From a virus (taxonomy: Duplodnaviria > Caudoviricetes), in the IMG/VR virus record IMGVR_UViG_3300031951_000200, positions 1-55,233 of that record: a stretch of DNA of 55,233 bases. One strand, given 5' to 3'. Within the stretch, counting starts at the first letter, position 1. Every line of letters begins with the position of its first letter. Shown here piece after piece: positions 1 through 55,233 of the stretch. The notes under the pieces are model-generated. The model was not told the origin of the DNA. It did no database searches and saw nothing but the letters and a program-made list of their open reading frames with translations. A program made the translations under genes and the position numbers.

Positions 1-889
1 ACAGGAAGTCCTCTTTGGTGCCATCGTTGGATGCCAAGGCGCTTTCAGCGAAGATCATCAGGCTAATCGTGCCGTCGTTCTCGCGCACCCACATGTAAAT
101 CAGCGGAATGGTAGGGCCAGTCTCCCCTAGAACGAGGTCGTTGTTCTTCCAACGCTGCTCCCAGTCCATCCAGTTATAGGGGTCGATGATCTGCGGATAG
201 GCATTCTGCATCGCCCGTTTCAAGGCGTCAACGTTCCATCCCTCATCCTCGGCATACTCGCCCAACTGGATATACTTCATCAACTGGTCCGGCTGCTCCA
301 GTTTCTTCATGGCCGCATACTGAATCGCGTCCTCACAGGTGCGAGTCTGGCGAGGTATTTTCAGGTAGGACAGGCTGGTTACGTCCCATTGCCAGTTATT
401 CGGATCGGGGAAGTAGGCAATTCCAGTGCCATGCAGAGTCCGGTAGTGCGGAATGAAGGCGTAGCGGTAGAAAAACTCAGGCCACGACCGAATTGTCCTG
501 CTAAGGTGTAGGGAAATACGCTGCGAAAGGTTCTGGCGCTCGGAGATGTCGCCATACTTGGTCTGGACATCAATCAGGCCCTCGGAGCCAGTAATGAGGT
601 CCATGAACGCCGCAACAGACTGGTCGAGAAAGGACTTCGCATCGCCGGGGTTGAAGTTGGACATGTAGGCCAAGCCCTGCTTTTGGAGCATCGCTGGGTC
701 GTAAGGCTCACGACCATCGACCATTGCCTGCACTTTTGCCATCTGCTGATTGCTGGCAAGGTCGGCCTGCTGCATGCGGAACCAAAGGGAACGAGCGCCA
801 TCAACAGACTGGATACGGCGAGCGAGTGGTTTGCCCTCCGTGTCAACGACGGGTGGAGCGTAATTATTGAGGGCGGTAGGAAGTTCCAT
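1..889 (-). CDS. Probable portal protein (3'-truncated by the window edge)
   Basis: Manually translated frame, open from ATG 889 (MELPTALNNYAPPVVDTEGKPLARRIQSVDGARSLWFRMQQADLASNQQMAKVQAMVDGREPYDP...) to the window edge, ~296 codons without a stop. Absent from the ORF track. The portal call rests on resemblance to podovirus portal N-termini and on context. Confidence 0.6.
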   Translation of the reverse strand, partial: MELPTALNNYAPPVVDTEGKPLARRIQSVDGARSLWFRMQQADLASNQQMAKVQAMVDGREPYDPAMLQKQGLAYMSNFNPGDAKSFLDQSVAAFMDLITGSEGLIDVQTKYGDISERQNLSQRISLHLSRTIRSWPEFFYRYAFIPHYRTLHGTGIAYFPDPNNWQWDVTSLSYLKIPRQTRTCEDAIQYAAMKKLEQPDQLMKYIQLGEYAEDEGWNVDALKRAMQNAYPQIIDPYNWMDWEQRWKNNDLVLGETGPTIPLIYMWVRENDGTISLMIFAESALASNDGTKEDFL

Positions 890-891
890 AA

Positions 892-1308
892 TCAGCCGAT
901 AGTCCCACCCTTTGCTTGAGAATCAAGAGTGTTTTCGGTTCCTTCCGTAAACCCATTCGAGTCCACGCCAGTCAAAATTAGCTTCGGCTGAAGTAGCGGC
1001 GTAAGTTCTGTTTCCAGCGAGAACAGCGAGCAGCCCTTCATGGTCAGCTTTGTGATGGCCTCGTTTACCACGTCTGTGATTCCAGACAAGGCCTGCATGG
1101 TGATGAACTTCTCATCGAACTGAATAGCCGCCTTGATAACACGCATGCCCTCAGTCGTTCGGGCAATATCGCCAGTCACTTTGCCCTCTTTATCGACAAT
1201 GAGAGACAGGACGCCCTCGCTTGGATTGCCGGTTCGAGGCTCCATCACCCAGCCGATTTCAGATGGGCGGATGACGTGTTGGCCGGATGCTGGTTCGGTG
1301 GTGTTCAT
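892..1308 (-). CDS. Hypothetical phage protein
   Basis: 138-aa ORF tightly packed between the GT gene and the portal. Confidence 0.7.
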   Translation of the reverse strand: MNTTEPASGQHVIRPSEIGWVMEPRTGNPSEGVLSLIVDKEGKVTGDIARTTEGMRVIKAAIQFDEKFITMQALSGITDVVNEAITKLTMKGCSLFSLETELTPLLQPKLILTGVDSNGFTEGTENTLDSQAKGGTIG

Positions 1309-1311
1309 GGA

Positions 1312-2394
1312 TTAGATTTTCTTCACCCACTTAGCCTTGCCAGAAAGCACCAAACCATTCGAGGTATTGGCAATCTCAGCCTCGACCTGCTCATTGGTGA
1401 CATCCAAGGCCTTCGCGATGTCAGCAACCTTTTGCGACTTGGCAGCTACCAGACGACCAATCTGCGTCCCAAGGAACGTCGGATGCTGCTTTTTAGGAGT
1501 GTCACCGCTAGGCTGAACGTCGGCGGTGCGCGGCGTCGATGAGTCTGCGGCACTTGCCCCTGCCGCAGCAGTCCCAGCCTTAACTGAATCAATGGGGAGA
1601 TTTTTGAGAAGGAGGTCGGTAAGTGAACCGTCCTTGCAGCCGTGAATGACGATAGCAACGCCATCCCAAGGCTTTTTGTGCGACTCGTTGGATTGAATGC
1701 CCTCCATGTCATCACAGACAATCGAATCACCATCCTTGCGATACTTGGCTGTGCGCCAGTTGTGCTGAATCAGCTTAGTTGGATGCGCGTGAGGAACGAT
1801 TTCATGGCGCATTGCCACGTCAAAAGGCTCCATCGGCATACGGGACCAAGGAGCGATCTTGTCCACCGAAGGCAGTTTGACCGAGTAAGTCGATAGATGC
1901 GGCGGATAGATGCCGGTGCCGACCATGTGATCCTCGCCATTGGCAGGAATGGGGCCATCTGGCGTCATCTCAAAGCCGCGAGTAGGCGTGACGCAGCCCA
2001 TGTAAGGCTTGTTGGCCTCCACATATTCGTCGTGGATACGGTCTAGCCAGCCAGCGACCATTGGATCATTGTCCAGCTCGAAAAAGTAGAAGGCCTCCTT
2101 GATGCCAAGACTGTGAATCTTTGCTGCTGTCAGCTTGAAGTGACGATTCGGAGCGATGGGCCATCCTGTGAGATTCAAAGGAACAGGCAAGAAATGCGCG
2201 TCCTGAAACAGGGGCTTCAACTCAGCCATAAACTCGTTTGCTGGTTGCTTCACTGGCTCGTCAGGAATGACGGCAAGGATGTGGCGAGGATAGGGGCCAA
2301 ACTTCTTGAGTAGTTCTGCTTTTTTGGCGAGCAGATGAACGTCAGACTGCGATACGGGGATTGCTAGGATCATTATGCCGGACTTAGTAGTCAC
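1312..2394 (-). CDS. Putative glycosyltransferase (GT-A-like) with C-terminal helical extension
   Basis: FYFFELDNDP..GWL..Y..ANKPYMG motif (ExD), paralogous to the N-terminal domain of 2429..4072. Confidence 0.55.
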   Translation of the reverse strand: MTTKSGIMILAIPVSQSDVHLLAKKAELLKKFGPYPRHILAVIPDEPVKQPANEFMAELKPLFQDAHFLPVPLNLTGWPIAPNRHFKLTAAKIHSLGIKEAFYFFELDNDPMVAGWLDRIHDEYVEANKPYMGCVTPTRGFEMTPDGPIPANGEDHMVGTGIYPPHLSTYSVKLPSVDKIAPWSRMPMEPFDVAMRHEIVPHAHPTKLIQHNWRTAKYRKDGDSIVCDDMEGIQSNESHKKPWDGVAIVIHGCKDGSLTDLLLKNLPIDSVKAGTAAAGASAADSSTPRTADVQPSGDTPKKQHPTFLGTQIGRLVAAKSQKVADIAKALDVTNEQVEAEIANTSNGLVLSGKAKWVKKI

Positions 2395-2428
2395 GGCTGT
2401 AAGGTTGGCAAGCGAAACTTACGGAATT

Positions 2429-4072
2429 TCACAGAATCGGATGCTCTGTATATCCCGCATTCCTCAACGCCCTACGAGCAACGTCAAGCTGAGGTAGTTT
2501 CACCTTACGCTCGAACCATTGAGGATTCAAGGCCACGGTGAAATCCACGACGGCTTTCTGGCAGACCTCATCGGCCCATTGAGTGAGTTTGCGCACCTTC
2601 TTCCATGCGAACTCGAAAGCGCCTTCGCAGATCATCACGTCGTTGTGCTGATAATACCAGCCGTAGCGGCCTCGACCGCAGTTCGGGACTTCGTTGAGGA
2701 TGTAGTTTTTCCATCCCATCAACTGAGACTCAACAACAAGGCCTTCGCCACCATCGAATGATGGTAGTGTCATTGAGCCATCGAAAACATACTGAGCATT
2801 GTTGGCACTTGGATAAACGCAATCACAGCACCACAGACTTCCCTCTTGGATTCGAGGATGCTTCAAGCCCTCAGCGATTGTCATGCAGGCGCTCTGATTC
2901 CCGATGAACAGCTTCGATGCAGCGATGGCTTTTGCGGCCTCAAGCATGTTCTCGGTGACAAGGTATTGAACGTTTCCAAAAGCTCGGCAGAACGCGGCGT
3001 ATTCGTCTGGAAGTCCAAGGAAGACAAGCCTGTCGCCATAGAACTTCACGACTTGGCCCCACTGGAACGAATCGTTGTTGTAGCGAGGGCTGCGATTGAT
3101 AATCACCCTGTCAGAGAACTTCTTGTCAGGCTCAACGGTTAGCCAAGGCTTTGAAAAGTCTGGCATCTCCTTGATGAACCCAACGCTAAGAGCATGGGAT
3201 GCGTGAGCGCCAGCAAGGGTAAATGTCCTATCGTGCCATCCGGGGCGGAAACCTTCGGACGCCCACTGGATTTCCTCACGCTTCCAGATGCGGACAGAGC
3301 CGATATAGGGTTGTGCCTCAAGTAGTGGCTTCAAGATGTGAATGCGATTCACAATCCCCTTCGTGGCACCATTGTCTCGAAGATAGTAGTCATACATTCC
3401 TCCACGATGATTGAGTGTCGCTAGGGAAAGAACTGCATCCCCAAGGTCGCCGACCGTCGAGACATTTACCACGTCGTCTCCCTTCAAACTTGGCATCAAA
3501 TGGTCGATTAGGCCTTGTTTCTGGTCTTTATGAAACAGAACCGCATCGCTTCGGATCAAACTCAAATCACGCGGGAACTCATGCAGTGTAGCATCGCCTT
3601 TACCGTCGTAGAAACCGTAGCTGTGCTGAATGAGGTCTGTTCGACCAATCAATTCGCCGTAGTTGCGGACCAACCACTCGTCAAAGCCGCCATCTTTGAA
3701 GCCTTCTGGCGATTGCTCGTAAGAGTCTGGCCCCTGAACTCCAATGCCGGTAAAGTTATCGAACGGAGGATTGAGAGTCTTAACGTAGAGATACGGCTTC
3801 CCAACCTTTTCGTATTCTTCGGTCAAAGCCTTAGCCCACCCAGCTTTGAGTGGAATGGAATCAGCTTCAATCCAAATGAACGGCTTCCCGCGCATCGCTT
3901 TGGCGCATTGACGAAAGGCCCAATTTGCCACCTCTGGATAACGCATGCCCGGAGGATCATCGAACTTCATCGTAATCACCTCCGTTCCATCCAGTTCCTT
4001 GATGTAGCGAATCAGCTTTTCAGCCTGACGCTTTTCGTGAGGGGCGATGTTGAGAACGACGGGAAGGGTCAT
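2429..4072 (-). CDS. Two-domain glycosyltransferase (GT-A-like plus GT9/heptosyltransferase-like GT-B)
   Basis: N-terminal FIWIEADSIPLKAGW; C-terminal GDLGDAVLSL and KLFIGNQSACMTIAEGLKHP, typical of the GT9 fold. Confidence 0.65.
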   Translation of the reverse strand: MTLPVVLNIAPHEKRQAEKLIRYIKELDGTEVITMKFDDPPGMRYPEVANWAFRQCAKAMRGKPFIWIEADSIPLKAGWAKALTEEYEKVGKPYLYVKTLNPPFDNFTGIGVQGPDSYEQSPEGFKDGGFDEWLVRNYGELIGRTDLIQHSYGFYDGKGDATLHEFPRDLSLIRSDAVLFHKDQKQGLIDHLMPSLKGDDVVNVSTVGDLGDAVLSLATLNHRGGMYDYYLRDNGATKGIVNRIHILKPLLEAQPYIGSVRIWKREEIQWASEGFRPGWHDRTFTLAGAHASHALSVGFIKEMPDFSKPWLTVEPDKKFSDRVIINRSPRYNNDSFQWGQVVKFYGDRLVFLGLPDEYAAFCRAFGNVQYLVTENMLEAAKAIAASKLFIGNQSACMTIAEGLKHPRIQEGSLWCCDCVYPSANNAQYVFDGSMTLPSFDGGEGLVVESQLMGWKNYILNEVPNCGRGRYGWYYQHNDVMICEGAFEFAWKKVRKLTQWADEVCQKAVVDFTVALNPQWFERKVKLPQLDVARRALRNAGYTEHPIL

Positions 4073-4074
4073 GG

Positions 4075-4668
4075 CTAGATTTTTTGGTAAATGATGCAGA
4101 GTTGCGCTAGTCCTCCGTGCATGGTGGAGTCAAAGTCTGGATCATTCCACTTTTCCCAGTGAAAACCATCAAGCTCCATGCGCAAATCTACAAGGTGCAG
4201 GCCCGCTTTCTTGCCGATTTCCACGATGCGTTTGTAGTCGTAGTGCTCATGGTTTAGCGGCCTCGGGCAACTAACGATGTCCCACGACGTTTTGTGGTCC
4301 GGGTTGAATCGAGCGGCGTGCTGACTGCCGAACTTAAAGTCGCGGAACTTCTCGTAGGCGGAGTAGAGCGGGGTGAGGGCGTAAATATATCCTCCCTCCT
4401 TCAAGACTCGGCTCCAGTTTTGGAGGGCGATTGCTGGGTCCATGACGTGCTCAAGACAATGGGCGCTCACAATGCAGTCGAACGTCTTGTCGTCGATAGA
4501 TGCAAGATATTGAGCGTCACCATCGGGCAAGTCCCATCCTCGAACGGATGATGGCGGGTCGAGTTTAATGGCGTCAGGGCCGCAACCGATGTCGAGCACG
4601 CTGCCCTTGATAAAGGAGTAATCGCCGTGACGAATGCGCAGCGGATGAGATTTGGACATTTCGTTCAT
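4075..4668 (-). CDS. Class I SAM-dependent methyltransferase (Methyltransf_11-like)
   Basis: VLDIGCG, FDCIVSAHCLEHV, WSRVLKEGGY motifs; start chosen at MNEMSK (4668). Confidence 0.85.
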   Translation of the reverse strand: MNEMSKSHPLRIRHGDYSFIKGSVLDIGCGPDAIKLDPPSSVRGWDLPDGDAQYLASIDDKTFDCIVSAHCLEHVMDPAIALQNWSRVLKEGGYIYALTPLYSAYEKFRDFKFGSQHAARFNPDHKTSWDIVSCPRPLNHEHYDYKRIVEIGKKAGLHLVDLRMELDGFHWEKWNDPDFDSTMHGGLAQLCIIYQKI

Positions 4669-4673
4669 ACCCC

Positions 4674-4979
4674 TTATTTCTCCGCCCAAGCCTCCAGTTT
4701 AGCAAGCGAGTCTTCGCCGAACATGTATTTGCCTTGGGTGAGTTTGGAAATGGCAGCTTGAGGCAGGCTAATCTCGTTAGCGAACTGGTAGTCCTTCATC
4801 TTACTCTCCTCAATGCAGCGTCGAACTTCCTTGCCGATTTCAGCGAGGACTTGTTCCATTTTCTTGCTGTGCTCGCGAAACGCTTTCTTGGCTTTTTCCT
4901 TGAGGTCGCTCACCTCACGGTCGCGGGCCTTCATTTTAACTTTCAGTTCTCGGATATATGCTTTTAGGGTGCGGTTCAT
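4674..4979 (-). CDS. Coiled-coil plus XRE-type HTH protein
   Basis: YQFANEISLPQAAISKLTQGK HTH pattern. Confidence 0.55.
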   Translation of the reverse strand: MNRTLKAYIRELKVKMKARDREVSDLKEKAKKAFREHSKKMEQVLAEIGKEVRRCIEESKMKDYQFANEISLPQAAISKLTQGKYMFGEDSLAKLEAWAEK

Positions 4980-5138
4980 ATAGGTGGAAATTGTTGCCAG
5001 CGCCAAGGATACCACGCAGGCTGGCGGCTACGTTCAATGAGGGAAAATACATAACCCCTTGGTGCGACTCTCTTGGCTTATCGTTCGCTAGGTCCATCAT
5101 CACGCACGAAGCGTCCATAGGACCATCGTCAAAATCAT

Positions 5139-5369
5139 TTAGCAACCCCAACGCTTGCGGGCCGCTTTGCCACGCTCGCCATCCCACGATGCAGAGCGGG
5201 CGCAGAAACTTTTGTGTCGAGGATTGTCTTTGTCCTTGGTTGGCGCTTTGAGATTGCTCCCGGTGGCGGCGTTATATTTTGCGCGGCCCTTGGCACTTAA
5301 CCCGCCACCTTGAGCAATGGAGAGTTTCTCGCCCCGACCGACTGATAGTGATGGTGATTTCTTTGCCAT
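5139..5369 (-). CDS. Conserved small basic phage protein (DUF6321-like)
   Basis: GGLSAKGRAKYNAATGSNLKAP...KSFCARS...RKRWGC, a widespread phage family. Confidence 0.7.
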   Translation of the reverse strand: MAKKSPSLSVGRGEKLSIAQGGGLSAKGRAKYNAATGSNLKAPTKDKDNPRHKSFCARSASWDGERGKAARKRWGC

Positions 5370-5399
5370 GAGTAATTGTGCTTTCTATTCCCGTAAACT

Positions 5400-5807
5400 T
5401 CAAGCGGAAAGACGCTGCTTTAACTGGTATTGACGGGCCTCGCTCTGGTCCGCGAATCCTTGAAGCAAGTTCTGCGTGCCTTGCGAAGCCTTTTCAACCG
5501 CCTCGTCAATCATCCCGCACAGGTCTTTCTCGCCTTTGAGAATGGCGCGCAGGAAAGGCTCAGGCTTCGTCTCGTTCGGAAGTATGTCGCTCATCTGAGA
5601 GGCCGCGATGTTGATCTTCGAGAGATTCAACTTCTCGGTCCCAAGGCCAATCACACGCTCCACGGCGCTGTCGTAGGCTGCTTCGTAGGCGGGGTAAAGC
5701 TCGCCAAGGAACTCATGGTCCTCAAAGAAAGTCGGCCCTTTGATGACGTTGTGCGCCCGGTGAGCAAGGAATTGAAGGGCGCGAAGTTGGGTGATGAGGG
5801 AGTCCAT
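5400..5807 (-). CDS. Ferritin/Dps-like four-helix protein (DUF5856-like)
   Basis: AHRAHNVIKGPTFFEDHEFLGELY...DSAVER, a Dps-like ferroxidase pattern. Confidence 0.7.
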   Translation of the reverse strand: MDSLITQLRALQFLAHRAHNVIKGPTFFEDHEFLGELYPAYEAAYDSAVERVIGLGTEKLNLSKINIAASQMSDILPNETKPEPFLRAILKGEKDLCGMIDEAVEKASQGTQNLLQGFADQSEARQYQLKQRLSA

Positions 5808-5836
5808 GAGGTAAATTCGTCGAGGCTGCGGTTAAT

Positions 5837-6058
5837 TCAAGGCTTCTTCTTCGGCTTAACCCCTCGCTTCACTCGCCCGCACTTCCCGCAGGACTTCTTT
5901 TCGCCACGGGTGAGATGCTGATAGTAGGCCTCGGTTTCGTTGCCACAGTCGCAGCGGCATAGCCATTTGGAGTTGTGATGCTCATTTCGTTCGAGGAAGC
6001 TAAGGACTTTCAGACAGCCGAATCGTCGGCCTTTGAGGTTTTTGGGAGGGTATGCCAT
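5837..6058 (-). CDS. Stand-alone HNH-endonuclease N-terminal (Cys-rich DNA-binding) domain
   Basis: GRRFGCLKV...WLCRCDCG...KSCG; no nuclease domain. Confidence 0.65.
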   Translation of the reverse strand: MAYPPKNLKGRRFGCLKVLSFLERNEHHNSKWLCRCDCGNETEAYYQHLTRGEKKSCGKCGRVKRGVKPKKKP

Positions 6059-6065
6059 TTAGGCG

Positions 6066-6094
6066 ATACTTACGGTAATTTGAGGGGAAGGCAA
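6066..6094 (-). promoter_or_regulatory. Putative promoter, CCGTAAG variant class
   Basis: TTGCCT...AATTACCGTAAGTAT, 7 nt before ATG 6058. Confidence 0.45.
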
Positions 6095-6113
6095 GGGGTT
6101 TGCCAAACTGGCG

Positions 6114-6377
6114 CTACTCCGAACGCTGCGCGTCGGAGAGCTGGGTGTTGGGCAAGGAAAGACCGCGTATGACTAGCCTAACCTCGTCGGGAATCTGCTC
6201 CATAAACTCGACGCTGCACTCGGGTGAGCACGCGCCAGACCTCAAGGCTTCAAGTATTTTCGGGAAGATTGCCCGTAGCCGTGCGTTCTCGCGCTCAAGC
6301 TCGCGGGCGAAGTTAGAAGATACACAGTAGCCGTCAGCGTAAAAGGATTCTTGGTCTGTTCTGGGTGTATCGCTCAT
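6114..6377 (-). CDS. Small phage protein (SDTPRTD...FARELERE family)
   Basis: MSDTPRTD...SNFARELERENARLR. Confidence 0.65.
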   Translation of the reverse strand: MSDTPRTDQESFYADGYCVSSNFARELERENARLRAIFPKILEALRSGACSPECSVEFMEQIPDEVRLVIRGLSLPNTQLSDAQRSE

Positions 6378-6507
6378 GTTTATTTTTCGTCGTTTTTTAG
6401 ACACGTTTCCGCGTCATGTTTATTTATTATCTATTTCGGAAGGGATACAAAACCGCCCAACAAGGCGCTAGAGCCAAGATGCGCATTGGCCCGCTGATTG
6501 TTTACTA

Positions 6508-6819
6508 TCAGGGGTGTTGCGCATCCGGCTCAGCTTGAACGTTCAACCCCACATCCACCCTCTCCAAATACTTCCCCTTCATGGGATACTTCCCCTGAAG
6601 AATGCGGTGGAGGAACTGAGGCTGGAAGCCAATGACGGAGGCCAGCTTCGTCTTGGACCAGCCCTGCTGCATCCGAAGCTGTTCCAGAGCGTTGATGCGC
6701 GTTTGGTTGGCCTTTTTGAGCAGGTCTGCGGCTTGGCGTTCAAGCTCGGAGGCGCAGACGAACTCGGCGTGGATGAACGGGTGATGGGATTGTATGTTGG
6801 GGAGGGTCATGTTACTCAT
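6508..6819 (-). CDS. XRE-family HTH regulator
   Basis: LRMQQGWSKTKLASVIGFQPQFLHRILQGK. Confidence 0.7.
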   Translation of the reverse strand: MSNMTLPNIQSHHPFIHAEFVCASELERQAADLLKKANQTRINALEQLRMQQGWSKTKLASVIGFQPQFLHRILQGKYPMKGKYLERVDVGLNVQAEPDAQHP

Positions 6820-7099
6820 TCAAAAGCTGGTCGATTCGCGCTTGGGTTTCCTCAACGTTGATTTCAGGGCTGGCTGGAATGGAAAGTAACGTTGGCCTTT
6901 CGGGGTATCCCCAATTAGAGAACAAAATCTTCTGATATTCACTAAGGGCTTCTTCTGAAAGAATATCGGACTTGAAAGCCTGCCCTGCTTCGTATGGAGC
7001 AGGCGATCCTTCGATTGGGGTTGACCGAACGGCCTTGTGTCGTGGCTCAACCATGTATTCTTCAAGGGTTAGAGGTTTGGGCGTCATATTGTGTTGCAA
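6812..7099 (-). CDS. Hypothetical protein
   Basis: 95-aa ORF overlapping the next gene in operon fashion. Confidence 0.5.
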   Translation of the reverse strand: MQHNMTPKPLTLEEYMVEPRHKAVRSTPIEGSPAPYEAGQAFKSDILSEEALSEYQKILFSNWGYPERPTLLSIPASPEINVEETQARIDQLLNE

Positions 7100-7136
7100 T
7101 CAACGATAGTGCGGATGGGGATGGAGGTCAATAGCC

Positions 7137-7424
7137 TTATAGCGTCATGTGCAAAATTGGGTCGAGTAGCCTTTCGACGCTTTTTGGCGTCCACCTCCTC
7201 TTCCCACTCTCAAGTTGAGAAACGTAGGCATCGGTGACGCGCATGATTTTGGCCGCATCAGCCTGAGACATGCCGGTAAAGACACGGAACTTCCTCATGG
7301 CTTCTGCTAATTCAGAACCGGCCTCTATGATGGTCTTTTCGGCATCCGCCATTTTCTTGACGGAAGCCGTGATGGACGCGCCAAGGGCTTCCCACTCTTC
7401 TTGTTTTTTAGGGTTCGGTTTCAT
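7137..7424 (-). CDS. XRE-family HTH regulator
   Basis: GMSQADAAKIMRVTDAYVSQLESGKRR. Confidence 0.85.
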   Translation of the reverse strand: MKPNPKKQEEWEALGASITASVKKMADAEKTIIEAGSELAEAMRKFRVFTGMSQADAAKIMRVTDAYVSQLESGKRRWTPKSVERLLDPILHMTL

Positions 7425-8226
7425 CTTTCTTGTTGGGTAATAGGTTGCACTTGAAGTCTTTGGGCTTGTTGAGATACAGGCTGTTTGTTCTGATTGAGTT
7501 TCTGATGTTCTCCTCGATTGCTTCCGGCGTGTAGGTTTTCAGCATTCTCTGGATTTGATCTATGTCTTGGTTGGCCTGCCGCTTAGTCCAAGACCATTTG
7601 TGGCCCTCTGATTGAGTTATGGACTTCATGGCTACCTCTCGACGCCATTCAAACAGGTCCGTCATGGCGTCATAGACAATCTTCGGGATGCTTTTGGGGA
7701 TGCTCAATTCGTCAAGTTGACTCAACTCCTCGATGATGCGCTTTTTCCAGCCCGGAACGTCGCCTATGCCTTGATCCTCATTCTTGATAGGCGGAGCGTG
7801 CCGTCGAATGCCCCTCTCCTCAAACCAAGCTATGAATGGTTCTGGCTCGGACGGCTCTTTGGGCTTCCCCCAGTGTCTTTCGATGGCCTGCCAAACTTGA
7901 ATGTGTGGCCTACAATCCCTGCTCAACTGACTGTATTGCCTTTTCATGTATTGAGAGAGAAGCAGTGAAACTCCTCCATCCATCCATACCGCATTGTCCC
8001 TGCCTAGCTTATGGACATCAACTCGGTTGAAGTCCGCTCCGTCGCCAGCAACCTCATTGATTCGCTCCAAATCCCAAGGGACAACCCCAGCTTTGTCAGC
8101 CAAGCACTCCAGAACGATCAAAAAGTAGCGATGGCGGGACGGAAGCTGGCCGAAGTCCATTTCTCTCCACCTGTTTGTGTCCAACAGGATGTTTTTGGCG
8201 GTCTTTACTGGTTTTGGTAGCCTCAT
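7408..8226 (-). CDS. Putative phage replication-organizer-like wHTH protein
   Basis: N-terminal DTNRWREMDFGQLPSRHRYFLIVLECLADKAGVVPWD...QYMKRQYSQL resembles the DT..W.D.WF..L...L...D.AG family of phage replication proteins. Confidence 0.45.
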   Translation of the reverse strand: MRLPKPVKTAKNILLDTNRWREMDFGQLPSRHRYFLIVLECLADKAGVVPWDLERINEVAGDGADFNRVDVHKLGRDNAVWMDGGVSLLLSQYMKRQYSQLSRDCRPHIQVWQAIERHWGKPKEPSEPEPFIAWFEERGIRRHAPPIKNEDQGIGDVPGWKKRIIEELSQLDELSIPKSIPKIVYDAMTDLFEWRREVAMKSITQSEGHKWSWTKRQANQDIDQIQRMLKTYTPEAIEENIRNSIRTNSLYLNKPKDFKCNLLPNKKDETEP

Positions 8227-8284
8227 CTTACCCGAGTATCTATACTAACTTGTTAGAGAAGTAAAATGATTTGTTTGGAATGGT

Positions 8285-8347
8285 GATAGCCTATCCGATA
8301 GGATATTTCTTGTTCTATGTGTATATGCTATCGGGATAGCCTATGCG
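8285..8347. repeat. Cluster of GATAG/CTATC quasi-palindromic sites
   Basis: GATAGCCTATCCGATAGG (8285-8302) and TATATGCTATCGGGATAGCCTATGCG (8322-8347). Confidence 0.65.
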
Positions 8348-8874
8348 GGACTTGTTGCACCAGCCGAATCCCTCTTCCTCTTCTCCTCCCGAAGCAGCTC
8401 AATAGCCCTTTCCAGACCATCGCCGTTCTCCTTGGATAGCTGCCAGATGGCCCTTTTGAGGTAGATCGCCTTGTCCAGAGTCTCCTCGTAGGCGTGCTGA
8501 AGCCACTCCCGCAGCTCAAGAGGGTTGTCGGCCACGGTGGTCCCGTATTTGGCGACACCCTTCCTTTGGCGCTCGCTGATGTCTCGGCAGACCTCGGCCT
8601 CGACGCCGGATGGTTCGGTTTCGATGGGAGGCTGCGGGCCGATTTCGGGAATAACTGGCTCAGGCTTGGTTTCCGGGATGGCGTAGTGGGCCGTTAATTG
8701 CCCCGGTGCATATAGCGACATGCACACACGACCAGAAGGAACCCATTCCGGCTCATCCTCAAGGGATTGTGAGGACGACCAAATGAGCGCCCCTTCCGGC
8801 ACGCTGTCCTTGATGCCCTCTCCTTTGACGAGCTTGTATCCTGCGGGTGGTGTGGGTGTGGTCATAGTGTTCAT
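8341..8874 (-). CDS. Phage protein with C-terminal G..KYGTT..D...WL.HA.EE..D..Y domain
   Basis: RQRKGVAKYGTTVADNPLELREWLQHAYEETLDKAIYL; possibly all-alpha NTP-PPase-like. Confidence 0.6.
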   Translation of the reverse strand: MNTMTTPTPPAGYKLVKGEGIKDSVPEGALIWSSSQSLEDEPEWVPSGRVCMSLYAPGQLTAHYAIPETKPEPVIPEIGPQPPIETEPSGVEAEVCRDISERQRKGVAKYGTTVADNPLELREWLQHAYEETLDKAIYLKRAIWQLSKENGDGLERAIELLREEKRKRDSAGATSPA

Positions 8875-9068
8875 TTCTTGATCTTTTGAAGTAGGTCGTA
8901 GCAGGCAGCTTCGTAGGATGGGCCTTTGCCAGCATGAAGCAAATCCATGCCAAGCGGGTCTTTGTAGATTTCCGCATACCAGCGACAACATAACTGGTCT
9001 TTAAAGACAACCAATGCGTAATCGGAGCCATCAACTAACTGAAGAAGGGATGCGTGGGCTGAGTTCAT
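8871..9068 (-). CDS. Hypothetical protein
   Basis: ATGA overlaps with both neighbours. Confidence 0.6.
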   Translation of the reverse strand: MNSAHASLLQLVDGSDYALVVFKDQLCCRWYAEIYKDPLGMDLLHAGKGPSYEAACYDLLQKIKK

Positions 9069-9586
9069 TTGAGGAAGGGTTGGAGTTTGGCGAGGGCTTG
9101 CTGGTCTGGATACGGGGATGCCTTGATAGCATTATGCGCCTCACGGATCGCCTCGCGCATGGCCTTATTCTCCGCAGCGTAGTCATTACACTGCCCGCAG
9201 GACACCGTGCGTCCGCTGAGGGCTTGGCGCAGGGTGGCGTTTTCGCGCCGGTAGTGGTCCCGCTCATCATTGGAAATCGAAAGCTCTGCCAGTGCATTCT
9301 TTTCGCACATTTCCAGTTCCGCATAGGCTTTGCGGTTTTGATCGTGAGCTTCGCGCATTGCAGCAATCTCCTTTGCCGGGTCAGCCATTTTAGCGCAGGC
9401 GTTGACGCAGGCGACAATGCGCTCTGCTTTAGCCCATGCAACAGAACTGGCCTCACCAACAAGCTCATGGATGTCGGCAAAGTAGGCTCCTTTGCCATCC
9501 AACAGGCTTGTGGAAAGATGGCCTTCTTGAATAGTCCACAGCTCGCCGTAGTCGGGTGTTGGGGTGTTCATATTTGGGTGTGTCAT
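9065..9586 (-). CDS. Hypothetical phage protein (RIVACVNAC family, coiled coil)
   Basis: AERIVACVNACAKM motif. Confidence 0.65.
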   Translation of the reverse strand: MTHPNMNTPTPDYGELWTIQEGHLSTSLLDGKGAYFADIHELVGEASSVAWAKAERIVACVNACAKMADPAKEIAAMREAHDQNRKAYAELEMCEKNALAELSISNDERDHYRRENATLRQALSGRTVSCGQCNDYAAENKAMREAIREAHNAIKASPYPDQQALAKLQPFLK

Positions 9587-9623
9587 ATCGAGGTGGTAAC
9601 TCTACTCCGCAATTAGATAAGTT

Positions 9624-9839
9624 TCAAGTAGAAGGTGGAGCTTTCTTCCGGCCTCTTTTCAAACACCCGCAGGAGCTAACCTTGCCTTGAACGAGGTTTT
9701 GGTAGTAGGCCTCGGTAGTGCCACCGCAGTCACAGACGCAGAACCAGCGCGAGTTGTTGTGCTGATTGCGCTCGATGAACTCGGTGACGAGGAGCTTGCC
9801 GTAGCGATTGCCGATGAGGGATTTGGAGGAGCGACCCAT
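9624..9839 (-). CDS. Stand-alone HNH-endonuclease N-terminal domain, paralog of 5837..6058
   Basis: GNRYGKLLV...WFCVCDCG...EAYYQNL...SSCGC. Confidence 0.7.
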   Translation of the reverse strand: MGRSSKSLIGNRYGKLLVTEFIERNQHNNSRWFCVCDCGGTTEAYYQNLVQGKVSSCGCLKRGRKKAPPST

Positions 9840-9842
9840 GGG

Positions 9843-10373
9843 TTACATCTGTGCGAGTTTGCGTGCCTGCTCCACCCGTTCTGGGGTGACGTGGCCTGCG
9901 ACGATGAGGAGGTCGAGTACGCGGTCGGAGATATGCGGAGCTGTGAATGACTTTTCTGGAGGTGATGCGGGCCAATTCTCCACTTTGATTGTTGCTGGGT
10001 CGTGGAGGCGGTAGAAGAGGATGGATGCAAAGCTAAGTTTTCGCCAATCTGGGCATGATGTGGTGGCGATTACAGTTCCACTCTCGCAAACAATATCTAC
10101 CTTCACATTAGTCTCCACAGGCGCAGGATCGCCGGGATTGTGAGCGTGCCACGGCTGGCCGTTGTCCGGGAGGTCGGGGGTGATGTAGGTGTAGCTGCTT
10201 TGATAGGGAAAGTTGGAGAAGATTGGGCTAAATTCAGCTTTGCTTCCGGGTAGTCTCCAAATTCGACATGGCAATATGCGCTCGCAGCCATACTCCTCCT
10301 CATACAGCAGCCTCCATCCTGCGGGGATTTTGTCGGTGGGCACGTTTTCGGGGTTGGCTGGGGTGGGTGTCAT
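9843..10373 (-). CDS. Hypothetical phage protein
   Basis: Start at MTPTPANP (ATGA overlap); WHAHNPGDPAPV...SILFYRL motif related to 25787..26296. Confidence 0.6.
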   Translation of the reverse strand: MTPTPANPENVPTDKIPAGWRLLYEEEYGCERILPCRIWRLPGSKAEFSPIFSNFPYQSSYTYITPDLPDNGQPWHAHNPGDPAPVETNVKVDIVCESGTVIATTSCPDWRKLSFASILFYRLHDPATIKVENWPASPPEKSFTAPHISDRVLDLLIVAGHVTPERVEQARKLAQM

Positions 10374-10657
10374 GGCTGCGTGTATTTGGGGAACAGATTG
10401 CCGATGAGTGGCAGGTAGGAGGCTAGGGTGCGGCGGCCTTTGCCGATGTAGGAGGCTTGGCGTTTGTTGAATAGCTCGTTGAGTGTCAGCCACATGCCGC
10501 CATCTGAGCACCAATCTGTTCGAGTGACGCAGACGTGGGTGTTGGTTGCCTTGGTGATGTAGAATGGCTCCAGCATGTCGTGGAACAGAATGACATACCA
10601 CTCTCCGGGAGATGGGCGCGGCAGTTCGGATTCGATTATTAGGGGTTCGGGTGTCAT
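10370..10657 (-). CDS. Hypothetical protein
   Basis: 95-aa ORF in operon. Confidence 0.55.
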   Translation of the reverse strand: MTPEPLIIESELPRPSPGEWYVILFHDMLEPFYITKATNTHVCVTRTDWCSDGGMWLTLNELFNKRQASYIGKGRRTLASYLPLIGNLFPKYTQP

Positions 10658-10800
10658 GGCAGGTTAGTTGGTGTATTTAGCTTTCCATTCGCGGTCATAT
10701 CGGTCATTGGCGTTGTATCTCCAATACCTGCCATCAGGAGTGCGGGATGGCAAGTGGAAAGGGATAAGTTATTTCTGGAGTAACAGGTCTGTTGAGAAAA

Positions 10801-10860
10801 CGCATAGGGTATCCGATAGCATATATCTGGTTTGTTGTATATACCCTATCTGGATAGCCT
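10801..10860. repeat. Second GATAG/CTATC site cluster, inverted relative to 8322-8347
   Basis: CGCATAGGGTATCCGATAGCATATA is the reverse complement of 8322-8347 apart from one substitution and one indel. Confidence 0.7.
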
Positions 10861-10867
10861 TTAACTT

Positions 10868-11593
10868 TCAATTTTGGCTGAAAGATGGAGGGGTGCCTAG
10901 TGCTCGTTCTTTGAAGGGTCTGCCGGTAGCCCTGACAGCCTCGATGCACTCTTCCAGCGTTTTGTAGCGCCATAGTGTGTTGTAAACCGGGTAGTAGTCC
11001 ACGTTCTCCAGTCGGCATATCTGCGTGATGTTCAGCCGTTGGCCTTTCCAGTGGAATTTAGGCGAGTTACGACGGTTGGAGGCCTGAGTGTAGCGATCTG
11101 CCCAGCGGCAGTTTTCAGGGCAGTAAGGCCCGTAGTTGTCGATGCGGTCCAAGGAATGCCCGTCAGGAGCAATTCCCATGTCGTCCACGAAGGCGTCGAA
11201 GCTATCTAGCCATCGCTGACAGACCCGGATGCCATTTGCCCCGTAGTTCTTGTAGGTAGGGTGACGCTCGTTGCAGCAGCGAGTCCGCATCGACATGTAA
11301 ATCCGCCACATTCGATTGGCTTGCGTGCGTAGATGGCCTACTGGACGCTGATTACGGTTGGCATGGACTTCACGCCGGTAGCAGCCACAGGACGTAGAGG
11401 AGCCACGGGAGAGGCCTGAGTAGCGGATTACCTTCCGTTTGCCGCAGGAGCACTGACAGAGCCAGAGGGTGACACCGTTAGAGCTTGTGCCTGCGTGGGA
11501 AAGGGCTGTAAGGCGTCCGAAGACGAGGCCTGTGATGTCTAGGTAGCGAGGAAGGGGAGTAGAAGGCGCTTCGAGGGGTGGATTTGTTTCCAT
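10868..11593 (-). CDS. HNH homing endonuclease
   Basis: FGRLTA...WLCQCSCG...SCGC...YKNYGANGIRVCQRW...SLDRIDNYGPYCPENCRWA. Confidence 0.9.
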   Translation of the reverse strand: METNPPLEAPSTPLPRYLDITGLVFGRLTALSHAGTSSNGVTLWLCQCSCGKRKVIRYSGLSRGSSTSCGCYRREVHANRNQRPVGHLRTQANRMWRIYMSMRTRCCNERHPTYKNYGANGIRVCQRWLDSFDAFVDDMGIAPDGHSLDRIDNYGPYCPENCRWADRYTQASNRRNSPKFHWKGQRLNITQICRLENVDYYPVYNTLWRYKTLEECIEAVRATGRPFKERALGTPPSFSQN

Positions 11594-11907
11594 GGGCTAC
11601 GGTAGAGCGTGTTAGAAACATTGCAAGGGAAAAGGATAAAGAATAAGGAGGGGTAGGTAGGGGTTGGAATTTTGGGGAGAAATTTTGATAAGCCCTGTCT
11701 CCGCTGTGCCTTGCCGGGTGTCGGCCCCTCGACCCCTACTTCCACCCGCCCGGTGGCGTGGCACCCCATGCCCTTCCATGTGCCCGCCTCTCCCCTCCTA
11801 GCTCCACGTTCTAGCCCTCCTTGCTCGCTAACTAAACACGGTCAAAAGCAATAGAGCGAAACAATAGAACAAATCAATACAGAAACCGGCCCCTTTCCGC
11901 CCTAAAA

Positions 11908-12435
11908 TCACTCCTCAGTCTCAATATCGAGAGCCTCACTCTCAAAATTGGGAAACTCAAACGCCGAGAACTGCGCTTGGCCATCAGTGAGCACGTTCAC
12001 CTGAACAGCCGCTTGTGCTTGAGGGCCGATTTTGCTCACGATGTCGGCAATGGCCTTAACATCGCCCCAACTTTTGACTTCGGGCATTCTGCCATCGGCC
12101 TGCTTTAGGCCTTTAGAGGCGATTTGAAGCAGGAGAAGCTCATTCTGGAGCTTCCCCCCTTGGATGGCCTCCTGAATCGTAGAAGCGGCTTTCTGCGCGA
12201 TTTCTTCGCTTTCCGGCCCCTTTGTTAGACTTGCGTTAGTTCTCGCCTCATGTGTAGCGATTAGCTCCCTATTCTGAGCCATTGCGGCCTTCCACATCGG
12301 ATCAGTAAATCGACGCTGGCGGATAGTTGTCTCAAGAACGCCAAACGTAGCGGAAAGCTCTTTGTCAGACACTCCGCGCAAGTTGGCGGTTTTCACTGCT
12401 TCCCACTCTTGAGGGCTTAGAACTGCTTCGGGCAT
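11908..12435 (-). CDS. Putative terminase small subunit (N-terminal HTH)
   Basis: WEAVKTANLRGVSDKELSATFGVLETTIRQR HTH, helical middle, beta/acidic tail. Confidence 0.45.
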   Translation of the reverse strand: MPEAVLSPQEWEAVKTANLRGVSDKELSATFGVLETTIRQRRFTDPMWKAAMAQNRELIATHEARTNASLTKGPESEEIAQKAASTIQEAIQGGKLQNELLLLQIASKGLKQADGRMPEVKSWGDVKAIADIVSKIGPQAQAAVQVNVLTDGQAQFSAFEFPNFESEALDIETEE

Positions 12436-12443
12436 ATATCGCC

Positions 12444-12472
12444 ATCCTTACGGTTAACCCTCCCGAAAACAA
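12444..12472 (-). promoter_or_regulatory. Putative promoter, CCGTAAG variant class
   Basis: TTGTTT...TTAACCGTAAGGAT, same geometry as 6066-6094, 8 nt before ATG 12435. Confidence 0.45.
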
Positions 12473-12542
12473 GTCTAACTTTCCGCTTGCATCAATGTAG
12501 TAATGTGCAACACTACCTCACGCCAAAGAAGGCGCTCCACAT

Positions 12543-12860
12543 ATGAAATACTCACTCAGCAACGCCACCCTCTCTCATTCCGTCTCCCAACTTGTCGAAA
12601 AGCAAAAGCTGAATGAAGCCTACAAGCTGCTTCCAGAGGCTAACGCCATTCCGAACTGCATCAACCGGCTTCAAAAGGCCTTCTCTGCTATCGAGCAGCA
12701 CTACGCAGAACTTCACGGCCTCCTCGGAGAAGTCCGGGAAGAGCTGGAACAAGACTGGAGTAAGGAAGAGGTCCGTTCCTTCCTCGCGGGAGCTTGGCAG
12801 GGTATGAGCAAGGCGGTGGATAATCAGGCCTATAAGGCGCTTGAAGCGATTTACCTTTAA
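12543..12860 (+). CDS. Early hypothetical protein
   Basis: First gene of the + strand C-rich early cluster. Confidence 0.65.
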   Translation: MKYSLSNATLSHSVSQLVEKQKLNEAYKLLPEANAIPNCINRLQKAFSAIEQHYAELHGLLGEVREELEQDWSKEEVRSFLAGAWQGMSKAVDNQAYKALEAIYL

Positions 12861-12936
12861 TCCACACCCCTCATGGGGGCCGCGCATCCTACACGCGGAA
12901 AACTCAAACGCTCCACCTCACAACCCGCCCTCAAAT

Positions 12937-13188
12937 ATGAAAAACGAATTTATCCAACTAAGTGACCGAGAAGCAATGCAAGCCTCTATTGAGTCCGCTG
13001 AGAGATGCGCCGCTCTGTTCTCTAAATCGGTTCAAACCCTCGCAGACTTCGCTTCGCAACGCATGAGAAACATGCCAGAACTTCCCAGCATTTTGTCCGA
13101 CATTCAAGGCGTGTCGCCTAGCCTGCCAAAGCTGCTTGAATCTCTGGCTCGGATTGATTCAAAAATTAGAAAATGCCTGCCCAAATGA
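12937..13188 (+). CDS. Early hypothetical protein
   Basis: Start at MKNEF. Confidence 0.55.
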   Translation: MKNEFIQLSDREAMQASIESAERCAALFSKSVQTLADFASQRMRNMPELPSILSDIQGVSPSLPKLLESLARIDSKIRKCLPK

Positions 13189-13409
13189 CACGCCGCTCAC
13201 AAGCCGAAAAAGTGGCCGATTACCTCGGTTCCGATATTGCCGATGTTCGCGCCCATCGCTATCAGCCTAGCCGCTACCACTCCCCGCAGCTTTTCGCGTT
13301 CTCATGCGGCTACTACTGCGCGAGCGATGCACCGCCACGCTATCCCCTGGGCGAATGGCAGGCCGCGAAAAACTTCCGGGGTGAATCCATCTACTTCATC
13401 AAACTATGA
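13185..13409 (+). CDS. Early hypothetical protein
   Basis: ATGA overlap with the previous gene. Confidence 0.55.
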   Translation: MTRRSQAEKVADYLGSDIADVRAHRYQPSRYHSPQLFAFSCGYYCASDAPPRYPLGEWQAAKNFRGESIYFIKL

Positions 13410-13499
13410 ACCGCCCCACCCTCCCTTCCTCCCTCTACCTCGCCCTGCGCACTCTCGCCGCATGGCTGATCCTCGCCGCTCTCTTCTCCCTGCTCTGCT

Positions 13500-13802
13500 T
13501 TGTCCCGTAACCACGCCATAAACATGAAAACTGAGCCAAAATCCTTTCCTCTCTCTGAAAGCTCTGCCAGAAAACTTTCCCGAGTCTTAATGTCTAAGCT
13601 CGGACAGCCGGAGGGCGGGAGTCCTAATTGCGATTTTTGGGGCACTGAATGGCAGTTAACATGGAGATACCGGAAAGACGATGGCACAACATGGGCGCGC
13701 ATGGGTTACGGTCCTACACGTAAAATGGTAACTCTTTCAGAGCGCACGGAAAAGACCGGCAAGAAAACCTTCCGAATCTGGATTCATCTTTGTGCCGTAT
13801 GA
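13500..13802 (+). CDS. Early hypothetical protein
   Basis: ORF in cluster; likely start MKTEPK. Confidence 0.5.
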   Translation: MSRNHAINMKTEPKSFPLSESSARKLSRVLMSKLGQPEGGSPNCDFWGTEWQLTWRYRKDDGTTWARMGYGPTRKMVTLSERTEKTGKKTFRIWIHLCAV

Positions 13803-13975
13803 CTCCCGCACAAGAACAACTCCACACACAACTCGCCCTCTCCCGCATCTTTGACCTCTGCAACGCCAACCGCGCTGCCCTCGCTAAAGCCCGCGAAGAC
13901 GCCAAACTTTCACGCTCCCGCCTATGGTATAGGGACGGCGAAACGGAAAACGAAAAACACGAAAAACGCTAACAC

Positions 13976-14641
13976 ATGAAAACAAATATCCACAAACGCC
14001 TAACCGCTAAACGCGCAGGTAAATACGTCTCGCCCTTCAAAACTGCCGACTACTCCTCACGATGGGGAGGCGAACACTTCAAAGTCGGTGAAAATGTCGG
14101 CTACCGCTCCACCTTTGGACGCTGGCACGAATGCCCGGAAACTCCTTTTCGCTTCATCGGCCTTGCTCACAAAATCGCGAATCTTCGACACACGGGATGG
14201 TTCACCCGTCACGAAGAATACAGCGAAACTGCACGAGGCGTTGTTTACCTGCTCCCGCATGGCCGTTTCATTGCTGCCATTGCTGATCCATTCCAGACAG
14301 ACAAAGAAGGACAAGGCCCTTGTATCGTGGAGGTAAACGCTAACGGCTCCCCGTGCCTCTACGAATCACAGGAAGAAGCCGCGCGCGCTGCCGATGGATT
14401 CGCGGAACGCTACGCCGAAGGCTCTCGCGAGGATGACCGAATCGAAACAGAGCGATTCCACAAAGAGCAGACAATTGAAGAGGCAAAGGAGGCATTGCGC
14501 GACTCCCGAAAAGAAGCTCGCGAACTGCTGGCAGAAATCCGCGCCAGCACGCTATCCCCCGGACTCTGCGAACGCATGAAGCGCGAGTTTCGCAACCTCC
14601 GCCGCGATATGCGCGAGGCGTTCCACACGATCCACGCTTAA
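13976..14641 (+). CDS. Early hypothetical protein
   Basis: 221 aa; HTGWF...ARGVVYLLPHGRF...AARAAD, a family seen in phage early regions. Confidence 0.7.
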   Translation: MKTNIHKRLTAKRAGKYVSPFKTADYSSRWGGEHFKVGENVGYRSTFGRWHECPETPFRFIGLAHKIANLRHTGWFTRHEEYSETARGVVYLLPHGRFIAAIADPFQTDKEGQGPCIVEVNANGSPCLYESQEEAARAADGFAERYAEGSREDDRIETERFHKEQTIEEAKEALRDSRKEARELLAEIRASTLSPGLCERMKREFRNLRRDMREAFHTIHA

Positions 14642-14842
14642 CCTTCCACCCCTAACACTACACCACTATGCCCACACTCAAAACATACAAACACGCCCAC
14701 ACGCTAACGCTCCCCAGTTACCCCGGCTACCGCCCGCCACTAGGCGAACAAAAACGCCACGCCGTCCGCTGCATTCTCGCACTGGTTGCGGTTGCGGTTG
14801 TTATCGTCATTCTGTAAATCTCACCCTCACTAAATCGCTAAT

Positions 14843-15301
14843 ATGAAAACCGAAACAGACACATCTACCGAATACGCTCCTGAAGTTCTCGCCCTCGCCG
14901 AATATCTCGATTGCGACCCCTCCGAACTCAGCGAGGAAAGCCACGGCTATTACAGCTTAACCGTTTACTCGCTAGGCTCGAAGGAATACGCCATCGGCAC
15001 CGATGAAGAGGCCGACAACGCCGCCCGTGAGTATATCGAAAGCTCTCTTTGGGCATTCAACGCCAGCTTCATCCTTTCTGAGTGCGATCTACCCCTAGAG
15101 CTTGAAGAAGGCATTCAAGCCATGCAGGAAAAGCAGTGCGAAAGCTGCAATGATGCAATTCTTGCCCTTGTCGAAAAGACGTGCGGCCTCGATTCGTTCG
15201 TGCAATCCGCCATCTCCGCCGATGGGCGCGGTCATTTCCTTTCGTCCTATGATGGCAATGAGGACGAGGCTGGCGAATACTACGTTTACCGGATTAACTG
15301 A
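14843..15301 (+). CDS. Acidic early protein (DGRGHFLSSYDG family)
   Basis: About 33 D/E versus 7 K/R in 152 aa (manual count). Confidence 0.75.
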   Translation: MKTETDTSTEYAPEVLALAEYLDCDPSELSEESHGYYSLTVYSLGSKEYAIGTDEEADNAAREYIESSLWAFNASFILSECDLPLELEEGIQAMQEKQCESCNDAILALVEKTCGLDSFVQSAISADGRGHFLSSYDGNEDEAGEYYVYRIN

Positions 15302-15313
15302 GTGACCCCATAC

Positions 15314-15340
15314 ACGGCGCATCCTTCGCGGGTGCGCCGT
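15314..15340 (+). other. Stable intergenic hairpin
   Basis: ACGGCGCATCC-TTCGC-GGGTGCGCCGT; no U tract. Confidence 0.55.
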
Positions 15341-15421
15341 CATGGCGTCACCGCCTCGCGATGGCCTGCCCTGCCTTCGCGATTAACCACGGGCAAACCT
15401 AAACCAAACCGCTAAACATAT

Positions 15422-15751
15422 ATGATCCCCGCAAACCTAGACAACCTTCCCGGATACATCGCCGCAAATCACATAGTTGGCCTCTCCCTTGACCGCCTCC
15501 CCAACGGGCAGGTGCAAGCCTGCGAAGTCCGCAAAGATGAGGAGGGCGAGCTTCGCGTTCCCCTCGGCTCCATGAGCACGGCAGACTTTTACACGCTCGC
15601 CGCTCGCCTTGGCGTTCAAATCCTCCCCTCGCGCTTCGCCTCCGCTCAAGAACTCGCCGCACATCGGCAGCAAATCCGGCGCAATGAGGAGCGGGCCGCG
15701 CTGGCCGATGAACTCCGCGCAAGCCGCAAAGATGGAAAGGGGGAGGCTTGA
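15422..15751 (+). CDS. Early hypothetical protein
   Basis: 109-aa ORF. Confidence 0.55.
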   Translation: MIPANLDNLPGYIAANHIVGLSLDRLPNGQVQACEVRKDEEGELRVPLGSMSTADFYTLAARLGVQILPSRFASAQELAAHRQQIRRNEERAALADELRASRKDGKGEA

Positions 15752-15754
15752 GCC

Positions 15755-16048
15755 ATGAAAGCGCCAAACATTACGCCGGGGCCGTGGATTCTCGACCCCG
15801 ACGAACGCGGAGACGGGTTCTGGATCGACTCAGACGCCACAGAGCCGGATGAAATAGCCAACGCCTGCACTAGTCACCTTGATTCGGTGCAAGCGAAAGC
15901 AAACGCCCGCCTAATCGCCGCCGCTCCACAACTGGCGGCGGCTTTGGAGCGTCTTTTGCGCGTTGCTAGTGTCGAACTAGCCGCAACGCGCCCGGACGTT
16001 TTAGAGCAGGCCAAAACCGCCCTCCTAGCCGCAGGCTACACCGAATAA
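15755..16048 (+). CDS. Phage protein (TPGPW...ANARLIAAAP family)
   Basis: Characteristic motifs present. Confidence 0.75.
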   Translation: MKAPNITPGPWILDPDERGDGFWIDSDATEPDEIANACTSHLDSVQAKANARLIAAAPQLAAALERLLRVASVELAATRPDVLEQAKTALLAAGYTE

Positions 16049-16064
16049 AAACCCTCCACCCCTC

Positions 16065-16098
16065 GCCGCTCCCTTTAACCGGGGAGCGGCTTCTTTCT
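16065..16098 (+). terminator. Intrinsic terminator
   Basis: GCCGCTCCC stem / GGGAGCGGC followed by TTCTTTCT. Confidence 0.7.
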
Positions 16099-16339
16099 CC
16101 CCATGTTCTCCCGCCCTCGCTCCCTCGCCCGTTTCCTCATCACTTACACCATCGGCCCGCGCTCCTACTCGATCACGCTCCCCGGCCAAAGTGCCGCCGC
16201 CATCCGCCAAGGCTGGACGAGCTGGCACCGAGGCGCGACGCTGCTATCCGTCGTCGAATGCGACGTTCACGGCCTGCCGGTTTAGGAGACGCAAAATTAG
16301 GAGCTGCGTTCCTTTTGATACCTTTTCGCATTGTCCGTA

Positions 16340-17248
16340 TCAGGATATTGACTTTTTCCGGCGTATTTCCCAAGCCCTTCTGCCGATTCCTTCAGCCTCC
16401 CAAGGCTTACTCTTCGCCAGCGTATCCGTCTTAGACCACGCCAATTTACCCCTTTTCGACTGAATCCTAGAAAATCTAGCCAGCGTGAACTCATCCCAAA
16501 TCCACCGGGCCACAGACTTCACGATCCCATTCAGTTCTACTTGCCATAACGGAAACGGAAACTCGGCATTTACAGACACCGCCAAGCCCGAAAGGTAAGT
16601 GGCAAAGTCATTCAAACTCCGCCCGTCTTTCTTAAATTTGAGAACCTGGCGGTAGCCGACCTTGCGAATGGCGTCGAAAACCGCACAGTTCCGGCCAATC
16701 GAACTAGGAGCCGCGACCTTTAACTTGTCCTTACGATCAAGGTAGTCATTGAGCCGCAAAAGGTCGTAGGTGCCGGATGCCGCCCAGTCTGTTTCCCATG
16801 CGGAATGCAGCGGATTCTTGCAAATCAGGCCATTGTAAGCCGGATCAGCCCCTAGACGCCTCGCAAAGCCCCTTTCTACGTCTTCAAACAGGCGAACAGG
16901 CTCACGGTGGCTCTTGGCGCTACACCCTACTGGAACGGTCAGCAAATAGCCAATATGGGCATGTCCATTTTTCCTGTTCACAGCGTAAAAATTAGGCGAT
17001 GGCAGGCCTCGCCTTTCTGGCTCGAACCAAGAATCAGGGTGATCCAAGTCAAAGACCATCCAACTCCAACGGAAATCCGAATTGGGCTGAATGTGCCGCT
17101 TTTGAGTGGCCTCATCGCGATCCCTCCGCCTCATATCTGGAAAATGGTCGCAACAAAATGGCCTATCTGGCAGCATTTCCGCAAAACGAGACTTGATGGT
17201 GTCTCGACGGTGAGTTAGGCTTTCCAAAGCCACAGGTGAGTCTTGCAT
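16340..17248 (-). CDS. rep: ColE2/pAL5000-type plasmid replicase (primase-type Rep)
   Basis: HIQPN...VFDLD...PNF..VNRKNGHAH.GYLL..PV...GADPAY.GLICKNP...GRNC..FD..R (PriCT) and C-terminal KPWEAEGIGRR. Confidence 0.88.
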   Translation of the reverse strand: MQDSPVALESLTHRRDTIKSRFAEMLPDRPFCCDHFPDMRRRDRDEATQKRHIQPNSDFRWSWMVFDLDHPDSWFEPERRGLPSPNFYAVNRKNGHAHIGYLLTVPVGCSAKSHREPVRLFEDVERGFARRLGADPAYNGLICKNPLHSAWETDWAASGTYDLLRLNDYLDRKDKLKVAAPSSIGRNCAVFDAIRKVGYRQVLKFKKDGRSLNDFATYLSGLAVSVNAEFPFPLWQVELNGIVKSVARWIWDEFTLARFSRIQSKRGKLAWSKTDTLAKSKPWEAEGIGRRAWEIRRKKSIS

Positions 17249-17263
17249 ACGCTTACTTGGGTT

Positions 17264-17298
17264 AAAAGCCGCGCAGGAGTAACGATCCTCGCGGCTTT
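17264..17298. terminator. Hairpin in the rep leader (bidirectional terminator or attenuator)
   Basis: AAAAGCCGCG-CAGGA-GTAACGA-TCCT-CGCGGCTTT. Confidence 0.55.
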
Positions 17299-17355
17299 GT
17301 CATTTTCGCACACCTTGGAATGAGCCGCAACCCATCATTTCATGTCGCAAAACAC

Positions 17356-17384
17356 TTGAACTCCTCGCTGAATTAACGTAAGGT
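17356..17384 (+). promoter_or_regulatory. Promoter, CGTAAGGT class
   Basis: TTGAAC-N17-TAAGGT; ATG 5 nt downstream. Confidence 0.7.
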
Positions 17385-17389
17385 TACTC

Positions 17390-17578
17390 ATGCGATTCAC
17401 CCGATACGGCGAACCATCCGACAAGGAAATAGACGCCTTGAAACAGCCTCCATCCTGCGAGCAATGCGGAGAACCCGTTCAAGAATACGGCGACCTATGC
17501 GAAGCCTGCGAAGATCAAAACGAGGCAGAACGTTTGGCCGACATTCTTCAAGACGACCTTAAATACCCTGACGATTGA
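17390..17578 (+). CDS. Small Zn-ribbon protein
   Basis: CEQC...CEAC. Confidence 0.6.
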   Translation: MRFTRYGEPSDKEIDALKQPPSCEQCGEPVQEYGDLCEACEDQNEAERLADILQDDLKYPDD

Positions 17579-17948
17579 TATGAAACACCTACTCAAACCC
17601 CAACCACATGAGCCGCAAAACCTCCGCGCAGGCGACCGCATCCGTCATCCACTGCGAGGCGAAGGCCAAGTGATCGCTGTCAACAAGCCCTACGTCCGAC
17701 TTTCGTTTGGCGAGACTTGGGGCGTGCTGCCGGAAAACACCGTCCGCAAAATATGATCCTCCGCCCCGCCATCCAAATCGACGCCGCAACTCGATACTGC
17801 ATCGAGCATGGGGTCGAGTTCAAGGGCCGCGTTGTCCTCCTCGATTCCTCTCTGCTGCGCCGGTTAAAGCTACCGGGCACTTTCAAGCCTCGTAAACGTA
17901 AAGTAAAACGCCTCGCACTAACTGAAACTAGACAAACAAACCAATAAT

Positions 17949-18548
17949 ATGAAACGCTACTTCGACCTCACAGAATCCGAAAAACTCGCCCTTTCCAGCG
18001 AGCAAATGACAGACGCGGTTAAAATTGAAGCCATTCACCGTGGCATCAAAACCCCTCTCTCGCTCGACAACATCGTGGAAAACATCGGCTGCTCCGGCTT
18101 CAACCTGCCCGCTGACTGCAAAACCTTCTACGAGATTTGCACGCCAAAACAATACGGTGGAGTTGAGCGCAGCGGCATCTGCTTCGTTACTCCCGACGAG
18201 GCTCGCAACGCCCTAAAAAACACCCTCTTTGTTGAGGAGGAAGGCTATCCGGCAAAGCGGGCAAAAATCATCAACGGCGAGTTCTCAGTCATGGAGCGAT
18301 ATGTGTCCGCTTTCCCGCTGACCAACTTTGCCACAAAGCTCAAAGAATACGAAGACGATACGCCTTGCGAGGCCTTCACCCAACTCTGTGAAGAGTGCCG
18401 CGACGACCTTGGAACCATTCGCCAACGCATCTATGACACCGAGGTTCGCGCTCGAAAGAAAGCTGAATACCTTCGACTCGCCCAAGGCAACGAAGAGATT
18501 GCCAAGGCATTCTGGTCCAAAGCCGAGTCTGGAAACTGGCCTGAGTAA
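17949..18548 (+). CDS. Hypothetical protein
   Basis: 199-aa ORF with phage-like codon use. Confidence 0.7.
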   Translation: MKRYFDLTESEKLALSSEQMTDAVKIEAIHRGIKTPLSLDNIVENIGCSGFNLPADCKTFYEICTPKQYGGVERSGICFVTPDEARNALKNTLFVEEEGYPAKRAKIINGEFSVMERYVSAFPLTNFATKLKEYEDDTPCEAFTQLCEECRDDLGTIRQRIYDTEVRARKKAEYLRLAQGNEEIAKAFWSKAESGNWPE

Positions 18549-18743
18549 TCTATATTCGACCCCCTTCCTAATGCCGCACTACCTAGCCAGCCAACACCTC
18601 GACACCATCCTCGCCTACCATGTATTACTCTTTCCCTTGCGCGACCGCCTAGCCGTGGAAAACGGTGCCATGCGGGCTATCATCACCTCATGGGCGGCGG
18701 TGCATCCTGAATGCCTGAGTCAACTCGAACAACAAGCGAAGCT

Positions 18744-18968
18744 ATGACCGACCTCGAATCCCTCCTCATTCCCTTCTTTGCGGGTGCCACATTCATTCTG
18801 GCCTTCGTCGTCCCAGCCTTCATCGGCTTCAACCGCAACTGGAATGTGCGCCTGCTCAACGAGAAAGCGCAGGAGTTTGATCGCGGGTATGAGATGGGCC
18901 GGAAGTTGAACAATTTCATGCACGACATCAAAAAGCCAAACTGGACACTTGATAACATGCCAGAATAA
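18744..18968 (+). CDS. Small membrane protein
   Basis: LLIPFFAGATFILAFVVPAFIGF transmembrane segment. Confidence 0.55.
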   Translation: MTDLESLLIPFFAGATFILAFVVPAFIGFNRNWNVRLLNEKAQEFDRGYEMGRKLNNFMHDIKKPNWTLDNMPE

Positions 18969-18977
18969 ACGTAAGGT
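18949..18977 (+). promoter_or_regulatory. Promoter, CGTAAGGT class, driving the ncRNA cluster
   Basis: TTGATA-N17-TAAGGT. Confidence 0.7.
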
Positions 18978-19061
18978 TACTCCGTGACCGACACACACCG
19001 AGGTATTAGCGTTACCTAGTGAAGGCTGGCCCTCCAGTCTGGAATGTCGGAGAGGGCACCT

Positions 19062-19074
19062 TGATCTTTGACAA
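19062..19074 (+). promoter_or_regulatory. boxA-like antitermination site preceded by a hairpin
   Basis: TGATCTTTGACA, 10/12 match to the E. coli rrn boxA TGCTCTTTAACA; GCCCTC/GAGGGC hairpin at ~19029-19057. Confidence 0.55.
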
Positions 19075-19080
19075 CTGAAA

Positions 19081-19240
19081 GCAGAATCCAGCGGTAGCTA
19101 AATCTGGTGTAAGCCCTTCCGAGCTTAGCGGCTCAATGGAAGATGGTGTAAAGTAGCTCTGAGTAACGTTCCAGAGTGGAATACAACATAAGCCCCGCAG
19201 GGGTGATGCAGGGTTCAAATCCTTGCCCGCTGGATTCTGT
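19081..19240 (+). ncRNA. tRNA-like RNA with expanded anticodon and variable arms
   Basis: Acceptor CCAGCGG/CCGCTGG, T8A9, D-arm GCT...TGG...AGC, T-arm GCAGGG-TTCAAAT-CCTTGC; no canonical 7-nt anticodon loop; no CCA. Confidence 0.7.
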
Positions 19241-19250
19241 TTTCCTAAAT

Positions 19251-19371
19251 GACTCGGCGCAAAGGTCCGCAAGACCAAACCGCGACACTAAAATCAGGAA
19301 GTAACTAGTTCTTGCCTGTTCAATGAGTGTAGGGAGCCTTTCCGGTGAAAGCCGAATGAGAGGCCCGAGTC
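19251..19371 (+). ncRNA. Multibranch structured RNA
   Basis: GACTCGG/CCGAGTC closing stem; GGTC-CGCAA-GACC, ACACT/AGTGT and CGGT-GAAA-GCCG hairpins. Confidence 0.55.
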
Positions 19372-19380
19372 GCCTATTTG

Positions 19381-19416
19381 CAACCCGTCTGTTCACTCAG
19401 GCGGGTTGTTCTTTTC
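19381..19416 (+). terminator. Intrinsic terminator ending the ncRNA cluster
   Basis: CAACCCGTCTG-TTCACT-CAGGCGGGTTG followed by TTCTTTT. Confidence 0.8.
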
Positions 19417-19472
19417 CGTAAGGTTGAGGTTGTAAATCACGCAGCCGCATGTTAATGTTGAAATCTACTCTT

Positions 19473-20357
19473 ATGAGCAAACTAAAAGCAAAAACGCCCG
19501 ATAAAGTCGAGCCATCCAAACCCAAAATCCTCATCTTCGGCGCATCAGGCGTCGGTAAAACATGGTTCAGCTTGGACTTTCCTAGCTGTTACTACATCGA
19601 CACGGAGGGCGGTGCCGCACGCTCTCATTACATGGACAAGCTGACCAAATCTGGCGGCATGATTATGGGGCCGGAAGATGGCTCCCTCGATGGCGAGACT
19701 GTCATTTCTCAGTTCCAAGCCCTTGCCACGGAAAAGCACGGGTTCAAAACCGTCGTCGTGGACTCCATCACAAAGCTGTTCAACACGCTCGTTGCTAATG
19801 AACAGGAGCGCCTTGGTGATAAAGATGCCTTTGGTGCCTCTAAGAAGCCTGCTGTGGCCTTCATGCGCCGTCTGATGAACTGGATTCACCGCCTGCCAAT
19901 GAATGTCGTCCTCATCTGCCATGAGAAGGAAGAATGGGGCGTGGACGGTCAAGGCAACCGCACTCAGGTTGGAACCACCTTTGACTGTTGGGACAAAGTT
20001 CAATACGAATTGGACCTGTCCATTCAAGTGCTCAAGCAGGGCCAATCCCGCGTTGGCCTGATCCGCAAATCGCGCCTTCAGGGATTCCCTGACCGCGAAC
20101 GCTTTCAGCTTGATTACAGCGAGTTTGCCCTTCGCTACGGCAAAGACGTGATCGACGCCGAGAGCAAGGTCATCACCCTAGCCACGCCTGAACAGGTGGC
20201 TGAAATCGTCCGCCTCGCCGACCTCCTCAAGATGAGCGAGGAAGAGAAGCAAAAGTGGCTTACAAAAGCCTCCGCTTCTGACTGGAGCGAACTCACCACT
20301 GAGCAGGCATCCAAAGCCATCGCCGCCCTCCTCGCCAAAATCACCCCCACCAAGTAA
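19473..20357 (+). CDS. AAA_24/Sak4-like recombination ATPase
   Basis: Walker A GASGVGKT, YIDTEGG, TVVVDSIT, LICHEK; upstream TTGTAA-N17-TAATGT promoter. Confidence 0.85.
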   Translation: MSKLKAKTPDKVEPSKPKILIFGASGVGKTWFSLDFPSCYYIDTEGGAARSHYMDKLTKSGGMIMGPEDGSLDGETVISQFQALATEKHGFKTVVVDSITKLFNTLVANEQERLGDKDAFGASKKPAVAFMRRLMNWIHRLPMNVVLICHEKEEWGVDGQGNRTQVGTTFDCWDKVQYELDLSIQVLKQGQSRVGLIRKSRLQGFPDRERFQLDYSEFALRYGKDVIDAESKVITLATPEQVAEIVRLADLLKMSEEEKQKWLTKASASDWSELTTEQASKAIAALLAKITPTK

Positions 20358-20371
20358 ACCAAACACAAGCC

Positions 20372-20830
20372 ATGCGCTTCACACCCAAAACACCAGAAGA
20401 ACTCGAATTTGAAAACCTCCTTCCCAAGGGGGAATACGACTTCGAGGTCGTTAAAGCTGAAGATGCCGTTTCCAAAAAGAGCGGCAAGGAAATGATTAAA
20501 GTCAACCTGAAGGTCTTCCACGGAGAAGGCTTCCAGTTTGTCACCGACTACCTGATGGAGGCGATGGCATTCAAGCTGCGTCACTTCTTCGAGACTGTCG
20601 GCATGATTAACGCCTACGAGGCTGGCGCTATTGAGGCCGCAGACCTCGTTGGATGCGCTGGCAAGGTCAAGATCGACATTGATCCTGCATCTGGCGACTA
20701 TGCCGCCAAGAACGTCGTGAAGGACTACGGCTCTAAGGCTGCCAAGAAGGCAGAGAAAGACGCCGCCAAGCCCTCCTTCATCAAGCGGGCTGAAGAGGAA
20801 GCCAATGACGACGAAACGATTCCGTATTGA
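20372..20830 (+). CDS. Phage single-stranded DNA-binding protein (DUF669-like)
   Basis: LLPKGEYDFEVVKAE...SKKSGKEMI; acidic C-terminus ending DDETIPY; follows the Sak4-like gene. Confidence 0.75.
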   Translation: MRFTPKTPEELEFENLLPKGEYDFEVVKAEDAVSKKSGKEMIKVNLKVFHGEGFQFVTDYLMEAMAFKLRHFFETVGMINAYEAGAIEAADLVGCAGKVKIDIDPASGDYAAKNVVKDYGSKAAKKAEKDAAKPSFIKRAEEEANDDETIPY

Positions 20831-20891
20831 GCATTCAACAACCGAGGGGCGCGACTCGACAACGCGCACAACTCAGCTTACAGTTGCTTAT

Positions 20892-21248
20892 ATGACCTCC
20901 GATCAAATCGACACCATCAATACAATCGCATCCGACGCCTACGAGAACGCTGCTATCAAAGGCTTTCACGACGGCGATATGGACAAGTCTGACGTGGAAC
21001 TTATGGCTGCATGGACAGCCAACCTCCACGGCGAAATCTCCGAGCTTTGGGAGGCCGCACGCAAAGGAATGCTCAACATGCCCTGCGATAAAGACATTCC
21101 GCTCACCTGCGCAGAGGAAGAGTTTGCTGACATCGTGATCCGCGCCTTCGACTCCGCTCGCGCCTTTGACATCGACCTTGGACGCGCCATTCACATCAAA
21201 ATGCAATACAACGCCAGCCGTCCGCACATGCACGGTAAACTCGCTTGA
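20892..21248 (+). CDS. MazG-like nucleotide pyrophosphohydrolase
   Basis: HGEISELWEA..EEEFADIVIR..D...KMQYNASRP..HGK. Confidence 0.85.
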   Translation: MTSDQIDTINTIASDAYENAAIKGFHDGDMDKSDVELMAAWTANLHGEISELWEAARKGMLNMPCDKDIPLTCAEEEFADIVIRAFDSARAFDIDLGRAIHIKMQYNASRPHMHGKLA

Positions 21249-21760
21249 ATATGAAACCACCCAACCAAAAGACCTGCTCCATATCCGCCATGCTCGAATG
21301 GGCCGCTGCCGCCAATGGCAAGGTCCGCAAAAGCCGAAAGGCTACCATGATCGCATGGATTCTCGCCAACATCACCGAGCTTGAGCGCATCAAGGTGATG
21401 CCTTGGGCTTCTCGCGAGTGGGCCATGACGGCTCTGCGGGATATTGACCGCATCGGTGTTTGTGAAAGCCTTGGCCTTCTGCCTCCGCTTTGCCAAAAGT
21501 GGGAGAATGACAGGCCTCTTCCAATCAACGGATACACCTCGCCAATCTCTCGCCTCCGCTCCGTGTGCAAAGCCCTTGGCCTGCACCTGAACAAGATCAA
21601 CGGGCGCACGGTTATCACCCGCCAGCAGCTTACATTGACCTCTAAACAGGTCATGCTCTCCGAACTGCCGGTTGACCGTCGTGGAGAGTCCTCGCCTGAG
21701 TTCGGGCTGGAAATTGATCTGAACGCTAAACCTACACAACTATGCCCATCTCCGAACTAA
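21245..21760 (+). CDS. Hypothetical protein
   Basis: In operon. Confidence 0.55.
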   Translation: MNMKPPNQKTCSISAMLEWAAAANGKVRKSRKATMIAWILANITELERIKVMPWASREWAMTALRDIDRIGVCESLGLLPPLCQKWENDRPLPINGYTSPISRLRSVCKALGLHLNKINGRTVITRQQLTLTSKQVMLSELPVDRRGESSPEFGLEIDLNAKPTQLCPSPN

Positions 21761-21924
21761 TCACCCAACTCGAAGCCATCCAAGCCATGCAAGGCGACGT
21801 TCCCGTAGAGGTCAAAATCCAGTTCCTCGGCTCGCATGCCTGTGGCGCTGTGACCGACCTCAAGTATCGCTCGACCGGCATTGGTAAGCCCTTTGTTCAA
21901 ATCATCGCACAAGAGAAAGCATGA
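21742..21924 (+). CDS. Hypothetical protein
   Basis: ISELITQLE..QGDVPV small phage family. Confidence 0.6.
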   Translation: MPISELITQLEAIQAMQGDVPVEVKIQFLGSHACGAVTDLKYRSTGIGKPFVQIIAQEKA

Positions 21925-22430
21925 TCTGCATCGGCATCGACAATTCGCTCTCGGGTGCCCTGTGTATCCTATCAGGACAAAGTATCGTGGCTATGACTAC
22001 GATGCCCGTGAAGGAATATGTGCCTCCAAAGAAGGGCGCTAAGACAACCCGAGAGATTGATGTTGTCGCCGTCTGGCAGTGGTTAAACGGGCGTGTCGGC
22101 CATCAGCTAGACCAAGTGGTCGTGATGATCGAAAAGCCCACCAACGCCAAAACCTACCGTGCGGCAGAGGCTATGGCTGGCTCGTTCCACGCATTACGCG
22201 CCATGTGTGAGCTGAAACACCTGCGATGGGAGCGCATCACCCCTCAATCGTGGCAGAAAGTCATGCTGCCCGGATGTGTTAAGGGAGACACTAAACCAGC
22301 AGCCTTGCGAGCCGCCAAGGTGATATGGCCGAATGAAAGCTGGCTGGCTACCAGCCGGTCAAAGGTGCCTCATGACGGCCTCGTTGATGCTGCCCTAATT
22401 GCTGAATACTGCCGGAGAACCATCAAATGA
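21921..22430 (+). CDS. RuvC-like Holliday junction resolvase
   Basis: IGIDNSLSGA, VMIEK, ITPQSWQK, HDGLVDAALIA. Confidence 0.85.
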   Translation: MICIGIDNSLSGALCILSGQSIVAMTTMPVKEYVPPKKGAKTTREIDVVAVWQWLNGRVGHQLDQVVVMIEKPTNAKTYRAAEAMAGSFHALRAMCELKHLRWERITPQSWQKVMLPGCVKGDTKPAALRAAKVIWPNESWLATSRSKVPHDGLVDAALIAEYCRRTIK

Positions 22431-22671
22431 CATGCCCAACACCAAAGCCTCGCCAGCTCACAGCCTAGCCAATCGCCTAGCGGCCACGTTGTCAGTAACC
22501 AAGGCCGACAAGGATGAGGTGACGAAAATCCTTATCGACTTGCTAGCCCATCAAATCTCAAGCTACCACCCTATCCACCGCATCGCTATTTGGGAAGCCG
22601 CCGTTGACGAACTGGATGATATGGTGGAGGTTTTCTCGAACGAAGGAGATAAAGTATATGAACGAAACTGA
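22399..22671 (+). CDS. Hypothetical protein
   Basis: In operon; likely start MPNTK. Confidence 0.55.
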   Translation: MLNTAGEPSNDMPNTKASPAHSLANRLAATLSVTKADKDEVTKILIDLLAHQISSYHPIHRIAIWEAAVDELDDMVEVFSNEGDKVYERN

Positions 22672-22876
22672 AATACCTACACCGAGGACGGATTTGGAAG
22701 AGTCTGCCCAAACCCAAATCATACATCCCATGAACGAACCACGCAAAGACATTGAAACCCCAACGGAAAAGGCCGCGATGATTGGCATTGGATGCACTTT
22801 CATGCTCGCAAATCTGGTTGGGATCGCAATCCTAGTCGCCATCTTCATTGCCATTTTTTCGTTTCTTTTCCGATGA
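22658..22876 (+). CDS. Small membrane protein
   Basis: C-terminal hydrophobic helix. Confidence 0.5.
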   Translation: MNETEIPTPRTDLEESAQTQIIHPMNEPRKDIETPTEKAAMIGIGCTFMLANLVGIAILVAIFIAIFSFLFR

Positions 22877-23033
22877 AAACCCTAGCCTTCTGGCACGAAT
22901 ATCCGGGTAGCCAGCCGGAGCCTGAGAAGCCCAAAGACTTCGATGGCGCTACCGTGATGATTTGGACCTTTGTGTTCTGCCTGCTTATTCAGATCATCAT
23001 CCAGCCTCCGAATAGGAGGTTTTAGTCATCGGT

Positions 23034-23182
23034 TTGACAGCGTTTTGCGCTGTGGTATAGGGAGGGAAAGCCGTGTGGAAGCGGTGAAGAGAAAATGCCC
23101 CTAAAATTACATCATCCCCGTTCCGCTAGAAATCCCGTATCTTCCGGGCTTCCGCTTCTAGTCGGCGCGGGGATGGCCTTTT
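23034..23182 (+). promoter_or_regulatory. Promoter and structured leader upstream of the replication operon
   Basis: TTGACA...TGTGGTATAG; small hairpin at 23070-23085; long hairpin at 23113-23175 followed by CCTTTT. Confidence 0.6.
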
Positions 23183-23188
23183 AGAGAC

Positions 23189-23536
23189 ATGAAAAAACTA
23201 GGAAAAAAAGAACATACGCATCGCGGATTTGAGGTGGTCCGGTTTAAGGACTTCAATCAACAAGAGTGCTCGATTCAACAAAGCTCAATTTGTTTGGAAG
23301 ACTGCAATAATGCAGTTGGTGGTTCGGCACTTTGGATAGGCGTTGATGACGCAAAGCCAATGATTTTGGCAAAACATGCCACCAAACTTGGCCTTGAGAC
23401 ATCTCAACAAAACGGCTGGATTGATTACCCCATTCCAGATGATGTTTCCCTACACACCAGAATACATGTCAACAGGGAGCAGGTTGCTGGACTGATTGAA
23501 CGTCTAACAAAATGGCTCAAAACAAGCAAGCTATGA
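23189..23536 (+). CDS. Conserved phage protein
   Basis: T.RGF...F.D.....CSIQ.SS...ALWIGV...TRIH.NREQV family. Confidence 0.75.
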   Translation: MKKLGKKEHTHRGFEVVRFKDFNQQECSIQQSSICLEDCNNAVGGSALWIGVDDAKPMILAKHATKLGLETSQQNGWIDYPIPDDVSLHTRIHVNREQVAGLIERLTKWLKTSKL

Positions 23537-24366
23537 GTGACGAACTAATTGGAGAACTTCTGAGCCGGTGGGTTCAATTTCATCCCATCTTTGCCAAGAT
23601 TGGCGGGTCTGCTACCGCTGGCATATTCCTTAGTCAGGCCTACTACTGGAGTAGTCGAACCAGCGACCCGGCTAGGTGGTTTTACAAAACTCAAAAGGAG
23701 TGGGAGCAGGAAACGACCTTAACTCGCTACGAGCAAGAGTCGGCTCGCAGGCAGTTAAGAGAAAAGGGAGTGCTCCAAGAGAAGTTAGAGGGGGTTCCAG
23801 CCAAGCTCTACTATCGCCTGAATGTTGGCGAACTACGGTCCAAGATGGAGGTCGTGGCGAAATTAAATGCCCTCAGTATGCGGGAAAACCACATACTAGA
23901 ATGCGGCGAACCAGCAAACAAGATTGCTGCTTTACCCCAAACTCCTATATATACAGAGAGTACTACAGATATTCCCGAATTAAAAAATTCGGGCACCGAT
24001 CTTGGGGAACTGTTTACCTTTCCCAAGCCAGTCGAGAAGGAGGCCATTTTGGCTGAAACACCCAAACGACGTGGCAGACCGCCTAAGCCAACCGATCCAC
24101 GCCACAGTCAATTCATCGACGCTTTCTGTGAAGCCCACTTTGAGCGAGTTGGGGAGCGATACTTCGTAAAAGCTCAGGACGGAGCCATGCTCAAAAAGCT
24201 ACTCACCCACACCGACAAGCCCGTTGGAGAGCTTATGGAAATCGTAAAGTGGTGCTGGTATCGAGAAAACGAGGATAAATTCTGCCCCAAAGACATCAAA
24301 GTCTCGGAAATCTGGCATCTAGCAGCCAAGTGGAACACAATTATCAAGGAAGCCGTAATTAAATGA
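23533..24366 (+). CDS. Replication initiator (lambda O-like wHTH)
   Basis: AGIFLSQAYYW...WFYKTQKEWEQETTLTRYEQESARRQL; internal iterons; directly upstream of DnaB. Confidence 0.8.
   Translation: MSDELIGELLSRWVQFHPIFAKIGGSATAGIFLSQAYYWSSRTSDPARWFYKTQKEWEQETTLTRYEQESARRQLREKGVLQEKLEGVPAKLYYRLNVGELRSKMEVVAKLNALSMRENHILECGEPANKIAALPQTPIYTESTTDIPELKNSGTDLGELFTFPKPVEKEAILAETPKRRGRPPKPTDPRHSQFIDAFCEAHFERVGERYFVKAQDGAMLKKLLTHTDKPVGELMEIVKWCWYRENEDKFCPKDIKVSEIWHLAAKWNTIIKEAVIK
23875..23943. repeat. Three tandem 23-bp imperfect iterons (probable origin)
   Basis: AGTATGCGGGAAAACCACATACT / AGAATGCGGCGAACCAGCAAACA / AGATTGCTGCTTTACCCCAAACT, followed by an AT-rich stretch. Confidence 0.65.
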
Positions 24367-25751
24367 CACTCTCCACCGAAGAACTACTCGCCTCCATCAA
24401 TCGCGCCCTCCCCTTTTCAGACGAGGCTGAAAAGGGCATCATTTCCTGCCTGCTCCAACGCCCCGAGCTGCTGAATGAGTGTCCGGCACCCGTGACCATC
24501 TATCACGACGCCACAAGGACGGTTTACGAGGCCATCCACGCCCTAGCGGCCAAGGGTAAGCCATTTGACCCTGTGACGCTCACTCACACCCTCCGTGAGC
24601 AAAACCTCCTCGACAAAGTAGGCGGAGCTGTAGCAATTAGCGATCTTTGGGGATTTACTCCGATTTCGGCCCATTTCCCCTTCTACCGGAAGATCGTCAT
24701 GGAGAAGTTTGCGCTACGGCAAATCATCCACGCCTCCGCTTTGACCATTACACAGGCTTTTGAGCACGGTTCAGAGCAGATTGAGGATGAAGTGACGGTT
24801 GTGTTCGACGACGCGTTTAAACGCCTACAGGACGCAAAAGACGCCTCATACGCGGAAGAGAGTGCCGAGCTACCATTTACCCCCATTCGGGAACTGGTCA
24901 TGCAGGTGCTTGAGGACAGCGAGAATCAGGCCTCCTCTGGCCGGAAATACTCAGGCGTTCCGACTGGTATCGACCAAATTGACGATATCATGGGCGGTTT
25001 AGAGCGCGGATGTCTAACCGTCGTGGCTGCTGAGTCCTCCGACGGTAAATCCTCGCTGTGCCGCCAGATTCTTGAGGAAGCCGCCAAGGAAGGCCATCCT
25101 TGCGTCGATTATACCTACGAAATGATGCCCAAGGCCGAAGCTAGGCGCATTCTCTGCTCTCAGGCCAAGGTGGACGCCAAAAACCTCAAAATGGGCCTGA
25201 TGACGAGAGGAGAACAGGGTGCTCTGGTTTCTACTTCCCGAAAGGTCGTGGAATGGCCCTTCGACATCATCGACGTGGCCGGGAAGTCCATTGAGCAAAT
25301 CTGCCGGGACATCACCCGCAGGTCCAAAAAGGTGCCAGCCGGGAAAATGCTGGTAGCCATGATCGACTACATCCAGCTCTGCAAAACCTCCATGACGGAC
25401 AAAAAGAACCGGGAGCGGGAGGTGGCTCATATCACGGCCACGGCCAAACAATGCGCTAAAACTACGGGGTGCCATATCATCATGCCATCCCAACAGAATA
25501 AGGAAGGCGAGGTTCGTGAGTCGATGTCGATTGAGCAGGATGCAGACAACCTCCTTCAGATTCAGAAGGTCAAAGACACCAGCAAGAAGCCAGCGTGGAA
25601 GCGTGACTCCGAGGAGGATGATAAACCCTCAAATGTGAGAAAGGTATTCTTCAAGAAGCTGCGAGACGGAGAGCGATACCGCCATGTCATGATGGAGCTA
25701 CGAGGGCATCACTTCCGGTTTGAAGTGATTCGCGATACGGAAGAGTCTTGA
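24363..25751 (+). CDS. dnaB: Replicative DNA helicase
   Basis: DnaB N-domain (AEKGIISCLL), GVPTG, Walker A SSDGKS, YEM, IDYIQL, SIEQDAD, KLRDG. Confidence 0.92.
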   Translation: MTLSTEELLASINRALPFSDEAEKGIISCLLQRPELLNECPAPVTIYHDATRTVYEAIHALAAKGKPFDPVTLTHTLREQNLLDKVGGAVAISDLWGFTPISAHFPFYRKIVMEKFALRQIIHASALTITQAFEHGSEQIEDEVTVVFDDAFKRLQDAKDASYAEESAELPFTPIRELVMQVLEDSENQASSGRKYSGVPTGIDQIDDIMGGLERGCLTVVAAESSDGKSSLCRQILEEAAKEGHPCVDYTYEMMPKAEARRILCSQAKVDAKNLKMGLMTRGEQGALVSTSRKVVEWPFDIIDVAGKSIEQICRDITRRSKKVPAGKMLVAMIDYIQLCKTSMTDKKNREREVAHITATAKQCAKTTGCHIIMPSQQNKEGEVRESMSIEQDADNLLQIQKVKDTSKKPAWKRDSEEDDKPSNVRKVFFKKLRDGERYRHVMMELRGHHFRFEVIRDTEES

Positions 25752-25776
25752 CACCCTTCACCAATTAACGTAAGGT
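25748..25776 (+). promoter_or_regulatory. Promoter, CGTAAGGT class
   Basis: TTGACA-N17-TAAGGT. Confidence 0.8.
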
Positions 25777-25786
25777 TGAAGTCGAT

Positions 25787-26296
25787 ATGAACATCCACGC
25801 CATCGCAAAACAGATTCGCTCCTTCGCCGACGAGCTTGAAGCTCAGAAACCCGACGAAATCCCGTGGATCGAGTGGCACGGCGGAGAGTGCCCGTTGAAG
25901 GACGAGGAGGTGGAGGAGTGGGAAAATAAATATCGCAAGATGGATCATGAAGAGGCATCTTTAGGCCACCGTTGTAAGTTCCCGCCCTCCCACATGAGGT
26001 GGGAGCATGAAGAAAACTTCGGCGACATCATCGCCTACCGCGTCACCAAAACCCGCGAGCCAAAGCCGAAGGTGCCGCTTGGGCCAGAGGACGTTTTGCC
26101 GGGAAGTATATTTATTGTGCCGCCCAGAAAGCCTTCAACTTGGCACGCTGTAACTGGCGTATATGAAGACTGTGTTCAGTTGGATCATGGCGACTTTCCC
26201 TTTGATGAACTAATGGAGGACGGTTGGCTCATCAACCGCTCCATCCCCACGACCGGCAAATGGAACCCTAACGCTTGGGAGGCATGTGAGCGATGA
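25787..26296 (+). CDS. Phage protein (WHGGECP...DIIAYR family)
   Basis: Motifs present. Confidence 0.7.
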   Translation: MNIHAIAKQIRSFADELEAQKPDEIPWIEWHGGECPLKDEEVEEWENKYRKMDHEEASLGHRCKFPPSHMRWEHEENFGDIIAYRVTKTREPKPKVPLGPEDVLPGSIFIVPPRKPSTWHAVTGVYEDCVQLDHGDFPFDELMEDGWLINRSIPTTGKWNPNAWEACER

Positions 26297-26553
26297 AAAT
26301 AGAAGCAATGACATTTCTTGTCACATACAAAGGCGACTTGACCAAAAAGCTTAAAAATTCAAAAACTCGCTGCCCATTCCGTCTCAATTCAGACGGAAAT
26401 ACAGAGCAATCCATCGAGTGCTTTCGTGGCGGAGCTTCCACTGGAGTCAGTATTATTGACATGTCTCGATTGATGGAACCTCACATTCTTGATGAATGCT
26501 CCCAAGTTGGGCAAGTTATTGCCCACAAGTGGCTAATAATGGAATCTAGCTAA
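26293..26553 (+). CDS. Hypothetical protein
   Basis: ATGA overlap. Confidence 0.45.
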   Translation: MKIEAMTFLVTYKGDLTKKLKNSKTRCPFRLNSDGNTEQSIECFRGGASTGVSIIDMSRLMEPHILDECSQVGQVIAHKWLIMESS

Positions 26554-27188
26554 ATACTATCCCGCACCCAGCAATGAGCAGGCCACTCAATAGTCTTGTC
26601 CGCGACACCTGATTTTGGTATCCACGTCTTGAGCTTTAGGTCGCACCCACATGCTGAACACGTCTTCAGCTTCTCATCATGCGCCGTCCGCTTGCTACCA
26701 AGTAGATCGTTCACTTTCGACACAAGGCTTCTGGCGTAACAGCCTATGCAAAAATTGACCTGTTGATCGACATTCTTCGGGCATTTTGCGCAAATAGCCG
26801 CACGCCTGTCCGCCTCCTCTTGGCTGACTTGGCCCTCATGCCACGTTGCCTCTACAGCCCTGTAGAACGACTTCATCATCTTCCATGCCGACACCTTCTG
26901 TTCGCGCTCTGGATTCATTTCCTCGCACCACTCGGGCACATGCTGGCACATGAAGTCGGCCATTTGTAGCTCCAAGGTCAGCGGCTCCTCGATGCCGTTG
27001 CCCTTTAGATGCACTTTCACGGCCTCAATCAGGCTAGACCAGCCGTAGCTGACGACGACCACTTTGGTTTGTTCCACAGGGTAAAACCAGCCATACGGAT
27101 CGCCGATGAGTGAGTAGCCCGGAAACAGGCCTTTGATGCGGTCCTTGTTGAACTTTGGTATTTCTATGGCGCGAACGAGGGCTTTCAT
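26550..27188 (-). CDS. Cys-rich (multi-CxxC) phage protein
   Basis: CAKCP, CIGC, CSACGC, CW; translationally coupled to the giant gene. Confidence 0.75.
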   Translation of the reverse strand: MKALVRAIEIPKFNKDRIKGLFPGYSLIGDPYGWFYPVEQTKVVVVSYGWSSLIEAVKVHLKGNGIEEPLTLELQMADFMCQHVPEWCEEMNPEREQKVSAWKMMKSFYRAVEATWHEGQVSQEEADRRAAICAKCPKNVDQQVNFCIGCYARSLVSKVNDLLGSKRTAHDEKLKTCSACGCDLKLKTWIPKSGVADKTIEWPAHCWVRDSI

Positions 27189-30100
27189 CGGACTATTCGG
27201 TCAATTTTGGCCGTGACCTTTTCTCGCACCTCTTCAGCCTTTTGCGAGGCGAATTTCTTGGCGCGCTCCTCGGGCATCTGGAGCAGGCGATTGCCGTAGC
27301 GCAGAACGAGTTGGCGGTAGCCCTTGCCGACCTCTTTCTGATACATCACGCCCTCGTCAGGAGTCATTTCCCGGCGTTTACTGCCCTCTCCAACGAGCTT
27401 GCCGTTGGGATTAGGTGGAGACAGCCATACGCCCTTTGCGGACAGCCTGCCGAGTAGCTGATAGGCGGGATCGTCCGGCCCTTCGGTGAACACACGACTC
27501 CACGGAGCGCGGTCGGTTTCGAGTTGCTTACCGAAAACGTCGAGGTATTCGGTGCCGACAGCGCGGCGAACGAATGGGATTTCCTTGGCGAGCGATTCCC
27601 AGCCTTTGTAGCGGTTGGTTTCCGACTGCATCCACATGTCTAAGTCCTTAATGGAGCGAGGGATGTAGCCACCGGCAAACGAGGCCAGAGCCTTCGGAAT
27701 GCGGCGTTCTGCGGCCTCAAACGGGTCTTCAGAGCCTCGGGGAGCGCCAAGGTTCTCCATAGCCTGAGAAATGGCAGGCATGGTGAACGCGCTAGACCAC
27801 ATGTAATACACGGCCTTCGCTGCTTTCGACCCGGCACTAGCCGTCTGCCAGCTTTCGGGGCGGTATTTAATGTTGTCTGAGAGGTTGCCAGTGAGGCTGA
27901 AAATGGACGCAAGGGGCCATTCCGAATAGCGGATATTTACACGTTTCCCATTACGATAAACAAAGAACGAGTTAGGTTGCGCGCCGGATGCGAACAAAGC
28001 GGCTTTCTGCTGCGGAGTAAGGCCTTCCCAGTTGCCCTCAATGCCCCAGCCGCGTTTTTCATCGTCTGGCTCGTCTTCGATGTCCTTTAGGGCTTTCACC
28101 ATGACCATGAGGCCAATCATTCCGAACGCCTGATTGCGCATCAGGAGCGCCCTGTGAGCGACTTTTTGGCGAGGGTCTTGGTTTTCCATCACACGAAGCA
28201 GGCCAAGGCCCGGAATAAGGCTGATGGCCTGATTCAAGCTATTGCCCACCACGCGAACGAATCCAAGTCCAAGTCCGGGCAGGAGTCCTGATGCTAGATA
28301 ATTGAGGAAGTAGGACGATGGTTTGCCCAGCCTGCGAACGATGAAGTCCTCAAGCGGGTCTTTTTCAACACCCTGTTTGCCCATCATCTCAAGGCGCTGG
28401 TCGATTACCTTCTCAAAGGTGTCGGCAACCGTGCCCATGAACCTCTCGACCATTTTGACCGAGCCATAGAGGACTCCACCGGCTCCCTTTGGATCGCTCG
28501 TCATTGCACTCCACGCGGCGTTGTAATTGGTGTTCTGCTCAAGATTCGAGAGTAGCCCTTTTTGGCTGTCCCAATCTTCGTGCATAGCGTGCATCGCGAG
28601 AGCAGACAGCGCGGGCGAGTTTGGATCAACGCCATCTTGAATCAGTTTTTCGCGGTAGTGGGCCGGATCGGTCAGAGCCCGCACAACAGACGAGTCGTAT
28701 TCGTCCGTAAGGCGGCGATACATGAAAGGCATGGAGGACACCTTGCCCAAGCGAGTATTGAAGCCGTCCAGCACTCTTAGCAGGCGTGTAATCACCATGA
28801 CGTGCCATCCAATCGCCTTAGTAACTGGATTCTTCGCAGTGCGATACATGCGTTCGCCGACATCAACTCCATCCAGAGCGACCCCTTTCTTGATTTGGTC
28901 TGCGTAGAATGGATCATTAAGGATGTTGGAATCGAGATAGACAGAATCGCCCGTCTTCAAGTATTTCCACATATCCACAGCAGCAGGTCCGAGATTCTTC
29001 GCGATGGCATCAATCGAATCAAGGATCGGAACCCACTTAGACGGATTGGTTGGATTCGCGATAACGGTCGCAACAGCCTCTCCAATGAAGGTCAATCCAT
29101 TGTTCAACACACTTAGCGCAATGGTTGCCATGGTTCGCATGCTCGAAAGCACGCTCGAATACCAAACGGCGTTGAGGGTTTGGAGCAGCGTAGGACCGCG
29201 CACCTCCATCATAATATCCTTGAACTCCTTTTGCAGAGCAGCGCGCACATACCGTGGCGTCTTCGGGTCCATGAACTTTTCGGTAATCGCGATGGCGCGA
29301 GCCTGCTGTTCTGGAGTGAGTTCCTTGAAGCCGTATTCCTCCGCGATGAGAGCGTAGAGCGCGTTGTCATCGAACAAACCTGCGTTGATGAGACGCATGA
29401 TCTTTGGATGGTGCTCCTTGACTGCTGTTTTCGCCTTCTTAGACCAGTCGTTACGGGCCTCGATGCGTTCCAACTCCTTCGCGATGACCGTTTCGCGCTT
29501 CTTTTGCCAGACCCTAGAGATGATCTTGGACAGCTTTGCGAGGTCGGAATCAGGCAGGCCAGCGAAAGCAGGATCGGACTTCAGCATCTCGAACATCTGC
29601 GACTCCAAAGTCTTTTGCTCCGAGATGCGGATTTGCGCGAGCTTGTCCCAAGGAATTTTGATGCCGCCTTCTTCTGGTCGCAGGTCGTTTAGCTTGCGCT
29701 GAATGATGCGGATTTGTTCTTCCTCGGTGGCGGAGAACAGCTTTTCGCGTGCCGCAGCGATGCGTTTAGCCTCTGCTTTTGCGAGAGATTCACGCATGTC
29801 GGCAACCATGTCGTCAAAGGCACGCTTAATGAACGAGGAATCGCGGTCCCAGCGAGCAGGATCAACGTTACCTTCTTTGTCCACAGCCTCATTCAAGCGG
29901 TCGATGACGTGCTGGCGAGCCTCCTCGACGTTATCAAGCAGCTCCTTCGTGTTATCATACTTGTCCTCAAGAGCCTCGCGAATGATGGAGCGAGCCTGAG
30001 ATGTGGCGAAGAACTGACGCGGAACCTCCGACATCAATTCGTCGCGACGTTTCACGAAGTCAGGGCGCAGAGCCTTGATCTGTTTTTCGATGGAGGCAAT

Positions 30101-33100
30101 CTTAGCCTTAACGTCCTTGATCTGTTCTTGAGTGGCCTCGATTTTGGCGTCGGCGGACTTTTGTTGAGCGATATTGCCACCCTCCTTGCGGGCGGTAAAT
30201 TCAGCCAAGTCTGATTCGAGAGCGGCGAGCTGTTCAGTGAGCTTCGGTAGGCCAAGTTCAGCACGCTTAACGTCAGCGAGAACTTCGACGGCGTTTTCAC
30301 GCGCAGCCTCCCATGCCTCGCGAACGAGTTGGTCGTTGCTGGTTACGTATCCAAAGGCGCGAAGGGCACGCAGGCCAAGGCTTTCCTTTGGAGCCTCTTT
30401 CTTTTCTCCCTGAACGCTATCTCGCAGAACGCGGGTAAGCTGGTTGGTGAGGTCGTTGAGGAGCTTACTTTCATCCGGCGTTTTCTCGATGGATTCAACC
30501 TTGCCAGTGACGCCTTTGGCAATCCGCTCGACCATCGTATCCCACATGGTTCTGCGAACCGGGGTAATGCCAGCGACAGCGGTTTCGAGGTCCACGGGCA
30601 AGCCTTCTTTCGCCATGCTGTTGAACAGAGCAGTGCGGATGGCGAGGATTTGAGCGGGGGTTTTCTTGGGTTTGCGGGTGCCTTTGGATGGCGCGGCTTC
30701 TTCGACTCCAAGGAGCTTTTTGAGGACCGCCTTCAGTTCAGCGCGATCTTTTTTGATGGCCTCCTTCAAAGTTTCATTGGAAACTCCGGCGAATTTGGAT
30801 GGAGCGGCAGCGGATGACGCCTTGTATCCCTTATCGCCACGATTCAGAAGCTCGCGGACCTTTTCGCCGATACTAGAAATGAGTTTCTTTGCTGAAATCC
30901 AAAGGCTCTTTTCCTCCGCATCCATAGCCTCCATCGCAAACTCCTCGTCCGAACGCTCCTGAATGTCCTCGACGGCATCCTCGACCGCCTTTTTGGCTTG
31001 ATCCTTCGCAGCATCGACAGCCTTCACTTCATCAGCGAGGCCGGGAGCATTCGTTCCCACCGTTTTGCGGCGTTCCTCGGCTTGAAGAGCGCGGATGTTG
31101 TTGGAGATGTGAAGGGGGCCATAGCGTTCATCGTTGATGATGCCCTGCTGCATGCGCAGGATATTGGAGCCAACGCTGCCCTTGTTAGCCGCTGCCTGCG
31201 TCACCGACTGATAGTTTGATAGCAGGATGTCGGCTTCAAGAGGCTTGCCATCTGCGGCGAGACGTTGAGCCTCGGTGTGCATCACAAGGCCAACTTCGGT
31301 TATGAGCGCCTGACGCATCGGTTCGGCGAAGAACTCGTTGTTCTGCGTCACCTTGCCAATGAAAGAAGGCTTAGTGACATCCGTGGCAAGCTCCTCGTAG
31401 GGGATGCCAGCAGCCAGCTTGGAGGCGATGATTTTGCGAGCCAGCGCCATGATTTCACCGCGCACCTCATTTGTCATCGCGGGATGATTCGCTAGAACCA
31501 TGTCCACGGGCATCTTCACGCCCTGCCACGGAGCTTTATCAGCCTTGGCTTGCAGTTCGGCCACTTGAGCACCGATGGATTTGACCTTTTTGGACGCATC
31601 CTTAGCCGACTCGTTCTCAAACTCTTCTTGGGCGGAGTTGAGGGAGAAGCGGATGTCGGGTGACTTGGGCTGAAAACGCTGAGAAAGCGGGATCACGTTG
31701 CCTGCGTCATCGTAGGTGACGGGGTCGGCGGATTTAATCTGGTTGGATTCAAATATCGCGTAGCTGGCTCCCTCGTTATCCGAGTCAGCCATACCATCGC
31801 GCACGTTTTCAAAAATAACCCCATCGTTGCCAGCCGCTTTCGCTTCACGCACAGCTTTAGACATAATGACTGTGTCCCCCACCCCGCCTTTCATGTCAAC
31901 GACCTTGGGGTTACTAAGGTGCACCATAGCCCGAACCACGATGCCCGGCTCTATTTCATTGCCGTCTTCATCTTCGTATATGACTTCTCCATACTCGCGC
32001 GGCAGCGTATATTCAGAAGCCATGTCTTCATTGTCGGTAAGGAAAGCTGCGCCGGGAATCTCTACCGCCTTACTTGGAGAAATGTATTTGACCTTTTTAC
32101 GGGTAGTTCCGTGAAACACCGGACCCACGTTATATCCAGCAGCCTTCGCCGCCTCATCGACCATCCGCTGTGCGGCAGTTATGTCGCCTGCCTCAACGGC
32201 AGCAAGGTATTCGGCATCGCTCGACGTATCCGCCAAACTGAACTTCGCAGGGATAATGGAATTGGGATTCGACTCAAGCCTGTCCAAGATTGATTCAACG
32301 TCCCGAATTTCACGTTGAAGCAATTCTCCCGCCTTACCGCTTTGCGCCAACCCAAGGGATGTTTTTAGAGCTTCGAGAGCATCGCTCAGGTATTTCTTCA
32401 TCGCCTCAACGAAGCGCATCCAACCAGTTTCGGTGGTGAAATCCTGACGCTTGAATTGAATCAATTGACGACCAACCTCCATTGTGAAGGCTGGGGCAGT
32501 ATTGCTTTGAACCAGTTTTTCGACAATCCGATTAATGTCATTCGACGGACTATTTGGATTATAGAGGTTCCACGCCGAGACAATGATGTTTGCTACCCTT
32601 GCATCTCCATTGGGCAGTCCCTTCGATGCCGACTGAACCATCTCAAGAAGCATTGAGGTGTAATAATCCACCTCAAAGTTTTCAAACGGAAGCATAACAC
32701 CAGAATCTTGCCACTTGGCATAGGCATTAAGGTGTTGGGCGGTGTGAATAACCTCCTCTTGAGCGATGTCATAAACAGCCGTGAATGCAGTTACCGCGTC
32801 TCCAGATAGGAGATTGGAAAGCCCGGACGCATCGAATTGGATGGTAATTGCAGGAGAAGGTTCAGCAACATATACACTAGCAGGTCGATTTTCTCCTGTT
32901 CTTTCGTTGGTGGCTCGAACAGGAAGTATCGCGGCATCGAAGAAATAACGCGATGAAATAGATTTAAGTCCAAATTCTTCCAGAGCTTGCGCCCTCTGAG
33001 CTGTCGAAAGCTCATTCCAGTTCGTTTTTGAAATGCCTTCTCGAATTGCCTGCGCTCTTTCAGAGTTGTCTGATGGCGAAATTGACGCCATGCCGACGCC

Positions 33101-36100
33101 ACCAACAGACGTGGAGGCTCCGGCTTTAAGGATAATAGGTGTTCTGCTTTCATATTGGGGATTTGTCTCAGGCATCACCGTCACAAACGACGCTGGCGTG
33201 CCTCCATGTCCGAACACGCCATATTCAGCGGCGTCGGCCTCCTGCTGCTCAATGGAGCTTGCGGGCGAAAGAACCGCCTGTCCGTTGTCGAAAAGGGTTT
33301 GAAGTGACTTAGCAAAGTCCTCCTTGCTCAAGCCTGACTCGTTACGCAGGTCGGAAATGGCTACTTGCGTCTGATTCGTTGCCAGCTTGTCGTAAGCCTC
33401 GCGGACGGCTGGATTAGGCAGCTCCGGCGTGAGGTTTTGGTAGAGTTCGGCTAGGCGGGCTTCATCGGCGGTGGAGTAGGAGGGCTTTGGTTGTTCGACT
33501 GGATTACCGTTTTCTTCGAGGATGCGGACAAGGTTCTCGTCGAAGATCACAAAGTTACGGGTGCCGTCGCCAGCGCCACGACTACCAGCGTCGAGGTATT
33601 TGATGCCGGGGATGCCAGCTTTTGCAAGCGCATCACTAGCTGCTTCGTTGTCTGGATTGATGGCGCGATATGCCTCGCTGCCAGAGCGGGCATAAAGATT
33701 CAATGCTTCATCATTTCCAAGACGAATGGCTGTTTCCTTGTCTGGATGAATCGCCACATTTGAACCGCTCGAACGGGCAACCCATGGGTTGCCGTTCAAT
33801 GGATCGTTGCGCTGGTCAACGGTCACTTCTGGGACGTTCAGTAGCTTACGTAGCGCCGCCTTCACCTTCTCGCTCTGCTCACTCAGCGGCTTGTCCCAAT
33901 CGAGGAAATCAGTTTCGTCTGGCAGGAGTTCGACGGTGTAGAGGTTGCCTTCAAATTGCGTCTCATATTTCGAGTCGAACTCTGCGCCATCACCAGCAGA
34001 ATAGAGATCGTTTCGCAGATCAAGAATCTGATCGTAAAGCGGCTGATTCCATTCACCGATCAAATCCCCGTTCTTGAGAGAAATGAAGCCCGTGACCCTT
34101 GCCAGTTTGTCTTTATAGCCGGAAGCAACATTTTGATTCTCCGCAAAGTAAAGCCCCCAGCCGTAAGCCTGCGCACCCTCGCCCGTGCCGATTTTTGCCG
34201 TCGTGAACTTATCGACCTTGTGCGGCGTGCCGTGGTAGGCGTTAATACTGGCCCTGAATGATTGGTTGCTTTGAGGCGGGATTAGCGCAGCTCCATCAGG
34301 CATGATGCGCGAACCCATCGGGAGAGGAATCGACCCTCTAAAAAATTGCCCACCAGCAAGCCTCACATTCCCGCCCAGCCCGGTCTTGGCGAAGCTCTTT
34401 TCAAGCATGCGCTCACTGCCAGATTGAAGCATGCGGAGGACGTTCAGAAGCTCTTTGTCGGTAGGCTTGGTATCTGCCACGCCCATGATGCGGTTCCACA
34501 AACGGCGAAGGAATGCTTTAAGCTCCTGCCATGCGGATGTTGTGGGCCATTTGCCAGTTTTCTCGATGATCGCAGCCAGACGCTCCTCGAATGCACGGAG
34601 CATGTGAGTGGCTTGATCCTCGTTGGACTCACGCGGGTATTTACGCAGGACTTCAGCGATGTCAGTCTCCGTGGAGTTGCGTTTAGCCCAGTCGATTAGC
34701 CAGTTCTGCTCATTCTCAGTCAAGCCAGCGAAGCCAAAGTGAACAAGGCTTTCGTGGAGAATGACGCGACGGGCTGCGGCTACGGAGACTGGGATGCCAA
34801 GCTCCTCCGCTGCTTTGATGTCGCTTTGACGGGCGATGATGTTCTCGGGGAAGAGGAACACATGGCCGGACGAGATGAAAACGCCTTCAATTCGACCAGC
34901 GCGTAGGCCAGCGGCGATGTCGGGGAAAGCCTTTGTGAGGGCAGCGTTCGCAAGGAACTCTTCCGCAGTCGTTACGGTAGCCAAAGCAGATGCGGGCACC
35001 TCTTTTTGCACCATCTGCTGTGCGAACTTCACGTCCTGCCGAGTGACTTCGGGGTGCTCATCAAGAGGCTTATCCTTGGCCGTGATGGAGTCGAGGGCAC
35101 GCTTACGCTCTTCCTTGAAGGATTCGCGCTGCTCTGCCTCTTCTTCCTCCTTGCCGTAAATGTCAGCCATCACCTTCTCGGTTCGAGTAGGCTCAGACAT
35201 GATGCTGGCAACAACCTCTTCCTTGGTAGCCTTGACGCCAAGTGCATCAGCCACTTCTTTTAGCTTGGCCTTTGGCAGGCGACCAACCTCATCGTCCAGC
35301 GTGCGCTTGACCTTAGCTTGATCGCGGAACTGATTCCGCATGACATCCAAAGCGCCGATGATGGAGTCGGCATCCCGTTCAGCCACGGGAATTTCCCCAG
35401 TTGACGGCTGCGTTTCTTGTGTTTCACTTGGCGGCAACTCACTGGATCGACCCCCAGTGAGGCTAGAACTAGCACTGGCTACCGCCTCTCCCTTAGCCGA
35501 GGGAGGGGCGGTTTCGTTTGTGGCTACCGTTGTGGTTTGGGGAAGTTTTTTGCTTAGATATTGCTCCAGTTCTCGACCAACCCTGCCCAATTCGGCAAGG
35601 GCCTTGTCAACTGCGTAAATATCCGCATCCAATGCGATTGCGTTAGCCCCCTTGGCTTTCTGCTTCTTTTTGACTAATGATGCCCGCTCTTTTTCAAGAG
35701 CTTTAGTTGACGCATTGACTGTTCTCAGTCCGCTATCTGACACTTCAACTTTAATTGGAAGAAGTGGTTTTTCAGAAATGAATGGGTGATATGGCGTCTC
35801 TGGATTAAGTTCAATAAAATCAGGCGCTTGTGATGGCGATGCTTGGGCCAGTTTAGCCTCAAGATCGGATGTGTTTTGACCACGCTGCTTTCTTAGATTG
35901 ATAACATCGCGCAATGCTTCAATCTCATCTTCAGATAGAGTCTTGGAAACAGCTCCGGGGGCGGTCGCTTTCACGGCCTGTGCAGCAGAAGGTGCTGCCT
36001 GAACTGGTTCGCCAGTTGCCCCCGTTTGGAATACATAGAGGTCGCCTTGCTTGACGTAGCCTTCGGGAAGGGTGATTTGAAACTTAGATACAAGACGTGC

Positions 36101-38170
36101 GGAAACTGGCTTTTGATCTTCCCACGCGGCCTTATTGACCACCCTAGATAGGAAAGAGTCAACCCTACTTCTCGCTTTAGCGAATATCTCATTTCTTTCG
36201 TCCGCCAAAATTCCTTGCTTCCAAGCTCTACGATTTTCGGTTACCGACCCAAATGCCAAAGGAGGTGTATAAGACCCCCTCCGGCTTTTAATCATCACCA
36301 TCGAATCACCTTGCTTGACATACCCGTGCCTGAACAACCACTCAGGGATGTCGGCAGCAGCCGATAACCAGTCGGTAGGTATGCTTTTCTCCCAGAACAC
36401 CCGGTTCCACAAGTATTCTTTGGCAGAGTCAAGCCACTCTTTCCACTCAGCAGTTCTCTGCGGGCGCGGGTTTTCTTTTCGCCAGTCTTTGAAAGACAGC
36501 GTATTCCCGACGATGTTTTCGACCTCCTCTAAGACAGCTTGATCGTAGTCTTTTTGTTCGGGTTTGGAGTCGTCCATTGCGGACGGTTGAAAAGTATCAG
36601 ATACGGACGGCTCCGTTCCTTCGGCTGACACCTTGACTGGAAAACCACTCTGAATTTGTATTGGTTGCTCATCTGTGCTTGGGATTGAAGTAGTGCCCAC
36701 GTATCGCGACGTTGGCATGCCTTCGGTAGCGAGCGTCGGCGTCCCGGATAGGGTGATTGGTTGCGCAAATGCAAATGGGGCTGTGGGTTGAATTGGTGCT
36801 GCCTGAACCGTCGTCACGGCGGGGGCTTCTTGATCCACGACGGGTGGGCCCGTCTCAGGCAGCGAAGGTGTTTCCTCGACCGGAATTTCTTCCAGCACTG
36901 ACATTTCGGGCGCTACTTCCGCCCCAGCCTCTTCAACCTCTTCGACAGGCTGAACTGCTGGCTTAGATGGTGGCGGCGGCATGCTATCAACGAAGGCTTC
37001 GTTCTGAGCGATGATGTCTGCTGCGGTGGCTGCGGCGTCTTGTGCATCTGGATTATCTACTGTGGCGGCAACGAGATTTTCAGCGGCGACAATGCCGGGA
37101 TCGGTGGGTTTTGGCGCTTCCGGTGAGGCAGGAGAACGAAGGCGACGTAGGCCAGCGGACACAGCGGACGGGCCAAGTCCAGCAAGCCCCATCAATCCGG
37201 TCATCGCCGTAGTCGGAAGTGCCATTTCCTCCATTCCCTCGACATAGTTAGCGAGCGTTCTTTCAGGTAAGACAACATCCTCTGGAGCGACACCCTTCAT
37301 GGTGCCCTCCTCGAATTGCTGCATGGGACGCTCTTGCTCCGCAGCCGTAATACCTTCTGTGAGGATTTCACCGCCAAGAGCGCCAGCGCCAGCCGCCACA
37401 GCCTTAGCGCCAGTTACCTTATTGAGGGCGTTTGAGGCAAGTTCGGTAATACCACTTTTTCCACCAAGCACTCGACGGATATACTTTCCAGCACCACCAA
37501 GGACTAAGTTTCCAAGTGCTTCCGGCGCTGCTTCTGCGGCACCAAACTTGCGAGCAAGAGGTAGAAGCTCCTGATAAGCCTCTTCCTGCTCCTGCTCATT
37601 CGGCAAACGTTGGAAATTCTCCTGAAAGTAGGCGTTGATGCGGTCGCGGGCGTCATCAAGGAACTGTGAACCAGCCATGCGGTAGGCCATGAGTGAGGAA
37701 GTCCCGGCAGCAGCAGCCATCGCCGCCCTTGGATTTCGGGTAGCCAAGCCTGTCCCAGCGCCAGCGATAAGGCTCGGAACAAGTGTGGACGCAGAGAAGC
37801 CAAGAGAGGGGGTGGCCTCGCGAATGGCAGATGAAACAACCGAAGAGTCGCCCGAAATGATTGCCTCTTGCTCTTGGGCCGCAAGCTCCTCCTGCAAGGC
37901 TTTCATTTCCTCCTGACGACGCAGACTTGTTTCTCCGCGTTTCCATGGGCTATCTAGGCCTGACCACGCCTGAGAAGTAGCTGAAGGCAGAGTGGTTCCA
38001 AGGGAGGTGAAAGCCTTACCCGTTGCAGCAAGCGTCTCGGAAAGGTCGAAGAAGGGTTTGTTTTCTTCCTTCTCCGCGAAAAAACCCTGAACCTCTTCTG
38101 GAGTTGGCTGGGTGTCCGCCTCTACCTGATACTTGCTACCGTCTTCAAGTTCTACTAGGTATAGAGGCAT
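27185..38170 (-). CDS. Giant polyvalent virion (ejection) protein with ART-like and zincin metallopeptidase-like domains
   Basis: 3661 aa; ILHESLVH (zincin); AYHGT...GTGEGAQAYGWGLYFAE and VFHGT...FLTDN...NQIKSADPVTYDD (ART-PolyVal-like); C-terminal helical LPD-like region. Confidence 0.85.
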   Translation of the reverse strand: MPLYLVELEDGSKYQVEADTQPTPEEVQGFFAEKEENKPFFDLSETLAATGKAFTSLGTTLPSATSQAWSGLDSPWKRGETSLRRQEEMKALQEELAAQEQEAIISGDSSVVSSAIREATPSLGFSASTLVPSLIAGAGTGLATRNPRAAMAAAAGTSSLMAYRMAGSQFLDDARDRINAYFQENFQRLPNEQEQEEAYQELLPLARKFGAAEAAPEALGNLVLGGAGKYIRRVLGGKSGITELASNALNKVTGAKAVAAGAGALGGEILTEGITAAEQERPMQQFEEGTMKGVAPEDVVLPERTLANYVEGMEEMALPTTAMTGLMGLAGLGPSAVSAGLRRLRSPASPEAPKPTDPGIVAAENLVAATVDNPDAQDAAATAADIIAQNEAFVDSMPPPPSKPAVQPVEEVEEAGAEVAPEMSVLEEIPVEETPSLPETGPPVVDQEAPAVTTVQAAPIQPTAPFAFAQPITLSGTPTLATEGMPTSRYVGTTSIPSTDEQPIQIQSGFPVKVSAEGTEPSVSDTFQPSAMDDSKPEQKDYDQAVLEEVENIVGNTLSFKDWRKENPRPQRTAEWKEWLDSAKEYLWNRVFWEKSIPTDWLSAAADIPEWLFRHGYVKQGDSMVMIKSRRGSYTPPLAFGSVTENRRAWKQGILADERNEIFAKARSRVDSFLSRVVNKAAWEDQKPVSARLVSKFQITLPEGYVKQGDLYVFQTGATGEPVQAAPSAAQAVKATAPGAVSKTLSEDEIEALRDVINLRKQRGQNTSDLEAKLAQASPSQAPDFIELNPETPYHPFISEKPLLPIKVEVSDSGLRTVNASTKALEKERASLVKKKQKAKGANAIALDADIYAVDKALAELGRVGRELEQYLSKKLPQTTTVATNETAPPSAKGEAVASASSSLTGGRSSELPPSETQETQPSTGEIPVAERDADSIIGALDVMRNQFRDQAKVKRTLDDEVGRLPKAKLKEVADALGVKATKEEVVASIMSEPTRTEKVMADIYGKEEEEAEQRESFKEERKRALDSITAKDKPLDEHPEVTRQDVKFAQQMVQKEVPASALATVTTAEEFLANAALTKAFPDIAAGLRAGRIEGVFISSGHVFLFPENIIARQSDIKAAEELGIPVSVAAARRVILHESLVHFGFAGLTENEQNWLIDWAKRNSTETDIAEVLRKYPRESNEDQATHMLRAFEERLAAIIEKTGKWPTTSAWQELKAFLRRLWNRIMGVADTKPTDKELLNVLRMLQSGSERMLEKSFAKTGLGGNVRLAGGQFFRGSIPLPMGSRIMPDGAALIPPQSNQSFRASINAYHGTPHKVDKFTTAKIGTGEGAQAYGWGLYFAENQNVASGYKDKLARVTGFISLKNGDLIGEWNQPLYDQILDLRNDLYSAGDGAEFDSKYETQFEGNLYTVELLPDETDFLDWDKPLSEQSEKVKAALRKLLNVPEVTVDQRNDPLNGNPWVARSSGSNVAIHPDKETAIRLGNDEALNLYARSGSEAYRAINPDNEAASDALAKAGIPGIKYLDAGSRGAGDGTRNFVIFDENLVRILEENGNPVEQPKPSYSTADEARLAELYQNLTPELPNPAVREAYDKLATNQTQVAISDLRNESGLSKEDFAKSLQTLFDNGQAVLSPASSIEQQEADAAEYGVFGHGGTPASFVTVMPETNPQYESRTPIILKAGASTSVGGVGMASISPSDNSERAQAIREGISKTNWNELSTAQRAQALEEFGLKSISSRYFFDAAILPVRATNERTGENRPASVYVAEPSPAITIQFDASGLSNLLSGDAVTAFTAVYDIAQEEVIHTAQHLNAYAKWQDSGVMLPFENFEVDYYTSMLLEMVQSASKGLPNGDARVANIIVSAWNLYNPNSPSNDINRIVEKLVQSNTAPAFTMEVGRQLIQFKRQDFTTETGWMRFVEAMKKYLSDALEALKTSLGLAQSGKAGELLQREIRDVESILDRLESNPNSIIPAKFSLADTSSDAEYLAAVEAGDITAAQRMVDEAAKAAGYNVGPVFHGTTRKKVKYISPSKAVEIPGAAFLTDNEDMASEYTLPREYGEVIYEDEDGNEIEPGIVVRAMVHLSNPKVVDMKGGVGDTVIMSKAVREAKAAGNDGVIFENVRDGMADSDNEGASYAIFESNQIKSADPVTYDDAGNVIPLSQRFQPKSPDIRFSLNSAQEEFENESAKDASKKVKSIGAQVAELQAKADKAPWQGVKMPVDMVLANHPAMTNEVRGEIMALARKIIASKLAAGIPYEELATDVTKPSFIGKVTQNNEFFAEPMRQALITEVGLVMHTEAQRLAADGKPLEADILLSNYQSVTQAAANKGSVGSNILRMQQGIINDERYGPLHISNNIRALQAEERRKTVGTNAPGLADEVKAVDAAKDQAKKAVEDAVEDIQERSDEEFAMEAMDAEEKSLWISAKKLISSIGEKVRELLNRGDKGYKASSAAAPSKFAGVSNETLKEAIKKDRAELKAVLKKLLGVEEAAPSKGTRKPKKTPAQILAIRTALFNSMAKEGLPVDLETAVAGITPVRRTMWDTMVERIAKGVTGKVESIEKTPDESKLLNDLTNQLTRVLRDSVQGEKKEAPKESLGLRALRAFGYVTSNDQLVREAWEAARENAVEVLADVKRAELGLPKLTEQLAALESDLAEFTARKEGGNIAQQKSADAKIEATQEQIKDVKAKIASIEKQIKALRPDFVKRRDELMSEVPRQFFATSQARSIIREALEDKYDNTKELLDNVEEARQHVIDRLNEAVDKEGNVDPARWDRDSSFIKRAFDDMVADMRESLAKAEAKRIAAAREKLFSATEEEQIRIIQRKLNDLRPEEGGIKIPWDKLAQIRISEQKTLESQMFEMLKSDPAFAGLPDSDLAKLSKIISRVWQKKRETVIAKELERIEARNDWSKKAKTAVKEHHPKIMRLINAGLFDDNALYALIAEEYGFKELTPEQQARAIAITEKFMDPKTPRYVRAALQKEFKDIMMEVRGPTLLQTLNAVWYSSVLSSMRTMATIALSVLNNGLTFIGEAVATVIANPTNPSKWVPILDSIDAIAKNLGPAAVDMWKYLKTGDSVYLDSNILNDPFYADQIKKGVALDGVDVGERMYRTAKNPVTKAIGWHVMVITRLLRVLDGFNTRLGKVSSMPFMYRRLTDEYDSSVVRALTDPAHYREKLIQDGVDPNSPALSALAMHAMHEDWDSQKGLLSNLEQNTNYNAAWSAMTSDPKGAGGVLYGSVKMVERFMGTVADTFEKVIDQRLEMMGKQGVEKDPLEDFIVRRLGKPSSYFLNYLASGLLPGLGLGFVRVVGNSLNQAISLIPGLGLLRVMENQDPRQKVAHRALLMRNQAFGMIGLMVMVKALKDIEDEPDDEKRGWGIEGNWEGLTPQQKAALFASGAQPNSFFVYRNGKRVNIRYSEWPLASIFSLTGNLSDNIKYRPESWQTASAGSKAAKAVYYMWSSAFTMPAISQAMENLGAPRGSEDPFEAAERRIPKALASFAGGYIPRSIKDLDMWMQSETNRYKGWESLAKEIPFVRRAVGTEYLDVFGKQLETDRAPWSRVFTEGPDDPAYQLLGRLSAKGVWLSPPNPNGKLVGEGSKRREMTPDEGVMYQKEVGKGYRQLVLRYGNRLLQMPEERAKKFASQKAEEVREKVTAKIDRIVR

Positions 38171-38172
38171 GG

Positions 38173-39780
38173 CTACTGGGGGGCAGGGTTAGATATAGGA
38201 GTGATTCTTTTGATATTCTTGGCGGCCAACTTCGGCGTCGAAGTAACATTACCCTGTGCCGATTCTGCGGCAACAGGCTTTTTGATTTCTTCGAGGTATG
38301 CGTCCAAAACATCTCCGTAGGTTTTGCTGCTACCCGCAAACCTCGGCGAGAGTAGCAAGAGAGGGGCCGGGGTTTTTAGGATAGAAGACACTGATGGAAC
38401 CATCCCGAGTTCCTTCGCAAACTCCCGAGTCTTGAATGGCTCCAGACGTTCAGCGGGCTTAGAAAGCACATCGCCGTATTTCTTTTTGATGAACTTCTCG
38501 AACTCGCCTCGCTCGGTAACTAGGTTCTCCGGGTCAGGGATTATAACTTCATCCCTCGCCAGAGAAACACGCAGGTTGTCGGGATCATACCCCATATAGT
38601 CCGCATACTCGCGAATCCAGCCCTCCACCTTAGCCTTTTCGTCAGACCACGCTTTGCGGTATTTCTGAATCTCTGGGTACATCCGAACCTGCTTCTCAGC
38701 TTGGCTCGCCATCTCCATAAGGCGGGATTTACGATCATCGACTTCTCTGCGGCTCAAAGAGGGGTCTTTCTTCGGCTTGTCCGCAATCTGGCGCATGCGT
38801 TCAGCCGCCTTCTTCTTCACCTCGAAGGAGGTGTTTGGGTCTTGAATCGCCATCATGAAGGTATTTTCATCGGCGGCAGGATCATCCAAATCCCTGAGAA
38901 CTTCGGCTTGATCCACCTTCAATACCTCTTTGGCGTCCGTCTGGCTCTTGCTCATCGCATCTCGGAAGCTGGCCGGTGCTGGAGTTTCGGCGACGGCGAC
39001 GGCACCAGCGCCACCAGCAGCAGCCTTAACCTGCGGGAACAGCGCACGGTCCAACCCGTTCTGATACTCGGTGGAATACTGGGAATACTTGTCGAGGAGG
39101 GTCTTTCGGACGGGGTTTGGAACGTATTTACCCTCAGATTCCTCAATCTCCTCCGGCGTATTCTTGAGCGTTTCGGCCAGAATGTCCAAGCCGGACTTAA
39201 TCATCTTGAGGCGTGCATTTTCTCCACCACCGCCCAACTGATACTTCGCGGCACCAACAGCAGGCAATCCTTGGTCAACAATTCGGTAAGCCTCGTTCAC
39301 GTCCTTGATACCAGCAGCGGTTAGCTCGGCTGCTTGACGCTCTCGCTCCTCTTGACGCCGCGCCTCCACACTCTGCCTAGCCGTGTAAATGCGGTCATTG
39401 TCGTTGAAAAGAGACTGAACCCGTTGATCCAACGCGGCCATCGGGAATTGAGACTGAATCGCTCGTTTCTTTTCGAGGTAGTCGGGCTGGTCGCCAGCAA
39501 TGCCAACAAGAGCACCAACAGCTTGTTCCGCCTGCTTTGCCGCCTCTTGCTGTTGACGTAGGCGATTCGCATTCTCAAAGATGGCGTTATACTCGTTCTG
39601 GATGGCCTGAGTGCGGGCCAGTGGTCGCTGTTGACGTAGTGCCGTGATCTGGTCCTGAAAGTTGAGCTGATTTTGCACCGCAGGGTCGGCCAAAGCGCGA
39701 GTCTGCTGAAAGAGCGGCTGTGCGGGCGCTTCTTGGATGCCGAAATAGTCAGCAGGAGTGCGGAGAAAGGTGACGGGCAT
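38173..39780 (-). CDS. Putative internal virion protein
   Basis: 535 aa, helical, Q/A-rich, upstream of the giant ejection protein. Confidence 0.6.
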   Translation of the reverse strand: MPVTFLRTPADYFGIQEAPAQPLFQQTRALADPAVQNQLNFQDQITALRQQRPLARTQAIQNEYNAIFENANRLRQQQEAAKQAEQAVGALVGIAGDQPDYLEKKRAIQSQFPMAALDQRVQSLFNDNDRIYTARQSVEARRQEERERQAAELTAAGIKDVNEAYRIVDQGLPAVGAAKYQLGGGGENARLKMIKSGLDILAETLKNTPEEIEESEGKYVPNPVRKTLLDKYSQYSTEYQNGLDRALFPQVKAAAGGAGAVAVAETPAPASFRDAMSKSQTDAKEVLKVDQAEVLRDLDDPAADENTFMMAIQDPNTSFEVKKKAAERMRQIADKPKKDPSLSRREVDDRKSRLMEMASQAEKQVRMYPEIQKYRKAWSDEKAKVEGWIREYADYMGYDPDNLRVSLARDEVIIPDPENLVTERGEFEKFIKKKYGDVLSKPAERLEPFKTREFAKELGMVPSVSSILKTPAPLLLLSPRFAGSSKTYGDVLDAYLEEIKKPVAAESAQGNVTSTPKLAAKNIKRITPISNPAPQ

Positions 39781-39783
39781 AAA

Positions 39784-40479
39784 TCAGGCTTTTTTGCGGT
39801 TCATGGCCTCATAGATGAGAGCCTTCTGCTTCTCGGGACTCATCTTATCGGAGTCCTCAAAAGCAATACCACGGAACTTTTCACGGCCCAGCTCGTCCTT
39901 TTTGCCGGTTGGAAGTGCTGTGGCGAACTTATTATTCGCACCTTGGCTCGCGGCAGCTTGAGCATACCACTGCGCAGCCGGAATGCCTTCGATTGTCTTT
40001 TCCCCAGTTGCTTTTGGAAGGGCAACGCCAGTGCCATATCTGCTAGTGACAATAGCTTTTTCTGGAGTTCTTACGATGACTCCGCCGCTTGGGCGTCGAG
40101 TGATCTGTGCGTTTTGCAAATCTTGCCTAGCCGCCAATTCTTCCTCTTTTTTGCGCTCTTCGTATGGAACTCTATCGTAAAGATTATCTTCGCTGTAGTA
40201 TTTATGTAAATGCTTTCCTAGATTTGGGAAAAAGGCTCCATACGCATCGTGTAGATTAGAACGATGTAAGCTCATACTTAGTTCATCAGCCACTTTGGTC
40301 ACGTCATTCGGAGCATAAGACCTCAATCCCTGCTCCTCTTGCTCGCGTTTGCGTCCAGCTACGGCAGCGGAAGCCTCTGCGTAAGCGCGCTTGCGTCCGC
40401 TCATGTCGAGCAATCGGTCGAGGATGTTTGATGAATTGGTGCTTGGAACGTTGGAGCTGTCTAGATTTGGAGATGACAT
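39784..40479 (-). CDS. Putative internal virion protein
   Basis: Position in structural operon. Confidence 0.55.
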   Translation of the reverse strand: MSSPNLDSSNVPSTNSSNILDRLLDMSGRKRAYAEASAAVAGRKREQEEQGLRSYAPNDVTKVADELSMSLHRSNLHDAYGAFFPNLGKHLHKYYSEDNLYDRVPYEERKKEEELAARQDLQNAQITRRPSGGVIVRTPEKAIVTSRYGTGVALPKATGEKTIEGIPAAQWYAQAAASQGANNKFATALPTGKKDELGREKFRGIAFEDSDKMSPEKQKALIYEAMNRKKA

Positions 40480-40481
40480 AA

Positions 40482-41006
40482 TTAGCGGTTCTGGTTGGAA
40501 TTGTTGAATAATCCTCCAAGGACTCGAAATGGAGCCTTAGCCATTCCGAAGAAACCTGAGAGGGCTGGATTTTTGTTGCCCATAAACGAGTTCGTGACCG
40601 CGTTCGTTCCTGCACTTGAGGTATTACCGAGGTATCCACCCTGCGGAGGCGTTCCTGCTTCTTTGGACTGAGTGGAGAGAGTGTCTAGCTCATCCTCCTG
40701 TGGCCCCATGAGGTTGCTGCGAATCATCCCAAGTTGGAGGCGCTGCATCGGGTCGCGAGTGCGGCGGAAAGCCTGTTCAGCGAGTCGAGTAGGGTCCATT
40801 GAGGAGCGCCCCACCTTTGTAGCCGGACGCTGGGAAATAGCCAAAGAACCGGGGTCTGCGATTTGACGGGTTTTGAATGCCGCGCTGCCCGGACCTTGAT
40901 CGCGATCTTTATTCAGCATGTCTAGCTGCGATGGACGAGAAGCACCAGCCTGCGCCCTCTGGAGGCTGCTGCCGCTAAAACTGTTCATGGGAGACGGTGT
41001 AGCCAT
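40482..41006 (-). CDS. Putative internal virion protein
   Basis: Low-complexity S/G/Q-rich; operon position. Confidence 0.55.
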   Translation of the reverse strand: MATPSPMNSFSGSSLQRAQAGASRPSQLDMLNKDRDQGPGSAAFKTRQIADPGSLAISQRPATKVGRSSMDPTRLAEQAFRRTRDPMQRLQLGMIRSNLMGPQEDELDTLSTQSKEAGTPPQGGYLGNTSSAGTNAVTNSFMGNKNPALSGFFGMAKAPFRVLGGLFNNSNQNR

Positions 41007-41009
41007 AGA

Positions 41010-41969
41010 TCAATGGGTCTGGAGAGTTGAGCCTGCGGATTGAGGGAAATGAAAGGGCATCGTCGGGCGAATTGCTCCCCGATTTTGTTTTAGCCCTTGG
41101 TTGAGGATTTCGTAGCACTTGGCCCAGCGTTGGTCGGCCTGAGCCTCCTCGTAAGCTCCTTGGTCCTCTAGGCGAACGGCAATCAGGGCGTGCTTTAGAG
41201 CGCCGATGTTGTCAGGCCAGATGAGGTCAGTTTCAGCTACGGCTGGCACAAAACGACGCTTACAGATGCAGCGCAGCCACGGCTTGCCGTCCTCGCGGGC
41301 AACCATCGTTCCGGTCTTGTAGCGGCGGTAGATTGGATTCGTCTCGCTAGGCTCGTAAACCGAAAGGACAGTCGGAGTGCCACTTGTCACCGAGGAAATG
41401 GTTACAGTGCCCTTGGTGCGAGGCTTGACGATCTGCGTGATGAAGATTTCGTCCGTTCCGGTGACGGTCGGATTAGCCAGAGTCAGGTTCTTTCCAGCCA
41501 GTCCATCGCTGTCAAAAAGCTCGTCTCCGCCTGCGTCATAGCCGTAAATGCGGCAAATCAGGCCAGCATCGTCTGGATTCGAGATGGTCAGACGGATAAG
41601 TCCAGCTTCCTCTTGGACCTCCTGAGTGCATACGTCCGATTGGTCGATGATGGTCTTGAGGTCGATGTCAGTATCATCAAAATACCCCGGCCCCGAGGTC
41701 ATGAACTCGATCATCCGGGGATAAACGCCAGTCGGGTAATTGACTCGGGTGACGCCGATAATGGACTCCCAACGGCGAGGAAGGGTAATGTAGCCGGTAG
41801 GGGCTTGAAAATCGACCCTTCCGTAAGAGTTCTTCCAATTCCCTGAGTTGATAATGCGCTCACACGCTTGGTTCAAATACGGCAAAAACTGCCCCGTCGT
41901 AGGGTCGGACGGGTCAACTTGCGCATAAAGTGCGGCTCTCGCGTCCGCTACGGTGAGTCCAGTGCTCAT
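41010..41969 (-). CDS. Putative head-tail adaptor / tail tubular protein
   Basis: LTVADAR...YLNQACERI...G.ITLP, typical of the adaptor/tubular A N-terminus. Confidence 0.6.
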   Translation of the reverse strand: MSTGLTVADARAALYAQVDPSDPTTGQFLPYLNQACERIINSGNWKNSYGRVDFQAPTGYITLPRRWESIIGVTRVNYPTGVYPRMIEFMTSGPGYFDDTDIDLKTIIDQSDVCTQEVQEEAGLIRLTISNPDDAGLICRIYGYDAGGDELFDSDGLAGKNLTLANPTVTGTDEIFITQIVKPRTKGTVTISSVTSGTPTVLSVYEPSETNPIYRRYKTGTMVAREDGKPWLRCICKRRFVPAVAETDLIWPDNIGALKHALIAVRLEDQGAYEEAQADQRWAKCYEILNQGLKQNRGAIRPTMPFHFPQSAGSTLQTH

Positions 41970-41994
41970 TTGGACTCGATTCTAATGCCTAGAA

Positions 41995-42792
41995 TCAGGC
42001 TGGCAAGAACGATTTAAACCGAATAGAACAGGCAAATGGAACCATTTCCATGCAGCAGAACACGTCTTCGTATTCGCCATCCTCTGCTGGGTGCCAGAGG
42101 CCATCAATCAGGTTGAATTTGGGCGTCTGGAGGAACTTCGTTACGTATGGGAAATGAACTTCTTCTGGAAGCACTTCTTTTTGTATTGTTCCGATCTGCG
42201 CCCCCTCTTTACGCCTCCAAAAGCCACGAAAATCCCCCCGTTTTCTATCTTCAATATAATCAGATATTGCACTGTTCGTGTCTTTTAGGCTTGAAAAGAT
42301 TGTCATCTGAAAAAACTTTTCGTTCAGCCCGCGTCCCGCCAAGCTCATTGATTGAAAGATGAAATCTAATATCTCTGGATTTAGGGCGCGTCCCATATCC
42401 ATAACTGGAGTGAGCGTTTTTGAGCCTTCTTGTATAATCTGAAGCGATGGGTTGGCCACATACTGTCTCAATAAATAATACTCAAGGCCATTGATGGTGA
42501 CTAGCGGCGGCTTAACATCCCAATTCAAGCGTGGATCATTAATGCTGATTCGCTCAACCCAGTTTGGTCCCATGCTGACGCTTTCAGGGTTTGGTCTAGT
42601 TCGACGAATCTTTTGGAGAGCCTTATCTAAAGAGCAGATAGCGTCTGCCATACTGTCCCTAAGCTCTGGAAAGTAAGGCCACGGATTCCATGTATGCTCA
42701 CCATCCGTTAGGGAGTGATACTTGTCCAAGTCGTCGGAGGCGCTTTGAATTACCTCCATGAGTTTTTGGGCCTGATTTTCTTGTTTATCCAT
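41995..42792 (-). CDS. Hypothetical protein (AT-richer insertion)
   Basis: 265-aa ORF. Confidence 0.6.
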   Translation of the reverse strand: MDKQENQAQKLMEVIQSASDDLDKYHSLTDGEHTWNPWPYFPELRDSMADAICSLDKALQKIRRTRPNPESVSMGPNWVERISINDPRLNWDVKPPLVTINGLEYYLLRQYVANPSLQIIQEGSKTLTPVMDMGRALNPEILDFIFQSMSLAGRGLNEKFFQMTIFSSLKDTNSAISDYIEDRKRGDFRGFWRRKEGAQIGTIQKEVLPEEVHFPYVTKFLQTPKFNLIDGLWHPAEDGEYEDVFCCMEMVPFACSIRFKSFLPA

Positions 42793-42831
42793 AGAAATGA
42801 GAGGGCAATCGGGAATTTTAGGGTTTGTCCA

Positions 42832-43617
42832 CTACTGAATAACTGGAAATTGTTCAGCAGCATCGCCTTTTTCGCGCCATCGGACAAACTTGGCCTTACC
42901 TCCGCGCCTAGCGATGTTCCAAGCCTTGATGCAAAGTGCCATCATATACGGCTTAGTCAGCTTTGCTTTTGACAGCGAGTTAGCAACAAGCCTTTCTCGC
43001 AATACATACCAAGGACTTTCCTCTTCCAGACCGGTTCCGTTCAAAACTTTTTCCACAAACTCCTCTGCGAGGGCTGGGTCTTTGCGACTGAATAGATAGT
43101 GGCAGGCATCTAACACGGATGGAAGTATCAAGCCCTTGGTTTTAAACGATGTTTGCACTGAATTTCGCGCCTCTGAATACTTCTCCAAAAGCTCCTCGAC
43201 CTCCGTGTTTGAATAAGCGATGGACAGGTCAGACCTTCCCGTAAAGTATTTGTCGATCTGAACTAGAGCCGCCGCAAGTCGGTGAGAATTTTGCTCGCCA
43301 CGGACACTCAAGGTATCGCCTGCTCCACGGCGTTTGCCCACATCTTTTGTGTCAAAGACATCCGAAGACAATCCATCAATCACGAATGATTGAATGGTCA
43401 CGCCGGAAAGAACCACAGCAGCTAGACGATGCTGGCCGTCAATAAGTCTGCTTTCATTCAAACAGATGGTGTCACCGTTGACCTTCCATTTGCCGCGCTT
43501 CATCTCTTTTGCCAAAACGGCTACGTGATGCTTGTTCATCGCGCGGTTGCCCACGTTTTTCTCGTCGAGAATCTTCTGCGCCCATTCAGGCGTAATTGTC
43601 ATTATGGTTGCTTTCAT
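42832..43617 (-). CDS. ParB/DGQHR-like domain protein
   Basis: ITPEWA..IL...NR...MKRGKW...LIDGQHRLAAV. Confidence 0.75.
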   Translation of the reverse strand: MKATIMTITPEWAQKILDEKNVGNRAMNKHHVAVLAKEMKRGKWKVNGDTICLNESRLIDGQHRLAAVVLSGVTIQSFVIDGLSSDVFDTKDVGKRRGAGDTLSVRGEQNSHRLAAALVQIDKYFTGRSDLSIAYSNTEVEELLEKYSEARNSVQTSFKTKGLILPSVLDACHYLFSRKDPALAEEFVEKVLNGTGLEEESPWYVLRERLVANSLSKAKLTKPYMMALCIKAWNIARRGGKAKFVRWREKGDAAEQFPVIQ

Positions 43618-43655
43618 AGTGTATTAAATGGCCGTGTTGACAGCCTCATATCTCA

Positions 43656-43684
43656 ACCTTACGCCAATCCCACCTCAAGATCAA
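43656..43684 (-). promoter_or_regulatory. Promoter, CGTAAGGT class
   Basis: TTGATC-N17-TAAGGT on the minus strand. Confidence 0.7.
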
Positions 43685-43721
43685 GTCTTGCCTTACGTTA
43701 ATTCGCACATACGATGCCTGA

Positions 43722-45530
43722 ATGACCAAAGCGCCTCCAAAATCCAACGTTGTCCAGTTCTCCAAAGGGCCGCTGAACGTATGGGGCTTTCGAGAAAATC
43801 TAGGAGCTAAAAACCAGCTCCAAGTCGAGCTTTTGCTGATGCAGCTTCGGTTTGGTTCTCAGCGCCACCGAGACGGTTCAAAGAACGAGAAAGGACTACC
43901 CGCATGGCGGCACTTCATGAACGCCGTGGAGTTGATCTGGAACTACAAGGATTCGCCTACGCCGTTCATCTGGCATCCGTGGGCCATTCAATACGCTAAG
44001 GACGCTTTCAAGCACAAACGCTACGCCGTCACGTCTGGCGGCTCTGGCGGCAAGACCGAGTTCTTCGCGGTCTATGCCCTCGTCTGGTGGCTGGCTAATC
44101 CGTTTGCGAACGTGATTCTGGTGAACACCACGACCATCAAGGACGCGGACGGGCGCATTTGGGGGAGTATCACGAAGTTCTTCTCAGGGATGATAGCGCC
44201 ACCTCCCGGCAAGCTGATTTCATCCGGCCACTGCATCAAGTCGGTGGACACGAAAACGGGCCAGACTCTCGACAAGTTCGGCATTCGCCTGTTCGCCTGC
44301 GAGAAGTCCAAGGAGGCAGAGTCTAGCCGCGCCATTCGAGGTCAGAAGCACGGCCCCGGTGGTAAGATCATCGTGATTATGGATGAGGCTGCGGAGCTTG
44401 GTGTCGCCATCCGCAATGCCTTCGAGGAAAACTTGACGCAGAACCCGAACTATCAGCTCATCGCCTTGGCAAACGCCAATACGCCGTTCGACAACTTTGG
44501 GGAAATCTGCAAGCCGAAGGACGGAGGCTGGGAGAAATACGACCCGGCATGGGATTCGTGGGAAGGTGAGGGCGCGTTCGTTCGCCGTGTGAACATCGAA
44601 ACTTCACCGAACATCATTTACGGTCGGACGATCTACTCGTTCCTGATGACGAGGGAGGCGCTTAAAGACAAACGAGAGCGTCTAGGCATGAACTCCCGCG
44701 CATACTGGCGAGGCGTGCTAGGAGCCTTCCTTCTGGATGGCGATGACGAAACGATCTACTCGCCCGGTGAACTCCTTCGCGTGCCTGCCGATTGCGTCTG
44801 GCAAGGCGTGCCTACAAAGGTAGCTGGCTTTGACATCTCGCACACGACGGGCGGGGATAAGTCTGTGCTCACCATCGGGTCTATTGGCCTGTGCGTTGAC
44901 GGCAAGAAGCGCCTACGTTTTGAGAAGCACATCGAGCTAGATGAGGACGTGACGCGCAAGGACGTGGACCGCACGACGCAGATGGTAGAGAAGCTGAAAG
45001 AGATTTGTCAGCGGGAGGGAATTGCTATAAGTAATCTCGGAGTTGATAGCAGTGCGGGTGGTGGCAAGACTTTCTCCGATGCCATTTGGTCGAAGTGGTC
45101 GAATGGGTTCCTTCGCGTGGACTTTGGGGGTAAGGCTTCCGATAGGCCAGTGTCCGCTGCTGACCGCGAGAAATCCAGCGTTCGATTCGCGTCAAAAGTT
45201 AGCGAAATTTGGAGCGTGGGCAAAGAACTCATTCGCTGCGATCAACTGCGCAACATCACGAAGGAAATGGCGGAGGATTTAGTCTCTCGCAAATACAAGG
45301 ATACCAAGGCGCAGGATGGTGGATCACGCATCAGGGTTGAGTCCAAGGTGGATATGAAGAAGCGCATTGGACGCTCGCCTGACGTTGGAGACTCGGCATT
45401 TATCCTCGTTGACCTTTGCCGCGAACGGCACGGCCTAAGCAGCATCGACAAGCCGGGGAACTACGGCAGCAAGCAGACGAATCCGCTAAAGAAACGGTTC
45501 ATGGGGCTGGCGGAGTTGTTTGCGGCTTAA
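43722..45530 (+). CDS. terL: Terminase large subunit
   Basis: Walker A SGGSGGKT, Walker B IVIMDEAAE, ALAN coupling motif, RNase H FDIS..GGD...SPDVGDS. Confidence 0.9.
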   Translation: MTKAPPKSNVVQFSKGPLNVWGFRENLGAKNQLQVELLLMQLRFGSQRHRDGSKNEKGLPAWRHFMNAVELIWNYKDSPTPFIWHPWAIQYAKDAFKHKRYAVTSGGSGGKTEFFAVYALVWWLANPFANVILVNTTTIKDADGRIWGSITKFFSGMIAPPPGKLISSGHCIKSVDTKTGQTLDKFGIRLFACEKSKEAESSRAIRGQKHGPGGKIIVIMDEAAELGVAIRNAFEENLTQNPNYQLIALANANTPFDNFGEICKPKDGGWEKYDPAWDSWEGEGAFVRRVNIETSPNIIYGRTIYSFLMTREALKDKRERLGMNSRAYWRGVLGAFLLDGDDETIYSPGELLRVPADCVWQGVPTKVAGFDISHTTGGDKSVLTIGSIGLCVDGKKRLRFEKHIELDEDVTRKDVDRTTQMVEKLKEICQREGIAISNLGVDSSAGGGKTFSDAIWSKWSNGFLRVDFGGKASDRPVSAADREKSSVRFASKVSEIWSVGKELIRCDQLRNITKEMAEDLVSRKYKDTKAQDGGSRIRVESKVDMKKRIGRSPDVGDSAFILVDLCRERHGLSSIDKPGNYGSKQTNPLKKRFMGLAELFAA

Positions 45531-45637
45531 TTCAAGGAACGAAAGGAATCCCCATACGGCGGAGGGCTTCTTCGAGGCTGGCTTGAAGGTCTTCACAAAG
45601 TCATTGACTGAAGAAAGTAGTTGTTGTAACAACAATC

Positions 45638-46147
45638 ATGTCCCTACAAATCACACACGAAGCTATCAGGTTCTTTTGGAGTAAAAATAATGTTGGCCCG
45701 TTGCCCGATCAAAAGAATGTTCACTACCAAGGTTTAGATAAATGCTGGCTATGGAGCGGCAGCTTGGCTCCTGACGGATATGGCAAAGTGAAAATCAAAG
45801 ATAAACACACAAGTGCCCATAGGTTATCGTGGGTGATTCATAATGGAGAAATTCCCAGCGGAATGCAGGTTTTGCATAAATGCGACAATCGCTCATGCGT
45901 AAATCCGAATCATTTGGTTCTTGGAACAAATGCCGAGAATACCGCTGATAGGGTAAGAAAAGGAAGATCAAATCCAGCTAAAGGAAATCAACTGCCACAA
46001 TCGAAGCTGGATGAGTGTAAGGTTAGGCAAATTCGAGAGATGAGCCGGGTTGGGATGCCGCAATCCAAAATCGCCGCTTATTTTGACATGTGCCAGCAAG
46101 CAATTGCTAATGTGGTTTCGAGAAAAGCGTGGGCGCATATTAAGTAG
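45638..46147 (+). CDS. HNH endonuclease (HNH_3-type) with C-terminal HTH
   Basis: CWLWSG...GYG...AHRLSW...VLHKCDNRSCVNPNHL..GT..EN. Confidence 0.9.
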   Translation: MSLQITHEAIRFFWSKNNVGPLPDQKNVHYQGLDKCWLWSGSLAPDGYGKVKIKDKHTSAHRLSWVIHNGEIPSGMQVLHKCDNRSCVNPNHLVLGTNAENTADRVRKGRSNPAKGNQLPQSKLDECKVRQIREMSRVGMPQSKIAAYFDMCQQAIANVVSRKAWAHIK

Positions 46148-46149
46148 CC

Positions 46150-46758
46150 TTACAGCAACTCTACCAAGACCTGCTTGTGAAGCACGTCTCTTCCAACGAC
46201 CCGATATTGGCAGTCGGTCTTTTCTAACCATTCAGAGAATGCCCCGAACTCATGATCCTCAAATCCTGAGTAATTGTAGAACTCATCGAACAGAAGCATT
46301 GGTTTTTTCTCGATGATCTTGTCCGAGAGAAGGCTAAGGACCGTTCTTGTTGAACTGCCCAAGTCACAATCAATGTGGACCCCTCTGAGCGCATCCAGCG
46401 ATGCGTCACCAATAAAGGTGGGCAGAGTGTCATCAAAAAGGCCGATGTGAAGCTCAACATTTGGATGAAACTTGATCTTTTTGTGATTGCACTTAAAGCG
46501 GCCCTTTTCGACCCTACCCCAGTTCTCAGGTAGGCCGTTAAAAGAGTCGAATCCGTGAAACTTGGTTCTTGGGCGCATTGCCGCCATGCAATTTATTGAC
46601 CTTCCGGTAGCTACGCCAAACTCCAAGCAAACGTCGAGTGGCTTGATATAGGAAAGGTATGCGTGCCAAAGCTCTTGCTTTGAGTGGCATTGAAGCTCGC
46701 AGTTCATGACTCTATTCAAGAGTTCATGCCGTATGGTCAAAATGTTTTTTGGCTGCAT
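46150..46758 (-). CDS. TylF/MycF-like O-methyltransferase
   Basis: LEFGVATGRS, GFDSF.GLP, GLFDDTLP, HIDCDL, FDE; start may be 46707. Confidence 0.85.
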   Translation of the reverse strand: MQPKNILTIRHELLNRVMNCELQCHSKQELWHAYLSYIKPLDVCLEFGVATGRSINCMAAMRPRTKFHGFDSFNGLPENWGRVEKGRFKCNHKKIKFHPNVELHIGLFDDTLPTFIGDASLDALRGVHIDCDLGSSTRTVLSLLSDKIIEKKPMLLFDEFYNYSGFEDHEFGAFSEWLEKTDCQYRVVGRDVLHKQVLVELL

Positions 46759-47731
46759 GGTAAGTGTTGATTAGTTTCTCTGCTGCTCCGCCCCATTGAG
46801 ATTGTCTTGATAGCCACCAGTTTATCCACTTTGATCTAGCCCTCTTATCAACAACCGGCTTAACAAGCGGTGAATGCCATTCGACAGGCTCTTGGAAAAC
46901 ATTAAGAGCGTTGAACCAAGACTGCCCAGTGGCTATTACGGGGCGTCCAGTTAGAACCATTAGATGAGAAACTGACGAGCAAATAATGACGTGATACTGA
47001 CACCCAGCCAGCATATTCCAGTTGGCATTTTTGTCATAGAACGCCCTCTCATTACTTCCAGATACCTTTGGTTTATCGCACACCAACTGAATACCCGGAT
47101 CAACGTGCGGAATGGTCTGTTTGTAGATTTCGGAATGATTGACGATTCCCATCTTGACCACTGGCTCAAGTCCAATCTGCCTGATTTTCGCGCAAACCAA
47201 ATTCAGCCATTCATGCTGCTGCATGACACCAAGCTCGGGCCTGAGCAATTTGGTGTTCCACTGCATCCATACGCCAACCTTGCCAAAGTATCTTGATCCA
47301 TCAGCCGTGGCTATTTTTTCCAAACAATGTGATCTGAATTGGCGAATGTATTTGGGTGCCTTTAGCCAGTCCACTTTGTCTGGAAGACTGGCCCACTCAT
47401 CGTGAATACCAGAAGACAAGTCTGTCCTGCGATAAAAGTCAAACATGCAGGTCTTGTAGTGATCCAAGTATCCAAAATCAGTGCTTAGAACTGGGATTCC
47501 AGCCTGAATTGCCAGCTTAATCCAAGGCAAGCTACCGTCTGCAAACAGCCTCCCGTGTTCATTCCTGTGAATCAGGGCGGAATACCCATCGGTTATAGCC
47601 CTATGAACTACGCCGTCTTTGTTTTCATCGCTCCATAAATCTACCTGCAATCCAGATGATGAACACGAATCCATCACCATCTTGATTTTAGAGGCGTAGT
47701 TCTCTTTTGAATTTACGAACAAGAACTTCAT
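46724..47731 (-). CDS. Capsule-biosynthesis-like (KpsS/KpsC-like) GT-B glycosyltransferase
   Basis: VIICSSVSHLMVLTGRPVIATGQSWF resembles the KpsS-type T.NSTVG..A...GKPV..G motif. Confidence 0.55.
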   Translation of the reverse strand: MKFLFVNSKENYASKIKMVMDSCSSSGLQVDLWSDENKDGVVHRAITDGYSALIHRNEHGRLFADGSLPWIKLAIQAGIPVLSTDFGYLDHYKTCMFDFYRRTDLSSGIHDEWASLPDKVDWLKAPKYIRQFRSHCLEKIATADGSRYFGKVGVWMQWNTKLLRPELGVMQQHEWLNLVCAKIRQIGLEPVVKMGIVNHSEIYKQTIPHVDPGIQLVCDKPKVSGSNERAFYDKNANWNMLAGCQYHVIICSSVSHLMVLTGRPVIATGQSWFNALNVFQEPVEWHSPLVKPVVDKRARSKWINWWLSRQSQWGGAAEKLINTYHAAKKHFDHTA

Positions 47732-47732
47732 A

Positions 47733-48296
47733 TCAAGGCCCCGGAGACGGGCTTGGTGATGCGCTGGCCGATGGGCTTGCTGACATACTTGGAGATATGG
47801 ACGGAGACACACTCATCGACAACGATGGGCTAATAGAGGCCGAAGAACTTGCAGATGATGAAATGGAAGCGGTCGGAGAAATGCTCGGAGAGATAGACGC
47901 TGAGGTTGATGCTGAGATCGAAACCGATGTAGAGATTGAAACAGATGGCGATGCTGATGTGGATGGAGATGTTGAAGCCGATGTGGATGGAGATGCCGAC
48001 GTAGAAGGAGGGGCTACCGGATTCGTCTCACTCACATTGCTAACCTGCGCCGTATAACTAGCCCCTCCAAACGAGAAGGTCATGTAGGTGCCAGCTCGAA
48101 TCGGCACCACCTGCAACGAAGGCGTCGCATCAAACGAGTTATCAATCCTCACCACCGGCCTAGCCTGCTGTCGAATAGTAACTTGGTCAGACCCACGCTG
48201 GCGGTTCGCAATCAAGCCTCCGACTCCGTATTCCTTGGGAGCGGACTGATACGGGCTGGCATCGGGGCCATACGTGCCGTTTGCGGTCGTAATCAT
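47733..48296 (-). CDS. Virion/tail protein with a ~75-aa Ser-rich repeat tail
   Basis: C-terminal SASPSTSASTSPSTSASPSVSISTSVSISAS...SPSPSPGP; ATGA overlap at 48296. Confidence 0.7.
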   Translation of the reverse strand: MITTANGTYGPDASPYQSAPKEYGVGGLIANRQRGSDQVTIRQQARPVVRIDNSFDATPSLQVVPIRAGTYMTFSFGGASYTAQVSNVSETNPVAPPSTSASPSTSASTSPSTSASPSVSISTSVSISASTSASISPSISPTASISSSASSSASISPSLSMSVSPSISPSMSASPSASASPSPSPGP

Positions 48297-49129
48297 TGGA
48301 TCGTCTCTTCGGGCTGCGGAGGCGGGAAGATTTCTACCTGCTCGCGTAGCCACATGCCGTTCACATACTGCTGCGTGTCGCGGAGGATGAAGCTCTCCCA
48401 GTCGATGAAATTGGTGGCCGGAATGATCGTCTTGTTTGGGTTGCGCCCCGGAGGAGGGTTTTGAACGCCCACTCCAACGATGATTTCCGCTGTGTATTGC
48501 TGCTCGGGAAAGACAACGGTGGGATGCAGGCAGCGAACAAAGTCCATGGAAACGCCGATGTAGGAGCCATTCACATCCGTAGGCACCGGCTGCTCATGCG
48601 TCAGGTCAGCTTCGCTCCACGGCGTCGGAGAAAGGAACTGTCGGACGATGATCGTCGAGTTGTAGTTGACCTCTGGAATGAACTTGTAGCGCGGCAGAAT
48701 GCGCGGCGTGGTGACGATGGATGCGCCGTTATTGATAGCCAGCGGGAAGGCATTCGTCTCGATGGCGTAGAGGTCGAGTAGAACCGCAGGCCAAGTGTAG
48801 TTCTGCGTGTCCGGGAAAACCTTGAAGGGCTTGTTCTTGGTGCCTAGACCATCCTTGGAGTTCTCGGTCTTTGATTTGCCGAACAGGAAGGAGATGGAGC
48901 CAGCGCCACCTTTGGAGCACGAAACATAGATGTAATCGCCCCATTTCTCATTGGCGCGCTCGCCGTTGACCGCCCAAAGGAACTCCTTGTAGCGAGTCAC
49001 CCCGGCCTGCAAAATGGGCTTCTCGGGCGACAGGAACAGCTCAGGGTTGATCTTTTGGTCAGGCACCGACACCGAGAACATGAACTCGTTCGGGTCTGGC
49101 GTCGGAAGTAGCTGGAAATTCGAGGCCAT
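48293..49129 (-). CDS. Putative tail/structural protein
   Basis: Beta-rich; coupled to neighbours. Confidence 0.55.
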   Translation of the reverse strand: MASNFQLLPTPDPNEFMFSVSVPDQKINPELFLSPEKPILQAGVTRYKEFLWAVNGERANEKWGDYIYVSCSKGGAGSISFLFGKSKTENSKDGLGTKNKPFKVFPDTQNYTWPAVLLDLYAIETNAFPLAINNGASIVTTPRILPRYKFIPEVNYNSTIIVRQFLSPTPWSEADLTHEQPVPTDVNGSYIGVSMDFVRCLHPTVVFPEQQYTAEIIVGVGVQNPPPGRNPNKTIIPATNFIDWESFILRDTQQYVNGMWLREQVEIFPPPQPEETIQ

Positions 49130-49824
49130 TAGACGGTGTTCGGGGGATACGGAGCAATCACATCGCCAGTCTGCCATTCAGCGGCCAGAGAGGCAGGGGT
49201 GCCATTCTCAATAGTGAAAATCCAGTGCGTGCGAGCGAGGAAGGTCTGCCGGAGGGGCTGATGGTTGATTTCGTCGGAGACTGAGGCTCGGAGGTCGGTG
49301 GCGGTAGGCTGCGCAGTAGTGGCAACAGCCCCGATTTGACCCGTTCCGAATGCCCCCGGAATAACAGCCACATCAGCCGTAAACGTCGAATTTGTGGAGT
49401 AAGTCACCCCGGCGCTGACGTGATCGGCGTAGAACGTGCCTCCGTTGGTGAAAATATCTCGAAACTCGCTCGACCACACTCGGATTTCGTCCCGTTGGAT
49501 GATCGCGTAGCCAGCGGTGATGCCTGTACCAAGGTCAATCGCAGCTCCCCCAAGGGTTTCGGCCAGCTTGCAGGTAGCGCCGGAACTGTCTCGGGCGAAA
49601 TAGACCCGGTTCGTAGTGAGGTTAGAGCCTCCTGAAAGCTGCGTAAAGGTGATTTGCAGGCCGTCTGACAGCGTGGCACCGGCAAAGGTGACTACATCCG
49701 TGGAATTATCGCCCGTGACGCCAGCGTAGGCTGTGGTTGATCCGGTAAGGGACACCGCCGAAACGTTGTCGTATTTGAAGAATCTGCCGTTCTTTCGGCA
49801 AAGGAAAATCGTGTCGCTGGCCAT
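49129..49824 (-). CDS. Putative tail fibre/decoration protein
   Basis: T/G/A-rich beta domain (TFAGATLSDGLQITF...LTTNRVYF...KLAETLGGAAID). Confidence 0.6.
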   Translation of the reverse strand: MASDTIFLCRKNGRFFKYDNVSAVSLTGSTTAYAGVTGDNSTDVVTFAGATLSDGLQITFTQLSGGSNLTTNRVYFARDSSGATCKLAETLGGAAIDLGTGITAGYAIIQRDEIRVWSSEFRDIFTNGGTFYADHVSAGVTYSTNSTFTADVAVIPGAFGTGQIGAVATTAQPTATDLRASVSDEINHQPLRQTFLARTHWIFTIENGTPASLAAEWQTGDVIAPYPPNTV

Positions 49825-49842
49825 AATTTCGGAGAATATCAC

Positions 49843-49871
49843 TTGCGCGGGTGAGGGCAAGTTGTTAATGT
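49843..49871 (+). promoter_or_regulatory. Promoter for the large structured RNA locus
   Basis: TTGCGC-N17-TAATGT with extended TG; same TGTTAATGT as the promoter at ~19430-19458. Confidence 0.6.
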
Positions 49872-49877
49872 CGCCCT

Positions 49878-50590
49878 ATTCCCAAATAGGTTTGCTCGTG
49901 CAAGGAGCGATCCGCCCACAGCAAACCGCTCTGAGGCCGACTTCTTGCACAAGTCGGCCTCTTTGTGTTGGCGGAACAACCTCCCGCGACATAGGTATCG
50001 GTAGCGTCCCTGAGCGGGCAACGTGGAGCCGGTAGAGGTAGAGAGCAGAGTTCAGCGGATAACACCAACGTATATCGCGTGTCGCGTCTAGCTGCCTAGC
50101 AGAAGCATAGCTGCCGTCTAAGGTGTCCCAAGAATCCGCGTAATGGCGAAAACCGGGTGCGACGGATAGACAAAAGCAGGGAGTAGCGACCCCCGCCCGC
50201 TGAACTCTGCTCTCCGAAGGTTGAATTGAGCGCACGCTTGTAGAGCAAGTCGCAAGACGGGTGATGCCTCAAAGCGGGATTCCCGAAAGGGTTTCACAAG
50301 AGTCCGGTTACGTTCCCGTTCGTATGGAATACCGGAGTGTGCTCAATTCAGCCTTCAAACAACGGTGTCGCCCTGAAATGCAAGTTAAGGCGGCGTAAAA
50401 ACGATGGTTCGGGTTAATGCCCCGAGGAGAAACCGTTAGGGCAACAGTCTGTATATGCTCATCAACCGTGGACTGCCCTAGTGTGAGAAATCATGTGTTA
50501 CGGAAACCTCATTGGCTCCTTATACTGATGCTTAATCACACAGGTCTTTCGGCAATAGCCGGGAGAAACTGTGCCCGTTTTCCTTTTCCA
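49878..50590 (+). ncRNA. Large multi-domain structured RNA region
   Basis: 18-bp perfect stem 50041-50058/50197-50214; 20-bp stem 50216-50235/50337-50356 with two G-U pairs on +; GCAA/GAAA tetraloops; no credible ORF. Confidence 0.7.
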
Positions 50591-50609
50591 CCATACCTGA
50601 TAGTCACTT

Positions 50610-51338
50610 ATGCAAAGCAGCCCAACATCCTACGGCCAAAGTCTCTGCCGTCGCTACATTCTAGCCCTCACACCGTCTCGGTTTTACGAGAATCATAGAC
50701 CTAGTTGGCTATTTGGGATGGAGCTAGATTTCTTCTTTCCAGACCACAACATCGCCATTGAGTTTAATGGCGACCAGCACTACTTTTCAACTGGCCTATC
50801 GGAATCGCCCAGTGCTCAAATAAGGCGTGACGTGAGAAAGAAAATGCTTTGCAGAGAGAGGGGCATTAAGGTCTTTGTGTTCAAAGCTATTGATTTGGTG
50901 ATGTGCAGGTTTCGCATGAAACTGAAGAAAACACTCCCGTTCTACGCAAAGACAAAAGTTTCCGATCTCGATGCGGAGGCCAAGCGATACAGGAAGCTCT
51001 TGAGGGAGAAATTCCACAGTCCAACCGCCCACCGTGGAAAAGGGAAGGCCAGACAAAAGACCGTGGCTAAACTGTTTGAGGCTCACCCTCCCTCGTTTGA
51101 GGGCAGGTGGAATGCGGACAAGTTTTACTTTAAGTGGAATGAGTGGTGTAAGGACCAACCCAAATGCCTCGAAACTGTTCAATCCTTCAAGGAAGCGTTT
51201 CCAAACAATCTTCGCAAAAGGCAAATTAGAGAGTTGGATAGAATCTCAATGAAGTGGGAGACTAAAACCGAATCCCCAAGAAACAATGGCGCAAGCCCTG
51301 CATCCCGTGTGACTGCCCTTGACTCGCCCTCCGAATAA
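50610..51338 (+). CDS. Vsr/DUF559-like (PD-(D/E)xK-related) endonuclease with basic C-terminal region
   Basis: RPSWL.GMELDFFFPDHNIAIEFNGDQHY...RD..K...C...GI. Confidence 0.75.
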   Translation: MQSSPTSYGQSLCRRYILALTPSRFYENHRPSWLFGMELDFFFPDHNIAIEFNGDQHYFSTGLSESPSAQIRRDVRKKMLCRERGIKVFVFKAIDLVMCRFRMKLKKTLPFYAKTKVSDLDAEAKRYRKLLREKFHSPTAHRGKGKARQKTVAKLFEAHPPSFEGRWNADKFYFKWNEWCKDQPKCLETVQSFKEAFPNNLRKRQIRELDRISMKWETKTESPRNNGASPASRVTALDSPSE

Positions 51339-51347
51339 GCGTAAGGT
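51319..51347 (+). promoter_or_regulatory. Promoter, CGTAAGGT class (leaderless)
   Basis: TTGACT-N17-TAAGGT-N7-ATG. Confidence 0.8.
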
Positions 51348-51354
51348 TGGAGAT

Positions 51355-51561
51355 ATGAAACCCGAACCCCAATGGCACGACTTCCCGTTCAAAAGCGGCC
51401 TGTATGCGCTGCGTTGTGGAGAATATGTGGCTATCGCCCACATTTACGGTGAGGGGTCGGTTTGGTATTACCGAAATGAAGGATATAGTTACGCATACCC
51501 ATTTGCTCCAGAGCTGTTCAACGGAGAGTGCTACGGGCCTATTGAGCTTCCAAAGATGTGA
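51355..51561 (+). CDS. Hypothetical protein
   Basis: Start MKPEPQW directly after the promoter. Confidence 0.6.
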   Translation: MKPEPQWHDFPFKSGLYALRCGEYVAIAHIYGEGSVWYYRNEGYSYAYPFAPELFNGECYGPIELPKM

Positions 51562-51767
51562 ATGCCTGTCACTCCTGCATCCACCTAGGCCTCATTAAAG
51601 GCCGCGCCGGAGTCTGCAAGGGACACATCTGCATGGCTCCAATCACATCCGACCCTCCAAAAGACGGAGAGACGCGGGCCAAGCATCCATTCGTCTATCT
51701 CACGGAGGTTGATAGCCTCTGCGAGATGTGGACGCCGCATAAGGTGGTTGACGGAGAAGATAAATAA
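51558..51767 (+). CDS. Small Cys-rich protein
   Basis: CHSC...C...C...C. Confidence 0.55.
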   Translation: MNACHSCIHLGLIKGRAGVCKGHICMAPITSDPPKDGETRAKHPFVYLTEVDSLCEMWTPHKVVDGEDK

Positions 51768-51776
51768 ACGTAAGGT
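51748..51776 (+). promoter_or_regulatory. Promoter, CGTAAGGT class (leaderless)
   Basis: TTGACG-N17-TAAGGT-N7-ATG. Confidence 0.8.
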
Positions 51777-51783
51777 TAAGTAT

Positions 51784-52119
51784 ATGACACCCGACCAAAC
51801 CCTCACAAAACTCCTCGACCTCTGCGCCAAACATGGCTACGACGCTGTGGCTATTGGGATGAAGCATGAGGTGGTTCCTCAAAGTGTGAGATTTGTGTTT
51901 GGACCCCAAGGTAGCATCTTCGCCAATCCAAAGGGCAGAAAAAGGTGCAACATTGATGGATGGCCCGCTATTTGGTCTATCGTTGAGCAAGTTGGCCTCG
52001 AAAGTGGCTGCGGAAACTTTCATCAACACCAAATCCACAACGCACCCTTCCTCCATCCTCAAGTCTGGCAACTTAAAAAGGGCAAGTGGGCGAAGATTGC
52101 GGAGGAGGTGGCGTCATGA
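51784..52119 (+). CDS. Hypothetical protein
   Basis: Start MTPDQT. Confidence 0.6.
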   Translation: MTPDQTLTKLLDLCAKHGYDAVAIGMKHEVVPQSVRFVFGPQGSIFANPKGRKRCNIDGWPAIWSIVEQVGLESGCGNFHQHQIHNAPFLHPQVWQLKKGKWAKIAEEVAS

Positions 52120-53002
52120 AAATAGCAATGGCATCCGTATCACTTTCAAAGAGGGATGGGTATAACCTGCTCACATCACACTCCCTTCATTATTGCCAAG
52201 ACGTAAACGAGGACGAGATGCGAGGAATAGCCATCAAGTCCTCGATGGAGAATAAGCCCGGATTTTCCGTGGACTCGGTTTTGGTGAAGGTGATAGAAAT
52301 ACCTGAGAGCAATGCCTGACCTCTGCCCCACCTGCCACGCTGCCGGACGTTCCTTGTGGAACAATTCTTGCCTATGCACGGGTGACGCCATGCAGCCAAC
52401 GGCATTCCATAAGTGGTCGGCAAAGAACCGCATTCCTCACAACATCCAGCAGCCTAAAATCGAACTGCCGAAAGTGGTTGTCAAAAAGCCGAAGCTAGTG
52501 TTTGGTCAGGCTATACCGAAGATATGACCTACGAAGAAGAACCCATTGAGGACGCCCTAGTAACCCTCTGCGAAACCGTGTTTGACCCGGATCGCGCAGC
52601 GCCGTTAATCCGCAAGAACATCGCCAATCGCATTGCCTGCGAATACACCGTGAAGTTCTACGGCACGGAGGCTGGAATCATCATGGAAACGAATCTAGTA
52701 ACCAAGGCAGAGCCTAAGAGGCTTGGAAAGAAGGTGGTGGTATGAGTGAAACGCAAGTTTTATCGAATGTCCTTGGCGGCGCTCAGGCGGCTGATTTAAC
52801 CGCAATGAAGACCGCATCTATTATGAGCCGTCAAGGATATAAAATCACGGGCTTTGTGGTGTGTCACCCTGAAACGCATGAGCGGTGTATCGTGGAAATG
52901 TCCGCGTGCCGTTGGCTGACCAACGAAGAGATGTGGTGGCTCATGCACGTCAGCAAGTCACCTCTTAACCCTACCTCATCTCCTCCACCCACCGAACCAT
53001 AA
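52116..53002 (+). CDS. Run of four small overlapping hypothetical genes (52116-52319, 52312-52527, 52524-52745, 52742-53002)
   Basis: Mostly ATGA-type overlaps. Confidence 0.55.
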
Positions 53003-53158
53003 TCGGCGTGATCGTGGCATTATCGCCATCGTGCATGGAGCAGCCTTTACCGCACTCAATAAACCAAGTGCCGTCGTAGCCAATCTTGGGCCGCTCCTTG
53101 TGCTGTCGGCAGGGTGGGGCGGTCTGATTAAAGTCCAGCATTAGGCGCTCGATTTGGG

Positions 53159-53740
53159 TCATGCTTTGATTTCGGCTGGAAATCCGCACGCCACACGAAG
53201 CTGTCCCATTGGAAATGCGGGTCCGGGGTCGCTCTTGCGTAAAGGTGCAATATCATCGTGACCAATCACATCGTCGAGATTGTAGCGTTCAACGAGCGCC
53301 TTGGCCAGTTCCGTGCAAGCCTTCACCTGCGCCTCGGGATATGCTTCCCATTCCGTAATAGGACCGCCGTTCTTGTGGCGAGCTTTCACCAGCGGCAGTT
53401 TAGTCCACCTAGAAGCCAGTTTGGCGTCGTCGCCAGCGTTGGCTAGTTCAATGCCAATCGAGCACGAATTGAGGCCGTCAAAACCCTTCCATTTCGATTT
53501 GCCAGCATGTCCGCAGACTACGTTAAAGGGACGACACTGGATGATTGAGCCGTCGCGGTCGATAACGATGTGGGCAGAAGCCCCTTTGGCCGCTGGCGTC
53601 TTCCAGAAATTGACGGAGGATTGAGCAGAGGCACCGCTTGTGAAATGGATCACAAGGAAGCGCCGAACAGGCATCGGCGATCCTCCCGCAATTCGGTCAC
53701 GCTTCACGCCTTCAAGCCAGTGGTCTTTGGTGATGTTCAT
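53159..53740 (-). CDS. Endolysin, N-acetylmuramoyl-L-alanine amidase (Amidase_2)
   Basis: LVIHFT, ASAHIVIDRDG, GHAG, NSCSIGIEL, IGHDDI...KSDPGP. Confidence 0.92.
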   Translation of the reverse strand: MNITKDHWLEGVKRDRIAGGSPMPVRRFLVIHFTSGASAQSSVNFWKTPAAKGASAHIVIDRDGSIIQCRPFNVVCGHAGKSKWKGFDGLNSCSIGIELANAGDDAKLASRWTKLPLVKARHKNGGPITEWEAYPEAQVKACTELAKALVERYNLDDVIGHDDIAPLRKSDPGPAFPMGQLRVACGFPAEIKA

Positions 53741-53838
53741 AAATTCGGATTCTTGATGATAATCAAACCCCAAATCGTCAGCGCGACCGCCGTAAACAGC
53801 AGGCCAGCGATAACGGATGGTGTAAATTCGACGATCAT
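53737..53838 (-). CDS. 33-aa single-TM peptide (holin/lysis accessory candidate)
   Basis: MIVEFTPSVIAGLLFTAVALTIWGLIIIKNPNL; overlaps both neighbours. Confidence 0.6.
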   Translation of the reverse strand: MIVEFTPSVIAGLLFTAVALTIWGLIIIKNPNL

Positions 53839-54095
53839 TACGGCTCAACGTCCTCCTCAATCATTCGAGTGTTGTGCTTGTAAAGAAATGCGGCCATGTC
53901 GGTGCTGAGTTTGTCCACTACTTCCTCGGGCAACGCCCATTCCCATTCGTGGAGAAATTCATGAATTAAAATGCGGAGATGAGGCTTGCCGCGAAGCCGG
54001 TCGTCTATTTCAATCCTTCCATTACCGTGCGCAAGCCCGAGAGCGCGATGTCTCCCGAGCTTGCGACGTAGAACGGTTATGGAGCTTGATTTCAC
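53838..54095 (-). CDS. Small zincin-like (HExxH) protein
   Basis: LGLA...IEID..L......LIHEFLH.......EE. Confidence 0.7.
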   Translation of the reverse strand: MKSSSITVLRRKLGRHRALGLAHGNGRIEIDDRLRGKPHLRILIHEFLHEWEWALPEEVVDKLSTDMAAFLYKHNTRMIEEDVEP

Positions 54096-54493
54096 TTTTT
54101 GCGTAGCTGGGCAACCATTGAGGCATTTGCCCCGTTGATGCGATGAGCGATGTAGCTGTTGCTTTTGCCCTTGTGGCGTTCAATAGCCGCCAAGATGCGT
54201 TCTTCTAGGGACTTTGGCTGCCCCTTTGTGGAGACGCCTTCCTTGGCAGGAGAAATACCATCGTCTGTCTTTTGTCGATAGCATCGAACGCGAATGGTCA
54301 TGCGGCGTTTCATGTCCCAAACTGGAAACTCCTGAGTCTCGAAAGCTCCCGATGCCAGACCGCCTTTGAGCAGGTCGTGAACCCGCTCTGGAGAGCATTG
54401 AAGCTCGGCTGCGATCTTGTCTTTGGTGTCCCAACCTGCCGGGATGCTGAACTTCTGGACGTTGATTTTATCGACTGCTTTTTGCCAATTCAT
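54092..54493 (-). CDS. Hypothetical protein with HTH-like segments
   Basis: IPAGWDT..IAAEL..S...V. Confidence 0.6.
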   Translation of the reverse strand: MNWQKAVDKINVQKFSIPAGWDTKDKIAAELQCSPERVHDLLKGGLASGAFETQEFPVWDMKRRMTIRVRCYRQKTDDGISPAKEGVSTKGQPKSLEERILAAIERHKGKSNSYIAHRINGANASMVAQLRKK

Positions 54494-54532
54494 AGTGTGT
54501 TTTGCGTGGTTTATTGTCTGTTTTTGCGTGGC

Positions 54533-55233
54533 TTATCCAACAAAGATCGGGAAGGTGACGGTCCTTCCGTAGCGTTTGTCGAAAATGAATCCCGTTTGGG
54601 AAGGTGGTTCGTATGGTGCTTTAATGACAACGGAGTAGGCGTTGTATCCAATCAAACTCCCGTTGCAAATCCACTTCGGGTTCTGCTGACTCTGGTGCCA
54701 GTGACCAAAGATGTCGAGGTCTGCCGGGACACCCTTGTTCCAAGACGCAATAGCTTTCTCAACTGGGATGGTCAAACCACCAATGCCGCCTTGATACTGC
54801 AATCCGTCGCCGTGATGAATGCGCAGGGTCTTGCCATAGAGGTCGAGAAGAAGGTGGTAGCCATCGGAAACGTGCCATTCGGCCTTGCTGCCCATGTGCT
54901 TCGCCATCGTCTTATACAGCATCCACTCGTAGGAATTGGCTGCACCTGTGGCATGTCGTGGTTTGCGAGTGTTGCGACCATGATTTCCATAGACACAGGG
55001 AATTACTATTTCCCCAAAGTGCTTCGACAAAAGCTCAACACCGCTGGCAATTTGATCTTGAAGCCACAGAACCGTTTGCGTAGGCGATAGAGCATTGTTC
55101 TCCATCAGTTCCTCATGGATGTAGCCCGTCATCAAATCGCCCCCTAAAACAAGCACAAGGCGGTCAATTTTGGCTCCGTGACGCTGAATCTGAGCCATGC
55201 GAACAATGGACTGCCAGAAACGGTTGATGCGCT
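54533..55233 (-). CDS. Calcineurin-like metallophosphoesterase (5'-truncated)
   Basis: GGDL, GNHGR, HHGD, GHWH, NGSL; frame open to the window end. Confidence 0.85.
   Translation of the reverse strand, partial: RINRFWQSIVRMAQIQRHGAKIDRLVLVLGGDLMTGYIHEELMENNALSPTQTVLWLQDQIASGVELLSKHFGEIVIPCVYGNHGRNTRKPRHATGAANSYEWMLYKTMAKHMGSKAEWHVSDGYHLLLDLYGKTLRIHHGDGLQYQGGIGGLTIPVEKAIASWNKGVPADLDIFGHWHQSQQNPKWICNGSLIGYNAYSVVIKAPYEPPSQTGFIFDKRYGRTVTFPIFVG

Follow-up and report, generated by a model that had tools for sequence, protein, structure and literature searches.

Within the window, by which we mean the whole phage DNA stretch of 55,233 nucleotides analysed here, the region ahead of a free-standing nuclease gene carries what appear, from comparison with other phages, to be two abutting members (50041-50356) of a family of phage RNA modules that derive from tRNA and are clamped by a stem. 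We refer to them as S1 and S2; a third member, S0, sits 31 kb from the S1-S2 pair in the same window (Table 1). The nuclease gene matched phrog_559 (1.5e-11), phrog_3339 and phrog_9084 ('homing endonuclease') as well as phrog_7140 ('intron encoded nuclease'), and nothing in Pfam, NCBIfam or PDB sequence searches; judging by its motif, the protein may have a DUF559/Vsr-like core.

Table 1. Modules and neighbouring features (positions are those of the window)
Feature	Position	Strand	Description
Module S0	19077..19244	+	18-bp stem with one G-U; arms 19077-19094 and 19227-19244
Structured non-coding stretch 3' of S0	19245..19417	+	ends in intrinsic terminator, stem 19380-19409
Possible sigma-70-type promoter	49843..49871	+	TTGCGC, 17 nt, TAATGT; read by eye, before leader
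Conserved leader hairpin and intrinsic terminator	49880..49969	+	stem 49933-49961, then T-run
Module S1 (domain 1 of the original prediction)	50041..50214	+	138-nt body, 18-bp closing stem
Module S2 (domain 2 of the original prediction)	50216..50356	+	101-nt body, 20-bp closing stem
Spacer / 5' region of endonuclease gene	50357..50609	+	confined to this phage lineage
Free-standing homing-endonuclease-like gene	50610..51338	+	242 aa; PHROG matches

The S1-S2 pair is preceded by a leader that is more stable than expected (z -5.1) and has a homologue in 13 of 52 loci, mostly upstream of module arrays. The candidate promoter in front of it falls into a stretch conserved in the relatives L005/L009, and in L048/L053 a stronger counterpart (TTGACG-17-ATTATC) precedes the same leader; the site overlaps the start region of a - strand gene (ATG at 49824) and was not reported by a consensus promoter scan. 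Between this only promoter-like site read and the modules lies a strong + strand terminator (49933-49969), which counts against transcription of the modules from there. At the S0 locus, the region 19245-19448 is stably folded in the sense of the module (z -3.38 on the + strand vs z -0.10 on the - strand). A tRNA-Gln called by ARAGORN at 15958-16045 on the - strand (z -1.17) lacked Rfam support and was set aside.

The original prediction had read 49995-50590 as a single ornate non-coding RNA of ~600 nt, built from two long-stem domains and further hairpins. Its closing stems hold as described: the arms of domain 1 (50041-50058 and 50197-50214, 18 nt each) are 100% complementary (18/18 bp), and those of domain 2 (50216-50235 and 50337-50356) form 20 pairs, including a U-G at position 6 and a G-U at position 17. 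An inverted-repeat search returned the latter arms also as 27 nt with 81% complementarity, and one base separates the two units. Compared with shuffles, the whole tract is more stable on both strands (z -5.99 on +, z -4.13 on -). Domain 1 as a whole reaches z -5.0 and its interior (50059-50196) z +0.50, equalled by 131/200 shuffles; for domain 2, the respective values are z -7.35 and z -1.21 (50236-50336; 21/200 shuffles). The 3' part, 50357-50590, gave z -1.15 (equalled by 26/200 shuffles) and the stretch 49970-50040 z +0.63. The entire energy signal of the tract is that of its two closing stems.

Short stems and GNRA loops do occur in the letters of the tract, as had been claimed, yet the three-armed interior of domain 2 does not fold beyond chance. 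Similarly, the proposed 3' stems (AACGGT/ACCGTT, AGGGCA/TGCCCT, GTGTGA/TCACAC and CGGC-AATA-GCCG) are all present, but the segment holding them has no excess structure. When homologues were sought in IMG/VR, the closing stems were recovered in other phages; neither the two interiors nor the 3' part had a homologue in any of 52 fetched loci, so comparative support for them is absent. Since 50357-50590 combines this lack of homologues with its low z and with no match to our covariance model (R1, see below), and as it holds no further clamp either, it is unsupported as structured RNA and constitutes an unremarkable spacer ahead of the endonuclease gene; one diverged metagenome contig covers 50441-50588. 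The open reading frames inside the tract, of 119 aa (-) and 93 aa (+), matched no PHROG family. Among the 4227 families of Rfam 15, there was no match at gathering score in the whole window and none at E<=10 over 49800-50750, which bears out the earlier statement that neither intron cores nor GOLLD, ROOL or HEARO could be recognised. Group I and group II introns were also discarded on the basis of the flanks, where a divergent gene start and a promoter region take the place of exons.

Family members fall into three paralogous stem classes (S0, S1 and S2), in each of which a complementary leader and trailer form a 17-20-bp helix, the clamp, around a variable body of 59-172 nt. The R1 scores of window S0 (71 bits, E 3.5e-19), S1 (69.4 bits, E 1e-18) and S2 (51.7 bits, E 2e-13) are partly so by construction, as the alignment underlying the model includes these units; R1 found exactly these three in the window, the next best match having an E of 0.11. 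At E<=0.001, it matched 32 of the 63 fetched sources, none of 11 random genome controls and none of the 11 loci L003-L013. Stem-pattern searches recovered 8, 9, 14 and 24 IMG/VR stretches plus five metagenome stretches, and this recovery of other phages is support independent of R1. Units are arranged as S0 alone, S2 alone, S1-S2 or S0-S1-S2, with a spacing of 1 nt between S1 and S2 in 12 of 12 arrays. Scanning a genome collection with the S1 arm yielded 11 stretches from unrelated taxa, each with a single arm and without R1 match, which we judged to be chance, and no host or prophage. Nothing in a phage GenBank collection matched 49861-50609 in distant mode or 40000-55233 in near mode. Our literature search turned up no report of tRNA-like units clamped by a conserved leader and trailer; the accessible part of an IMG/VR catalogue of candidate structured RNAs does include tRNA-like candidates (PMC10690425).

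The 17 stem pairs compared in 31 distinct units make 527 cells, of which 525 are paired. Eight of the 17 pairs have changed on both sides, in 71 cells (shuffles 25.9 +/- 4.0; 0/500 reach 71), stems with such compensatory changes being present in the S1 class of other phages too, and sliding the 3' partner by 1-3 columns left 30-47% of cells pairing. With sense orientation set by weak cues for a few units (e.g. L059), 29 of the 31 non-Watson-Crick cells are G-U or U-G on the + sense and two are other combinations; on the opposite strand, those 29 would read as A-C mismatches. Because of this bias, the pairing is selected in the + sense RNA, so that the strand earlier deduced from the two G-U pairs of domain 2 is borne out family-wide. 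In the L045 group, an S2 lineage, C-A replaces the U-G at position 6. Besides, conservation between unrelated phages extends to the arm sequences, beyond pairing alone.

Three of the 31 distinct units match the Rfam tRNA model (RF00005), two of them at or above its gathering score of 29 bits. The S2 unit of L021 contains a tRNA-Met(CAT) according to ARAGORN and scores 34.1 bits, the S1 unit of L018, whose D-loop carries 53 inserted nt, reaches 32.0 bits, and the S2 unit of L045 stays just under the cut-off at 28.8 bits. A T-loop motif lies 5-7 nt before the 3' arm in 10 of the 31 distinct units, including window S0, whose body retains a T-arm hairpin (T-loop GTTCAAATC, 6 nt before the 3' arm) and a D-arm-like hairpin. 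This motif is absent from window S1 and S2, ARAGORN called no tRNA at window S0, S1 or S2, and the Rfam tRNA model had no match at E<=10 in 49800-50750, the S1 body included, or in 15800-19500 around S0. The smallest members still contain a recognisable tRNA cloverleaf, with the inner 7 bp of the clamp as its acceptor stem and its T-arm adjoining the 3' strand of the clamp. The modules most likely descend from tRNA genes, and in larger members, the window's among them, the body would have grown or been replaced until tRNA models miss it.

Comparison of related loci points to exchange of the bodies. L037/39/41/43/44 match the window at ~95% identity on either side of the S0 body, up to 19096 and from 19226 onwards, and have an unrelated body of 62 nt instead of the window's 129 nt; bodies thus appear to have been swapped between near-identical phages at the inner stem edges. 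Conversely, 19055-19245 is the only stretch (96% identity) that the window shares with the otherwise unrelated phages L034/L042, and the seven differences include one compensatory change from C-G to U-A. Free-standing homing-endonuclease genes crowd both module loci: an HNH_3 gene directly follows S0 in L037, and the S1-S2 locus holds a MUG113/T5orf172 gene in L005, a DUF559 gene in L012 and, among close relatives, five different nuclease cassettes, i.e. it turns over quickly. The endonuclease context, the tRNA ancestry and the family-wide conservation of stem sequence had escaped the original prediction.

We consider it probable that S0, S1 and S2 are clamped, tRNA-derived units that are selected as + strand RNA, excised from a precursor and exchanged between phages. 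The modules would be made as part of non-coding + strand transcripts and freed when a double-strand-specific enzyme, host RNase III, cuts in the clamp, after which trimming could proceed as in tRNA precursors. The released bodies may then act as tRNA-like small RNAs, most plausibly as spare tRNAs or as mimics that blunt host tRNA-targeting defences. At the DNA level, the clamps could double as homology handles, with neighbouring endonucleases stimulating the recombination that swaps bodies between co-infecting phages. An array of RNAs released by stem cleavage, the other option raised at the outset, fits the anatomy much better than one RNA does, with cleavage itself a prediction. The roughly two turns of uninterrupted double-stranded RNA that define an RNase III substrate are present, with 18 and 20 contiguous pairs. 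Neither an RNase III gene nor any other recognisable RNA-processing enzyme is encoded in the window (a 55-kb record, 88% complete). The conservation of stem sequence exceeds what RNase III needs and suggests either a reader specific for the sequence or constraints acting on the DNA. The sequencing runs listed with the stretch or part of it comprised twenty DNA-type rows (freshwater and 'fungus metagenome' labels) and no RNA. Runs X18-X20 (labelled RNA-Seq; contigs, probably DNA) and X10 cover only 49885-49966 and the S1/S2 junction, which are conserved pieces, and carry nothing on expression, ends or strand.

The lack of tRNA similarity, T-loop, excess folding and homologues means that the window S1 and S2 bodies could be functionless. 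An unlikely, more radical reading makes window S1 and S2 dead remains of phage tRNA genes whose clamps persist solely because endonuclease-driven gene conversion keeps copying them between phages; the state of these bodies would fit, as would the terminator upstream of the modules, the absence of RNA runs and the quick turnover of the locus. Relics, however, should lose their pairing. Near-complete pairing, compensatory change and the G-U bias together require selection on an RNA helix, and the arms remain intact while bodies differ, even in ~95% identical genomes. The same G-U bias weighs against a second reading, in which the arms are inverted repeats, either endonuclease or recombinase sites or MITE-like ends, and the RNA fold is a by-product: a palindrome gives no reason for preferring G-T over A-C, observed at 29 vs 2 in sense orientation. 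We regard this DNA-level reading as improbable, although it would account for arm sequences conserved beyond pairing in unrelated phages, for body swaps at the arms, for the movement of whole units between unrelated genomes and for endonuclease genes beside both loci; in addition, the accessible text of PMC2330249 describes SegB as recognising a tRNA T-arm motif in DNA. The units do have inverted arms; no transposase or recombinase gene was recognised nearby, no consistent target-site duplication was visible by eye at their ends, and in the small members the inner 7 bp run on into a tRNA cloverleaf.

The position of the tract, directly upstream of the nuclease gene and on the same strand, could also suggest a cis-acting leader that limits or times translation of the 242-aa protein, the more so as in other cassettes at the S1-S2 locus, too, the nuclease gene is preceded by 220-500 non-coding nt. 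We find this very hard to sustain, since no downstream nuclease gene was recognised (ORFs read by eye) for the S1-S2 arrays of L014, L016/L018 and L021, window S0 is followed by a terminator rather than a gene, and the segment nearest the reading frame, 50357-50590, is free of excess structure. As for one new large phage RNA of ~600 nt with a global fold, the whole-tract stability, the missing protein-coding signal and the absence of a known family are all that speak for it, and we give it almost no credence: all of the signal comes from the two closing stems, other phages carry the units apart or in different combinations, a third one lies 31 kb away, and the 3' 234 nt are not conserved alongside the domains. 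The tract is therefore not one RNA. Retrons, CRISPR-like arrays, integron attC sites and invertible segments were dropped for want of their defining partner genes or motifs, and an inversion of the body in the L045 group did not fit either, since its T-arm is oriented like the leader and the S1 remnant beside it.

The clamped units resemble several known systems in part. A long precursor duplex around a stable RNA serves as RNase III entry site in rRNA-flanking stems and T7 intercistronic sites; the modules, too, are flanked by complementary sequences able to form such a duplex, at which cleavage would be expected, whereas their clamps are shorter (17-20 bp), perfectly paired and conserved in sequence between unrelated phages. 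tmRNA is a tRNA-like acceptor/T-arm platform bearing a large non-tRNA insert, and the stable RNAs C and D of T4 are small phage RNAs of unclear role among tRNA genes. The modules are comparable to the former in the platform with an insert and to the latter as small phage RNAs. Unlike tmRNA, they lack a tag reading frame and an encoded CCA, and the clamp encloses their acceptor end; ARAGORN found no tmRNA in the window or in 42 loci scanned. A parallel in genomic terms is the segB region of T4/T6, likewise a place where tandem tRNA-derived phage genes lie beside free-standing nucleases and are exchanged between relatives. In the available portions of the respective articles, T4 SegB sits in a tRNA cluster, spreads neighbouring tRNA genes and recognises the tRNA T-stem-loop motif in DNA (PMC2330249), and homologues of SegB occur preferentially less than 1 kb from a tRNA gene (PMC13096335). 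In contrast to the tRNAs there, each module is locked by a leader and trailer of conserved sequence that lengthen its acceptor stem by 11-13 bp, most bodies cannot be recognised as tRNA, and the nucleases alongside belong to other families, namely HNH_3, MUG113/T5orf172 and DUF559, plus an unassigned one in the window.

Another likeness is to YrlA-type Y RNAs, modular non-coding RNAs which, as far as the accessible text of PMC4201824 goes, possess both a tRNA-like domain and a long terminal stem, have Rsr/Ro60 as partners, also occur in phages and are sometimes found several in a row and processed from one precursor. There, the Rsr-binding stem is built from the two ends of the RNA, and the acceptor-like stem is closed off as a hairpin (PMC4201824, same portion), whereas tRNA alignments of relatives suggest that the module ends extend the acceptor stem. 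No TROVE/Rsr domain (PF05731) was matched in the 55-kb record (88% complete), and Rfam Y-RNA families had no match in the whole window at gathering score or in 49800-50750 at E<=10.

If the favoured reading of clamped, exchanged units holds, tRNA-derived phage genes would have been wrapped in conserved clamps, diversified far beyond tRNA in their bodies and traded as cassettes. In the accessible parts of PMC13096335, phage tRNA genes are described as anti-defence cargo spread and amplified by homing endonucleases, amplified tRNA-Tyr defeating the Septu defence. If the clamps serve as handles for both processing and recombination, they would offer phages a compact route to express and trade small RNAs, and would account for the failure of tRNA finders and Rfam to detect such genes. 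A bolder extension, which we put forward as a doubtful speculation, is that freshwater phages maintain plug-and-play small-RNA cassettes: a few conserved clamps would be a universal signal for RNA excision as well as DNA recombination handles, endonucleases would drive the swapping of fast-evolving, tRNA-derived payloads (decoys or spares against host immunity that targets tRNA) between unrelated phages, and a clamp-specific factor would bind at the conserved U-G wobble of S2, for which one lineage has an isosteric C-A.

Finally, the modules have in common with GOLLD, ROOL and HEARO that they are non-coding and phage-associated, and those RNAs are often near tRNA or nuclease genes. They differ in being separable units of ~100-200 nt instead of one large conserved fold, and the respective models had no match at E<=10 in 49800-50750 or at gathering score in the window and nine related loci. 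For annotation, the locus illustrates how a patchwork of small units can, through long perfect stems, be mistaken for one ornate RNA.

Both closing stems of the tract at 49995-50590 are present as the original prediction had claimed. These helices (clamps) delimit two units, S1 (domain 1) and S2 (domain 2), with 1 base between them in the window, and their complementarity and the segment-wise z scores place them far beyond chance: the whole domains folded much better than their dinucleotide shuffles, while the enclosed variable sequences (bodies) and the adjoining segments did not (see table). The tract in its entirety was likewise more stable than shuffles, with z -5.99 on the + and -4.13 on the - strand. 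The inner arms, GNRA loops and four further short stems of the prediction can be found in the sequence, but are by energy indistinguishable from chance, so that the initial observation is confirmed in part. ORFs within the tract matched no PHROG family.

Features of the S0 and S1-S2 loci in the window (55,233 bp, IMG/VR, completeness estimate 88%)
Feature	Position	Strand	Observation
S0 arms	19077-19094 / 19227-19244	+
Upstream gene start	49824	-
Promoter-like TTGCGC-17-TAATGT	49843-49871	+	our reading; no call in consensus scan
Leader hairpin and strong intrinsic terminator	49880-49969 (stem 49933-49961, then T-run)	+
Stretch before S1	49970-50040	+	z +0.63; 147/200 shuffles fold as well
Domain 1, whole	50041-50214	+	z -5.0; 0/200 shuffles fold as well
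S1 closing stem	50041-50058 / 50197-50214	+	18 nt, full complementarity
Domain 1, interior	50059-50196	+	z +0.5; 131/200 shuffles fold as well
Domain 2, whole	50216-50356	+	z -7.35; 0/200 shuffles fold as well
S2 closing stem	50216-50235 / 50337-50356	+	20 pairs incl. U-G at position 6, G-U at position 17
Domain 2, interior	50236-50336	+	z -1.2; 21/200 shuffles fold as well
3' part	50357-50590	+	z -1.15; 26/200 shuffles fold as well
Nuclease-like ORF	50610-51338	+	PHROG families annotated HNH, homing or intron-encoded endonucleases, best 1.5e-11

Selection acts on the clamp as RNA, in the + sense. Over 31 units and 17 pairs, 525 of 527 stem cells held standard pairs, and a shift of the 3' side by 1-3 columns left only 30-47% pairing. 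Two-sided changes affected 8 pairs (71 cells, versus 25.9 +/- 4.0 in column shuffles), a count reached by 0 of 500 shuffles. Non-Watson-Crick cells comprised 29 G-U/U-G and 2 others; as the former would turn into A-C mismatches if the opposite strand were read, the original prediction was right to take G-U pairs as fixing the + strand, and this extends to the whole family, with unit sense set by array order, synteny with the window or the T-arm, and weakly so for a few units (L059). Seventeen of the 29 wobbles are a single inherited U-G at S2 position 6, the others being spread over 7 further pairs and several lineages. In the L045 group, position 6 is a C-A, in an orientation that agrees with the group's own T-arm, S1 remnant and leader; a protonated C-A pair is isosteric with U-G.

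The stems fall into three paralogous classes, S0 (GAAARCAGAATCCAGCGG), S1 (GAGAGYAGAGTTCAGCGG) and S2 (GAAGGTTGAATTGAGCG), on the common frame GA-----GA-T--AGCGG, and a seeded stem search revealed a third window unit, S0, at 19077-19244, 31 kb from S1-S2. A covariance model of the 17 clamp pairs (R1), built from the alignment of the 31 distinct units, recovered exactly the S0, S1 and S2 units when run on the window with filters off (71, 69.4 and 51.7 bits; next best match E 0.11), without a match in 50357-50590. R1 matched 32 of 63 fetched sources at E<=0.001, 0 of 11 stretches of bacterial and archaeal genomes in which a single arm had matched at random, and 0 of 11 loci L003-L013. Exact-pattern scans of IMG/VR yielded 8 stretches for the S1/S2 junction, 9 for the S1 arm, 14 for the S0 arm and 24 for the S2 arm; metagenomes gave 5 for the junction. 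Units span 93-208 nt and occur as S0 alone, S2 alone, S1-S2 or S0-S1-S2, the S0-S1 gap of the latter being 7 bases; S1-S2 spacing was 1 base in 12 of 12 arrays, some recovered by a pattern that demanded this spacing. Gene context varies (ORFs read by eye): the L016/L018 units lie between terminase and portal genes, and the L052 unit precedes a polymerase-like gene. In L002, the domain-1 stem carries two compensatory changes around an unalignable interior.

These data argue against the main reading of the original prediction, a single large RNA of ~600 nt: units occur separately, the folding signal is confined to the stems, and the 3' part has no homologue among 52 loci. We favour its second option, a polycistronic array released by stem cleavage; the separable units speak for the array, whereas the cleavage is something we infer. 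Rfam 15 had no match in the window at gathering score, nor any at E<=10 within 49800-50750, so that no Rfam family accounts for the tract, and introns, GOLLD, ROOL and HEARO are ruled out. The same holds for tmRNA, given the lack of an ARAGORN tmRNA or Rfam match in the window. Y RNA differs in topology, as far as the account in PMC4201824 goes, and no TROVE gene was found in the window.

Sequence comparison shows descent of the units from tRNA. The 93-nt S2 unit of L021 was called tRNA-Met(CAT) by ARAGORN and scored 34.1 bits with the Rfam tRNA model (gathering score 29), next to 28.8 bits for the L045 S2 and 32.0 bits for the L018 S1, which has a 53-nt D-loop insertion. In the tRNA-model alignments of these three units, the acceptor stem corresponds to the inner 7 clamp pairs and the outer 11-12 pairs to a leader/trailer extension, with the discriminator position paired too and CCA not encoded. 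A T-loop motif 5-7 nt ahead of the 3' arm, the place of the tRNA T-arm, was found in 10 of 31 units, including window S0 and excluding window S1 and S2. In none of the other units did ARAGORN call a tRNA (0 calls in 14 loci; 2 calls in 26 loci, both beside units), and its call in L059 had no Rfam support. The family thus grades from near-tRNAs, over bodies that are tRNA-like but carry large inserts, to those that no model recognises, the end at which the featureless S1 and S2 bodies of the window lie. In L048 and L058 the S1 clamp is reduced to its 13-14 outer pairs and the inner helix differs; what stays constant in the family is the outer clamp rather than the tRNA part. ARAGORN called a tRNA-Ala in L040 (1872-1946, -), 20 nt upstream of an S0 unit and in the same sense as that unit, so at least one unit adjoins an ordinary tRNA call. 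An 88-nt ARAGORN tRNA-Gln at window 15958-16045 (-) is doubtful (Rfam tRNA without match at E<=10; fold z -1.17).

Bodies are exchanged in a cassette-like manner at the clamp. Five loci (L037, L039, L041, L043, L044) match the window at ~95% identity as far as 19096 and from 19226 onwards, with an unrelated 62-nt body replacing the window's 129 nt between the S0 arms. L034 and L042 have nothing in common with the window but 19055-19245 (96%), and their 7 differences in the unit comprise a G-U to A-U change in the clamp, a compensatory change from C-G to U-A in a body hairpin, 2 unpaired changes and 2 in the T-stem. The window stretch following S0 (19245-19417) has a z of -3.38 on the + strand only, and its start resembles a ~250-nt conserved, structured non-coding stretch that begins with AAWTCGGCGCA after the arrays of L014, L021, L048, L053 and L063; in L048 this directly follows the leader, with S2 upstream of the promoter.

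At the S1-S2 locus, 11 related IMG/VR loci, fetched via the upstream protein, lose homology to the window at 49871 or 49969 and regain it at ~51270-51316. In between, each lineage carries a cassette of its own (1.1-1.7 kb), in which a different ORF comes after a non-coding stretch; this makes five cassettes at 49871-51316 among the window and its close relatives (L003-L012). The window's nuclease-like ORF had no Pfam, NCBIfam or PDB sequence match; the others encode an HNH-like ORF (L003/4/8; by eye, the L003 ORF being without Pfam match), MUG113/T5orf172 (L005/9; Pfam, L005 ORF), two ORFs without Pfam match (L006) or DUF559 (L012; Pfam). This variety and the Pfam assignments mark the locus as a hot spot for free-standing nuclease genes, and as L037 (1775-2245), L043 and L044 have an HNH_3 endonuclease gene, lacking in the window, right after S0, both module loci qualify. 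Among these cassettes, only the window's contains the two long-stem domains; they are also present in L002, which ends at a contig edge. No other piece of the region is conserved as widely as the leader, which has GGAG..ATCC near the hairpin tip, occurs in 13 of 52 loci, mostly directly ahead of module arrays, and could be a small RNA or attenuator. Many different short contigs of two sequencing runs labelled RNA-Seq (X19/X20, probably DNA) cover it, at depth 40-89 versus 2-9 nearby.

These nuclease-rich, body-exchanging loci run parallel to the SegB region of T4/T6, where, according to PMC2330249, the gene lies in a tRNA cluster, the recognition site contains a T-stem-loop motif and SegB drives inheritance of the surrounding tRNA genes. 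According to PMC13096335, enrichment of SegB homologues is seen at distances of up to 1 kb from tRNA genes, and tRNA-Tyr amplification overcomes Septu defence. In their working, the clamped units may most resemble a phage tRNA cluster with processing stems of the rRNA type; we found no description of such units in the literature, although the supplements of the IMG/VR structured-RNA catalogue (PMC10690425) may bear on this. The modules would be transcribed on the + strand, S0 within a non-coding unit closed by a terminator (19380-19409); RNase III, which the window does not itself encode, might excise units within the 17-20-bp duplex, and tRNA-type trimming could yield tRNA-like RNAs, perhaps directed against tRNA-targeting defences, with the clamps as potential homology handles for nuclease-stimulated recombination. 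However, the S1-S2 array is preceded by a terminator (49933-49969), the bodies in the window are themselves featureless, and RNase III does not explain the conserved clamp sequence. We hold the structural identification with high confidence and the proposed chain of functions with low confidence, and lean towards the explanation as a whole.

Downstream, a 78-aa ORF that is intact in L005/L009 survives in the window as a 3' remnant, over which the final ~65 nt of the nuclease ORF run in another frame. The block at 51319-51357 (TTGACT and TAAGGT 17 nt apart, followed by GGAG and the ATG at 51355), kept in 6 of 6 aligned relatives regardless of the preceding cassette, probably serves the next small gene as promoter and ribosome site; the stop codon of the nuclease ORF falls within its spacer. 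Most large ORFs of this phage had no PHROG match, and one, at 27185-38170 (-), encodes 3661 aa. Two further HNH endonuclease genes lie at 45638-46147 (+; HNH_3, 3.3e-17) and 10868-11593 (-; phrog_374, 4.3e-62), and the genome is rich in free-standing nucleases.
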